64,000 bases of DNA, from the NCBI GenBank assembly GCA_015680685.1, contig MNCI01002112.1:62001-126000 (forward strand). The letters are read 5' to 3'. Within the stretch, counting starts at the first letter, position 1, and every line of letters starts with the position of its first letter. The stretch is from Gnetum montanum (lineage: Eukaryota; Plantae; Gnetophyta). The notes beneath the pieces were generated by a model. The model did not search any database, had not been told where the DNA came from, and saw nothing but the letters and a program-made list of their open reading frames with translations. Positions 1-64,000 of the stretch are shown here, one piece after another. The position numbers were made by a program, and so were the translations under genes.

Positions 1-1770
1 ATCCCTTAAGATGAGGGTAGAAAATAAAGACACGGAGGTCCTAGCCTCAGAGTCAAGAGGAAAGGAGCTTCTATCACTAAAGAAGGGGCTCTTATTGTTA
101 AGGAAAATCCTCCTAATGATGAGGAGGACATTTTTGGAGATGAACAGGAGTCTCCTATGGATGTGGTGCCTCAGCAAATAAGGAAGAAGCTCGCATCAAC
201 CTAGAAGGGACTTCCACTAGAGATCCCTTTGACAAACGCAATTCAACATTGGGGGAATAGATAAATGCTAAGGATGCTACCATAGTTTTGAGTCAAAAAG
301 GAGGGGAACTATAATTAGATGGTAGTGAGTTTGATAATATATTTGATGATGTGTTGATGGGCAATCCTCCCGTTATCACCCCGAGGGTTTACTGGGTAGG
401 AGCCCTCACACTGTCGTTTGCTTTACTCACAGCCTTATTATAGTTCACCTTGGTCATTACTGACACGTTTGATTGCATGAAAAATACCACTGTTAATGCT
501 ATAGGACTCCCTCTGATTTTCATGAAACCATGGGCTGAGACCCCTGACAAGCTCACATTCATGCAAGGGATCGTTGACGACATGATTGGCCATCTTAGAC
601 ATGTCAATCCTGAAGTGGGTAAGTAAAGTAGCTATGATAGGCTCTTTGAGTTTGCTATGATAGAAGATTTGAATTGCTAACATTGCTATGCTAGTGTGAC
701 TAATGCACTCTTTGTGTGGTCATAACCTCTCGCTCAAGTGGGACCTGACACGGGCATTGAAAGTCAATGCCATGCCTACATTCTTGCCCGAAGTGGCCAA
801 GGTGCCTCATCACATATACGATGAGGCTAGAAAATGTGCTTTGCACTCGGCACGCTCCTTGTGGGAGTGTAGGCATGCCAACGAGGATCTATGGAAATGG
901 GCCCAGAAAGTTGAGAAAGAGAAGGATGAATTGAGCACTGAAGTGGGAGACCTCAAATCCAAGAACGAGTTCCTCCTAGCTCATGATACCAATGATGGAA
1001 GTTGGCGCATGATTGTCATAGATTATGCTAGATACTGGATAGTCGTGTGGCAAAACAATGAGGCCACTTGGGAGATAATAGAATAGGGGATGTAGATGGA
1101 CTTGTTGGCTCAGAAGAACCAAGATTGAAAAGACTATAGCACTAGAGTTTACAAGTGGGAGTAGTCCCAGAAAAACAATAAACATATGTAGAAATTGGAA
1201 CGTGCCACCTACCGCAAACTATACAGGGATGCTTTTGGGAAGGTTTTTACTTATAAAGCATTCATAAATGTCATTGGCTCTTCTGATGCCTATAATAAGT
1301 TCATGGAGTAGGTAAAGGTCAATAAATATTCTGAATGGGAAGTGGATCTTCCCATAGGTGAGACTGTTACTGCCTCCTTTTCTCTAGGACCGCCGAGATG
1401 GATGGCCATAAAAAAGGAGAAAGCTACTACAGATGCTAAACCAAGCAATAGACATTGGGAAAACATCATGGAGGAGGAGGTCTGGCACTAACTCAAGCTT
1501 GGTTTGGATTGCATACCCTTCGAGGCGGACATGGGGCCATCTCGGGTTAGTCACTTTCTACTATAGAAAAGGCTTATGCTCTATTCTAGCTTTCATGTGT
1601 TGCTCTAGCTAACTACTTCAATTCTATAATGCAGATCCTTGATGAAGATGCAAGGCCTGTAGAGGGCAGAAATGAAGAGGTAGAAGAGGGAAATGCAGAG
1701 GAAGGTGAGGCAGAATGGAATGATGCAGGAGTAAATGATGTGGGTGAAGATGATGCGGGTGAATATAACC
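1..1770 (+). pseudogene. Last three exons of the element-borne antisense gene (copy A): coiled-coil and acidic C-terminal region
   Basis: ORF 703-1086 (LKWDLTR...LWKWAQKVEKEKDELSTEV) is homologous to ORFs 27823-28209 and 44237-44464. Introns at 619-~725 (GG|GTAAGT) and 1546-1634 (GG|GTTAGT...TGCAG|). Confidence 0.8.
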
Positions 1771-1939
1771 CATGACAGCATGAGATTTTTGAAATTTTGA
1801 ATTTTTGCAAAACTATTGCGAACATTTATCAATGGAAAAAAATTTAATGAAGTAAAATTTGAAAGAAAATTGGTCTTATCCTTGCTTATGCATTTTTTAG
1901 GTGATCATTTTTATGTTATGTTTTCGCTTTTGATGTTTT

Positions 1940-2150
1940 AGTTTTAGGCCATTTCCGGCCTTTGCTAGTTTTAGGCCATTTCGGGTCCCTCTTAGTTTTA
2001 GGCCATTTTGGGCCATTGGATATGATGTAAATAGAAGGAAGTTTACCAATTTTAGGCCTTAGCGAGCCATATATAGTTTTAGGCCATTTCAGTCCATTTC
2101 GGGCCATGGCGTAGTAGTGTAATTTTAGGTCATTTCGGGCCATGTAGTTT
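1940..2150 (-). repeat. ATGGCCCGAAATGGCCTAAAACTAG minisatellite downstream of the protease (copy A)
   Basis: Repeated TTTTAGGCCATTTC units, the reverse complement of the B, C and E arrays. Confidence 0.85.
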
Positions 2151-2159
2151 TCTGAACCG

Positions 2160-4531
2160 ACATGTTTAGTCAACTCTTTTGTTGGATAGTTAGTATCTAC
2201 AGAGATAGGTGCTTCATTCATAGAGGTTACTACCTCTGACCCTTGTTCCATATCTACGTTGTTGATAGCTTGTGCTGCTACCTCATCGCCATGGATTACC
2301 ACCTCCCTGCCTGCATAGGGTAGATGGATCTCCTGATGGATGGGTGAAGAGATAGTCCTAAGTTGTGGTAACCATGACCTTCCCAAGATCAGGTTAAACC
2401 TAGGCATCTCTTCAACTATGATGAACATTGCTTTTGTGAGGAACTGGCCCCCTGCCACGAAGTCAATATGGACCGTGCCTTTTACCACAACCCATGCCAT
2501 GGAAAGGGATGACATTTGTGGCAGATCCATCATCAATGTGTACCCTTCGAATCTTATGTTAGCCGACCCGAATTGTGATGAAAATAGGTGTTGTAGTCAC
2601 CTGACCCTTTTTAGGATCTTCCCTAATGGAATCATCATAGAAAGTTAGTTGGAATGGATTTGATTTTATAGGCGCAGAAGGAAGCATGACCAAATGGATC
2701 AGCTTCTCTTTTGCTGGCATGTTTCTCATCAACAAGAATTACTGTTAACATGCGGACCAAAGCCTCATGATGTGTAGTAGATGTCATGATTAGGTTGTAC
2801 AGGCTTAGCATAGTGTTTTTCTATTTTAGAGCTTACTTAACCTAGGTGAGAGTGCTCAAGAGGTGTTGGCCACTTTTCGGTTTACTGCCTTTCTCCTCTT
2901 CTATCCATCCCAGAAGATGAATTTCCTAAGGAGGGATAGTTTCAGGTCTGGGTTCAGACCCTTTTGGGTGAGAAGGTGAAGACTGTGCACACGTAGCAAC
3001 ATTATCCTTTGGTGAAGAGGGTGTAGATACAGGGGGTGAGGGAATAGGCTTGGAGGTACCTGGGATGGTACCTTCCCTTGACATCTCACCCATGAAGCGC
3101 ACTTCTCATTTCTTAGTACAAGAAGGTTGTGAAGTTGTCTTACATAGGGTGGGGGCTATTGAATGGGTTAGCCCCTAGATAACGAATGGAGCTAATGGTG
3201 TTAATGTGCAAGGTAGTGTGGTTTTGCTATTTATGGGTGGTGGAGGGGTAGATTCCTAGGGAATAGGTGGTGGAAGGGGAGATGTCCGGGGAGGGACTCT
3301 CAAGACAAATAGTTGCCACGAACTTTGATTACTTGTTGGTGGTGCTGGTGCACTATGTTGAGGCACACGGACTACCGACAGCTACTGGGGTAGTGTAGGA
3401 TTACTATCAATGTTGATGGTGTTGATAATGTAACCAGCATTGTTGGCGTTGAGAGGGTCAATGTAGACATGAAGGGATTGATTCTTAGGATATACTGGAT
3501 TGCTTTCATATAGCACCAGTTTTCCTTGATCGATCATCCTTTGGATGTCATCCTTCAATGCCATGCAGTAATCCATGTCATGACCACACTATTGGTGGTA
3601 GTCACAGAACTGCTCTAGCTTGAAACCCTTAGGAATTGGGGGCTGGTTAGGCAAAGCCAACAAGGGGTTCCTAAGGAGTTCACAGTACCGCTGATGCTTC
3701 CTGGCTCCCTCCTCTGACATCCGCTTATGTTGGATGTACCCCACTCCCAGTAATTTCTTCAGAAGATTTGAATGCTTAATAGAAAACAAGGTATACTTTA
3801 AGTGATCTTTATGGTCAAAGTTTGATTTAGGTGGTGCAGATGTCTCAGGTGTGGATGTGGGAGGTTGTGGTGCATTGCCCTATTTGGGCATGGGGTTAGT
3901 TGTATGTGCAGTCAATTTTTTGTTGTTCTTGTTACTGTTGGGTTTGGCTTCATTAACCACAACGGCCATTGTGGCTATTGCAGCCTTACCCTTTTTCTTG
4001 TCCTTCTTCGTGAAGGTGTTCTTATATGCCACATAGGCTGGGTCTTTGCTTACCTCAGCCGCATCTTTTATGCTCTTAGTCTAGGTGAAAACCTAACTAA
4101 GAGTACGTGGAGTGAGATAATACATCTTAGACTTAATAAATTTATTCACTACATCCTTAAAGATGGCCAACAAATGGGCCTCTACAATGGGCTCAGGGAT
4201 TTTGTTAAGGGTTGTGCTCCAGCATTAGATGAACTTCTGGACTAGTTCCAGTGGATCTTGTTTTACACTCATCTACTAATCTAGCATGACCTATAGTCTC
4301 AAGCTGTACTTGAGGCATCTCAAAAACTAGGTCAGAAGCTCCTCTGGGATTGATATGGAGGAGTGTGAAAGGTTGTGGTACTAATCAAGGCATTTTTTTA
4401 TCAAAGACATGGCAAAGACATGAATGATCATGTGCGGACATTGTTGTAGGAGAAGGGACTAAGAGCTAAATGTAACAAAATGTGTGTTTGGATCTCCCTC
4501 CCTATTATATTTCATGAAGTGGGGGAGTGAC
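2160..4531 (-). pseudogene. gag: Degenerate gag-protease (copy A, 5' truncated)
   Basis: LPHFMKYNREGDPN at ~4490-4527, FCDYHQ..GHDMDYC knuckle at ~3565-3610, RVHIDDGSATNV at ~2510-2546, NLILGRSWL. Confidence 0.88.
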
Positions 4532-6183
4532 TAAAACACCCCAAAAAATTTGAAGTCATTCTTGCTTCACCAGGTCTTGCAATTCGAGCAACACCACGAC
4601 AGTTCTTAAGGAGGAGAATGCTCTGAATGTAGGCTGGCTAGTTTGGAAAATTTTCTACTTTAGGTATAAAAAGGCTCTACAGATCATCCTGCCTATCCAC
4701 CTAAGTAGTTTTCCTAGTTGAAAGCCTACTTGGAAATGGTACCCAAAGTTGATAGCAGCGCTCAGGATGCACAAAATAGTTTAGCAAGTTTTCTAAGTCA
4801 CGGATTCTACTACGCTACGCTACACCCTGTTATGTAGTGTAAAAAGCTTCAGGAAATGATTGCGGAATGAAGTGCCATGCTACACTACACTACATAGCAT
4901 AGCGTAGCATGGCAACAGCTATATAACCAGTTTCCTCGATCAACTCTAGGTCCTTCAACAATGTCCCTTTCCATCAAAAAGTGGTGTACCATGTCTGTTG
5001 CTATGCTACACTGAGCTACATGGCACAGCGAGGCATAGAAATCCTGTAGAAGAGACAAAAGGTAGCTCATAGGGCAGGATTAGCAAGTTTGCAAGTCTTG
5101 TAGTATAGGAAGCAATGTTGCAAATTGACAAAGTTTTCATGAATAAGATCAGTCGCTACACTATGCTAAACTACATAGCGTAGCATAGCGTAGCAAGCAT
5201 ACAACACACATGTAGCAGAATGCATGATAAGGTGCTATGCTACGTCAAGCATGCTATGCTACAAAGCACAACCAGGAATGCAGGTGGTTGTGCGACATTA
5301 ATGAACTTCATCAAATTAGACCGTTGGCACACATTTCCAGAGGTTGATGATGCAATTATGATGTGGCAGGCTCATAGTTACGACATAGCAGGCTCACATT
5401 ATAATAGTCGTGCAAGTCCAAAGGTCATGCATAACACATGCAGCATAAGCAAGTCAATGTGGGCCTAAGGCACATGGTGTCCAAACTATCCCTTTCGCGT
5501 TTCCTTGATCCTATAAATACCCTGACAAGCAGCATTCAAAAGGAAGGAATTTTCTAAACAACCAGCATTCAAAAAGTTAGAAATTTTCTTGATTCTTCAA
5601 ATTTTCCTCTCTCTGGCACTCAATTTCTCCTCCCGGCACATTATAACATCAAGCATTATAAGCTTTCTATTTGACACTGCAAACAGTTAGCATTTATAGT
5701 GGGAATTTTGTTCTATCCCCCTTCTACCACCTTGGTAGAATCCCCACATTTTCAACACCCAAGTCTGCGCCCAAGTGCACAACCTATTTTTCTCTACACG
5801 TTCGGGTCAGTCTTGGGATCTCTGCACTTTGTCACGCTGTGCAACTGACTGTATCCTCCTTGACAAAGCAAACTTGTAGCTTTGGAGTAGTGCATTTTTC
5901 TAATTGCATTTTACTTTGTTTCCTGCTTATTGTTGCGTTTTGCACTATTTTTTATGCTTTATTTACTTTCAAGCATTACTTCGCATTTTTGTTCCCATTC
6001 CAAAAATATATGTTGAAAAAGGCTATATAGACACCGATTAAGTCCCTATCTGATCGACCAGACCATTTAAGGTGCCTCGTATCTACTTACACCAACACAG
6101 CCCTCCCGTGGGTATGGGGTTGAAACTGTTGTGCTTGCCAACCCCTTGGTTTTTTCCAGCCGCTAATGTTTTCGGTTGCTACA
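4532..6183 (+). repeat. 5' LTR of copy B (~1.65 kb)
   Basis: Starts TAAAACACC (family start TGAAACACC as at 20409, 57142 and 51225rc), has TATAAA at 5512 and ends GTTGCTACA, followed by the PBS. Confidence 0.85.
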
Positions 6184-6189
6184 GTTTTC

Positions 6190-6206
6190 TGGCACTAGAA
6201 GGAGGG
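6190..6206 (+). promoter_or_regulatory. Primer binding site, tRNA-Asn(GUU) type
   Basis: TGGCACTAGAAGGAGGG; the consensus TGGCGCTAGAAGGAGGG is complementary to the plant tRNA-Asn 3' end (...CCCUCCUUCUAGCG-CCA). Confidence 0.8.
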
Positions 6207-6289
6207 CCTTTTGATGCCTTTTCCATGTGTCATGGTGGTTCTGTAAGCCTTCTGCATCTTGATACACATAAGCATAAATGTGACATCCT

Positions 6290-6730
6290 CTGCAGTTGTT
6301 TGTGCTTTGTGCGATGCAGATCGGTCACCTCGACGATTCCTTGGGAGCCCTATAGAACACAAGGCCTCTAATCCTTGGCTAACTAGCTCATCTTACGATA
6401 GTCTTGCATGTGTTCTGTACCCCATCTAACATGGTACAAATCGGTCGCTTTGACGGTCCCTCAGGGATCCTACAAGACTCCAAGTCTTCTTGATTGCTAG
6501 TTAGCTTGCCCATCTTACGGTAGTCTTGCATGCGTTCTGTACCCCATCTTGCATGGTACAGTCTTCGACGGTCCCTCAGGGACCCTACAAGATGCAAAGC
6601 CTTCTTGATCGCTAGTTAGCTTGCCTATCTTATGGTAGTCTTGCATACGGTCTGTACCCCATCGCGCATGGTACAGACTAGTCACCTTGATAGTTCCTTA
6701 GAAATCTGGCAAGACATAAAGCCTTCTTTT
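6290..6730 (+). repeat. 5' UTR tandem repeat, ~120-bp unit, ~4 copies
   Basis: Recurring GGTCRCYTYGAYGRTYCC...TAGTCTTGCAT...CTGTACCCCATC at ~6322, 6442, 6561 and 6680. Confidence 0.8.
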
Positions 6731-6809
6731 TGCTATTTTCCATTTTCCTTGTTCTTTTGCACTCTTTTGCATAACGTTTTTCACTTTTGGCATAACTATT
6801 TGGTTAACA

Positions 6810-9800
6810 ATGTCTTCTTCAAACATTGTCACTCACACCTTAAACGTTGAAGTTCCCATCATGGTTCGAGGCACTACTGGTGCCGAACAACTGTTGAACC
6901 AGATGTTGGAGGCACATCGATCTCTCAGAATCCAAAATCAAGGACCTGAGGGATTGGCCTAGCAACATGAGCATTATAGTTTCCTTTATGCAAAGGTGTA
7001 GGCAAATCTACCCTTGGATGTACATGAACTTGNCAAAGGTGTAGGCGAATCTACCCTTGGATGTACACGAACTCGAAGACAAAAGCAGCTTCAAGTTTGC
7101 TTACTGCAACGGGAAAGAGTTTGTTCCTATTCCCATCTTTTCCTTTCCTTTAACACAAGCAGACTAAAGGCTTCTAGACCAATTAATCTAGTTGGCTAGG
7201 CTTAGGGAGTAACATGACACTGCATCCAACCAAGACGATGCCTTTTAGGATGGACAGGAGCAACTCGATTCCCAATCAGATAAGGGAGGTCCAACCAACA
7301 TCGTTCCTATCCCTTCTACCCAGTCCTTTTCGGCCAAGTCATTGTCTGTCACTGCTCCCTTCATGATTATGCCTACACTTTTGCAACCCACAATTGCAAC
7401 AGCTATGGGTAGCCATGTCCATCCCATGGGGTTTCAACATCCTCTTTTGCCTATGTCGCGTGTGTCGTTTGTAGCCACTATCCCTTTGCAAGCTGTTCAA
7501 CAGTCCATTCCTATAGCACAACATCTACCAATCACGGCTACCCTACCACATGTTCCTATCGTGCCTATTTCACAATCACATGCAACTTCTACTTCCATTC
7601 CTACATTCACATTCGTTCCACTGACTGTGGTGGGCCTTGACCCATCCACATGGTGGGCCCCATTTTCTCCTTTGCCTACCCCGCAACTGACACAGATGTC
7701 TCACTACATCCATTCACAAGTCCACCAAGCCTCATAGATAGTACAACCAAACACAAGGCTATGGTCTACGCTATCGGTGACACAGGTAGTCCATTCGACA
7801 GCCCAACCTGTGGTTGCTGCCCTAACAACACCACCCGCCAGGTGGTGGACAACACAAATAGCACCGCTCATGGGGGTCATCTTAGCAGTACTACCGATGG
7901 GTCATGTCATCGCCCCAGCCATGCCATAGGTGGGAGCTACCTCTGTAGCTTCCCAACTATCTACAATGTCATCACGTCTAGGCCAAGCATTTTAGCTTAT
8001 CCAGACCCTCACTGAGGAAATAAAATGTCTCAAAGCTGCTAGGTCTGACATGATACAAGTCATGGACTTCTACCAAGATGATCCCATCAGCCCTACAATC
8101 CCTGCATTGACACTGCCCCTAGGGATGTCTCTCCCACACTTCATGAAGTATGATGGGGAGGAGGATCCTAATGCACATATTGTCACCTTCAGGTCTGAAT
8201 ATTTGCTATTGCAAAAATGGCTGCACACGATCATTTGAGTCTTCGCCATGTCTCTAGCTGGGAAAGCCCTAGATTCATACCTCACATTGCCATGTTCGTC
8301 CATTTCAACTTTGGAAGAACTCTTGATCCAGTTCGTGACACGCTTCAAGTACAACTTGAAGTTAGAGACCACACTATATCAATTAATGAGCATGAAGCAA
8401 GACCCGCTAGAACTGGTCCAAAATTTTATTTAACATTGGAGCACAACCCTTAACGAAATCCGCGACCCCATCGCGGAGGCCCAGTTGTTGGCCATCTTTA
8501 AGGGTGCAAAAACGACTTCATCAAGTCCAAACTGTACTACCTCACTCCTCGCTCTCTTAGTCAAGCTTTCACTTAGACTAAGACCATATAGGGCGTGACT
8601 GAGGTAAGCAAAAACTCAGCCTACGTTGCTTACAAAAACACCTTCACAAAGAAGGACAAGGGTAAGGCCCTAACAACCACAATGGCTACTGTGGCGACCA
8701 AGGCCATGTCCAAACCTAGCAATAGTGGTGGCAAGAATAACAAGAAATTGGCTAACCCCACGCCCAAACAGGGCCACATGCCGCAACCTGCGATACCTAC
8801 ACCCAAGACATCTGCACAAACGAAATCCAACTTTGAGTGCAAAGACCGGTTAAAGTACACCCTACTGACTCTAAAGCCTTCAGAGCTTCTGAAGTAACTA
8901 CTAGCAGCGAGATACATCTGACATAAGTAGATGTTGAACGAAGCAATCGTGAGACATCAACGTTATTGCGAGCTCCTTAGGAACCCCTCTTTGGACTTGC
9001 CCAATGAGCCTCCAGTTCCTAGGGCTTTCAGGATAGACAGGTTTTGTGACTACCACCAATAGTGTGGTCACAACACAGATTACTTTCTGGCATTATAGGA
9101 TGACATTCAAAGATTAATCGATCACAAGAAACCTATGTTGGATGAAAGCAACCTAGTATGCCCTAAAAACCAATCTATGTATGTCTACACAGACCCCCTT
9201 AATTCCAACAATGTCATTTACATCACCAACGCCATCGACATTGACAGTGATCCTAGACCACCCCAACAGCAATTTGTGGTCCATGTGCCTCAATGTAGTG
9301 CACTAGCACAACCAGTGGCTAGTCCAAGCTCGCAATAGCCATTCGTCCTGAAAGTCCTGCCATGGGCATCCACCTTAGCACCACCTATTTGAGGGGCCAT
9401 GTGGTCCAGTCCGCTAACACTGTTAAGCTCCTTTCATCATTAGGGGGTCGACTCCTTCAATAGCCCCCTCCCCGCATAAAATAGCTAAAAAACCTTCTTG
9501 TCCTAAAGGATGGGAAGAACGCTTCATAGATGGGACATTGAGAGGACGTACCACCCCTATTACTTCTAGGCCTACATCTCCATCCCTTGCATCTATACCT
9601 TCATCACCAAAGATGAACGTTGCCAAAACCACATAGTTTGTGCCGCCCTACCAAAAAGGGTCTGAACCTAGACCTAAAGTTGGCCCCCCTCAAGAGATTC
9701 ATCTTCTAGGACAAATCGAAGAGGAGGAAAGCTCTAAAGAAAAAAAATTCTACACTGAGCTTGTACGACCTAATCATGACATCTGTACCCCACTGCAAAG

Positions 9801-10678
9801 CTCTAATCCATATGTTGATAGTAGTTCTGGTCGACGAGAACATGCCGGTGGAAGAGGAAGAAATCCACTCGATCATGCTTTCCTCTATACCCGCAGAGCC
9901 CATGCCACCTCAATTCACTTTTAGTGAAAATGCTATTAGGGAAGATCCCAAAGTGGGTCAGGTAACTATGGTGTCTCTCTTCATCATAATTTGGGTCGGC
10001 CAACACTGAATTTGAAGGGTACACATTGATGATGGGGCTGCAAAAAAAGTCATCCCCTTCCCTATTGTGGACAAGTTGGGATTGGTCGACCAGATCAAAC
10101 CCACAACGATGTCATTTTTGAGGTCCTTCAACAGGGCACACGTCCTGGTGAAGGGCATAGTTCATATATACTTCATAGCAGGGGACCAGCTCCCCATAGG
10201 CATAACATTCATCGTGGTTGAGGAAATGCCCAAGTTTAACCTGATCTTGGGAAGATCATGGTTAGTGCAACTTAGGGTTGTCTCCTTGCCTATACACCAG
10301 GAAATCCACTTACCACATGTAGGAAGGGAGGTGGTGATCCATGGTGATGAAGTAGTAATGCAAGCAATCAGTAACGTAGACATGGAGTAGGGCTCAGAGG
10401 TCACAACCTCCAAGAATGAAGCTCTTGGTCATGCATACATTAACCATCCAATGGAGGAGTCAGCCCAGCAAGACAACCTCCAAATCAAAAATGCATGGGT
10501 TGAGTTGCCCTTCCAAGAGGGGGACAATGATGTGAACGAGGACCCCGACGAAACACCTTGGCCTTATATTCTGATCAACCCACAGTGGGTCAAGAGGTAC
10601 CAATGCATAGCATCGCAACCCTACTTCTTCCTGCCCAATTGCCAGCCCATACGCATTCATCGCTTTTTGCTTTGCTAA
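6810..10678 (+). pseudogene. gag: Degenerate gag-protease (copy B)
   Basis: ATG at 6810, Pro/Thr-rich N-terminus, LPHFMKYDGEEDPNAH, SLAGKALD, FCDYHQ..GH knuckle at ~9042, RVHIDDGAA at ~10016, FNLILGRSWL. Confidence 0.9.
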
Positions 10679-10704
10679 CATGCCATTTTTCTGGCATGCT
10701 ATGC

Positions 10705-10890
10705 TATGGCCCGAAATGGCCTAAAACTAGCAATGGCTAGAAACGGCATAAAACTAGCAATGGCCCAAAATGGCCTAAAACTAGAAATGGCTCGAAATGG
10801 CCTAAAAATAGCATTGTTGTTTTTTTCTTTATTAACATACAATTCTTTTGGCATGATACGCAAAGGCCCGAAATGGCCTAAAACTAAGAT
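10705..10890 (+). repeat. 27-bp minisatellite ATGGCCCGAAATGGCCTAAAACTAG (copy B)
   Basis: Units at 10706, 10733, 10760 and 10787, plus one at ~10865. Confidence 0.9.
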
Positions 10891-11049
10891 ATGAAATCAT
10901 GAAAACTTTACACGATACATAAGTTAACGCAAAATCAGTTTCTTTTATGAAGTTTTTCATTTTTATTCAAATCCTTTGTCTATTGAAAATGTTTGCAAAA
11001 ATTGTACAAAATTTCAAAATTTCAAAAAAAGAGAAGAGAAACTCCCATG

Positions 11050-14000
11050 TGGTCATGGGTTATCTTTGTTTGCATCTTTCTCGCTGCTCACCTCTTTGTC
11101 ATCAGCTTTTGCATCGCCTTCCCCTACGTCACCCTCTACCAGTTCTTCATTCCCTTCCTCTACGAGCCTTGCACCCTCATTTGGATCCTACATCATGGGA
11201 ATGAAGTAGTCAGCTAGGGCAACAAATGCAAGTTACAATAGAGCATAAGCACCAATATAGTAAAGTGACTAACTTGAGAAGGGCCTACGTTGATCTCAAA
11301 GGGTATCCAGTCTAAATTGAGCTTGAGGCGATGCCAAACCTCATCTGTTATGATGTCCATCCAACTCCTATTGCTAGGTTCAACATCTGCAGCAGCGGCT
11401 CTCTCCCTTTCCACGATCGTCCATTTTGGAGGTCTTGGGGATAAGGAGATGGTTGCAGTCTCTCCTATGGGAAGGTTCACTTTCAAGTCAAGAGATTTCT
11501 TAACCTTTACCTACTCTTTGAATTTGGTGTAGGCCTTAGAAGCATTGATGGCATTCATGAATGGTTCATACGTGAAGGCCTCCACAGCATAGCCTTTGTA
11601 TAGTTTTCGATGGGTATCATTCTCCAGCTTGTACATGTGTTTGTGGTTTCTCTGGGTTTGCCCCCATTCAAAAACCTTGGCACTAAAATATTTCATGTCT
11701 TAACACTTCTAGACTAGCAAGTCCATCTGCATTTGCTGTTCAATTATCTTGGGAGTGGATTCAATGTTCTAACGCATGATAGTCCAAAACCTAGCGTAGT
11801 CTTCTACAGCCATGCCCCAGTCCTCATTATTAGGATCACAGGTTACGAGGAACTCGATCCTCAACCTAAGATTCTCCACCTCAGTGACCAGGTCAACCTC
11901 TCTTTGCTTAGCCCTTTGGACTTGTTTTCACAGGTCCTGGTTGATGCACTTATACTCCCATAGGGAGTGTGCTCAGTGCAAGACACACTTGTAAGTCTCA
12001 TTGAACATGCGACGAGGAACCGTGGTCATGTTAGGTGAGAGTGTACGCACGATGCCAACTATCATATGTTGTGCTGGGTCCCATTTGAGCCAAGAGGCTA
12101 CCTTGACACAAAGAGCGTAGCAATTGCGTTAGCATAGAAAAATCAATAAACTCAAAATTTTTAGCATAACAACATAAGGACACTTAAAATCGCTACTTAC
12201 CCACATCAGGGTCCACCTACTGAAGATGTTTTATCATGTCATCGAAAAGTCCCTACATAAACGTAAACTTGTTAGAGATCTCAGCCCATGACTCCATGCG
12301 AATCGGAGGGGGTCCTGTAGCATCAACAGTAGCACCTATCACATGAGTAAGCATATCAGCAATGGCCATAATGGACTATGATAAGGCAGACATATCACCG
12401 AACTCACCAACGTTCGACTACGGTCTTTCTTCTTGCTGATGCAAGACAATGGTGGTAGCCTTGGTGGAAGGCCCTGCTAAGTCTACATGAGCCCCTTCCT
12501 CATGCGCTAGTGCCTTTCCTTTCAAGAGACCAACGCCTTTTTTATTCAAGGGAGATGCCTCTTCGTTAGTAGGAGGAGGCTCCCAATGACAAGAGCTCAT
12601 TTATTCTTGAATAGGACCTCTGTGTCTTTATTCATCACCCTCGTCCTAGGGGCTGACACTTCTTCATCACCTTCTTCTTCTTCTTCTTCTTCTTCCTCTG
12701 CTAGCAAAGAAGCATGTTTGCATCGGTCCAAAATAATTTAGGTCAAAGTAGATGCTACGCTATGCTACACCACCTAGTGCATCATAGCGTAGTAAACAAT
12801 AACAAAATAAGCATTACACAAAATCATTTACCAATGGGGGATTGCATCCTCTATAGCTTAAGCCATAGTCTTCATCCCTCCTCTTCCTCCATGCAAAGGG
12901 TTTCCCTAGCTAGGGGAGGCCTCTTCCTTTGCAACTCCTGGGGCATAGTCTTGACTATGAGATGTTTCCCTCATGTCACGGTACCGACTATAGCAAGGGG
13001 CGTCTCTTCTATGATGTCCTAGCCATGAATTTTTTGAGCCACCAGATCCTTGGTCGTTATAGAAAACGACTCTGCAATTATTTCTAGGGGATCTTGGGCT
13101 TGTGAGGTCTGGAGGATTTGGTGAATCCATGGCCTGGAAATCTCGTTGCAATTTTGCATGACCTAGAATCCATCCTCTTGAACTACCAGAAACTCTATGA
13201 AGTGCTTCAAATAGCCTATGTAGAAGGCATAGTGTATGTTGAAGCAGGACTCCATTTTTTGATGGAGTCCCAAAATCTCAACCTGCAAGAATTAACATAG
13301 GAAACTAGCCTAGTTGTAATGGGCCCCTTCTTCCATAACCTCCTACATTATCTAGGCCTACTCAAGCCCCAGGACCTTCCCTTGGGTAAGCAGTTGGGGG
13401 AATGTCTAAGCACGGAAGACAGGGTAAATCTCCATGATGGGTCTATCCCTTAGCTTATCCATGGGGAGCCCTTCTCACTCCTTAACAAGCCCCAACCACT
13501 CATGGATATCCTTCTTCTGAAGGGTCAAATCCTTCTTGCCCTTCAACCCTATGAGGACACCATTGGTAGGAACACTGAACAGGCCTGTAAACAGCTAGTC
13601 ATTGATTTCAATGACCACCTACATGTCCCGTATGTGCACGCGGAAGTGGCCCACCATTTTAGAGAAGGAGTTGACTAGGGAAAGCATCTTAGTGGTAGGA
13701 ACACTCATGATTGGGGCCATGAACAGATCCATAAGCCCCACATTTTGGACGTTCTGGACTAGGGAGTTTGAGGCCTCATGGTTTAGCCACCGCTGGCTCA
13801 CTTCTACTTCACTGTATTTGAAGTAGATGTTTTCCCCTGCGTCTCATGGATACTACTACCACCCCCTAGGGCTTCTTCACCACTGCAATAGTTTTCACAA
13901 AACATGCTTAGCATAACGATGCAAGAAATACAAGGATTGCAAAAAAAAACTTAAGCATGCAACACTTACTGTTTGACCCACTGGGCCTATCCAGTAACGA

Positions 14001-15422
14001 GAATAGCAAGAGTTCAACCAAAACTTTTTCAACCATGATCGGCTTGAAGGGTTCTATCCACTCCTCATCCAGCCAACCCTTCTCCTTGCACTGATTGTAG
14101 GAAACATGAAACATGCTTGGGTAGGTATGGTATTCTCCCCCACACTGACCGATCACACCCACCCGCAAGTTCTTAGCAGAAGAGAACTCTCGTAGGGCTA
14201 GCTATGCTATAGCCAACAGAACTGATCGATCATGAACCCCATCATCATTGATAAAGAACCTGGTAATAAACACATACTATTAGCATTCGGCCAATATGGC
14301 TAGCATTGCACAATGCAGCAGGGCAAGGCTACAAGACTCACCTGCCAGCACAATAGACAGTCCCCTGTGGGTTCTGAAAGCACACCACCATGTAACATGC
14401 AAGGAAAAATGTGTTGTAATGGTGGTAGCAGCTATATTCAGACATGTCCCAGATCCAGGCTAAATGCCTTAACGCTACTAAGCATTGGCTAGATCCCTCT
14501 CCCTACTTGCTCATGATTTTCTCATCAGTAAAAAATCTCAGAATTCCCTGACTTGCCCCAGGCAACATGGCTTCTGTTATGTTGGATTCTTCCTCCTCTT
14601 CTAGGGAAGACCAAATGATCACACTGAAGTCATCGAGAAGAAATTATAGAAAGCCTTGTACCCCTTTCCTAAACCAGATCCCTTGCTCTTCCATACATAT
14701 CTGGGGAGGAGGAGCGTTGGCCGTAGGTCTGCTCACATGGCACAAGACCCCTCTAATTTCCAAAACAATCATCCTGGGCCTCAACCCCGCCCTACACAAC
14801 ATAATCAACGAATGTTAGCATCATACCTAAGGGCAATACATGTGCAATGTAGCAGCACATAGCAGTTCATGCATATAGCATAGCATAGCCCTCTGCCTGC
14901 ACATAGCGTAGTAAGGGTGTGAAAGCCTAGCGTAGCAAGAACATGCAAAAAGCCTAGCGTGGCAACAAAATAATTGAGGAGATGCCCTAAAAAAACATGT
15001 ATCACATAGCTGCATCACACACGGCCTAACCCTCCTAAGGGTTTTACGTTACGACATGCAAAGGTCAAGCAACTTCAACTACCCCAACCTCAGTGGTTAT
15101 AGCGACTGCGACGGTGGTAGTTTCAGCAGCCTTCCATGCAACCCCAACGTAATGTTTATGCATCTTCCATGACCAAAACGGTGACATCTTCGATGTAAAT
15201 GACAAAATGACATGACCACAAAAAACATAGGTAGCTAAGAATGGAAGCAAAATAAGAGCAAAGAACAATAGAAAGCACAAAATGAAAAAGCAGAGGAAGC
15301 ATAGTAACCTACTGGGTCAACGGTGTGCTCTTCCATGCCACAATGCATGCTTGTGGCACACACCCTAGGGTCTTCTTCACCTCCTCAACCTTTGCAAGTG
15401 CCAGATCAATCTTAGGAGCCAT
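11050..15422 (-). pseudogene. Antisense ~7-exon cargo gene of copy B: NIF/FCP1-like pseudophosphatase + PMD-like domain + coiled coil + acidic tail
   Basis: Candidate start MAPKIDLA at 15422. GT-AG introns at 15312-14827 (tentative), 14341-14260, 13969-13883, 12831-12698, 12200-12098 and 11273-11188. The exon 2/3 splice is in frame (CAG-R-FFIND). Homologous exons occur in copies A, C, D and E. Confidence 0.8.
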
Positions 15423-16325
15423 TGTCCTGCTTGTAGATTCACACTCTTCACTGTAAAAACTCACCTCGCTAGTTGTTAACACAATTGCTTCGTGCTCCAA
15501 AATCGCCTTATGCTCCGATGTGGGCTTTGTGATCTTACGGTGAGAATGGAAAAATTGCTAGGATTTAACCCCTATTTATTTATGGTCATAATGATAAGAG
15601 GGGGAAAACTTGCCACTCTCTCTCTCCGATTAATGTAGAGCCCACCGTACAACATAGCATGCTCGCCACGACATTGTAGCACTGTTAGCATTAAAGCCTT
15701 GATAGGCTTCAAGCCAACTGTTTGCTTTCCCAAAAACAAAAAAATATATTTTTTTCGTTACAAGTCTGAAAAGACCTTAAACTAGTAATCTTGGCAATTG
15801 CAGCACGACTGGTCTGAAAAGACCCTAAACTAGCAGTTTTCAACGTGTTACATTCCCAGTATGCAATGACATTAAACTAACAACACCACATACTTACATG
15901 GGTGATTTTTGCATCTTCTTCCATATTGGTAGTGTTGTAATTTCTAGTAGTTTCATGTTTTCATGACAGCAGTTCGTATTTTCGCATTGATGGTTTGGCA
16001 CTCCTCATACCTACAGTTTCCTATTTCGCATACTATCATTTTGCATGTTACAATTTGGCAGTCTGAAAATGACACTAAACTAGTAGCTTGGCATTTTCAT
16101 ATCAAAAATCTCATAGCTTCACACTTTGCATCAGCAATTTTACACCTTTAGCAGTTCTACGCTCTTGTGTCTTAGTGGTCCGCCATGACCCTAAACTAGA
16201 AAACTTTCAATCTTTACATCATCACACTTCACAAGTTGCATTTCGTCGCTGCTTTGCAAACTTTCATCACACACAATCTCTATCAAAAGAAGCATCTTAA
16301 CCAGGATTTTATTTTATGTTGGCAG

Positions 16326-19300
16326 GTCGAGCAAGAGATTGAAATCCATCGCGACCTTTCCATGCCTTTAACGTTAGCAAGGCCATAGGGTAGGCATGCG
16401 AGATAGTTGAACCCCAACATGATCGACTAGGGATTGACCATAACTAACACTATAGCAGCCTTAGAAGCATCCCTAGACTGGCCCAAGCATCTAGCCCAAG
16501 CCCTAGACTTAGAGGCCAAGGACCCTCTCGTCGAGATGCCTATGACCATGTTAAAGGGGGAGGTGAAAACGTTAAGACTCAGCTCCCTCCTAGACACAAA
16601 AATGCACAAAAGCGTAGCCAAGATTCTGCAAGACAACATCGATGTCTTCACATGGTCATACAATGACATGATGGGTTTGGATCTACAGCTGATTCAGCAC
16701 AACATCATCCTAGACCCATACAAGAAGGTAGTCAAGTAGAAGGCTTACAAAGTTAAGCAAGAAATCACACTAGCCATGAGGGATGAAATCACCAAGCTAT
16801 ACCAAGAAACTTTCATTTGCGTGGTTGACTATTCAAAGTGGGTGTCCAACGTCATTGTGGTTTCGAGGAAAACAGTAGGAATACAGATCTGTATAGACTT
16901 CTGGGACTTGAACAAAGCAATGATCAAGGATAACTTCCCACTTCTAAGAATCGATCAGCTCATTCATACCATGTCTGGACATGCCCTACTATCCTTCATG
17001 GATGGTTTCTCCGGATACAACCAAATCTGCATTAACCCATAGAATCAACTGTCAAAAACCTTCATGATCCCATGGGGGATCTTCAGCTACACGATCATGC
17101 CCTTCGGGCTCAAGAATGTTGGAGCAACCTACTAGCGAGCCATGAATTACATTTTCAGTGACTACATCCTAGGAACATTAAACGACTATGTGTATGATAT
17201 AGCGGTTAAGTCCAAGGAGGTAGCTAATCACCCATGCGATCTAGGGGTAGTTCTCAAATGTTTCCAAATGCACAACTTACATCTCAATCCTAAGAAGTGA
17301 ATTTTCAAGGTAAAAACTGGACACATGTTAGGGTTCATGGTATCAGAGGCTAGAATATGGGTGAACCCTGACAAAGTCAAGGCTATTTTCAACTTGGTGC
17401 CTCCCACGAACCTTAAGGAGCTACGTGGTTTGCAAGGTAGAGTGCAATTCATTTGAAGGTTCATAGCAAGGTTGACCAACAAGTTACATCCCATGCAACA
17501 TCTTCTAAAGAAAGGGGTTAACTTTGAATGAAAAAACTAGTGTCAACAAGCCTTCGATGACCTAAAGAAGGAACTCTCACACCTCTCGACTATGCATCCG
17601 CCACAAAGGAATAAACCCTTCTTTTTCTACCTTGCCACCTCCGACACATCTATAGCAGCATAGCTATGTCAGAAGCGAGACAACGGTTCTGAGATACCAG
17701 TGTATTATCTGAGCCATGCATTAATAGCGTACAAGGAAAAAATACAACGAAGTGGAGAGGAATTACCTTGCCTTAGTGTTCACACTAAAAAAGTGGAGGC
17801 ATTACCTATTTCGTGATACAACCAACATCATTTGCAAAAGCAATATACTTCGGGCTATCACTAACAACCTATAGGAAAGTAGCAGGATAGCCCGATGGAA
17901 GGTAATAACCATGGAGTTCAATTTATGCTATGTAAGTCAATCGTCAACAAAGGTTCAACCATAGAGACCTAGCTCACAGCCTCAGCCATTGATGACCAGG
18001 CAACCATAGACCCCGAATTCCTGAACAAATATGTTAGTAATGTCAACATCATCCCATCACATTTCAAAGCCACTTTACACTTCGAAGACGCCTCAACCAT
18101 GTGAGGGGGGTAGCACCGTTGTTGTCATAACATTCCACTCTAGGGAAATGCATCCATTCGATTATTGTTTTACATTCCCTTGCACCAACAACGTGGCAGA
18201 ATACGAAGGGCTACTCAGAGGCCTCTTAACTACCCGAGCATCATGCATACAACACCTGGTGATCCAGGGAGATTCATAACTAATCGTGAATCAAATCACC
18301 GAGGTCTACGCTTGCAAGGCTATGCACCTGCAACCCTATTGTGACCTAGCAAACATCCTGCTTAAGCAATTTGTAGCCACAAATGCCTTAGCTACCCTTG
18401 CATTAAACATTTCATCACATTCCTTGGAAAACTTGCCAACATCGATTATAGAATGCATAGAGCCTATCACTCAGGTAGAACATGTGGCCTTTGTCAGTGC
18501 TGCGGATACCCAGGAGTGGTATGCCAACATCAAAACTTATCTACAACATGGCAAATCCCTAAGTGGATTGACATCTGCCCAGAGAGATGCAATCTGTAAG
18601 TGTGCCCAGCAATATGTGCTCATGGTAAATGATGCCCTATGTCGGCGCCCCTATTGTTGGCATGTGTGGGTGGCGAGCAAGCACAAAAGGTAGTTAATGA
18701 AGTGCATGAGGGTCTGTGCACTGGACACATAGCACCGAGGGCTATGGCTGCAAAAATCAACACCTAGGGTACTACTGGCCCCACATGGAGTGTGACTGCC
18801 TATCAAAAGTCAAGATGTGCAACACATGTCAGAGATACACATATCTCATACACGTAGCACCTATGGTCCTATACCCAACATAAATCATGTGGCCCTTCCA
18901 ACAATGGGGACTAGACCTCATAGGGCTTATCATGCCTATATCCTCCACAGGGCATAGTTTCATTATCACCTCCATTGAGTACTTTACCAAGTGGGTGGAA
19001 GCTATCCCCCTGAGGAAGACGACGTCTCCGCAAATCTTCCATTTCATCCTAGAAAACATCAGAATAAGATTTGGACATCCAATAACTATTGTGACCGAAA
19101 ATGGGCCACAGTTCAGTAGTACGAAAACTTGAACCTTCTAGAAAAATCTAGGCATTAAGCAATTATTCTCCTCCCTGTATTATCCATCAGCGAATGGGTA
19201 GGCAGAGGCTACAAATAAGTCCATCATCAACTTGCTGAAGCGGATGCTTAACAATAGTAAGAGATGGTCGCACAAGTAGATCCTATATGTCCTATGGGCT

Positions 19301-19747
19301 TATCAAATGATGTGTAGGACCGCAACAAGTAAAACCCCTTATAGCCTTAGCTATGGATTTGAAGCTATGTTGCCTCTTAAGTTGCAGGTACCATCACTCT
19401 AGATGATCTTGTCCAACATCGTGAGCGAAGCCTAGAACAATGAGTCGCGGATCATCAACCTCGATTCAATAGAGGAGGAGCATGCGTAGATGCTGAGACA
19501 CATCAAGCACTACCAAAGCAAGTAGCAATAGAAGAACCATGAAGAACTACATCAACGACCAGTGCAGAAGGGAGACCTTGTTCTCAAGGCTGTCCGTGAG
19601 CACGTGAGCAAATTATCGGCTAGCTAGGAAGGTCCTTACTTGATCACTAAATCCTTTGGGAATAGAGCCTTTAAGCTGGTGGACATGGATGGCAACAAGT
19701 TCACCAACCCCATGAATCACTCATACCTTAAGTTTTCCTACATCTGA
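16326..19747 (+). pseudogene. pol: Degenerate pol: RT-RNase H-additional (archaeal-type) RNase H-integrase (copy B)
   Basis: RT: DVFTWSY, KDNFPL, LSFMDGFSGYNQI, MPFGLKNVGAT, YVYD (mutated YVDD). aRH: CTNNVAEYEGL...IQGDS. INT: WPFQQWGLDLIG, FTKWVEA, ENGPQF, EGPY. Stop at 19745-19747; no chromodomain seen. Confidence 0.93.
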
Positions 19748-19779
19748 AGCACAACGGCAGCCACCACCATCCACTACGA

Positions 19780-20020
19780 CAATAAATTGGCAATCACACC
19801 AAGCAGCGTCCGCAATGACGATAAACTAGCGGCATGGAGTAGTGTCCACGATGATGATAAACTATTGGCATTGGGCACCATATGCCATGATGTAAAACTA
19901 GCATGCCCTATCTGCTACGATGATAAACTGGCACATACGATTTGTTAGGATCTTAAACCAGCACAACGGTCCACTAGGACCTTAAACTAGCACACGGTTT
20001 ACCAAGACCTTAAACTGGGT
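19780..20020 (+). repeat. 3' UTR short tandem repeats (~29-38 bp) with a TAAACT(A/G)G core
   Basis: About 8 recurrences of (GA/CT)TAAACTRGCA between 19782 and 20019. Confidence 0.75.
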
Positions 20021-20408
20021 TCGTGTCACATCCCCAGCATGTATCTACACCAAGTACACATCAAATGAACATGCACAGTGCTGACGTGTGGGTGGGGCAT
20101 TGTAGCTCCAAAGTGCAGCTCATGATGCAATGGGGACATGCCCTGGAACATGTGCAATGCTGCCACCCTTGGCATTATGTTGACCCTCCAGAGATGTCGT
20201 ATGACATTACACTGGCCCACCCTGATGGTAGTTCCTTAGCTAGTTCCTACAACTAGAGTTCCAATAGTATTGTGGTCTAGCCACAATATTGTTACTCTCC
20301 AGCCCCCTACCAACTTCTTGGCTCAGACGACATTTAGCTATGTGGTAGCTGATCCAATTGTTGAACTAGGAATGCATTCCTTTGGCAGATATTCCAGAGC
20401 ATCTGCAC

Positions 20409-22145
20409 TGAAACACCCTACAAGAAAAATGCAGGGTCATCCTGGCTTCACTAGGCTCTTGTAGTCTGCATAGCACCATGGTAGTTCATTAGGAGAGGAG
20501 CATTCTGAGTCGAGAACGGCTAGTTTGGTAAATTTTCTACTTTAGGCATGAACGGGTTCCATACCAACCCGCTTGCCCACCATAGTAGTATGAACAGCCG
20601 GCAGCCTACTTAGAAGTAGTGTCCAGAATCGACGGTAGTACCCCAGCTGCACAAGAAAAACATTTCGGCAAATTTTCTAAATCATAAAGCCTGCTACGCT
20701 ACGCTACGATATGTAGCATAGTAAGCTTTAGAAAACAATGGTAGAACAAGATGTTATGCTACACGATGACATATAGCGTAGCATAGCAACAACTTCACTA
20801 CTCACTCCCCTTGCCCAATCTTGAGTTCTGCGGTGATGTCTCTTTTCGTCAGGAAGTGGCAGATCATGTCTACTGCTACCCTATGCTGAGCTAGATGGTG
20901 TAGCAAGGCGTAGCAATCCAACAAAAAGGGACAAAATACAGTTCAAAAGGCAAAATTAGCAAAGTTCACAAAACTTGCATCATGGAAAAATAGGTTGAAA
21001 ATCAGCAAAACTGTCACGATTAAGGCCAGTCGCTATGCTATGCTACGTAACGTAGCATCGCATAGCAAGTATGTGACGTACGACAGGATGTGCGGACAAG
21101 TGCTACGCCATGCGAAGCAACCCATGTCACAAAGCACAATGCGACATGTATGTGGCCATGCGACATCAATGCACTCCACCTAATCAGACCATTGGCACAC
21201 TCCTCTAGGAGCTGACGACATAGTCACGATGTAGTAGGATCGCAGTTATTACTCACATCGTAATGGTCTTGTAAGTCGAATGGTTACAAACGGCTCAAGT
21301 AACGCTAGTGACGTGGTGCAAGTCTGCGGCACATAGTATTCAAACAGTCACCTTTGCTTACATTCAGCCCTATAAATAGTGCATCAAACAGCACATAAAG
21401 AGGTCCAGAAAAAAAATTAAAAAATATTCTTGGCTAAAAAAAAGAGAAAGATACCTGCAATCTCGCAAAAAAGAAAAGAAAAGGAAAAGCCAGTAATCTA
21501 TAAAGGAACCTCTCTCGACTAGCATAAAGCCTGGGGCTTCGTTCTACCACCTTGGTAGGATCCCGCCTGCATTGTATATATGTAAAGCCTGTGCCCAAGT
21601 GCGTAGCTATTTCTATTTCTTGACACGCCTTGGTTACCCTCGAAACTTCTGCACTCTATCACGCTGTGCAACCGATTGTATCCACCCTGACCAGACGGAT
21701 TTGTAGCTCTGAAGTGGTGCATGTTCTTAACTGTATCTTATGTTACCTCTTATTTACTATCCAGATTTCTTATATTATTTTCTATCTTATTTACCTTCAA
21801 GCATCATCTTGTATTACTACCACACTTAGGTTTCTCATGCTCGGCATTACTTTCGCATTGCCATCGTATCTCTATTTTATTCATTATTTCACATTATTAT
21901 TGCATTTTTTTAGTCCCTTTCTTTTCTCGCTCTATCTACCTGTAAGCACTATCTCGCAACTCGTACAATTTATATTGAAAAAGGCTATATTAACGTCGAT
22001 GTAAGTCCTATCTAATTGACCAGACTATTCAAGGCACCCTGTGTTCGCACACACCCAGCACCGTCCTCCCATGGGCACAAGGTTGGAACTGTTGTGTCTG
22101 CCGACCTCGGCGTTCATCCAGCCGTTGATGTTTTCAGTCACTATA
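20409..22145 (+). repeat. 5' LTR of copy C
   Basis: TGAAACACCC start, TATAAA at 21371, end CACTATA (CA>TA), then PBS TGGTGCTAGAAGGAGGG at 22152-22168. Confidence 0.85.
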
Positions 22146-22151
22146 GTTTTA

Positions 22152-22168
22152 TGGTGCTAGAAGGAGGG
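22152..22168 (+). promoter_or_regulatory. PBS, tRNA-Asn type (copy C)
   Basis: TGGTGCTAGAAGGAGGG located 6 nt after the LTR end. Confidence 0.8.
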
Positions 22169-22970
22169 TATTTTGGTGCCTTTGCTGCATGTCATGGTAG
22201 TTCTGTGAGCCTTCTACACCCTGATACACACGAGCGTAGACGCGACACCCTCTTGCGGTTGTTTGCACTCTATGCGATGCAAACTGGTCACCCCGACGGC
22301 TCCTCTGAAGCGCTACGAAACACAAGGCATCCAATCATCAGTTAACTAGCTCATTTTATGATCATCTTGCATGTGTGCTACACCCCACCTTGTGTGGTGT
22401 AGACTGGTCGCCTTAATGATCCCTCCAAGACCCTACAAGAAATAAAGCCTACCTGATTACTAGCTAACTTGCCCATCCTACAGTTGTCTTGCCTGCGTTC
22501 TGTACCTTATTCTGTGTGGTATAGATCGGTCGCCTCAACAATCCCTCTGGGATCCTGCGAGACACAAAAATTACCTAGTCACTAGTTAATTTTCTCATCT
22601 TACAGTAGTCTCGTATGCCTTCCACACCCCGACTTACATTAGCATAGACTCAACACCCTTTGTGGTTGTTTGCACTTCATGCGGTGTAGATCGGTTACCT
22701 CAACGGTTCCTCTAGGACCCTATGAGATAATAAGCCTCCTGATGGTGATCTAACTTGCTTCTTCTATAGTAGTCCCACATACGTCCTGTACCCTAGCTAG
22801 CACAGGTGAAGATGTGACACCCTTTGTGGTTGTTTGTTTCTTGTGTGGTGTAGGTCGATCACCTCGACGACCCCTCCGGGATTCTGCAAGATGTAAAGCC
22901 ACCTGTTGTTATTTTTTAACTCCTTTTATTCTTTTGCATTTTCTAGCATTTTCACATAATCACTTGCTTG

Positions 22971-25900
22971 ATGATGAATTCTACCACCACCACCGTTGGT
23001 GCTTCCAACATGGAGGTGCCCTTCATGGTCCTAGGCACTACTGGTGCCGAACAACGGCTGAATCCAACACCAGAAGCACGCTGGTCTCTCAGGATCCAAA
23101 ATCAAGGACTTGAGGGCCTATCCCAGCAACATGAGCATTACAATTTCCTTTGTTTGAAGGTGTAGGCTAACTTGCCCTTGGATTTACATGAACTTGAAGA
23201 AGAACGTAGCTTCGAGTTCGCTTACTGCAACAGGGAGGAATTCTTTCCTAACCAGGTCATTTCTCTGCCTTTGATACAAGTGAACCAAAGGCTACTAGAC
23301 CAACTAATCCATTTGACAAGGCTTAGGGAGCAACAAGACACAGTGGCCAACTAGGATGACATCTTTCAAGATGGGCAGGAGGAACTCGATTCCTAATCTA
23401 ATGAAGGAGGCCCAACCAACCCCATTCCTATCCCGCCTACCTAGTTCTTCAAGGCCAACCTACTACCTGTCGCCACCCCTTTGCCATCATGCCTATGCTT
23501 CAGCAGCCTACAAATGCAACTAAAGTGGGTAGCCATGTTACGTTCCTAGCACCTCATCACCCCTATTGCCTAGTTGCACCGGCAACGACTATGCCACCAC
23601 AAGTTGTTTATCAGCATGCTACCACAATACGCAACATGCCTATCATAGCTACCCTACCGCATGTCCATTATGTACCTACTTTGCAACTATACCTAACTCC
23701 TATACCAATTCCTACATATGCATCTGTTCCACCCACTGTGATGGGCCCAGGCCCATCCACATGGTGGACTCTGCTCGCTTCCTTGTCTGTTCTGCAACCA
23801 TCGCAGATGTGTCATTACATTCACCCTAACGTCTACTTGACCTCACAAACCGCTCAACCTGGCACGGGGCCATGGGTTATCCCATCGATGACCCAAGTGT
23901 CCTATCAGGCGACTCAACCCACTATTACCGCTCTGATGATACCACCCACCAGATGATGGACAACACAAACAACACCTTTAGCAGGGGTGGCCCTAACAGC
24001 ACAGCCGATGGGTCAAATCGCCACCGCTACCATGCCACATGTGGGAGTTGCCTCCACAGTCCCTCAGCTATCTACAATGTCCCTGGGGCTATACCAAGCA
24101 TTTTATCTTATTCATACCCTAACTGAGGAAGTAAAACACCTCAATGCTGTTGGGTTCGACATGGTACAAGTCATGGACTTTTACCAAGATGACCCCATCA
24201 ACCTTGTAATCCCTGCCTTGATATTACCACCTGGGATGTCCACCCTACACTTCATGAAGTACGATGGAGAAGGAGATCCCAATAGACATCTCGTCACTTT
24301 CCAGTCAGAGTCTTTGTTGCTGCAATAATGGCCACATACGATCATTCGCGTCTTCGCCATGTCCCTAGCTGGGAAAGCCCTAGATTGGTATTGCATGTTT
24401 CCACGTTCATCCATTTCAACTTTGAAAGAACTCTTGACCCAGTTTGTGACACGCTTCAAGTATAACTTGGAGCCAAAAACCATGATGGATCAGCTGATGA
24501 GTGTGAACCAAGACCCACTAGAACCAGTCCAAAAATTCATTCAACATTGGAGCGCAACCCTTAACGAAATCCATGAACCTATCATAGAGGCTCATTTGTT
24601 AGCCATCTTTAAGGGTGTAGTGAATGACTTTATCAAGTCAAAACTATATTACCTTGATCCATGCTCACTTAGTCAAGCTTTTGCTCAGATGAAAAGCATA
24701 CAAGACATAGTCGAGGTAAGCAAAGACTCGGCTTACATCACTTATAAGAACAGTTTTGCAAAGAAGGACAAGGGTAAGGCCCCAATGACCATGGTGGTTG
24801 CTATGGAAGCTGAGGATAAGCCCAAACATAGCAATAGCGGAAACAAGAATAATAAGAAACCGACCACACCTGAAGCCGACTCAGGGCCCAAGCCGGGCCA
24901 AGCATTACAACCCGTTGTTCCTGCACCCGAGACATCTACATACACTAAACCTAATTTCAAATGTAAAGATCATTCAAAATACACCCCACTACCTGTCAAA
25001 CCTTTAGAACTCCTAAAGTAACTGTTGGCAGTAGGATACATTCAACACAAGTGGATGTCAGAAGAAGAAAACATGAGGCATCGACGCTATTGCGAGCTCC
25101 TTAGAAATCCCTCTTTAGCCCTGCCCAACGAGCCTCTAGTTCCTAAAGGTTTTAGGCTGGACAAGTTTTGCGACTATCATCAACTATGTGGTCATACCAT
25201 GGATTATTTTCTATTGTTGCAAAATGACATCCAAAGAATAATTGACCTAGGGTAGTTGGTGCTAGATGAAAGTAGCCTAGTACGTCCTAAAAACCAATCC
25301 ATGTATGTCTACACCGATCCCCTCAATGCCAATAATTCTAGTTATGTAATCAATGTCATCGATATTGATAATGATCCCATGCCACCCTTCCAGCCGTTTG
25401 TGATTCTCATGCCTTAGGGTAGTGCACCAACGCCACCAATGGTTGGTCCAAGCCCGCGTCACCCTTCATCTTGAAAGTCCCACCACGGGCATCTACCTCT
25501 GCACCACCTGTTGGCGGGGCCACACAACCCCATCTGCTAACACCTCTAGCTCCATTCATCATTAGGGGGCAAACATCTTCGATAGCCCCCATCCCATGCA
25601 ACAACATTAAACAACCTCCTTGTCCCATAACGCGAGAAACCTACTTGGTGGGTGAGGCATCGAAGGGGAATACCATCAAAAGCATCTCCAAAACTATGCC
25701 TTTGCCCTTTAAGTTTACACCTTCTTCACCAAAGATGAAGGTCAATGCAAGCATACATCCTATGGTTGCCTATCGTCAAAAATTTGAACCTGGGTCTGGG
25801 ATTGTCTCCCCTCGGGAGATTCATCTTCTAGGGTGAATCGAGGAGGAGGGTGTCAAACAGACGGATGCCCAAGACTTCTTGAACACCCTTACCTAGGTTG

Positions 25901-26750
25901 GGCAAACCCCAAGGCAAAAAAATACCACGTTAAGCCTATACGACCTAGTCATAACATCCGCCCCTCACCGCAAGGCTCTGGTCCACATATTAATGGTGAT
26001 TCTAGTCGATGAAAACATGTCGGCAAATGAGAAAGCGATCCACTCAGTCATACTCCCCTCCATACCCATGGAGTCCACAGTACCTCCATTAACTTTCAGC
26101 AACAAAGCCATTAAGGAGGATCCCAAAAGGGGTCAAGTGACTACGGTGCCTCTCTTCATCATAATTTGGGTCGGCCAGTATTGAATCTGAAGGGTACATG
26201 TCAATGATGGGGCAGCTACAAATGTCATCTCTTTGCCTATTATAGAGAAGCTGGGGTTGGTCAACCAGATTACACCAACAGTGACTTCGTGTCTGCAGTG
26301 CTTCAACAGGGCACGTGTCCTAGTGAAAGGCATAGTTCAAGTAAACTTTGTAGTAGGGAATGAGCTCCCCATAGACGTAATGTTCATTGTAGTCAAAGAA
26401 ATGCCTAGGTTTAACCTAATCCTGGGAAGATTGTGGTTAGCACAACTCAGGGTTGTCTCCTTGCCTATATACATCAGGAAATCCAGTTACCATATGAGGG
26501 TAGGGAGGTGATAATCCATGGCGACGAGGTGGTAATGCAAGCAATCAGTAACATAAACATGGAGCTAGGTTTAGAGGTTACAACCTTTGAAGATGAAGTG
26601 CCTATTCATGCATGCACCAATCATACAATGAAGGGGTCAGCCCAATGAAGCGACCCTCACCCTTTCAAGCGAAAGATAGTAACACGAGCAAAGGCCCTAG
26701 CGAAACGCCTTGACCTTATGTCCTAATCAACCCACAGAAGGTCAAGAGGC
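22971..26750 (+). pseudogene. gag: Degenerate gag-protease (copy C)
   Basis: ORFs 23987-25255 contain FMKYDGEGDPNRHL, SLAGKALDWY and FCDYHQLCGHT. The protease reads RVHVNDGAATNV at ~26191. Confidence 0.9.
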
Positions 26751-27129
26751 AGCTATGTGTAGCATAGCAGCCTTGCAACCTCCCACCCAGTCGCCATCCT
26801 CGCATATTCTCTTTCTACTTAGCTTGACAGCGTGTCGTATTTTCGGCATGATATGCCAATGGCCCGAAATTTCCTAAAACTAACAAACAGCTCGAATTGG
26901 CCTAAAACTAGCATTATCACCTTTACATTATTCACTACGCAAATGGCCTGAAATGGCCTAAAACTAATAAACAGCCCAAAATGGCCTAAAACTAGCATAC
27001 GAGAGCATGAAAACTTTACGTAACACACATGATAATACGATATCGGTTTCCTTTCTAAAGTCTTGCATTTTTGTCAAAATTTTTCGCCTATTGGTAGTGT
27101 CTATAAATTCTTCCAAAAAAAGGAGAGGG

Positions 27130-28620
27130 AGTCCACCCTCATGCTCTCATAAGCTATCCCCATTTGCATCGCCTTCACCATTTATCTCTACTTCATCCAC
27201 TTGCGCATTGTCTACTCCTATATTACCCCCTATCGACACCTCATTCCTTCCCTCCATGGGCTTCACATCCTCATTAAGAGCCTGTGTCCCAAAAGATAAA
27301 GTAGTTAGTAGGGACAAAAAATGCGATAAATGACAGCTGTATCAAAGCATCAAAGCGACTAACCTAAGGGGAGCCTACATCAGTCACAAGAGGTATCTGG
27401 TCTAGACCAAGCCTGAGATGATGCTCAATCTCCTCCATCAAAATATTCATCCAAGGGCTATCATTAGGTTCAGCATTCACAGTGACAACTTTTTCCCTTT
27501 CCAAAGTTGTGCATTTTAGAGGTTCCCAGGAAAGAGAGGTGGTTGCGGTCTCTCCTATAGGAAGGGTCACCCCCAAGTTTGGAGATTCCGTGACCTTCAA
27601 CTGCTCTTTAAATTTGGCATAAGACTTATAAGCGCCGATGGCCTTCACGAACACCTCATACGAGAATGCCTCCATAGTAGCATCTCTATACAACCTTTGA
27701 TGGGTTTCGTTTTCTAGCTTGTAGGTATATTTGTGGTCCCTCTGGGTGTTCCCCCATTCGAAGATATGGATGCTGATGTCCTTCATATCTTGGAACTTCT
27801 GGGCCAGCAAATCCATCTGCATCTACTGTTTGACTATTTCGTAGGAGGATTCTACATTCCGATGAATGAAAGTTAAAAACCCAGGATAGTTGGGCATAGC
27901 CCTTTGCAACTCAGCAGGGTCAGGGTTGCGGTTTATGAGGAAATCAATCATTGACCTAAGGTCCTCCACCTCAGCGACCAGTTCTGCCTCTCTCTGTTCG
28001 CTCCTATGGGCCCATTTCCACAATTCCTCATTGGTACATGTACATTCCCATAGAGAGTGCACCGAGTGCAAGATGCATTTGTAAACCTCGTCAAATATAT
28101 GATGAGATACTTCGGTCATGTTAGACAAGAGTGTGGGCACCGCGCCAATATCCATAGGTCGAGCCAGGTCCCACTTGAGCTGAGAGGCTGTAGAAATTAT
28201 AATAATCATGTTAACATGACATAAATTAATACATTCAAGAGTTTTAGCATAGCAGCATAGGGGCTATCAACACTCCTACTTACCCACATGAGGATCCACC
28301 TGCTGAAGGTGTTTGATCATGTCATCAACAAGCCCCTGAAAAAATGTAAACTTGTCAGGAAATTCAGCCCATGACTTCGTCCGAGGCAGAGGAGGTCCTA
28401 AGACATCAGTAGTAGCACCTATTACATGATTAAGCATGTCAGAAATGGCTGAAATGGACTACGGTAGGGTACATCCAAAGCCTAAACTCACCAACATCTT
28501 GTTGTTGTCTTGTTTCTTGCCAATGCAAGACAATCGTGGTAGGTTCGGTAGAAGGCCTGGCCAAGTCCATAAGAACTCCTACCTCAAGTGCTGGTGCTTT
28601 TCCTTTCAAGAGAGCAGCGT
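27130..28620 (-). pseudogene. 3' exons of the antisense gene (copy C)
   Basis: ORFs 27364-27822 and 27823-28209. Introns at 28283-28188 (GG|GTAAGT...TTCTACAG|) and 27363-27282 (AG|GTTAGT...CACAG|). Confidence 0.82.
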
Positions 28621-29212
28621 ATTTTTTATTTTGGTTTATGGTTTAGGGTTCATATACACCTTATATATATGTTCCCATAGTAATCTAAGTTCATTTTCCT
28701 CATTTTCTACTAAGGGAGTTGTTCAAATTTTCTCTCGTAACTTAGAGCTTTGCACACTCATCTTCCACTTGCAATATCTAGCTCTATACTACTTTGATTT
28801 CCATACCATTTAAACCCACCTAAACCTAGAGTGTTCATGTTAGTTTTTTTTTCTTTGGGGGGGGGGGGGGGGGGGGTGCTTTCATGTGAAACTTGTACCA
28901 AACTACTAGAATTTTCTATCACCCAAAGGGTATTATAAGAGTAAGAGTGTTAAAAACTTCAAGTGTTATCATGGAAAATCAATTGTATTAGGGATCATAA
29001 CCATTACTATAAGCCATACATATGGAAAAAGGAACCAATTGCGAATGGTTGTGAGGAGATAGACATTTTTTATGGATTTTTCTTGAAAATTTTTCTAGCT
29101 CTATGATCATATGCATTAAGAAATTAATGAACTAAGGTAATGAGTAAGGTATAAATTAATTAATGATAACAACTACAACCTTAGTAACAACTTGATCTTT
29201 TCTTGATTACAG

Positions 29213-31910
29213 ATGGTCCCAAAAAGAGGTGCACAGGGTGAACCCTTGCAAAGAGCTACTAAGCATCCATGAGGTAGCGAAGGCTAGCAAGGCGAACATG
29301 TAGAACATGTAGAGTAAGAAGCCCAATCCTTTAGCATCCACCAAGAGGCTCTTGCTACCAGGCAATCAATCCAAGGGGGAGCTGTAAAACCATAAGCTCC
29401 CATACAAGGACAACATCTCATGTCACCTTTTGATTACCTTGCTGTCATTCTAGAGAAGTCCACGTTGACCTTGATCATCATGGAAATGAATTTCGGTCCA
29501 TTCATGGAGTTTTCTCTAGAAGAGGTTTGGACACAACTTAAGGCATTTCCATTGTGGCCCATTGTATCAGATAGTGGTTAGTGGTACTTTGGTGAAACTC
29601 ATCAATTATAGCACAACAAAGATGAAGGCACCACCATCAACATCTATGGAGTAAACATCTTTTTTGAGTCAAAGCTATTGATGCAACTCTCAATTTACTA
29701 AATGATGGAGCTAAGGTAGCCCATTTGTCAACCAGATCTAACCCTGAGACTAAAAAGCTATGGCTGAAGTAGGCATATGGCAAGGAGGATAAAATGTATA
29801 ATGAAATGACTCTAGAAGAGAGAACATATTTCAAGATTGGGACTTACCACTTGTTTTCCACCAAAAGGCATAATTTAATTTCCACATATGTGGCCAAGGG
29901 AAGTGCTATTCTAATGGGAAAATTTGCAGATAATATTCCCCAATTTTATTTAACTAAAATCCAATGAGGATTTGAAGAGAAGAAGGTAAGGAAACCAACA
30001 CTTCCATTTCCTTGCCTAATTAAAAGGCTAAGCAAGCATGCTAGAATCTTGGGATATACAAATGATATTCCCAAAAAGGCTTAGAACACCTCATTTTCTA
30101 AACTCCTAAAACTTGTAGCACCATGAAAAGATCTTGGTGAAGAATAAGAAGCAAAGAAGGAGACAAAACCACAAGTAGAAATACAACATGAGCCTAACCA
30201 GCACCCACAAACACAAGCTCTACCACTACCATCATTGCAAGACTATAGGCCCTCAATGAGCCATTTGCCAAAGATCGTTGAAGTCATTAGTTGGGAAAGT
30301 AGGGACAATTCTAACCTCTTTAGACTGATGGATGATGTTGTATAGTCCACAATTTTAGTTGATCCAACATGGGGGGAGATCTCACTACAATCAAGAGAAG
30401 AAGGATCCCAATGATCACAACAAATCTCTGGAAATGCTGCATCCTTCCAAGTAATGCTCAAAATAGGAGAAGGTCCCATAGTTGTGGTACTACAACATGA
30501 GGATGCGATAGGCATGATAGAAGTAATCACTGACCATATCAACAAATCATTCAATGTGCCTATTTTACCCCCAATAGATCTAACTAGAACCAGAGATGCA
30601 CAAATGTTGGTTAGGTCTTCAATGGCTCTTGCTATGCATGAGGAAGTGTGTGATCAACTACTATAGATGGGGTAGGTGATGACCACATTGTTTGAAATTG
30701 CTAGTAATGTCATTGCAACATAGTTAGACCTCATCACCACAAAAGAAAAGTTGATCATGGTAGAAGTTAGGGCAGAGCATGCTAAAGAAGAAGTACAAAG
30801 ACTACAATAAGATTTAGCTACCCTAAGAGTCACACAATGTGATCCTACCTATTTTTTTGTTTCTAATTAATTGGAACAATTTAGGATTGAGAAAATAACC
30901 AATATAATGAAGGAAAACTCATCTACTAAATAAGAAAAAGAGAAGGTGGTATGGAGTTCCTCTGCTATTGATGCACAATCCCATGTATACAAAAATTCAT
31001 TGACCATCATACAAGAAGAAAACAAGTAGCTCACCGTAGAAAACTCAAGGTTGACCATAGTTGAGAAGCAAAAGAACATTCATAAGGAAAGCATCCACTA
31101 ATTGAGAGAACAACTAGTGAGGGCCAACCAAGATATTAGTAGATAGACTAGGGAAAATAGAACCCTCTCAATGGAGGAGGTCCATGCTATCCATTAAAAG
31201 TTAGTAATTGAAATTAGTGTATGATAAAATGAGGTCCAAAAGCATAAGAAATTAAAGGAACACTTCCACAAATAGGTAGGCATGTACAAGTAGATAAATT
31301 GAAAAGAGATCCAGATGGCCAAAGTCCACATCAACTCCTTGTCAACTCAAAATCCTAAGTGGCATCCCATCTTGTATAGCTATGCCTTGGTCCATCAAGT
31401 GAAAGTCAAGAATAAAAGACATGTAGATAGAATATTTTGAAAGAATACATTAGTTGACTAATCTCATATATGACAAACTTGCCATGTTAATAGGAGGTTG
31501 ACATAGAAATGAGTCGAAAAGGCAAGTGGTGACCACATGTGCATTATATTAGAAAGATTTTATAGATCGAAAGGATGATTTGTAGAAGTTGTAGGTGGAA
31601 AAATTTTAATTGGAGGTGGTCAAAGCCAACTATCAAGGACAAAAGGATGTAGCCTCAAACCTAGCTAAATCACTACCAAATTATCATGAACTTAGAGACA
31701 ATGCTATGACCTTTGAGAAGGAATGATGGTAGTTCATCACTTGGTATGTAAAGGTAAATCAGATGTTCCCACAACTACCATGTCCTTGAGATGTACCAAC
31801 ACCAACACACATAAACTTAGTAGCCTAGATGGTGCACAACCCAAGGACGGAAGAATAGAAGTTGTAGGCATTGCTGAATCATTACAAATTTTAAAAGCTA
31901 CCTCGAGGCA
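29213..31910 (+). pseudogene. Degenerate Athila ORF2/env-like protein with long coiled-coil region
   Basis: ATG (MVPKRG) directly after TTTTCTTGATTACAG, LPFPCLI motif, charged heptad-like stretch at 30740-31300, many stops. Confidence 0.55.
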
Positions 31911-32119
31911 CCACATGAGCTTTCTAATTTTTTTTTAGTTTTTTTTTTTTGTAATAATGTGTCCTATTTTTTGTATTACATCACTGCAACATGCAAGAGT
32001 AAATTATTTTGTTTCTTTTTAAGTTAGTCAATAATCCCATACCTTCTTAATATTTTGTAAAGAACTTGTTCATCATTTTGTTTAACTCAAGGACAAGTTT
32101 TCATTTAGTTGTGGGGGTA

Positions 32120-32956
32120 TGATGAGTCATGATTTGTCAAGCCCTGATGTTGGATACCTGACATTAAAGCCTTGATGTTGAGTACCTGATGTCAGGGCCT
32201 AGAAGTGATGTTAGATATCCAATGTCATCTCCTTTGGGTTTGTCTATAAATATAGCACTTGGGTCCACAATTTGGAGATGGTAGATACTGTAGAGTTTTA
32301 GTTTTAGTTTTCAGTTTTGATAGTCTTTCTCTTAGTCCTCTTATGTTCCCAATGCATGCTTTTAGTATGATTCTTGTAATCGTACAATACATTTGTTTGA
32401 GTATGGCATACTTGGACATGTTACATGACTAGAAATAAAGAGTAAGATTACTTTCATCATTGTAGCATCCACTTAGATTATTATTGCTTTTACATACTAA
32501 TTATTCACTATTTTCCTTAGTAAAATATTTTCATTTCTTGCTATTTACTATTCCTATTATTAAGTGAAATGAATACGCCTTAATCATGAGCATTTAAGTG
32601 TGAGTACTTGGTAACCCAATAGTGTATTATTTTGCAGACCCAATGACAAATGCTTGGAAATCCTAGAGGTAGTATAGACAATTAAGAGTGGATACCCATC
32701 ACATGTAGGCTAGTTTATATTTTTCTCTCCATTGTTTAGTAGCTTAATTAATTCATCTCTTTTTCATCATTAGGAGTAGCATAGAATTCAACAACATCAT
32801 ATGCCTCACTTTGGACTAAACCATACATGAAAAAACTACCACTAGTCCAAGTGGAAAGACAATGAACTGCAATCAGATTATAACAATCTAGATACTGAAA
32901 CTAGTTCCATTTGCAAAATTTGATGAGATTGTGCATGAGTACCTTGCCACTCATCA
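32120..32956 (+). repeat. LTR (837 bp), 3' LTR of the Athila-like element
   Basis: Perfect 8-bp terminal inverted repeat TGATGAGT...ACTCATCA, TATAAA at ~32244, preceded by a G-rich PPT and not followed by a PBS. Confidence 0.8.
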
Positions 32957-33899
32957 GTTTCAGTTGTGATGGTTTTTCATTTTTTACTTTTTTTTTTAAT
33001 TCAAGTAAACAAAAAAAATCCAAAGAATCTTTGACAAGTGGTTGCTAGGTTTGATTTTGTACCTGTTATGTAATCAAATTAGAAGGTTCTTAACATGAAG
33101 TTAGGAAGTGATGGAATCCTCTTTTATCTTTTTGTATTGTATAATGTTTCTAAAATTTCTAAACAATATTATATATTATAATATAATCCCTCATCTTTCT
33201 TAAGAGTAATATTTTATGCATAATGTATACAATACTCTTATTTTTTATTAGATTCCATGTGCTAAATGATTTCATGTATAGTCAAGAAAAGAGGTTAAAA
33301 ATATAATTTAATTATGAAAGTCCTAAAAAGATGTATCTTGTATCTATTGATTTTAATGAAAGAATTTTTTGAGAATCATCCTCTCTTAGGTAGAAAATAT
33401 TTCCTAGAAAATAGGATGAAGAGTTTACATCAGAGAATAAAGAATCTTATGGAATACAAAATTGAAAGTTCTACCACTATGATATTTTCCTAAACATGTG
33501 AAGAAGTCATGTTGTATTTGAAAAGTAATTATGAAAAAAAATTTAAAGATCCTTTCTATCTCTTATTTTTTCTCTCAAATGGTGATGTTGGGAAGAAAAT
33601 AAAATATTAAAAGAAAATAGGAAAGACATATTGTTTATATAACATGCAAGAAGGATGTGAAATCATATGTTGAATCTTAACTTTAGTCTAAAGGACTTAT
33701 ATATCAGGAGTCTTGGTATAATCTTACATGACTCAGATATGTATGCCAAAAGTCTTGTCCACACATAAAAACCTTAATTTAAGGTTTTAATTTTATGTGT
33801 GAATTTTATGGATGATGTTAAAATGATAACTTAACACATGTCCATCTAAAGTAGCTAATTTTGAAGTATTATCTACCTTATGTTTAATTATCAATGATT

Positions 33900-36080
33900 T
33901 ATTCCACTTAAATGAAAATTTATTATGAACATTCTTCCTATTAATTTTCCATAATAAGACCAAGTCTCCCTCTCTAAATGGATTTCATATTTCTTAATGA
34001 TCAAATCATCTCTTCATTATTACAACATTTTTCAAGAGCTTATCCTAAGCTTCATCAACGTTTGCCTCTCTTTCTAATAGCAAAGCTATTAATCCATATT
34101 TCTTATTTGATACTGGACTATAATTCTCCATGAACTCTATTTTTGATGACACAATTTTATTCATTATTCAATAATTAAACCCATAAAATAGGCTAAATGG
34201 TGAAGTAGTTATCAATTTCTTAATCTTGATCCTATCTATCTATAAAGCTCCTTGCAGCAATTCCTACTAGTTCTGTAAACTCTTATCCATGGAGTGCTTA
34301 ATATATGAAATTCAATTTTTGTTAGTAAATTTAGCTAATCCATTTTCTTAAGGGTAATAATTTGAAGAGGAATAAAGTAAAATTTATTTTTTTAATCCTA
34401 TCTTATAAATTTAGTTGAATGAAAAGTTGTACCATTATTAGTGACTAATGATTTTGGAATTTCAAACTAATTTATAATGTAATGCTCTATAAATTTAATT
34501 ACATCATTGAATGTAATTTTTTTCAAAGATTTAGCTTCTAGCCATTTAGTAAAATAATCAGTAGTCATCAAGATGAACCTATGTCCTACTTTAGATGGAG
34601 TAATAACTCCTATAAAATCGAATCCCCATCTCCAAAAGGGATTATCTATTACTATTAGCTTTAATGGAGCACTTGTTTTCTTTATTTTTGGTCCATGAAT
34701 TTGAACTTTATAGTAAGTATTTTTTAATATAAGTCCTTATATATTGAAGGCTAGTAAAATCTATGTCCCAAGATATGTTGCGTTGTATCTCTTCAAGATT
34801 CATAATATAAGCCTTTATGGTTATGGAATTGGCTTAGAATTTCTTTAATTCTTTGATTGGATATGGATTCTAATAATATTCCTCTAAATTCATTTTAGTA
34901 TAAGATTCTTTAATTAAGAATGTATCTATTTTTCTTATGGATAAATTTTTTTTCCTTTACTTAAATTTTTTGGAATTTCTTGCTTAGTTAGAAACTTTAG
35001 TGTATCATCATACTACTTTTTTATTTTAGGAGGAGCTAATATTTCATGTTTGGATTTTTTTTTTCATAATCTTAAACAATCCAATATTTTTAACTATTTT
35101 ACAAATTTCCATTTTGAACTTAAATTACTATAGCTTAATTATCTAATTAGCTCTCTTGAGACCAATTTCATTCTGAGATAAAAATTGTCTCACAACTAGC
35201 TCTATGGTCATAATATGAATAGTCATATCTTCTAGATAATAATTGCAATGAGTTAGAGTTTTTATTATAGAAAATACTTTCTTCTCAAGTTCAAAATACC
35301 TATTCTTACCTCTTTTTAATTGATAACCAAAAATTCAATCAAGTTTTCTTCCTTTACATCTCTTTGTGTTAATATTACAACCAAATATTTTGTATATGCA
35401 AAGACAAAAAACCAAAAGTCTTATTTTAATATGGGTATCATATTTTCTAAATTAATTTTAAGGCTTCTACCAATTACTTAGTTTTTTGGACTTTAACATC
35501 CTTCTTCAACATTTGTAAGAGTGGTTTTGTTATTTTTTTGAATCCTTGAATAAATCTTTTCATGACATTCATCTTTCCAAATAATCATCTTAATGACTTA
35601 TTATTTGTAGGATGTTCCATTCTTTAAATAGCTTGTATTCTTGATTGATCTATGGATATTCCTTTTTGAAAAATTATGTGTCGAAGTAATTTTCTGATTT
35701 TCCTTCAAAAATACATTTATGAGGATTTAAAGAAATGTTAAAATCCTTACATCTATTAATATTTGTGGTAAGTGAATAATATGATTTTGTGCATGCTTTC
35801 AATAAATTGTAATATCATCCAAATATATAGCTATTGATTTTCCAATAAGCCTTGTGAATGCACTATCCATGGCTCATCAAAATGTACCTCTTATATTTGA
35901 TAGGTTAAAAGGCATTCTATTTTATGCAAAGGTTCCCCATTTTGTGATAAATGATGGCTTATATCTATCATTCTTATCTACTATTATCTAATTATAGCTT
36001 GAGAAACCATCTAAAAATGAGTACAATTGACAACTTGAGACTTTTATAAGGATCTCATTGATCTTTAGGAGTGAGTATCT
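33900..36080 (-). pseudogene. pol: Highly decayed gypsy pol fragment (RT-RH-INT, no aRH evident)
   Basis: Reverse strand: YSFLDGFSSYN ~36000-36025, FITKWGTF, IYLDDI ~35812-35829, PFWRWGFDFIG...TDYFTKW ~34540-34640. Interrupted at 36080 by a copia LTR. Confidence 0.8.
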
Positions 36081-37280
36081 TGTGGATCAGAAACTTAGAA
36101 GGGGGGTTGAATAAGTTCCCAAATTAGAATTACTACAATCATCAAAATTGGACATAATTTTTATGTGGTTCCCCAACTTGGATATGTTCATACTTGAAGG
36201 GTATAATCCATGCATTCCTCCAAACTTTATTGCTCTAAAATGTGGTTTGAAAGACATCATACCCTTTACAATATTTAAGCTCTACTCTAGAGTGTTTCAT
36301 CACTACAAAAACACTCAACCCTGAAAGCTCTCAATAATCTCAAAATGTGGTTTAAAGGATCCCACAACCTTTAGAGACATGAACTTTACTTTGGAGTGTT
36401 TTTCCACTGCAAAAGCACTTAATCCTACAATGTCCTAACAACTTCAATGAAGATGCCTTCCCACAAGAAGAACATCAACCCTAGAGGGCTACAAGAAAGA
36501 AGGAAAGAAAAAGATCAAGGAGAAAGTGTAACTAAATTTACAGAGTTCTTGTAATCAAGCTCATAATGAATAAAATATACAAATGATAATACAATTAAGG
36601 ACATTCATAATATTTCTTCTAGTAGTGTTGAATTTGATTTCACAATGACAATTGAATGCACTATTCCCAAGAAATCCACTTAGTCTTATAGCCTTGGAGT
36701 TTTCAAAAACTCCTTGGAATTCATGCAATGACTATCAAATAGTTAGTATAGATCTCTACTTTGAAGATGAGACATCTATCTATGAATAGCCCCATCGCAG
36801 TGATCTTTATTAAAAAATTAAGACATTTACCTATATATGTCTACTCTACTAGATAGATGTTTACTTTTATGGTAATATGTTTACCCTCTATATACACTTT
36901 GAGACCTAGAGCATTTATGTGGCCTTCTAGCTTTTTGATAGTCCTTGGAACATCTTTGTTTGGATTGTAGATTTCCTTAACATCCATGCTCTTATTTTAT
37001 CTACTTAGTATTCATTTCAACATTTCATCGTGGATCTTGTTCTAATTTAAATCTTGTTTTGAAGTCTTATATCTCCATTTGAAGTTCTTGGATTACTCTT
37101 TCATGGTCCTACAAAGTCACAACTACACACACATTATACATTCTCTATTTTCTCTAAGGTTTTCATATAATAGAAGGTTAAAAATATTCATCTTTTAGGT
37201 GATGTCAAAAACGTAAGAAAATGTGTCAGTATATTCCATGAAAACTATAGGAAAATCAATTATTTCAATTAAACATTTTA
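36081..37280 (-). repeat. 3' LTR of the SIRE-like copia element
   Basis: Bounded by the PPT at ~37281 and the CA end at 36081, which interrupts the gypsy RT. Confidence 0.6.
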
Positions 37281-37429
37281 ATCTCTCCTCCTTTTTGAAC
37301 ATTAACAAAAAGTACAAGAAAAATCTCCCAAAATATATGCAAGAAAGTTTATGTGTTTTTAATTTTTAATTTTTATATTTATGAGTGTCTTTGTTTTATT
37401 GGGAAATAAGGAAAAATACTTACATGATA

Positions 37430-38950
37430 GGACAAGGTCCTATCCCCATGTCTTTAGAGACAGTAGTAAATCATTGTTCATCAAGAGGCTTAGTGAAAGC
37501 ATCTTCAAGTTTATTTTCTTTCCCAATGAATTCTAGCTTTACATGTCTAAGTTGGATGTGTTCTCATATAAAATGATGAAAAATTTCAATATGTTTAGCA
37601 CAAGAATGTTGAATAGGATTATTTCTCATGTTGATCACATTGCTATTGACACAAAAAATTAGAGTATATTAGAATTTAATTCTTAAATCCTTAAAATTTT
37701 CTTTCATTCATAAAATTTGAGCACAACAACTTCCAAATGAAATGTACTCTACTTCTACTATAGAGAGTGCTATGGATGTTTTTTTTTGTTACCCAAGAGA
37801 CAAGACTTTTTCCTAGAAAAGTAATTTCCATATGTGCTTCTATGATCATCTATACAACTTGCCCAATTTGCATCAAAATACCTAGTAAGATCAAGTGGGG
37901 AGTCCTTTGGATACCAAAGTCTATAGTTAGTAGTACTTTTTAGATAATGAAAAATATGTTTAACAAAATTTGGATGAGAATCTTTGGGATTTTCCTAATA
38001 TCTTTAAAACATTAATACACTTAACGATATATCTAGCCTACTAGCAATTAAATAGAGTAGTCTACTTATCATACCTATATAGAGCTTAAAATCGGTAGGC
38101 TTTTCTTGATCATCTTTGGTGAGCTTAAAATTTGCTACCATAGGATTAGTTTTTGTCTTCACATTTGCCAAGTTGAATTTGAGTAGAATATCTTTGATGT
38201 AATCAATTTGAAAAATGAAGGTTCCATCTTTTCTTTGATTGATTTGAAATCCAAGAAAATTATTGAGCTCTCCCATCATGCTCATTTCAAATTCTAATTA
38301 CATAATATCTAATAATTTCTTCCATAAAACATCATTAGTAGCTTTGAAAATAATATCATTGACATAAATTTATGCCATAAATAAATCATTACCTTCATTC
38401 TTGAGACATAAAGTAACATCAACTAGACCTCTTTCAAAGCCATTGGATATAAGGTGTAACGGAAGTCTTTCATACCAAGCTCTAGGGACTTTTTGAGCTC
38501 ATAGAGATCCTTCTTGAGTCTGAAAACATGATCAGGATAAATGGGCTCTATAAATCATTTAGGTTGTTTAACATATACCTCTTCTTTAATTTTTCCATTT
38601 AGAAAGGAACTCTTCACATCCATTTGATATAGCTTGATGTTCTCATTGCTTGCATAGGCTAGAACAAGTCTGATAGATTCATGTCTTGTAATGGAAGTAA
38701 AGGTCTTATCAAAATTAATTCCTACTTGTTGATTATAGCCTCTGGTGACCAGTCTTACTTTGTTCTTAATGATGTTACCATTTTCATTTTTTTTCTTTTT
38801 CTAAAAACCCATTTTATGCCAATGATCGATTTATGGTTGGGTTTAGGTGTCAATTCCCATACATCATTCCTAGTGCATTGATTTAGTTCATCTTTCATAG
38901 ATAAAATACATCCTTCTTCTCCTTCTACCTCTTTGAAATATTTTCCCTAC
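37430..38950 (-). pseudogene. pol: Copia RT-RNase H remnant
   Basis: ORF 38004-38285 (MSMMGELNNFLGFQI...LLYLIASRLDI), YQMDVKSSFLNG rc ~38595-38632, IYVND rc ~38355-38370. Confidence 0.88.
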
Positions 38951-39219
38951 CATATCTAGCATAGAGGAAATTAAGGGGCTAGTGTGGGTAAGGCTTGTTA
39001 CTAACTTTTCTAGCTTTCTAATTTTGGTAAAGGGGTAAACCCCCCTTGCCACTCAACACCCACCGCCCCCCTCCCCTTTGGCTGCCACTTACTAATTATA
39101 GAAAGTGCTCTATTTTTATCTATTTTTAAATTTCACTTATTAAGATTTACTTCTATTTTTTTTTATTTTATAGCCTATTTTAAGCCATTTTTAATGAAGT
39201 AGCCAAGTCTTTCTCATAG

Positions 39220-42200
39220 TCAACCCAGTTGCCTTTCACCCTCATTCGTGAAGGTCCTAGCCAATAAGCCATGAGGGTCTATGACCCCAAAGACCATGCT
39301 ATCATTGAATGTAGGTAGTATTTTGGGATTAGGAGGAAACCCCTTGACTTTGTGATCATAAATGAAGATTTCTATAACTACATTTGTAACAAAATGTAGG
39401 TTGCTATGCAAATTCCATGTTTGGAAGTAGAAGCCAAAAGGGAGTTCAAACTCATCCATTGCAATGACAAAGAGTACATCCCTTCCCCCTATGACCAAAT
39501 ACCTCTAAATTAAATCTATGTAGGTATCCTAGTCCAATTGATTGAGATGGAGAAAGAGGATGACAAGAATAGCTTAGAGGAATAATAGGAAGAGGAGGAT
39601 GAGTTTAGGAAAACATTTGAGCCCAAAAACATCTTGGAAGGATTGTTCCAAAAAACATCTCCCAAGGTCATAGTGCCTTCTCCCAATTCCTATGTTTTCT
39701 CCATGGTTATGATGCCACCATCTTCCACTCCCTCCTACCCTACTATGACTGATCCCATGTCAATCATAGCCATGCATCAAACTCAATCAATGCCACAACC
39801 AACAAACTATAACCCATTGATGCCATTTGTCATTCAACATCAATTTTTGTTATTATCAACAATGATTTTTACCATCATAAATCCACTAACTACCCATGTG
39901 GCATTCACCATTGGATTCCAAGCAACTCAAGGGTTACACACCGCCTTTATCTCATTTGTGCCTTAGGTATTGACACAAAAATCCTTTTCCTTATTTAACC
40001 CACAAAACATGACCATAATGCAATTACTTCCTTCAATCTTGCAAGAAATAGTAAGGCGAAAAGCCTCACAATAGATTCCACAACCATATGTACAAGCCCT
40101 ATAGCCAACAAGGTTATCACAGTGCTTGGATTAGGCCTTTTAAATGATCTAATACCTAACAGAGGAGTTAATGAGGCTCAAAGCCTCTACTTTCCAAGGT
40201 TTCAAGATTATGAACTTCTATAAGGATGATCCCATCAGTCCTGTGGTTCTACTTGACACTTCCTCTTGGTATCCCTATTCCCTAGTTCAATATATACAAT
40301 GGAGGAGGTAACCCCAATGCTTCCCTTATAACCTTCAAATCCATGTGCTTGCTATTATAGCCATGGACTAATACTATCATGAGGATTTTCCCTATGTCCT
40401 TGACTAGGAAAGCACTTGATTGGTACTACGCACTACCTAGAGGATCCATATCCTCTCTTGAGGAATTGATAGCCCAATTCATTAACCACTTCAAGTATAA
40501 TTTGATGTCCAATACCACACTTGACCATCTCATGAAGGTCAAGTAGAAATCCCTAGAACCCATATAGAAGTTCATCCAATGGTGGAATGGACAACTAAAT
40601 GAAATACCAAATCCTATAGCTAAAACACAAATTTTATTTGTATTTAAGGGGGTGGTTAATGACTTCATCAAGTCCAAACTTTACTACCTTGACCCATGGT
40701 CCCTTAGCCAAGAATTGTCTTAGACCAATAACATAGAGGACACTGTAGAGGCCAATCATGGACAAACCTACATAGCATACAAAAACAAACACACTTGAAA
40801 GGACAAAGAGAAGATAAAACATAACAATATAGTTGTAGAAACTATAGCCAAAGAAAAAAAACCACTAATCATGGGCCAACGAACAACCCACTCAAGATCC
40901 CCACTAATAGCCACAATAACCAATCATCAACCTCTAGTGCCACTGCATCAATTACAACTAGGCCAAATTTTAAGTGAAATGACCAAAGAAAATACACTAC
41001 ATTGCCTTTGAAACCATCCGAGTTGCTAGATCAACTATTGAAGAGTAGGTGCATGCAATACAAATAGATGACCAAAGCTGCTCAAAAGAAGCATGAGCAT
41101 CTAAGTGAAATATCCAAGTATCTCACTCAAGCAATGAAGGATGATCCACTTTTGCTACTATCACCAACTACTTGGTCATCACACAGACTTCTACCTTACA
41201 TTGGAGGATGACTTGTAGAAGATGATAGATAGGGGAGAGCTACCCTTACATGCTTCCAACCTAGTCTGATCATAAAACTAGTCAATGCAATTAAACAAGA
41301 AACCATTGAATGCTTATAACAATCCTTATGATATTTTAGCATTCAACATCAATGACTATCGAAGACTAGCTTAGGAACCATTTGTGATTTGGGTACCCCT
41401 TCATGATAAAAGAGCCTATTCAGTTTTTACTAGCCTAAGATCCTCTTTTGTTGTAAGAGTATCATCATGGGTGCCTCCAAGGGAACCTTTTATCATTAAG
41501 GTGGCCTAGCCTAACACAACCCCACCAACCTTAGCCAAACCAACTAATATGATCATACAACAAGCTTCTATGGTGGCCAATCCCAATCCCTCTTCCTCAC
41601 AACAAGTAATTAAAAACCAAAAGACTTTAACCAACCAAGGGAAGAAGCAGAAGAGAAAGTCTAGCAACAAGGGTGACAAGCAGATAGAGGCATGGAAGGA
41701 ATTGGGTCCATCTAAGCCCACTTCCATCTCATTAATACTCATGACCTCCCCTACCCAACCCACTTCAACTAACAAGCCATAAGAGGATCCTAAAGCCCAT
41801 AATCAAAACAAAGAGGAGAAGCCCATAATCTAAGGTTGAAGTTCACATGTTGGGGCACATGGAGGAAGTAAAGCACAACTAGGATGATAAACCCATGACC
41901 AATGATAAAAACGTCCTCAATGCGATGGATCATGTTTGACAATCTATTAAGTAAAAGAATATAACTTTGAGCTTGTATGACCTAATTATGACTTCTACCA
42001 CACATCGTGTGATGCTATTCAAAATTCTGGCTTCCATCCTCATTAGTGAGGATATCCCCACTAATGAGAAATCCATGCATGCAGTGATGGTTCCATCCTC
42101 ACCAAGGGAGGGAAAGTCAACACTCCTAGTATATCACAATAACAAAGTTAAGGCCAATCCATAAAATGAAAAAGTAACTAGGATTTCTCTGTGCATAACC

Positions 42201-42800
42201 ATATGTGTAGGATAGTTTAAAGTGCATCAAGTGCATGTTGATGATGGAGTTGCAACAAATGTCATCTCAGTCACCATCATTGAATGTCTAGGCTTAACAA
42301 AGCAAATACAACCTATAATAACTACAACTCTCAAATCCTTCAATGGATCAAGGATTACTATCAAGGGGTCTATCTCCTTGGACTTTGTTGTAAGAAAAAA
42401 ATTCCCCACAACCACCAATTTGTTGGTAGTGAAGGAGACACCAAGGTTAACCCTTATCCTAGGATTCATAAGCTACAAGCCATATCCTCACCCATCCATC
42501 AAGAGATTCATCTTCCTTATGAGGGAGGTGAAATCATCATCCATGGTGATAGTGCAGTTCCCTTAACTATCAGGAATGTAAAAATAGAGAGGGAGTTTGA
42601 ATTGGAGCTTCAAGAGAAAAACTTCCAATTATAAAATCCACCAACCCAAGAGAGAGGAGTGGCCCAAGATCAATGAAAATGGGCAATGAGATGTTTCATG
42701 GGATGAACTCCCCTTCAACATCATCAGTGTAGGGGATGGTAACTACAAATTTATGCAAAAAAGGCCTTATATGTTTGCTAACCTTTCAAAGCTTATGAAA
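39220..42800 (+). pseudogene. gag: Degenerate gag-protease (copy D)
   Basis: YNGGGNPN ~40295, KALDWY ~40410, NDFIKSKLYYL ~40660, VHVDDGVATNV ~42231, SPIHQEIHLPY. Confidence 0.85.
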
Positions 42801-43499
42801 GTATGCATAAGTAACATGCACTCCTACTCCTTCTATGTTGTGCCATTATAACATTTATAGACATTTGTACCATAATAATTTATCCTAATTTTTCTCTTTG
42901 TTGACGAGTTATTTCCTTTTTTTCCCTATGTTTTATTCTACTTTTTATGCATATAGCCTAGAAGTTTATTTTATTTACATTTTCATTTATGATAGCCTTA
43001 TTTCCTTCTTTAATTTCCTTTTTTAGCATGATAAAAAGTAAAAATCCATAAAAACTTTAAAATATTGAAAAATATAAGTTTTTCTTCAACCACAATCCAC
43101 TAAGACTTTAAACTAGCAACACAACCTACCATGGCCTTAAACTAGCAATGTCTACCAAAAAAAAAAATATCTTGCACCTACCATTACCTAAAACTAACAA
43201 ATGTATCTTATATTATGTTTTTTTCTATCCTATTATCGCTTCTTTTGGAAATTTATTTTTACAACCAAAATTGTCAGCATAGGCATTCACAATACTTGTA
43301 ACATTTATAATGTTTACTAGAACAATACCTATAGCCAAAAGTGAAACCAAAAATTTAAATTTAAAATGTTTATAATGTACATAACCATGGCCACATTGTG
43401 CGGAAAAAATGTCAAAAAATAATAAAGGTCATCTATAACATAGTCTTGGCTAACCATAGGCATCAACATAAAAATAAAAAGAAATAGCCAACAAGAGGA

Positions 43500-46400
43500 A
43501 AATGGATGATGCTAAGGGGCATCTAGAGGAGAAAGTGGTGGGTCATTCCCATCCTCACCACTAGGACTACCAATGCCTCGTAATGCTTAAAATATCACAA
43601 ACATAGCTAATCAGTAACCAACAACCAAAAAATCATAAACTAAAACAAAATTAAACCTAAAATGCATCAAACCTATGGGGACTTTAGCTCCATGACTTCC
43701 AAAGGTAGATGTGGAAGGTCATCCTCTAAAAGATGGAGGATTTGGTCCTCCATCATATTGACCTAGTTAATATCCCTAAGATAAACATCAGTGAGGATGC
43801 CAATCCTCTCTACTATGGTCAAAGTAGGTGGCTCCAAGGTAATAGTAGCTATAAAGGTCTTACTAGCAATAATGGTAATTTGAGAAGAAGGAGATTTCTC
43901 CACCATGCAAGTACTCTCAAAAAGATAATAGGCACTCTTTGCCTAGATCCCTTGAATGAACAACTCTCTCTTACATTGTTCAATTGACTTCTCTTTGAGC
44001 CACTTGAGGTAGGCCTCATGATCAACCATATACTATCACTTATGATCCTTTTGTTTTGTACCCCACTCTAGGACCCAAGTTTAGTGATCTTTCCAATCAT
44101 CAATATTTTGAGAGATGAGGTCCATCTGCATCTACTTTTTAGCCATCTCACATGAGAGTGCTACCTTGTCTTGGATGGAATGCTAGTAGCAAGCCCATGT
44201 GATCTCTTTGGTCTAGAATTTCCTTGAGTTAGCCACTTAGGCCTCCACAAAGGCCTTGTGGTCGTAGAGCTCTCTAATAATCTCCTCATGCAATTGATTT
44301 TTCTTCCTCAAGGACACAACTTGCTCCCATAGGAATTCATTGGACCTATTTAGCTCCCATGAAGTTTTTGCACTTGACATTCCTAGATCAACAGTGGTCT
44401 CATACAACTTCAAGGGTACACTAGAGACATAAAAGGGAAGCTTTAGCAAGGAGTCAATCTCCATGTCTTAGCTAGGGTCCCACTCCATAGAAGCCACTAC
44501 AAAATCATAAATTACAATCATAAACATAGTATTAAATCTAAGATAGCCATAACATAAAAATTTTCACATAGAAAAATAACTAAGGCATAGAAAACAAAGT
44601 TCTTACTTATCTTGAGTGCAACTGGTCAATGATGTCCTTGCCATCCTGTGCATGAATTCCACCTCATCTAGGACCTCTACACATGATTTTACATAAAACT
44701 TAGGAACAATTTCTTGCATTGGTGGCTCGAGAACTTCTATAAGCATAATAATCATTGAATGGTTATGAAAAACACCAAACATAAAATAATAAGATATAAC
44801 AAGAAGCATAAAGATATTTGTATACTAGGCTCCTCCTTCTCTTCCTCTAGGATGATGATGGAGGATATGCCTAGTACTACCTCACTGAATGAGGCATCTT
44901 GATTAATGTTGGAAAACCCTTTAGCCTCATGCTATTGTAAGAATACCTTCTCTACATGCCTTTGTTCCTCCTCTACTATGGAAACTACATGTCTCTATCT
45001 TGGCCTTCGTTGCAGCTTGGGCTACTATGACCTAATGCTTTCCTATAGCCATAGAACATAGAAAATTTATTATTATTGTAAACTATAAGATAGCCATAAA
45101 AATGTTAAACATAGGTTAACCAAAACATAAATAAATCTTACTTGTGATCACCTACTATGATGACTTATGCTTAAACTTAAGCTTCTTTGGGATAGGCTAG
45201 TTTGATGCTAATGGTGTTTCCTCTATGGACCTCTTAAGCTTGGCCCTAGCCTCTCCCTTGGCTTATCTACATCATTGTTTGGCCTTTAGGAACTAGCTGG
45301 GATCATAAGATGCTCCTTCTCTAGGCTATCAGGGGATTTGCAACATATGGAATTAAAATTCTTGGTGGTAATGGATAGCAAATCATTCATCCCCTCTAGT
45401 GGGTTTTGGGCCTATACCATTGTATAAATGTGCTTTATCCAAGGCTTAGAAATTTGGTCTATGTCTTGGGCAACCCATTGTCCATTCCTCCACACCAGTA
45501 GAAACTCTATGGACCTCTTTAAGGAACCTACAAAACATGCATGTGGATTATGGTAGATGTGTCCTTGTGAAGTTTTTGAATCTCATCCTAGAACCCAATA
45601 GGCAAATTAAACGTCCATTTGAACCTAATTTCACCTATCAAGACCTTATTAATAGTTCATCCTTGTGCAATGCTGCTTATCTTCTTTTACGATAATATGG
45701 GAATTGAACAAAGGATATGAAGCCTTTGCATCAAGGTTCGTGAAGCTATCCATGGAAATTATAGAGTGGCCCATGCTAGCACCAAGCCACTTCAAAACTT
45801 CCTTACGATGGCATTATTCCTTCACTATTTTAGAGGAAATCTTTGCCCCATCAGTATGGATACCAAACAAGTTATAAAATGTGCCTCATTGATGGCTATG
45901 GTAATCAACGTCTCAAATGGTGGTGAAAAAGCAATCAACTTCTTCATTGAAGGAGTTGATGTTGTGTAGCATCTTAATGGTTGGAATAGAAGGGATAACT
46001 ATCATAAAAAAATCAAGCAAACATGCACACTCAATGTTTTCTTGAATGTACTTAGGTACCTATCTCTTTTTCCACTCCTGTGATGGTATCACCTCACCAA
46101 ACTTTAGGATGAGGGTATCCTCATGATGTCTTAGAAGTGGTAAGGTGACATCAATAGAGGTGGAGGGTCTTGAAAGACAACAACCAAACATTTATCATTA
46201 GCATAAGAAAATTTAATAATTGGTTAAAGTAATAGAACACATAGAATTTTGATAACCATAAAACTTTAGAAGCTATAGCCTTTATGTTTACCTTTCTTCT
46301 TTTTCTTTAGTTTAGTTTGAGCAAAGGTACCACCTACTAGAGTTTGATCCAAGGAGCTCTTAGAGCCCACCCACCAGTTGTGTATCATCCTCATCCACAC

Positions 46401-48760
46401 ACTTCTTGTAGATAAGGTTGAATCTACTGGTGTATTCATCAAAGTCCCTCCTTAACTAGTCATACACAATAGTTTTTATTTGGGAGCCCTTGGTAAATTC
46501 ATCTAAGGTAGTCTAAGCCATTTCCAAGGTTTGATCATTAGTGTTCAAGCCTTGATCATTGGCCTTATACCTACAAGAAGTTCATGAAATCGATGAAGTT
46601 GCAGAAGGTAATTTAGCCAAAAAAAGCCATATGAAACACTATAACAATCATGCTTACCCTTATAGATGGTACACAGTGCCAGGTGGATTCTAGAATAATT
46701 TGTGGACTCTATGTGACACCATAAAAGTATTTTCAGTATTATAGTAACTATACTCTAACATAGTTCAGATCTCCCCGACGTAGTGTGAAATAATCATGTT
46801 TATAGTTTCTCCTATTGTCTTAGGAGGTGGATTCTTATTAATAAACCTAGCAATTAGGATAGATGCCAAAGGTATTAGTGTCTCCACTATGACCCCATCC
46901 ACATCCATGGATAAGTATGACCACAACATCACATTGACATTTTGAAGGATGTAAGTAAGGAATTTCCTTGCTCCTAGCTAGAACTATAGTGAGACCTTAT
47001 TCAAGGTCATATTGGGTAGAGGGGTATTGGCATTAGGGTGGCCAATGTAGCATAGGATTCCCACTAACTTCATGATGATGAGTATGGATTTCAGAAAGAC
47101 CTTGCATGGAAAAACAAAACAACATTATACTAATCAAAATTTGTTAACAAATTTATAGAAACATCCTAGTCAAGGATGAAATTTTCTAAGATGTTTATTC
47201 AAATTTTCTTAATAAATTCATAACATAATTACAACCTTATATAGCCTCATACATTACCCAAAACATTATAGCTTAGTGATACATAGAAAAATTTAGAATC
47301 TAGAAAATAGTCATTAACATAAACATTACAAAAAATAGAAAAAATTACTTATAGCCTCAAAACCAAAATTTATAGCATGAAAAAAATTTCATAACATCCC
47401 CAAGGACATGGAAGCTAAGAAGATTAATATCTAGGCATGTCAACCACATCGAACTCCAAAGAGGTAAAGTGCTATAATTAGAATTTAACCTTATTTAGAT
47501 AGCCTTAACAAAAAATTCACTAAAAATTCATCTAAGCTCTAATTTCAATGATTCCACTACAGAAGGAATCCTAAATTATGAGCCTTACAACCATAGCCAT
47601 TACAGAAAATAAAAACATAACCACATTTATTGCAACCATAGTCAAAACTAGTAAAAGTCTTAGCCACCACCATTAACCCCATTTCATGCAGGATTTGGAG
47701 GAACTTTACAAAAAATTCATTTGAGCTTCAACAAAGTGATTTAACCATCATCTAAAAGCTTAAAGTAATTTGTATTTAACTTTTCTTATCAAAAATTAAA
47801 AATTAATGTTTATTCAAAAAAATTCATTAATTTGGATGAAAATCTTAAAATGGCACAAACCCTTATTTGACACAAGTTTAATGAAAAATTTATTTCTAAT
47901 CCAAACAAAGTGGTTCCATGTCTATTGGAAAGCTAAAGGAAAGACCCACCAAACCATAACAAAAAATTACACAAAAACCCTACCATTTACTTAGAAAAAA
48001 ATCATGAATCTAAAAGGAATTCTAAAAAGTGGCATAAAAAACCTAACTACACAACCTCATGAAAACAACCAAAACATTGTTGTTATTATCCCAAATTAAA
48101 TGAAAAAATATCCATTGGAAATCTTAAACATATGGTTACAAACCCATAACATCAAATTGTAAAAATATGTAGCAATTTTCATAGGAAAAAATATACAGCA
48201 TTGCTTGATTTTTCTATGCAAAAATCGCCAAAAAGCTAAAAATTTAGAAAACCTAACTTAACATAGCCATGAAACAAATAGCAAAAATAGCCAAAAAATT
48301 GATACCCATTTGAAAAACCTTCAAAATAAAGGGGTAGGATTGCATTAGAATAGAATTTTGATGAAACATTAACCCTAGATATGAGAAAAATGGCCCTATC
48401 CCAAAATTTATGAAAAAGCATGAAAAAAACAACCCTAATTTTAAAAATCAAATCTACCAAAGCCAAAGCAATGAAACAAACATATATCTATGTAGAAATG
48501 ACCAAAATAAGAGGTGGGATTTTGTTAGAATTTCTTTTACCCCTCCATTGTTATAGATCTAAAGAAAATGATCCCAAACATGGCTAGAAAAAGATAAGAA
48601 AAACAACCAGAAATGAAAGTAAAAATGGTTAGAACTACCTACCTCAGCATAGCCATGAATGAAGCCTAGATTGATATGGTTCTAGGTAACATTAATAGGT
48701 CCCTTGCATGCTCATTGATCTTTTGGGTTCTTGTATTTTGGCTCTTCCTTCCATGCTCCA
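43500..48760 (-). pseudogene. Antisense multi-exon cargo gene (copy D)
   Basis: Exon 2 reads ILIIMKLVGILCY...ARKFLTYILQNVNVMLWS...NTENTFMV...NPPGTVY, homologous to B. Introns occur at equivalent positions (e.g. ~46570-46657, 44497-44610, ~47101-48642). Confidence 0.72.
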
Positions 48761-49844
48761 TAGGGCAAATAACTAGATCAATGATGATAATGGTTGGAAT
48801 CTTAGAGTAATAAAGGTTTAACACTTGCTTCAGGGGAGATTGGATGTTTCCACACTAAAGGTTGGTTTTTTCTAGTACAAAAATCTCTCGTTGAGCTCTT
48901 CTCTAATTCCCTATTTTTCATAACAAAGATTATGGTTGAAACTTATGAAATTTCACAATAAAAACTCCATCAAAACCAAAATGCCCACCTCTCAACCTCA
49001 ATTGCCAATTCAATGCACTATAACTCCAAGTGCACTAAAGTGAGGGGGCAATGGGGGTGGGGGTGGGAAGTCTCTACTATGGTAGGATTAGTAGGAAACA
49101 ACTTCACTTTCCAAATTTTAAATTTTTTGGATGGTGGACCCCACCATACACCTTAACTCTTAAAATGAAAATTGCATAAACACTGGGTTTTGATCCTTTG
49201 AATACATAAAGCCATAACCAAACCTTAACTCCCATGCATCCACATTGAAGACATCATGCTGAGCATGTATACATGCCTCCCATTTTATAAAACCATTAAA
49301 ACATAACCTTTTACCATTTTTACTAGCCAAAACCTACCTCTTTTAACCTTAAGCTCCCAAGAGGGGTTAAACATGAAAAAAACTAAACAATTTTGGTTTC
49401 CATGTTAGGGCAACACTACCCAATGTGGAATAATGGAGTGACATCCATTCTTACTCATTGGCATCCATCTAGCGAAAGTTTGACCCCCGAAGTGGGTCCA
49501 CATGACCTAAAACCCCTCTAAGCACCCCTAGTAGCCCCAAAACCTCACCAAACCTAGTTGAAAGTGGTCAAAACCTTGGGATTTGGTAGTTCCATGTTGG
49601 GGAGAGCCCCATCTATGCTAAGCATCCTAGCCCTAGCATGGATGAATGGGGGCATAACCAAAATTACCTAAATTGACTACTTAGTAGCCATTTCTCAAAA
49701 CCTAGTACTCCCTCATAGTCTCCAATAGCCTAAATTGACCCTTAGATAGGTTAGTTGATCATCCATGGCTTGTTTCACATTACTGAATCTTCCCTTCATT
49801 CTATCTAGCATGGATCTAGTGTGAAAACCTAGGGGGTATATAAG

Positions 49845-51225
49845 TGTAGCAATAGAAAATGTTAATGGCTGGAAACACCGAGAGGTCTTCGGGCTCATAG
49901 CCTAACCCTGGATCTATGTGAGGGTCGTGCTAGAGAAAATGGATTCAAGGTGTCCTAAATGGTCTGGTCGATCAGACAGGGACTTAACCAATGTACAATA
50001 GCCCTTTTGCAAAGAATGATTTTGAATAAAACACCTTGTGGTAAAATAAAACAAAACATAATGTTCACAGTAGTAGAAACATGATAAAGCACATAACGGG
50101 ATAGTGGACACAATTGAATGCTTGACAATGCCAAAAAATAAATGTTGTAATAAAAAAAAAGATAGTTTGAATAGGAAGATGCACCGCCCCAAAAAAAAGG
50201 AGCATAGCTAATTCATATAGGTATACAAAGTGTACAATAGGCATAATGGGAGCATAGTCACAACCTCGGTGGTGTTGGGTTATGAAGTCTGGTGCTCACT
50301 ATGATGAACTATGCCTGCTAGGTTGGTAGTCACGGTGTACTGTGCGATGTTGTACAGGTTTGCAATGGGGCTACAGTGTACCACATGATGCTAGTGTGCT
50401 TCTTTGTTGGTATGGTGTGCTCTAGGTCTCATTCGCCCATGGAGATAGGTGCCAGGATGCCAAAGTGTCAAAAAAATCAAATCGAAGTGCCAACTACCAC
50501 TTTGGTGAAAAATGGAAGCCAACCCCCTTCTTCTCCCCCCCTTTCTTTAAAAGAGGACACAGGGGTATTTATAAGGCTAGGGTTAGCCCAAAATGCTGAT
50601 CAGGTGCCACATGGTAGTGCATAATAGGGTGTTACACTATGGTGTCGGGTGTTGCACTATAGCTTTGGGTGTTGCACTGTAGTGCTATGCTGCACTGTAG
50701 CGTTATGCTACATTGTAGCTCTAGGTGTTGCACTGTAGCGCTATGCTGCACTGTAGCATGGCAATGTGCTATGCTGCACTACACTACACAGCGTAGCAAG
50801 GAGTTGCATTTTAGTGCTATGCTACACCACAGTGCTACACTACATTGTAGCGTGGCAGTGTGCTACTCTGTGCTACACTACACAGCGTAGCAAGGAGTTT
50901 CATTGTAGCACTACGCTGCACTATAGCATGGCAATGTGCTACGCTACATAGCGTAGCAAGGAGTTGCACTGTAGCACTACACTGCACTATAGCATTACAC
51001 CACACTATAGCGTGGCAGTGTGCTACGCTGTGCTACACTACGCAGCATAGTAGGGTGCTAGAAAAAGTGTTGTCGTCCTATCACTTAGAACAAATTTTCA
51101 AGTCTAGCAGTTTGGTGCTGGCTACACTCAACATTTGGAAAAATATGAGCAAAGTGTCACTATTTTGACACTTAGAGCCAAATTTTTACTCGAGGTGCCA
51201 AGAGCCAAAATTTTGTGGTGTTTCA
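49845..51225 (-). repeat. Solo LTR of the A/B/C/E family
   Basis: The reverse complement starts TGAAACACC (51225), ends ATTGCTACA (49845) and contains the family motif AAGTCCCTGTCTGATCGACCAGACCATTTA plus TATAAA (rc 50568-50573). No adjacent PBS or PPT. Confidence 0.85.
50630..51060. repeat. GCTAC/GTAGC-rich minisatellite inside the solo LTR
   Basis: Repeated TGCACTGTAGCGCTATGC and GCTACACTACACAGCGTAGC units. Confidence 0.85.
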
Positions 51226-54200
51226 GGAAGAAAACCTATGTTATTACCAAAAGTAGCTAAATAATCTACCCTGGTAAACCCTAGACCCCACCAAAATCCT
51301 TTAGAGCTTTCAAAGATCTCAAAAATGGTCAAAAATTGCACAAAACTACCACACCCCTATCATCAACACTAGGGAAAACATGCCTAGTATGGAAGAAGGG
51401 GAAAATTACATGAGGCACTTAGAATCCTCCAAGATATTAAATCTTGACACTAAGCATTGATTATCGACACTCGTAACTCTAGAGGCTAACATGAATGGTT
51501 GATTGGTTATCAAACTAGCCTAGATTTAACTCTCATGGTTCTTCCACATCATGGGAGATCTCTTCTATGTTTTCTATCATGGAAACAAGGTGGATAAAGC
51601 TAATAAGATTAGTGGGGATTCCATATGCAAGAAAACAACATCAAACTGACTAGTAGTAACACTAGAACCTTAATAGCCTCTCTGGAAGCCACTAGAATGC
51701 TAAAAATCAACTCCCTAAGATTCTTCCACACTAAGAAAAACCTTAGCCATGTTAAGAATCCTAGTCATAGTGTGGATGAAAAGGGTAAAGATAAAACTAT
51801 TGAATTTTGTATGCAATTTGACTTCCAAAAGTAATCCAATCCTTCTGGAAGCTACTAGACTTCTAAAAGTTACTTGAAACAACAACAACTAGCCTTCCTT
51901 GCACTCTCCATGATAAGGAGGATTCCATCCATGCTAATCATCCCAGCCCCAACATGGATGAAGTGAGGAAAGCTTAAAAAATCTTTCATAGGCCCTGAAA
52001 TTACTAGATTTTAACACCAGCAACCCTGTGGACACACATGCATAATCAAAGCTATTAAGAATTAGTCAAAAGTAGAGTTTCCTAATTATTCCATGTTGGG
52101 AGCCACCTCTTTCATGCTAGCCATCATGGAAGTAGTGGGGTAACTTTAGGAAAACTTTAAAATATCCCTTGGATACCTTAAACAGATGCTAGAAAGCCCT
52201 GTACGTGTCCTAGGATCCTATTTGTGCATCCTAAAACCCTCAAACTCATAAAAATTGAACATAGATAGACAAATACCTTGTTTCCCTAATCTTCCATGCT
52301 AAGCATAAGAACCCTAGTGTGGAAAATAGGGGAAACATAAAAACACCATCTAAAAACCCCTAAAACAACAAAATGTTGACATTAGGAAGTAGTAGTCAAT
52401 ACTAGCAATCTTTGAGACTTGCATGCATGACTAGAAATGATAAAAAATAATAAAAAATATAGTATCTTATTGCTTTCATGTTGGCTAGCATGGAAGAAAT
52501 GGGAGAAGCCCAAACTATTAAGCCTCCAAATTAACTAGTTTTGACTGTAGACCCTATTGCTTAACCCAGGAAACCCTAGGAGCACACATTCATAGTCAAT
52601 TAAAGTTAAAATTAGTCTCGATGTAAGTTTTATAATTCTTCCATACTAAGGGCCCTCTCTTTCACAGTAGCCAATGTGCATATTGAGGGAGGGACTTATT
52701 TGAGGATCATAAACACCTCAAAATAACACCAAATGACCTTGCATGCACTCTAGAACCCTATCATCACCCACTAGAGCCTTCAAACCTTAGGAAACTAATC
52801 CCAAATAGCTAAAACGATACTCCCCAAGTCTTCCATTTTGATCAGAGAATCCCTAGCATGGAAAAAAGTGGGAAAGCCCATAAAACACTTAGGAACACTT
52901 CAAACTACCAAAGTTTTACCTAGAACCCTAGCTCTTAATCTTGGTAACTTTGGAAGCTAACATGCATAGTTAATTGTGATTCAAATTGATCTAGATATGA
53001 GATTATTGCCCCATCCATGCTAGAAGAGGCCCCTTCCATGTTGGGTAGCATGGAAATAAGGGGGAAAAGATGATTTCCCATTTTTGATGATAAGATGACA
53101 CTCCCAGAGACCAAAAATCTACACTAGAGAAGCCTAGGACCTCATAGCCTTAAGATTATGTTTCTTTGATCTTGTTTTAGCCTCCAAAACTTATTCCTCT
53201 CATTCCTCCATGCTGGAGCAACTTCCCTGGCATGGAAATAAGGGGGGGGGGGGGGGGGGGGGGTAAGACCTTAGGTGCCCCTGAATGACCTCCAAACGTG
53301 TCCAAAATTAGCTAGAAACTTACAAAATCATAATCTATAGCCCTAGGAACCTAGTCAACATTCTCTCAAATCATCTTGTAATCATTAAACAATTTTCCCC
53401 CCATTCTTCCACATTAGGGATGTTGTGATCAGTGTGGAAGAATAGGGGAAATCCATTTAAGCATGTTTTGACTCACAAAACTGACTCAAATGACCTCAAA
53501 ATGAAGCTAGAGGATGAACAACTCCTAGATTTGGATTCCATCTACCTATTTGACCATATTTGATCCTTTTTAAACTTTGATTTTGGTTTTCCATGTTAAA
53601 CCCCCTTCCTTCTACACTAGCCAACATGGAAGTAGGGGGTTAATCTCTAGAACCTACTTTTTGACCTTTACTGATCTCCAAAGTGCCTAATTCTGATAGA
53701 TATGGCCCTATTCTACCTTATAAAGGTCCCAGAAACTCGATTTTGGACTAGATGCCCAAAAACCTACTTTCCTTGTTTTCTAAATTAAGGATCACTTCTT
53801 CCATGCTAGCTAGTATGAAAATAGAGGGGGTTTAGTATGAAAGCCTTAAAACTCTTGATCTCTAGTTTGAAATAGTTAAGAAACAATAGTGACTGATACC
53901 CAAACTCACTTAACAACCTTGTAGCCTTAAACCATGGCCCACTAAGGCCTAAACGTTGTTAAACCTAATCACTTTTTATGTATATTATCCAAGTATCAAC
54001 ATATGTAGCTTATTTTGCATTATTTAGCCTTATTACATGATGTTTCTACTTGTTTCTACCTTATGTTCCATTGTTGACCTTGATAACCTTCTTATAGCCT
54101 TTATATAGCCTTATATTTCCCTTTTTTAGCTTATTATAGGCTTATTTGCCTTTGTTTCTCCTTTGATTGGTATCCTTGACCACTATTTGAAATCATGTGA

Positions 54201-54504
54201 CCATGGCCCACTAAGGCCTTAAATTGGAATCATAGTCCACCAAGACTAAACTAACATCATGGTCTACTAAGGCCTAAAACTAGTGAAATTGTGGCCCTTA
54301 TTGACCATTTGTAGCCATATGTCTCATACTTCCCTTTATTTGGCCCTTGTTGCACTTTGTTTACTTGTTTTTTACTCTATTTATAATATTGGATGACACT
54401 ATTTGGATTAGAATAACATATATTTGCATAATTTTATAGCATTTTAGCATTGTTTATTTATTTTTGTCCAAGTTCCACTTAATATGCTTCTAGTTAACAT
54501 GTAG

Positions 54505-55860
54505 GATCAAAGTATGAGTACGTAGGAGTAGATCAATCTAACTTTGAGCTTAAGTGGATCCCATGGTGATGTAGAATGGTATATCAACCCTAATTACCTA
54601 GATCTTGAGCTTGAGAGTTTTGCCAACTGCATAGCCTTGATAGAGAAACCCTATAGAATGGCCTAAAAACCTAGTCAAAACCCTTAACTTAGAGGTGGAT
54701 GACATAACTGAAGACTCTCTAGTTAAGGTTCCTATCACAACACATAGTGGTGAGGAGAAAAACCTTAAATTAAGTTTCTCATTAAAACCTCAATAGGTTC
54801 AAGACATCACCAAGGTTCTACAAGGAAACATTAAGACCTTTGCCTAGTCATATGAAGATATGCCAGGCCTAGACCCAAGCTTAGTCTAACACAACATCAT
54901 ACTTGACCCTAGTATTAGATTGATTAAGTAGAAATTATGCAACATTAGACTTGATTTGGCCTTGGCAGTTCATGATAAGATCTCAAAGCTCTACCAATTT
55001 AGTTTCATTAGGGCTATTGACTACATAGAATGGGTGTCCAACATAGTAGTAGTTCCTAAAAAAATGGGAGTATCCATACTTACATTAATTTCTAAGACCT
55101 AAATAAAGTGATCATCAAGGATGACTTCCCTATGCCTAGTATTGATCAACTTATTAATACTACGGTTGGACATGCCTTGTTATCCTTCATGGATGGATTC
55201 TTAGAATATAAATAGAATAGGATTAACCCAAAGCACCAACTTAGCATTACCTTCATGACCCCTTGGGCTACCATTTGCTATACCATGATGTCCTTTGGCC
55301 TTAAGAACATTTGAGCAGCCTATCAATGAGCCATGATCTACATGCTAGGTTTGCTTAACAATTATGTAGATGATATAGTCATTAAGTCCAAAGTGGGCAA
55401 TGATCATGCTAATGACCTAGACATTGTGATTAAATGATGCCTCAAGTATGAGCTTAGGCTCAATCTTAAGAAATGTATCTTTTGTGTCAAGACCAGCAAG
55501 ATGCTTAGCTTGGTAGTATCTAAAGTAAGGATACATATCAATGTTAATAAGGTTAAGGCCATATCTAAATTAGTAGTGTCTACCAACCTTGAGGAGCTTC
55601 AAGGATTACAAGATAGATTATAATTTATTCATAGGTTTATTGCTATGCTTACAAATAAATTATAGTCTATACAACACTTGATTAAGAAAGGGGTTCACTA
55701 TGAGTGAATGGCTCAATGCCAAGAGGCCTTTAAAAATCTTATGCAAGAGTTGGCACAACTATTGATAGTCTATCCTCTACAAGAGGGCGAATTGTTTTAC
55801 ATATACCATGCCATATCTAACACATACATTGCTTTTTTACTCTATTAGAAACATGATGAT
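54505..55860 (+). pseudogene. pol: RT and start of RH of copy D
   Basis: SYEDMPGLDP, KDDFPMP, LSFMDGF, FGLKN, NYVDDI (~55362); colinear with B 16326-17690. Confidence 0.88.
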
Positions 55861-55869
55861 GTAGGTAGT

Positions 55870-57141
55870 GTGAAAATGAGGTAGATATTCAATGGTGCTT
55901 ATACATAGTAGGCACAAAATAAGAGGACACCCAGTGGCTAACAATTGATCTTGGAAGTAGCACACTTTGCATCAAACCTACTAAGAGCCTAACATGTGTC
56001 TATGTTGAAGGCATGGATGAACTAGAGCAATTTCATCAGAAACTCTATGATAATGAAAATTATGATATCAATTGGAAAGAGTTGGAAATCCATAAAATTT
56101 TAAACAAGAGCCCTTAAGTTAAAAACTCTACCTATTTACATGAAGTATGAATTTTTGAAAAATGATAAGTCGGTAATCATCAATGTCAATCTTGCTCCTA
56201 AATAGAAACAAATGTTGTTAAGGATAGTTAATAAATGGCTAACAACATTTGCTTGATCATATCCTAAACTCATAGGGATTGATCCTAGGATATGCCAACA
56301 TCATAATTACACTAATTTGCCCATGAAGCCAAAGAGGTAGCCGTAGCGACAATTGAACCCAAAATTAAAGTAGATTGTCAAAGAGGAAATTGAGAAAATC
56401 CTCAAGGTAGGATTTATGTATCCCATTGTGAATTGTGAATGGATTAGCCTACTCATGATTGTGCCAAAGAAAGGTGGTAAGTGGTGGATCTACATCAACT
56501 TCTAGCTGTTGAATATGGTAATATTCAAAGATCACTTTTCATTGCCATTTGTGAATCAAGTATTGGATGCTATATCTAGGAATTACTATTATAGCTTTCT
56601 AGATGGTTATAGTAGCTATAAGAAAATCTAGATCATGCTAGAGGATTAGGCCAAAATAACATTCATAAGTCCTTAAAGGATTTTTGCATATTTTATGCCA
56701 TTTGATCTATGCAATTCTTCTGCAACATTTCGATGCTTGGTCTGGAGCATTTTTTAGTAAAAAATTGGTTGCAAGGTGAAAGTATTCATGGATAAATTCT
56801 CTACATTTGGTGCCACATTTGAGCAACCCTTAAACCACCTTGAGAAAGAGCTTAAAAGATGTGTAGAGAAAAATCTTTAGCTCAATTGAAAAAAGTGCTA
56901 TTTAATGGTCCAAGAGGGCATTATATTAGGGCATAGAATTTCTTAGATAGGGATTGAGATGGACCTTGAAAAGATAAGTGTCATTCATGTAGTAACTCAC
57001 CAGATAGAAATTGTTAATGATGTACAATCATTTCTTAGACACACTAGCTACTATTAGTATTTTATAGAGAATCTCTCTAAGATCAAAAAATCACTAGTTC
57101 AACTTACAAAGAAAGATATTTCATTCATATGGATTAAGGAA
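55870..57141 (+). pseudogene. pol: Unrelated Athila-like RT fragment
   Basis: IVPKKGG, KDHFSLPFVNQVL, YYSFLDGYSSY, VFMDK (mutated VFMDD), GIILGH. Cut at 57142 by the LTR of copy E. Confidence 0.8.
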
Positions 57142-59151
57142 TGAAACACCATAACATTTTAGGACCCTGGTGCCTCAGCAGAATCTTGAAATTTGGGTAA
57201 GGACTTCCACAAGTGCAGCATCACGATGGGCCATCAAGATAGTATAGGCACTAAGTGTAGACTATATAGTTCAACAAGTTTTCTATCTCTAGGGCTGCAA
57301 GCCTATTGGACTCTCTAGCTTGCCCAATTGGACAATTGACATAGTTGGCAGTCTATCCAGAGACCATGCTAGGAGTTGCTGAAAGTGTTTAGGATGAGCT
57401 AAATAGTTCAGCAAGTTTTCTAACAAAGAAATCTACTATGCTATTCTACGTTGCACAACATAGAAAGCCTTGAAGAGACCAATCAGATGTCCAAGATGCA
57501 AATTGATAACAAGCCAGTCTTCCAGAGCATTTACCCTATTTCATCGTTGAAGCATCAGCAATATGGCACAATAGAATGTGATGAATTTTATCAAGTATTA
57601 TCTCAATCTGAGTGCTAGGCTATGCTACACTACGTAGTGTAGCACAACATAGTAGAGATGTACTTCGACAACACTCCTACTTGGGTAGCTCTGACAAAGT
57701 AAAAGCACTTGCCCCTACTTCAATCATTAAACAAGCTTGCTCTACTAACACACCAAGACATGACAACATCCTATGACAAAAATGTTTGCAAAAACGAGTC
57801 AGGATTCGACCAACACTGGGTGCTATGCTATGCTACGCTATGCAGTGTAGCATAGTGTTGTAAGGGCAAAACACATAGAGGCCCCTTTGTTAAGTGACTC
57901 CAGTAAGAGAATCACACTTGACAATGCTTTGGCCTTCAAAACTACCTATCCACCTTAGCCCTCATACCTCAAGCAGAGTTTCCTAATAAAATGTTTCAGA
58001 TTAAACAAGGATGCATGTTACATTGGCTGCTATGTTGTGCTACACTGCATAGCGTAGCACAACATAGCGAGGATGAAAAATAATAGAATGCCCTAAGGAT
58101 GAACTCAGTAGGTCTAAAGGCTTTCTAGCATGGAAGATGAAGTTGTAGTTGCTTGTCTGACCAAGCCTCAGATATATGCTCTCAGCTTCTAAGCAAGACT
58201 CCTTTCAATACTGGTGGCTATGCTATGCTATGTTACGTAGTGTAGCACAATGTAGCATGCAATTACTTACACTACGTCAACATGATGGACAACGTAAGTA
58301 ATGTAACACTTACATGGAGGCATCAAGACATTTTCAGTTAGCTCTAAAACTTGTCGGTAATGATCATTCTCACCCTGGCACCTCTTTGGTAGACAAAATC
58401 AACAAGATTTTTTAATTTTGCATACCCCTAGTCAAATCCAAAAATTGTCCCTATGCTTGACCCTGCTCACAACCACACTTGCACCTTGTGGGACCTAGGA
58501 CACATGGCATCCAGACCACATTTTTCTCTTGCTCATGGCCCTATAAATACCCTGGAAAACAATGCTCAAAGGGTTAGCCTTTTGCACGGTTTGCTTTTGG
58601 GTTAGCTTTTGGATAGCATAGTTGGCATTTTTAGCATTTTGGATAGCTTTGAGAATTCTGGTTGACTCTAGACATCCTTTTGTAGGTCTAGCATTTTGGC
58701 ACTTTGGCAAGTAGATTGGCAACCACAAGAATCTCGAGTAGCGAGCTATTGGCTATTGTTTAGGGATTTGTGACCATACCACTCTGTTGTAAGTTGTGCC
58801 ATTCTATTGATGCATATTTAGTTGTATGCTTTGCAACAAAATAAAGATCAGATCTGCCATCTTGGAATGATGCATTTTCTCACCCAAGTCTCTTTTATTC
58901 TTTGTTTACTATCATTATGTTTTGCACTACTTTGTTGTCTTGCATTTGTTGATCATTACTTTAGTTCACTCCTAAAACAAATGTTTATGAAAGGTTAATT
59001 TACACCTATTAAGTTCCTATCTGATCGACCAGACCATTTAGGGTACCTTGTTTCTATTTCTCTCTAGCATGGCCCTCACACTAATCCAGGGTTAAACTGT
59101 ACATCCAAAAACTTCTCGGTGTTCCAACCATCGACATTTTTGGTTGCTACA
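57142..59151 (+). repeat. 5' LTR of copy E (~2.0 kb)
   Basis: TGAAACACC start, TATAAA at 58542, GTTGCTACA end. Confidence 0.85.
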
Positions 59152-59156
59152 TTTTT

Positions 59157-59173
59157 TGGCACTAGAAGTAGGG
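59157..59173 (+). promoter_or_regulatory. PBS, tRNA-Asn type (copy E)
   Basis: TGGCACTAGAAGTAGGG located 5 nt after the LTR end. Confidence 0.75.
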
Positions 59174-59391
59174 CCTTTTGGTTTCCTTTCTACGTCTTAA
59201 GGGTAGTCCTGCATGTTGTCTGTACCCTATCATCGACTAGTATAGACATGTCACCTTTGTGGTTGTCTACACATCATGTGATGCAGACTGGTCGCAACGA
59301 TGGTTCCTTTGGAACCTGGTAGGAGAAAAAGCCTATGATCGCTTATTTATTTCTATGTTTCTCATTCGTGATTTTCTTTTAATCATATAAA

Positions 59392-62300
59392 ATGATTCCA
59401 GCAACCACTGCCATTCCCGCCTTGAACCTTGAGATTCCTTTCTTGGTTGAAAACACCATAGGTGCTGAGTGACGACCTAGCCTAGTGGTGGCAACACGTT
59501 AGTCTCTTAGGCTCTAACACCTGTCACCTAAGTGCTTGGCATAAGAAGGAGAGCACTATGACTTCGTCTATGCAAAGATCTAAATGAATCTACCCTTGGA
59601 TCGCCAAGAACTCAAAGATAGATGTAACTTTGAGTTCCTTCATTGGAATGGAAGGCAATTTATCCCTACCCCTGACGTTACCATCCATCTGATGGATACA
59701 TATTAGTGGATCTTAGACTAGATGATATAAGTTAGTAAGTCTAGGAAGCGAAATATGACGTCCCATTATGACGAGGTGTTCCAGGATAGACAAGAAGACC
59801 TAGACTTCCATTCTGAGGATGATGGCTACACCTACCCTATGGTTATCCCTCCCACCGCGGTCTTCTGGTCAAGCTCGCTCTTTGCTCTTTCCCCCTTTGT
59901 GATTACCATGACTCTGCCACAACCTATACTTTTGTTAGCCATGGGTAGCCATCCCATACCCTTAGTGTACCGAATCACTACCCCTTCAATTTCACTCCCA
60001 AGCACTCTCCCTCCTCACTTTTTCCTGTCATCATACTAAGAACTAGTCATAGCTACATTTCCATATGTGCACACTGTGCCTACATCAAAGTTGCATGGAG
60101 TTCCCACTCCCATTCCATCATCAACACCTATTCCACCATCAATGGTAGGCCCAACCCCAACCACATGGTGGACTCCAACCACTTCTCTCCCTGTTGCACA
60201 ATCCTTCCAAATGTCACATCACATTCATTCCCAAGCATACCGAGTCCCGCAAGTGGTACAACCAAGCGTGGGGCTATGGTCTACCCCATTAGTCATGCAA
60301 ATTACCAAGCCCACAGCTCTACCAGCGTCCACCCCACCAACAACATCACCCACCGAATGGTGGATGGCCCAAGTAGCACCATTTGCAAGAGCAGCACCAG
60401 CAATGCCCCCCATGGGCTAGGCTGCTACCCTTCTACCAAAATCCCCATTGGCACATGTGACAGCTGCTCATGCAACCTAGTAGTCATCTACAATGTTACT
60501 GGGTCTAGACTAAGCATTCCAACTTATCTAAACTATCACTAAATAGATTAAACGTCTCAAAGTCATCGGTTTTGACACGGTGTAGGTCATGGATTTCTAC
60601 CATGAAAACCCCATTAACCCACTCATCCCCATGCTCATGTTATCCCCTAGGATGCCACTCCCCTAATTCAAAAAATACAATGGGGAGGGAAATCCCAACA
60701 CATATTTAGTTACGTTTAGATCTGAATCTCTATTATTGTAATAGTGGCCACGCACCATCATCCATGTCTTTGCAATGTCTTTGATGGGCAAAGCTCTAAA
60801 CTGGTACCGTGCCCTCCCACACACCTCCATATCAACTCTGGAAGAGCTACTGAGTCAGTTCATGATCCATTTCAAGTATAACTTGAAACCGAAGGTCACG
60901 TTGGATAAGTTGATGAGCATCAAGCAAGACCCACTGGAAGCTGTGCAAAGGTTCATATAGCAGTGGAGTACCACCTTGAATGAGATCCACGAGCCTATCA
61001 TGGAGGCTCATTTTTTGGCTATCTTCAAGGGGTCAATAAATGACTTCATTAAGTCAAAATTGTACTACCTTGCCCTACACTCCCTCAGTTAAGATTTCGC
61101 TTAGATGAAGAGTATTCAAGATGCAGCCAAAGCTAGTAAGGACCCAGCCTATGTTGCATACAAAAACACATATATCAAGAAGGACAAGGATAAGGGTAAG
61201 GACGCAATAGCCATGATGGTCGATATGGCAAACAAGGCCAAACCCAACAACAACAACAATAAAAAGGCAACCATAGCAACAACATCTGGCTCAAGCAACA
61301 TTGGTCAGCCTTCAACATCAACACCAGAGGCATCAACCTAGCCTAAACCCAACTTCGAGCACAAGGACCACTTCAAGTACACTCCTTTACCCGTTAAGCC
61401 TTCAAAACTCCCAAAGAAACTATTGGGGCCTAGGTATATTTAGCACAAGTGGATGTCAGAGGAGGTGATTAAGTGTCATAAGAAATACTGCAAACTTCTT
61501 AAGGACCCCTTCTTGACCATGCCCAATGAGCCGCAAGTTCCTAAGAATTTCATATTGGAATGGTTTTGTGATTACCATCAACTATGTGATCATGACATGG
61601 ACTACTACTTGGCATTGAAAGATGACATTCAACACATGATCAATCAAGGAAACCTTTTCCTATATGAAAGTAGTCCTATCTTCCCTAAAAACCAATCCAT
61701 GCACATTTACTAGAAACCCCTCAATGCTAAGAATGTGGGGTATATCATCAACATGATTTCCATTAACAGTAACCCAGAACCACCACAGCAACCTTTCGTG
61801 GTGCTTGTGCCTCAATGTGGTGTGGCGACACCAAAAATAGCAAAAAAAACACCACAACAACCATTCATCGTTAAAGTTCCCCCTTAGACATTTGCCCCTG
61901 CACCTTTCATGCTCAAACCCACACCACTACCTTCACCAATACCACAAGAACCATTTTTCATTAGGATGCCAAAACATTCAACTACCCCTCCCATACAAAA
62001 CCAACCAACTAAAATAGCCTCACAACACCCTCGTTCAAAAAATGGGAAGAGTGTTTGGTGGATAGGATGGCCAAGGAACACACCACCCTAGGTCCTCCCA
62101 AGCCTATCCCCTTGTCCTTGGGACCTGCAGTCCCCTCATCATCAACAACTAATAATGACATACAGAAGCAATCACCACTGCCCTGTCCAAGAAAGCAAAA
62201 CCCTCAACTTGAAGCTCCCCCTCCTCAGGAGATTCATCTCCTAGGATGAATGGAGGAGGAGAAGGGTAATAGGAAAGATGGTGGGCAGGATCTATTCAAC

Positions 62301-63180
62301 ACCCTCACCTAGGTTAAACAGGCTCTGAAATAGAAAAGCACAACCTTGAGCCTGTATGACGTAGTGATGAATTCTACTATGCATTGTAAGGCCATGGTTC
62401 GCATGTTCATGTTAATACTAGTCAACGAAAACATGTTGGAAGTGGACAAAGTGATTCATGCTGTTATGCTTCCCTCTACAGCCAAGGACTCTTGGCCATC
62501 TCAGCTAACATTCCACGATGAGTCCATTAAGGATGATCCTGAAAAGGGTCAAGTGATAACAACACCCATGTTCATCATGATTTAGGTCAGTCAGTGTAAG
62601 ATCTGAAGGGTACATGTTGATGATGGGGCTTCTTCTAATGTCATCCCCTTTTCCATAGTGGACAAATTGGGCTTGGTTGATCAAATCAAGCCCATGATGA
62701 CATATTGCCCAAAATTATTTAACGGGGCATGTGTGCAAGTAAAATGAACTGTGCACATCAACTTTGTAGTAGTGTACCAGTTCCCCACAAGTGCAGTATT
62801 CATAGTCGTAGAGGAAATGCCTGGGTTGAACCTAACCCTAGGGAGATCGTGGCTAGCCCAATTGAGGGTTGTTTCATCTCCGATATACCTGGAGATTCAA
62901 TTGCCCTATGTGGGAAGGAAAGTGGTAATTCATGGCGATCAACTGGCCCCTTGAGCCATAAAAAATGTAGGAATGGAGGAAGGATCAAAGATTGAAATCT
63001 CTGAAGACCAAACCCCCATTCGAACTAAAGCTCTTGAATAAGTTGAAATGAGTTCAAACGAAGTAGCAACATGGGCTGAGCTACCCTTTGAAGTAGTAGA
63101 TGATGACATAAATGAATATCATAATAAGGCCCCTCAACCATATGCATCACCGAGCCCACGATGCGTTAGGATGTAGCTGT
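59392..63180 (+). pseudogene. gag: Degenerate gag-protease (copy E)
   Basis: FKKYNGEGNPNTYL, SLMGKALNWY, FCDYHQLCDH, RVHVDDGASSNV ~62606, LNLTLGRSWL. Confidence 0.9.
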
Positions 63181-63359
63181 GAGAATGATCACTGCTTGCA
63201 TTAGCATAACTACATCACTGCTTTCACCCTATTTACTGTGTTCATTAACGATGTGTCCACTAGTCACACTGCTTTACTTTGTATTCATTGTTTATGTTAG
63301 CGTTTCCTCATTGTTTACATTGTCCACATTATGTCCATTGTTTACATCACACCACAGCC

Positions 63360-63592
63360 TGGTAAGGCCTAAAACTGGCAGAAATTTTTTATTTTTATCA
63401 TCCTATGATGGCCCAAAATGGCCTTAAACTACTACTACGACCCACTAAGGCCTAAAACTAGCAATATTTTTATTTCATCATACGATGGCCCGAAATGGCC
63501 TAAAACTAGCGATGGCCTAAAATGGCCTACAACTAGAAATGGCCTGAAATGGCCTAAAACTAGTGATGGCTTGAAATGGCCTAAAACTAAAA
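63360..63592 (+). repeat. 27-bp ATGGCC...TAAAACTAG minisatellite (copy E)
   Basis: Four tandem units at 63485-63590 plus upstream partial units. Confidence 0.88.
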
Positions 63593-63749
63593 TGTGGAGC
63601 TTCCAAGGAGCTTAAAAAAAAGAATAAAAAAATAAATACAACACACTAGCCAAAATGAAATAAACCTCTTCACATTATATTCTTCATTCAATATCAACCA
63701 ATAATGTTTACAAAAATTTTTGTATATTCATAAACAAGAATAAAATTCC

Positions 63750-64000
63750 CCGTCGCTACACTATGAGTCTTTGCCCGCATCACCATTCCCTACTTCATTG
63801 GGTCTCGCATCTTCATTTGGATCCTATGGAAAAATTAAATAAATAAAAAAATCAATTAAATCTACAACAAAGGTTGTTATAAAATAGACTATGACACGAC
63901 AAAAGGTAACTAACCTAAGATGGCCCTGCATCCATTTCAGGGGGTAATTGATCCATTTTGGCCACAAGACGTTGAAATATCTCATCGGTGATGTTGGCCT
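63750..64000 (-). pseudogene. Terminal exons of the antisense gene (copy E)
   Basis: Intron 63914-63824 (AG|GTTAGT...TTCCATAG|GATCC) at the same position as in A, B and C. Confidence 0.7.

Follow-up and report, generated by a model that had tools for sequence, protein, structure and literature searches.

It is already known that Tat elements can carry antisense extra open reading frames (ORFs) and that HTLV-1 has spliced antisense genes, and plant LTR retrotransposons are described as generally intronless (PMC12786077). Ogre elements have a non-coding spacer between gag-protease and RT-RNase H-additional RNase H-integrase, with the additional RNase H placed between RNase H and integrase (PMC6317226, PMC4408406); this spacer is a proven, partly spliced intron with a mean length of 274 bp (PMC6317226), and the extra ORFs, many of which code for a plant mobile domain (PMD), are found 5' of gag or 3' of pol (PMC6317226, PMC4408406). 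Antisense additional ORFs occur in Retand, Grande and RIRE2 (TRP28) and in TatIII and Tat V (PMD, coiled coil) (PMC7264820, PMC11963269, PMC4408406). These sit between pol and the 3' LTR, have a probable internal promoter (shown for Grande gene23) and an unknown function, and the literature presents them as ORFs; neither of the two Vicient papers uses the word 'intron'. In the animal retroviruses HTLV-1 (hbz) and HTLV-2/3/4 (aph), a spliced antisense protein gene driven by the 3' LTR overlaps the 3' genes and encodes an accessory regulator (PMC10186651). Arabidopsis Copia elements produce non-coding, multi-exon antisense transcripts whose start is in the 3' LTR and which overlap with gag-pol (bioRxiv 10.1101/2024.04.02.587720), and the Ogre-related orchid element Gypsy_Pa_2799 carries an AlkB-type demethylase ORF that is active and keeps its cofactor residues (PMC9289625).

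The locus described here lies in a 64,000-nt window of Gnetum montanum (GCA_015680685.1, contig MNCI01002112.1, positions 62,001-126,000, forward strand), which contains the five element copies (A-E) on which all copy comparisons are based. On the minus strand of element B we predict a gene of about 1,095 codons, split into eight exons by seven introns and located between protease and reverse transcriptase (RT) and not 3' of pol. As in Ogre, gag-protease and RT-RH-INT of B form two ORFs with a spacer between; here, however, this spacer measures 5.7 kb, contains the antisense gene and is a candidate intron only, and the gene has no PMD match. Like the Retand-type ORFs, the gene is conserved across copies, runs antisense to gag-pol in a Tat element, adjoins tandem repeats and has a candidate promoter, but it differs in its position, its seven introns, its NIF-like domain and the lack of a TRP28 or PMD match. 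With hbz and aph it shares a spliced antisense protein gene layout kept in a genome copied via sense RNA, and a proposed accessory role, although the proteins are unrelated. The conserved antisense introns recall the Arabidopsis transcripts, which unlike this gene are non-coding. A fixed host-like enzyme domain in a Tat element recalls the orchid case, whereas the phosphatase-like domain described here is without catalytic aspartates and belongs to a multi-exon gene inside the spacer. In our literature search, no paper described a gene placed between protease and RT that is antisense, contains introns or encodes NIF/FCP1; the position, the intron number and the NIF-like domain were not found in print. 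The text supplements of PMC6317226, which may not include the table of extra-ORF domains, make no mention of NIF, FCP1, HAD or phosphatase.

Element B is on the plus strand. Its 5' LTR-like region (4531..6040, right end approximate) opens with the same motif as at 20408 and 57143. The decayed gag and protease region follows (6810..10596), with Retrotrans_gag matched at E 0.003 in B and 1.8e-7 in C and the protease assigned by eye only, having no Pfam match. Beyond the protease-RT spacer (10597..16325), the RT, RNase H, additional RNase H and integrase of B (16326..19748) gave RVT_1, RT_RNaseH, RVT_3 and rve in that order, RVT_3 (E 4.1e-7) corresponding by its place between RT_RNaseH and rve to the additional RNase H. 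The order gag, protease, RT, RNase H, integrase fits the Ty3/gypsy Tat clade and, judged by these domains, the element is a decayed Tat-type Ty3/gypsy retrotransposon. Every copy within the window is now a dead relic; the copies are decayed members of a probable plant LTR retrotransposon. With 68% identity to the 5' LTR of B, the LTR at 20408 has a transition/transversion pattern like that of the B-C internal DNA and is not preceded by a purine tract; it is likely the 5' LTR of C. A layout in which the 5' LTR of B is truncated and the 3' LTR starts at 20102 was rejected on LTR comparison. Scanning metagenomes with the RT returned one unrelated locus, 34% identical.

A candidate sense donor after the protease occupies one alignment column, as GT in B, D and E and GC in C, and a pyrimidine-rich AG stands ahead of the RT frame at 16325 in B and 54504 in D; by hand count, the phases of the donor and acceptor candidates of B differ. 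By analogy with Ogre the whole spacer may be a sense intron, a proposal to which we give slightly less than even weight. On the same strand, a 27-bp tandem repeat (10706..10886) adjoins the 3' end of the gene, with a related motif at 15776-16192 and 19822-19983.

All exons and introns of the gene in B are given here on the minus strand. Exon 1 (15313..15422) opens with an ATG at 15422 and has 36 codons without a stop, ending in phase 2 as fits exon 2. It is the least certain of the eight exons; its counterpart in D (48761-48643) has the identical phase and no significant protein similarity (z 1.0). About 160 nt upstream of the ATG, sequence inspection revealed a TATA-like A-rich box (15570..15590, minus strand) as a candidate internal antisense promoter, and a comparable A-rich box precedes the ATG in D. 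Intron 1 (14792..15312; 521 nt, GT..AG) has a branch-like motif 27 nt before its end. The preliminary description had proposed six introns and, tentatively, placed this one at 15312-14827; the donor stands, but the acceptor is better set at 14792, which aligns with the boundary of the 1,541-nt intron 1 of D (48642-47102) and keeps the frame, while 14827 adds two stops and breaks the phase. Exon 2 (14342..14791) likely encodes a NIF/FCP1-like HAD domain and is 31% identical in amino acids between B and D (dN/dS 0.36). Intron 2 (14260..14341; 82 nt, phase 2) has its counterpart in the same phase at 46657-46571 in D. Exon 3 (13970..14259) has one stop in the conserved frame against eight and four in the others, and intron 3 (13883..13969; 87 nt) corresponds to 46291-46169 in D; the frame near this junction is broken in B and continuous in D. 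Exon 4 (12832..13882) encodes a conserved domain of about 300 amino acids of no known family (B-D identity 31%, dN/dS 0.29), followed by intron 4 (12698..12831; 134 nt), for which D has a donor at 45141 and an acceptor chosen by eye from several AGs.

Copies A and C retain exons 5-8, at 1..1775 on the plus strand (element A being reversed) and at 27147..28630 on the minus strand (the element being cut at about 28630). Copy D (43500..48761, minus strand) is the most distant, its seven donors matching those of B, and copy E (63760..64000, minus strand) runs off the window with the end of exon 7, intron 7 and exon 8. Exon 5 (12408..12697) is acidic, of low complexity and frameshifted in B, where it includes a GAA run at 12659-12699, and it aligns with A and C. 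Intron 5 (12336..12407; 72 nt, phase 1, GTGAGT..AG), overlooked previously, brings the count to seven; it measures 73 nt in C, 159 nt in A and 89 nt in D, where a T-rich GT-AG intron (44825-44737) occupies the matching place, and its donor hexamer is the same in A (325), B and C (28491). Exon 6 (12201..12335) is 135 nt long and gap-free among A, B and C, with no stops in A and C and a dN/dS of 0.33-0.36; its B-D similarity is weak. Intron 6 (12098..12200; 103 nt, phase 1) recurs in A (619-725), C (28283-28188) and D, as had been proposed; the acceptor in A is non-canonical and the D donor, earlier called mutated, is intact and in register at 44606. Exon 7 (11274..12097; 274 amino acids) is the best-conserved exon, with 824 nt in B, C and D, no B-C gaps and a dN/dS of 0.31-0.38 against B. 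Intron 7 (11188..11273; 86 nt, phase 0) recurs with GTTAGT donors in A (1546-1634), C (27282-27363) and E (63824-63914), in full agreement with the preliminary description; D has a donor GT at 43672 and its acceptor was not placed. Exon 8 (11053..11187) encodes an acidic tail, and the terminal stop common to A, B and C is the sole in-frame stop of this exon in the three copies.

The six intervals initially claimed all start with GT and end with AG on the minus strand, and the five from 14341-14260, 13969-13883, 12831-12698 and 12200-12098 to 11273-11188 were upheld at both ends. Across the five elements, donors are GT in 21/21 intron copies and acceptors AG in 17 of the 20 that were placed (one further acceptor was not placed). 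Phases fit at six of the seven junctions in B, and the seventh is read through in D. A four-copy alignment includes five GT[AGT]AG sites of B; the three that are donors, and no others, have the same hexamer in A and C, whereas 13 of 75 GT dinucleotides in general are kept. Taken by themselves, donor-like motifs are no commoner on the minus strand than on the plus strand (14 vs 14). The expectation that intron interiors diverge more than exons did not hold for nucleotide identity in close copies (introns 0.66 vs exons 0.68 for B-C; 0.68 vs 0.67 for B-A) but was borne out strongly by gaps, with 30 per kb in introns vs 0 in exons for B-C (1,094 exon columns), 21 vs 5.5 for B-A and 54 vs 4.6 for C-A. 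B-D intron identity is at the shuffled level (0.58 vs 0.57), and T content is 39% in introns vs 24% in exons.

Identity in the long exons follows codon positions in the order 2>1>3 in the minus-strand frame, and dN/dS is 0.29-0.40 in the antisense exons vs 0.16-0.19 in gag and RT. Pooled pN/pS is 0.48 (0.40-0.58) for B-C, 0.47 for B-A and 0.64 for B-D, and B-C stops are fewest in the gene frame (12 vs 50, 68 and 25 in the other frames compared). Because the pN/pS of the plus-strand mirror frame (0.53) overlaps that of the gene frame, the call of strand is based on stops, the pattern over codon positions, splice signals and the NIF match. B-D protein z scores reach 48, 12, 49 and 42 for exons 2, 3, 4 and 7; D is the outlier copy alike for gag, protease and exon 7. 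Together with the indel contrast and the matching intron phases, these patterns support a multi-exon antisense gene under purifying selection, as had been suggested; for its transcription and splicing, claimed at the same time, the six raw-read RNA runs listed (2-26% of each read) yielded no splice joint, sense or antisense, at low power and with a poor read fit (750/906 reads less than 90% alike in one mapping). RNA reads do fall within introns 1, 4 and 7. A search of sequencing runs listed no RNA run containing the stretch, and nine DNA runs containing all or part of it. As the strand bias of run X10 has the same direction over gag, pol and the antisense gene, no separate antisense transcript is evident.

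Exon 2 of B matches Pfam PF03031 over profile positions 3-91 of 160 at E 5.2e-4 and 20.2 bits, under the 21.8-bit cut-off; the true gag of B likewise falls under its own Pfam cut-off (18.1 vs 24.1 bits). The other five frames of exon 2 gave no NIF match, nor did the D copy match PF03031. The aspartates of what we take to be the catalytic motifs of NIF/FCP1-like phosphatases are absent from exon 2 in B and D, both decayed copies, and the domain is likely NIF/FCP1-like and catalytically dead. PDB sequence searches gave nothing below E 0.4, none of eight sequences matched NCBIfam, and word-based searches among longer proteins found no homologue of exon 2. For exon 7, neither word-based searches (longer proteins; near relatives) nor scans of metagenome and viral sequences found a relative. 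Exon 4 had none in Pfam, NCBIfam, PDB or the sequence libraries, its sole match in a profile search of 1.84 billion proteins being a four-fold repeat protein (29% over 45 residues) that we regard as an artefact. Its likeness by eye to PMD-type proteins was unconfirmed, with no match to the plant mobile domain (PF10536) or TRP28 (PF04195) in any exon scanned. Two AlphaFold models (pLDDT 27.9 and, for the HAD-fold test, 31.7) were unusable.

We observe the gene's position, its exon-intron pattern, selection on it and its co-divergence with gag and protease, and consider it probable that this is a Tat-type family with a selected eight-exon antisense gene between protease and RT whose introns survive reverse transcription. 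Because splicing is strand-specific, antisense introns would not be removed when the sense genomic RNA is spliced; all seven lie backwards in the packaged sense RNA, so they would likely survive reverse transcription. Transcription of the gene would be driven by an internal promoter of its own near 15580, and the host would splice the antisense transcript. The predicted product of about 1,095 residues would comprise a short N-terminus, the NIF/FCP1-like domain, which lacks catalytic aspartates, two domains that match no known family, and acidic linkers. If the spacer is a sense intron, spliced sense RNA would give Gag-Pol and unspliced RNA would be packaged with the nested gene. Our best guess at function, a tentative one, is that the protein serves as an accessory factor, not as a catalyst, binding some phosphorylated target in the host, for example the RNA polymerase II tail or a chromatin protein, and aids element transcription or escape from silencing. 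More tentatively still, an Ogre-type sense intron may have turned into a 5.7-kb cargo bay with a nested, oppositely spliced gene, making a locus spliced on both strands, in which an FCP1-type pseudophosphatase, captured and joined to new domains, steers RNA polymerase II or silencing for the element.

The gene might instead be a host or DNA-transposon gene inserted with its introns as genomic DNA into the ancestral spacer and a neutral passenger since. The seven introns, which look normal and of plant type, and a NIF domain resembling those of hosts do suggest DNA-level capture or antisense read-through, and the gene is under weaker selection than gag and RT. Selection is nevertheless seen between copies at synonymous saturation (pS 0.53-0.72), and gene divergence tracks that of gag and protease, from which we infer that the gene was kept through many rounds of transposition; nor did we find terminal inverted repeats of a DNA transposon flanking it in B, or any cellular relative of exons 4 or 7. 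A purely neutral passage appears quite unlikely. That the splice signals are chance motifs in decayed coding or non-coding DNA would agree with the equal numbers of donor-like motifs on both strands and with the lack of spliced reads in the six runs, but is highly improbable given that, in copies no more than about 50% alike, it is at the GT-AG intervals that the frame changes, T-richness and gaps appear and codon periodicity is lost.

Element B could also be a chimera, in which an unrelated pol fragment follows a gag-protease element that is non-autonomous and has an antisense gene of the ordinary 3' kind, the position of the gene being accidental. The tandem repeats by the gene do resemble those after integrase, Retand 3' regions typically consist of repeats and antisense ORFs (PMC11963269), gene and RT are uninterrupted only in B (A, C and E being cut) and B is without a clear 3' LTR. 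Yet gene and RT of B are not separated by an LTR, and in D, which had been thought to be without pol, the gene is followed at 54700 by an RT 45-56% identical to that of B, with an aligned leader upstream, the same repeat and an AG acceptor candidate; we infer this link across about 4 kb of inserted DNA. B-D divergence of the RT (0.66) is moreover in line with that of gag and protease (0.55-0.58), and we regard a chimera as unlikely.

For the family, the selected antisense gene with introns that we favour bears on a question raised in a 2020 review, which described the origin of antisense ORFs as unknown and urged a search for antisense and spliced transcripts (PMC7264820). The retention of introns and the likeness of one domain to a host protein suggest that an unspliced gene was captured, and capture as genomic DNA may well be its origin. 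The origin of antisense ORFs is thereby made testable by comparing intron positions with those of host NIF genes, and a gene model with introns in a large plant genome can turn out to be cargo of a retrotransposon.

Decayed, nested LTR retrotransposons fill the window, among them five related Tat-type Ty3/gypsy copies (A–E) that are ~60–75% identical in a self-comparison of the window. On the plus strand of B, the reference copy, Pfam matches run in the order gag (weak), RT, RNase H, additional RNase H and integrase, with the protease identified by eye. An additional RNase H is the defining feature of the Tat clade (PMC6317226), and this domain arrangement is found across most groups of land plants (PMC10508981), which points to a land plant as host. 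The predicted gene lies on the minus strand of B, after the protease (end ~10600) and before the RT frame (start ~16330).

B begins within gag of the reversed element A (4530–4531), one family member nested in another. Three LTR-like regions (4531, 20408 and 57143) share an identical start motif; that at 20408 lacks a preceding purine tract, and a purine tract at ~20090 is followed by 300 nt without a match elsewhere in the window. The 5' leader of B carries a 115-bp tandem repeat (6389–6676; C has similar repeats), and a conserved stretch past the presumed LTR end (6020–6060) does not, to the eye, resemble a canonical tRNA primer site. CpG depletion is much stronger in D than in the other copies (observed/expected 0.08–0.09 over 39500–48800 versus 0.28–0.44 in A, B, C and E), and an insertion in the spacer of D (49050–53900) has many short inverted repeats and, in inverted orientation, an LTR-like piece from this family (49842–51055). 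RT remnants of other lineages, 27–34% identical to the RT of B, lie at 35504–36077 and at 56113–57140, the latter interrupted by E. Long C and G homopolymers (28860–28875 and 53240–53263) and one N (7033), all outside the gene, are possibly assembly noise.

The preliminary description had proposed six antisense introns in B. All six intervals are GT–AG on the minus strand and five stand; the first acceptor was misplaced, being better set at 14792, a position that is in register with D and preserves phase 2 from the ATG at 15422, and a seventh intron (12407–12336, minus strand) was overlooked. The donor hexamer of this intron, the fifth in order, is identical in A and C; its counterpart in C measures 73 nt and that in A (325–483) 159 nt, 87 nt more than in B, and a T-rich intron lies at the same place in D. 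The sixth, penultimate donor of D, previously called mutated, is intact and in register at 44606. Over the five copies GT is present in all 21 donors and AG in 17 of the 20 acceptors placed, a tally that leaves out the last acceptor of D, which could not be placed, and includes a fourth acceptor of D picked by eye from several. Introns are richer in T than exons (39% versus 24%) and tolerate large length changes, whereas exons 6 and 7 are constant in length; intron 1 is 1,541 nt in D and 521 nt in B.

The eight exons total 3,285 nt, about 1,095 codons, and comparison of the copies indicates that they are coding and evolved under selection. Stops are fewest in the gene frame when frames are compared over pooled exons, and codon-position identity in the long exons runs 2 > 1 > 3. 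Their dN/dS is 0.29–0.40, and that of gag and RT 0.16–0.19. Pooled pN/pS is 0.48 (0.40–0.58) for B–C, 0.47 for B–A and 0.64 for B–D. As the plus-strand mirror frame, which shares its third positions with the gene frame, overlaps these values (0.53–0.72), assignment to the minus strand depends on the stops, codon-position pattern, splice signals and domain match. B–C gaps number none in 1,094 exon columns versus 30 per kb in introns, but nucleotide identity is similar (0.68 and 0.66 respectively), so the earlier claim that intron interiors diverge more than exons is valid chiefly for indels and distant pairs. In B the joined exons keep phase across six of the seven junctions, with the phase at junction 4 taken from a reading picked by eye because exon 5 is frameshifted; the frame is broken at junction 3 in B but continuous in D. 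Protein similarity between B and D is strong for exons 2, 3, 4 and 7 (z 12–49); exon 6 scores weakly (2.7), and exon 1 shows no similarity (1.0). Gag, protease and exon 7 all place D as the outlier, so the gene travelled with the element. Every copy, A to E, contains stops, and all are dead.

Exon 2 of B matches Pfam NIF (E 5.2e-4) at 20.2 bits, below the cut-off of 21.8; no such match was found in the other five frames of B or in the copy in D. The true gag of B also scores under its Pfam cut-off, which gives a gauge of decay in this element. The aspartates of the HAD motifs are missing from exon 2 in both B and D, so its product is likely to have been a pseudophosphatase. Neither exon 4 nor exon 7 found a relative in Pfam, NCBIfam or word-based protein searches, and exon 4 also drew none from PDB or from a profile search of 1.84 billion proteins, in which the sole match was discarded as a repeat artefact. 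Exon 4 may resemble plant-mobile-domain-type proteins. Both predicted structure models were unusable.

Six raw-read RNA runs carrying the same species label, mapped at 80% likeness, gave no splice joint on either strand, at a depth of few reads and with 2–26% of each run read. Reads cover positions within introns 1, 4 and 7. In one mapping 750 of 906 reads fell under 90% likeness and 2 reached at least 99%, indicating that the reads derive from other copies. The RNA result is a weak argument against present-day splicing in the sampled material and says little of the past. In two of the runs (X10 and X11) reads over 11156–15435 are strongly one-directional, with a ratio of ~8:1 in X10, and the prevailing direction matches that over gag (~5:1) and pol (~3:1); these ratios give relative direction, not strand. 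The preliminary description was largely right and is here extended: its reading of an antisense spliced gene under selection is supported in structure and selection, direct proof of splicing excepted.

That the splice signals arose by chance we consider very improbable. Donor-like motifs are not enriched on the minus strand (14 on each strand), counts that alone prove nothing; in the four-copy alignment three of the five GT[AGT]AG sites of B are donors, all with hexamers identical in A and C, the other two are not, and background GT retention is 13 of 75 dinucleotides. The gene could instead be a neutral passenger of the element, which we judge unlikely. Scarcely less unlikely is a chimeric arrangement that would account for the gene's position in B. 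A short repeat motif, always on the sense strand, occurs on both sides of the gene and after integrase (10706–10886, 15776–16192, 19822–19983 and 54202–54283), and it may be a trace of the cassette's move into the spacer.

The 5.7-kb spacer between protease and RT might itself be a sense intron, a suggestion from candidate sites to which we give a little less than even weight. One alignment column after the protease holds GT in B (10597), D and E and GC in C, and pyrimidine-rich AG sites precede the RT frame in B (16325) and D (54504), within three alignment columns of each other. By hand count both acceptors are phase 0 with RT and the B donor is phase 2, so no in-frame fusion is demonstrated. 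In Ogre elements, the spacer is described as a partly spliced intron (mean 274 bp; PMC6317226).

Tat elements commonly carry antisense extra ORFs. Their reported location is either the interval from pol to the 3' LTR or the region preceding gag, and they encode TRP28 or PMD domains (PMC7264820, PMC11963269, PMC4408406); the gene in B lies between protease and RT and has a weak NIF-like match. Other sources describe spliced antisense products in HTLV-1 (PMC10186651) and in Arabidopsis Copia, where they are non-coding (bioRxiv 10.1101/2024.04.02.587720), and an active demethylase fixed as an extra gene in an orchid Ogre relative (PMC9289625); the text available of PMC13468544 and PMC12477816 held nothing bearing on such a gene. 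The literature covered, with key subscription papers and one supplementary table outside it, described no gene with this position, intron number or domain.

The position, structure, selection and co-inheritance of the gene we regard as established. Because the spliceosome acts on one strand's transcript at a time, oppositely oriented introns would be left in the packaged RNA. Retrotransposition reporters make use of the reverse arrangement (PMC12786077). An A-rich box near 15580 in B, similar in D, is a candidate for the gene's own promoter; host machinery would then splice the antisense transcript, and the product would serve the element in an accessory role. We would guess that it bound a phosphorylated host target non-catalytically, and so may have aided transcription of the element or its escape from silencing.
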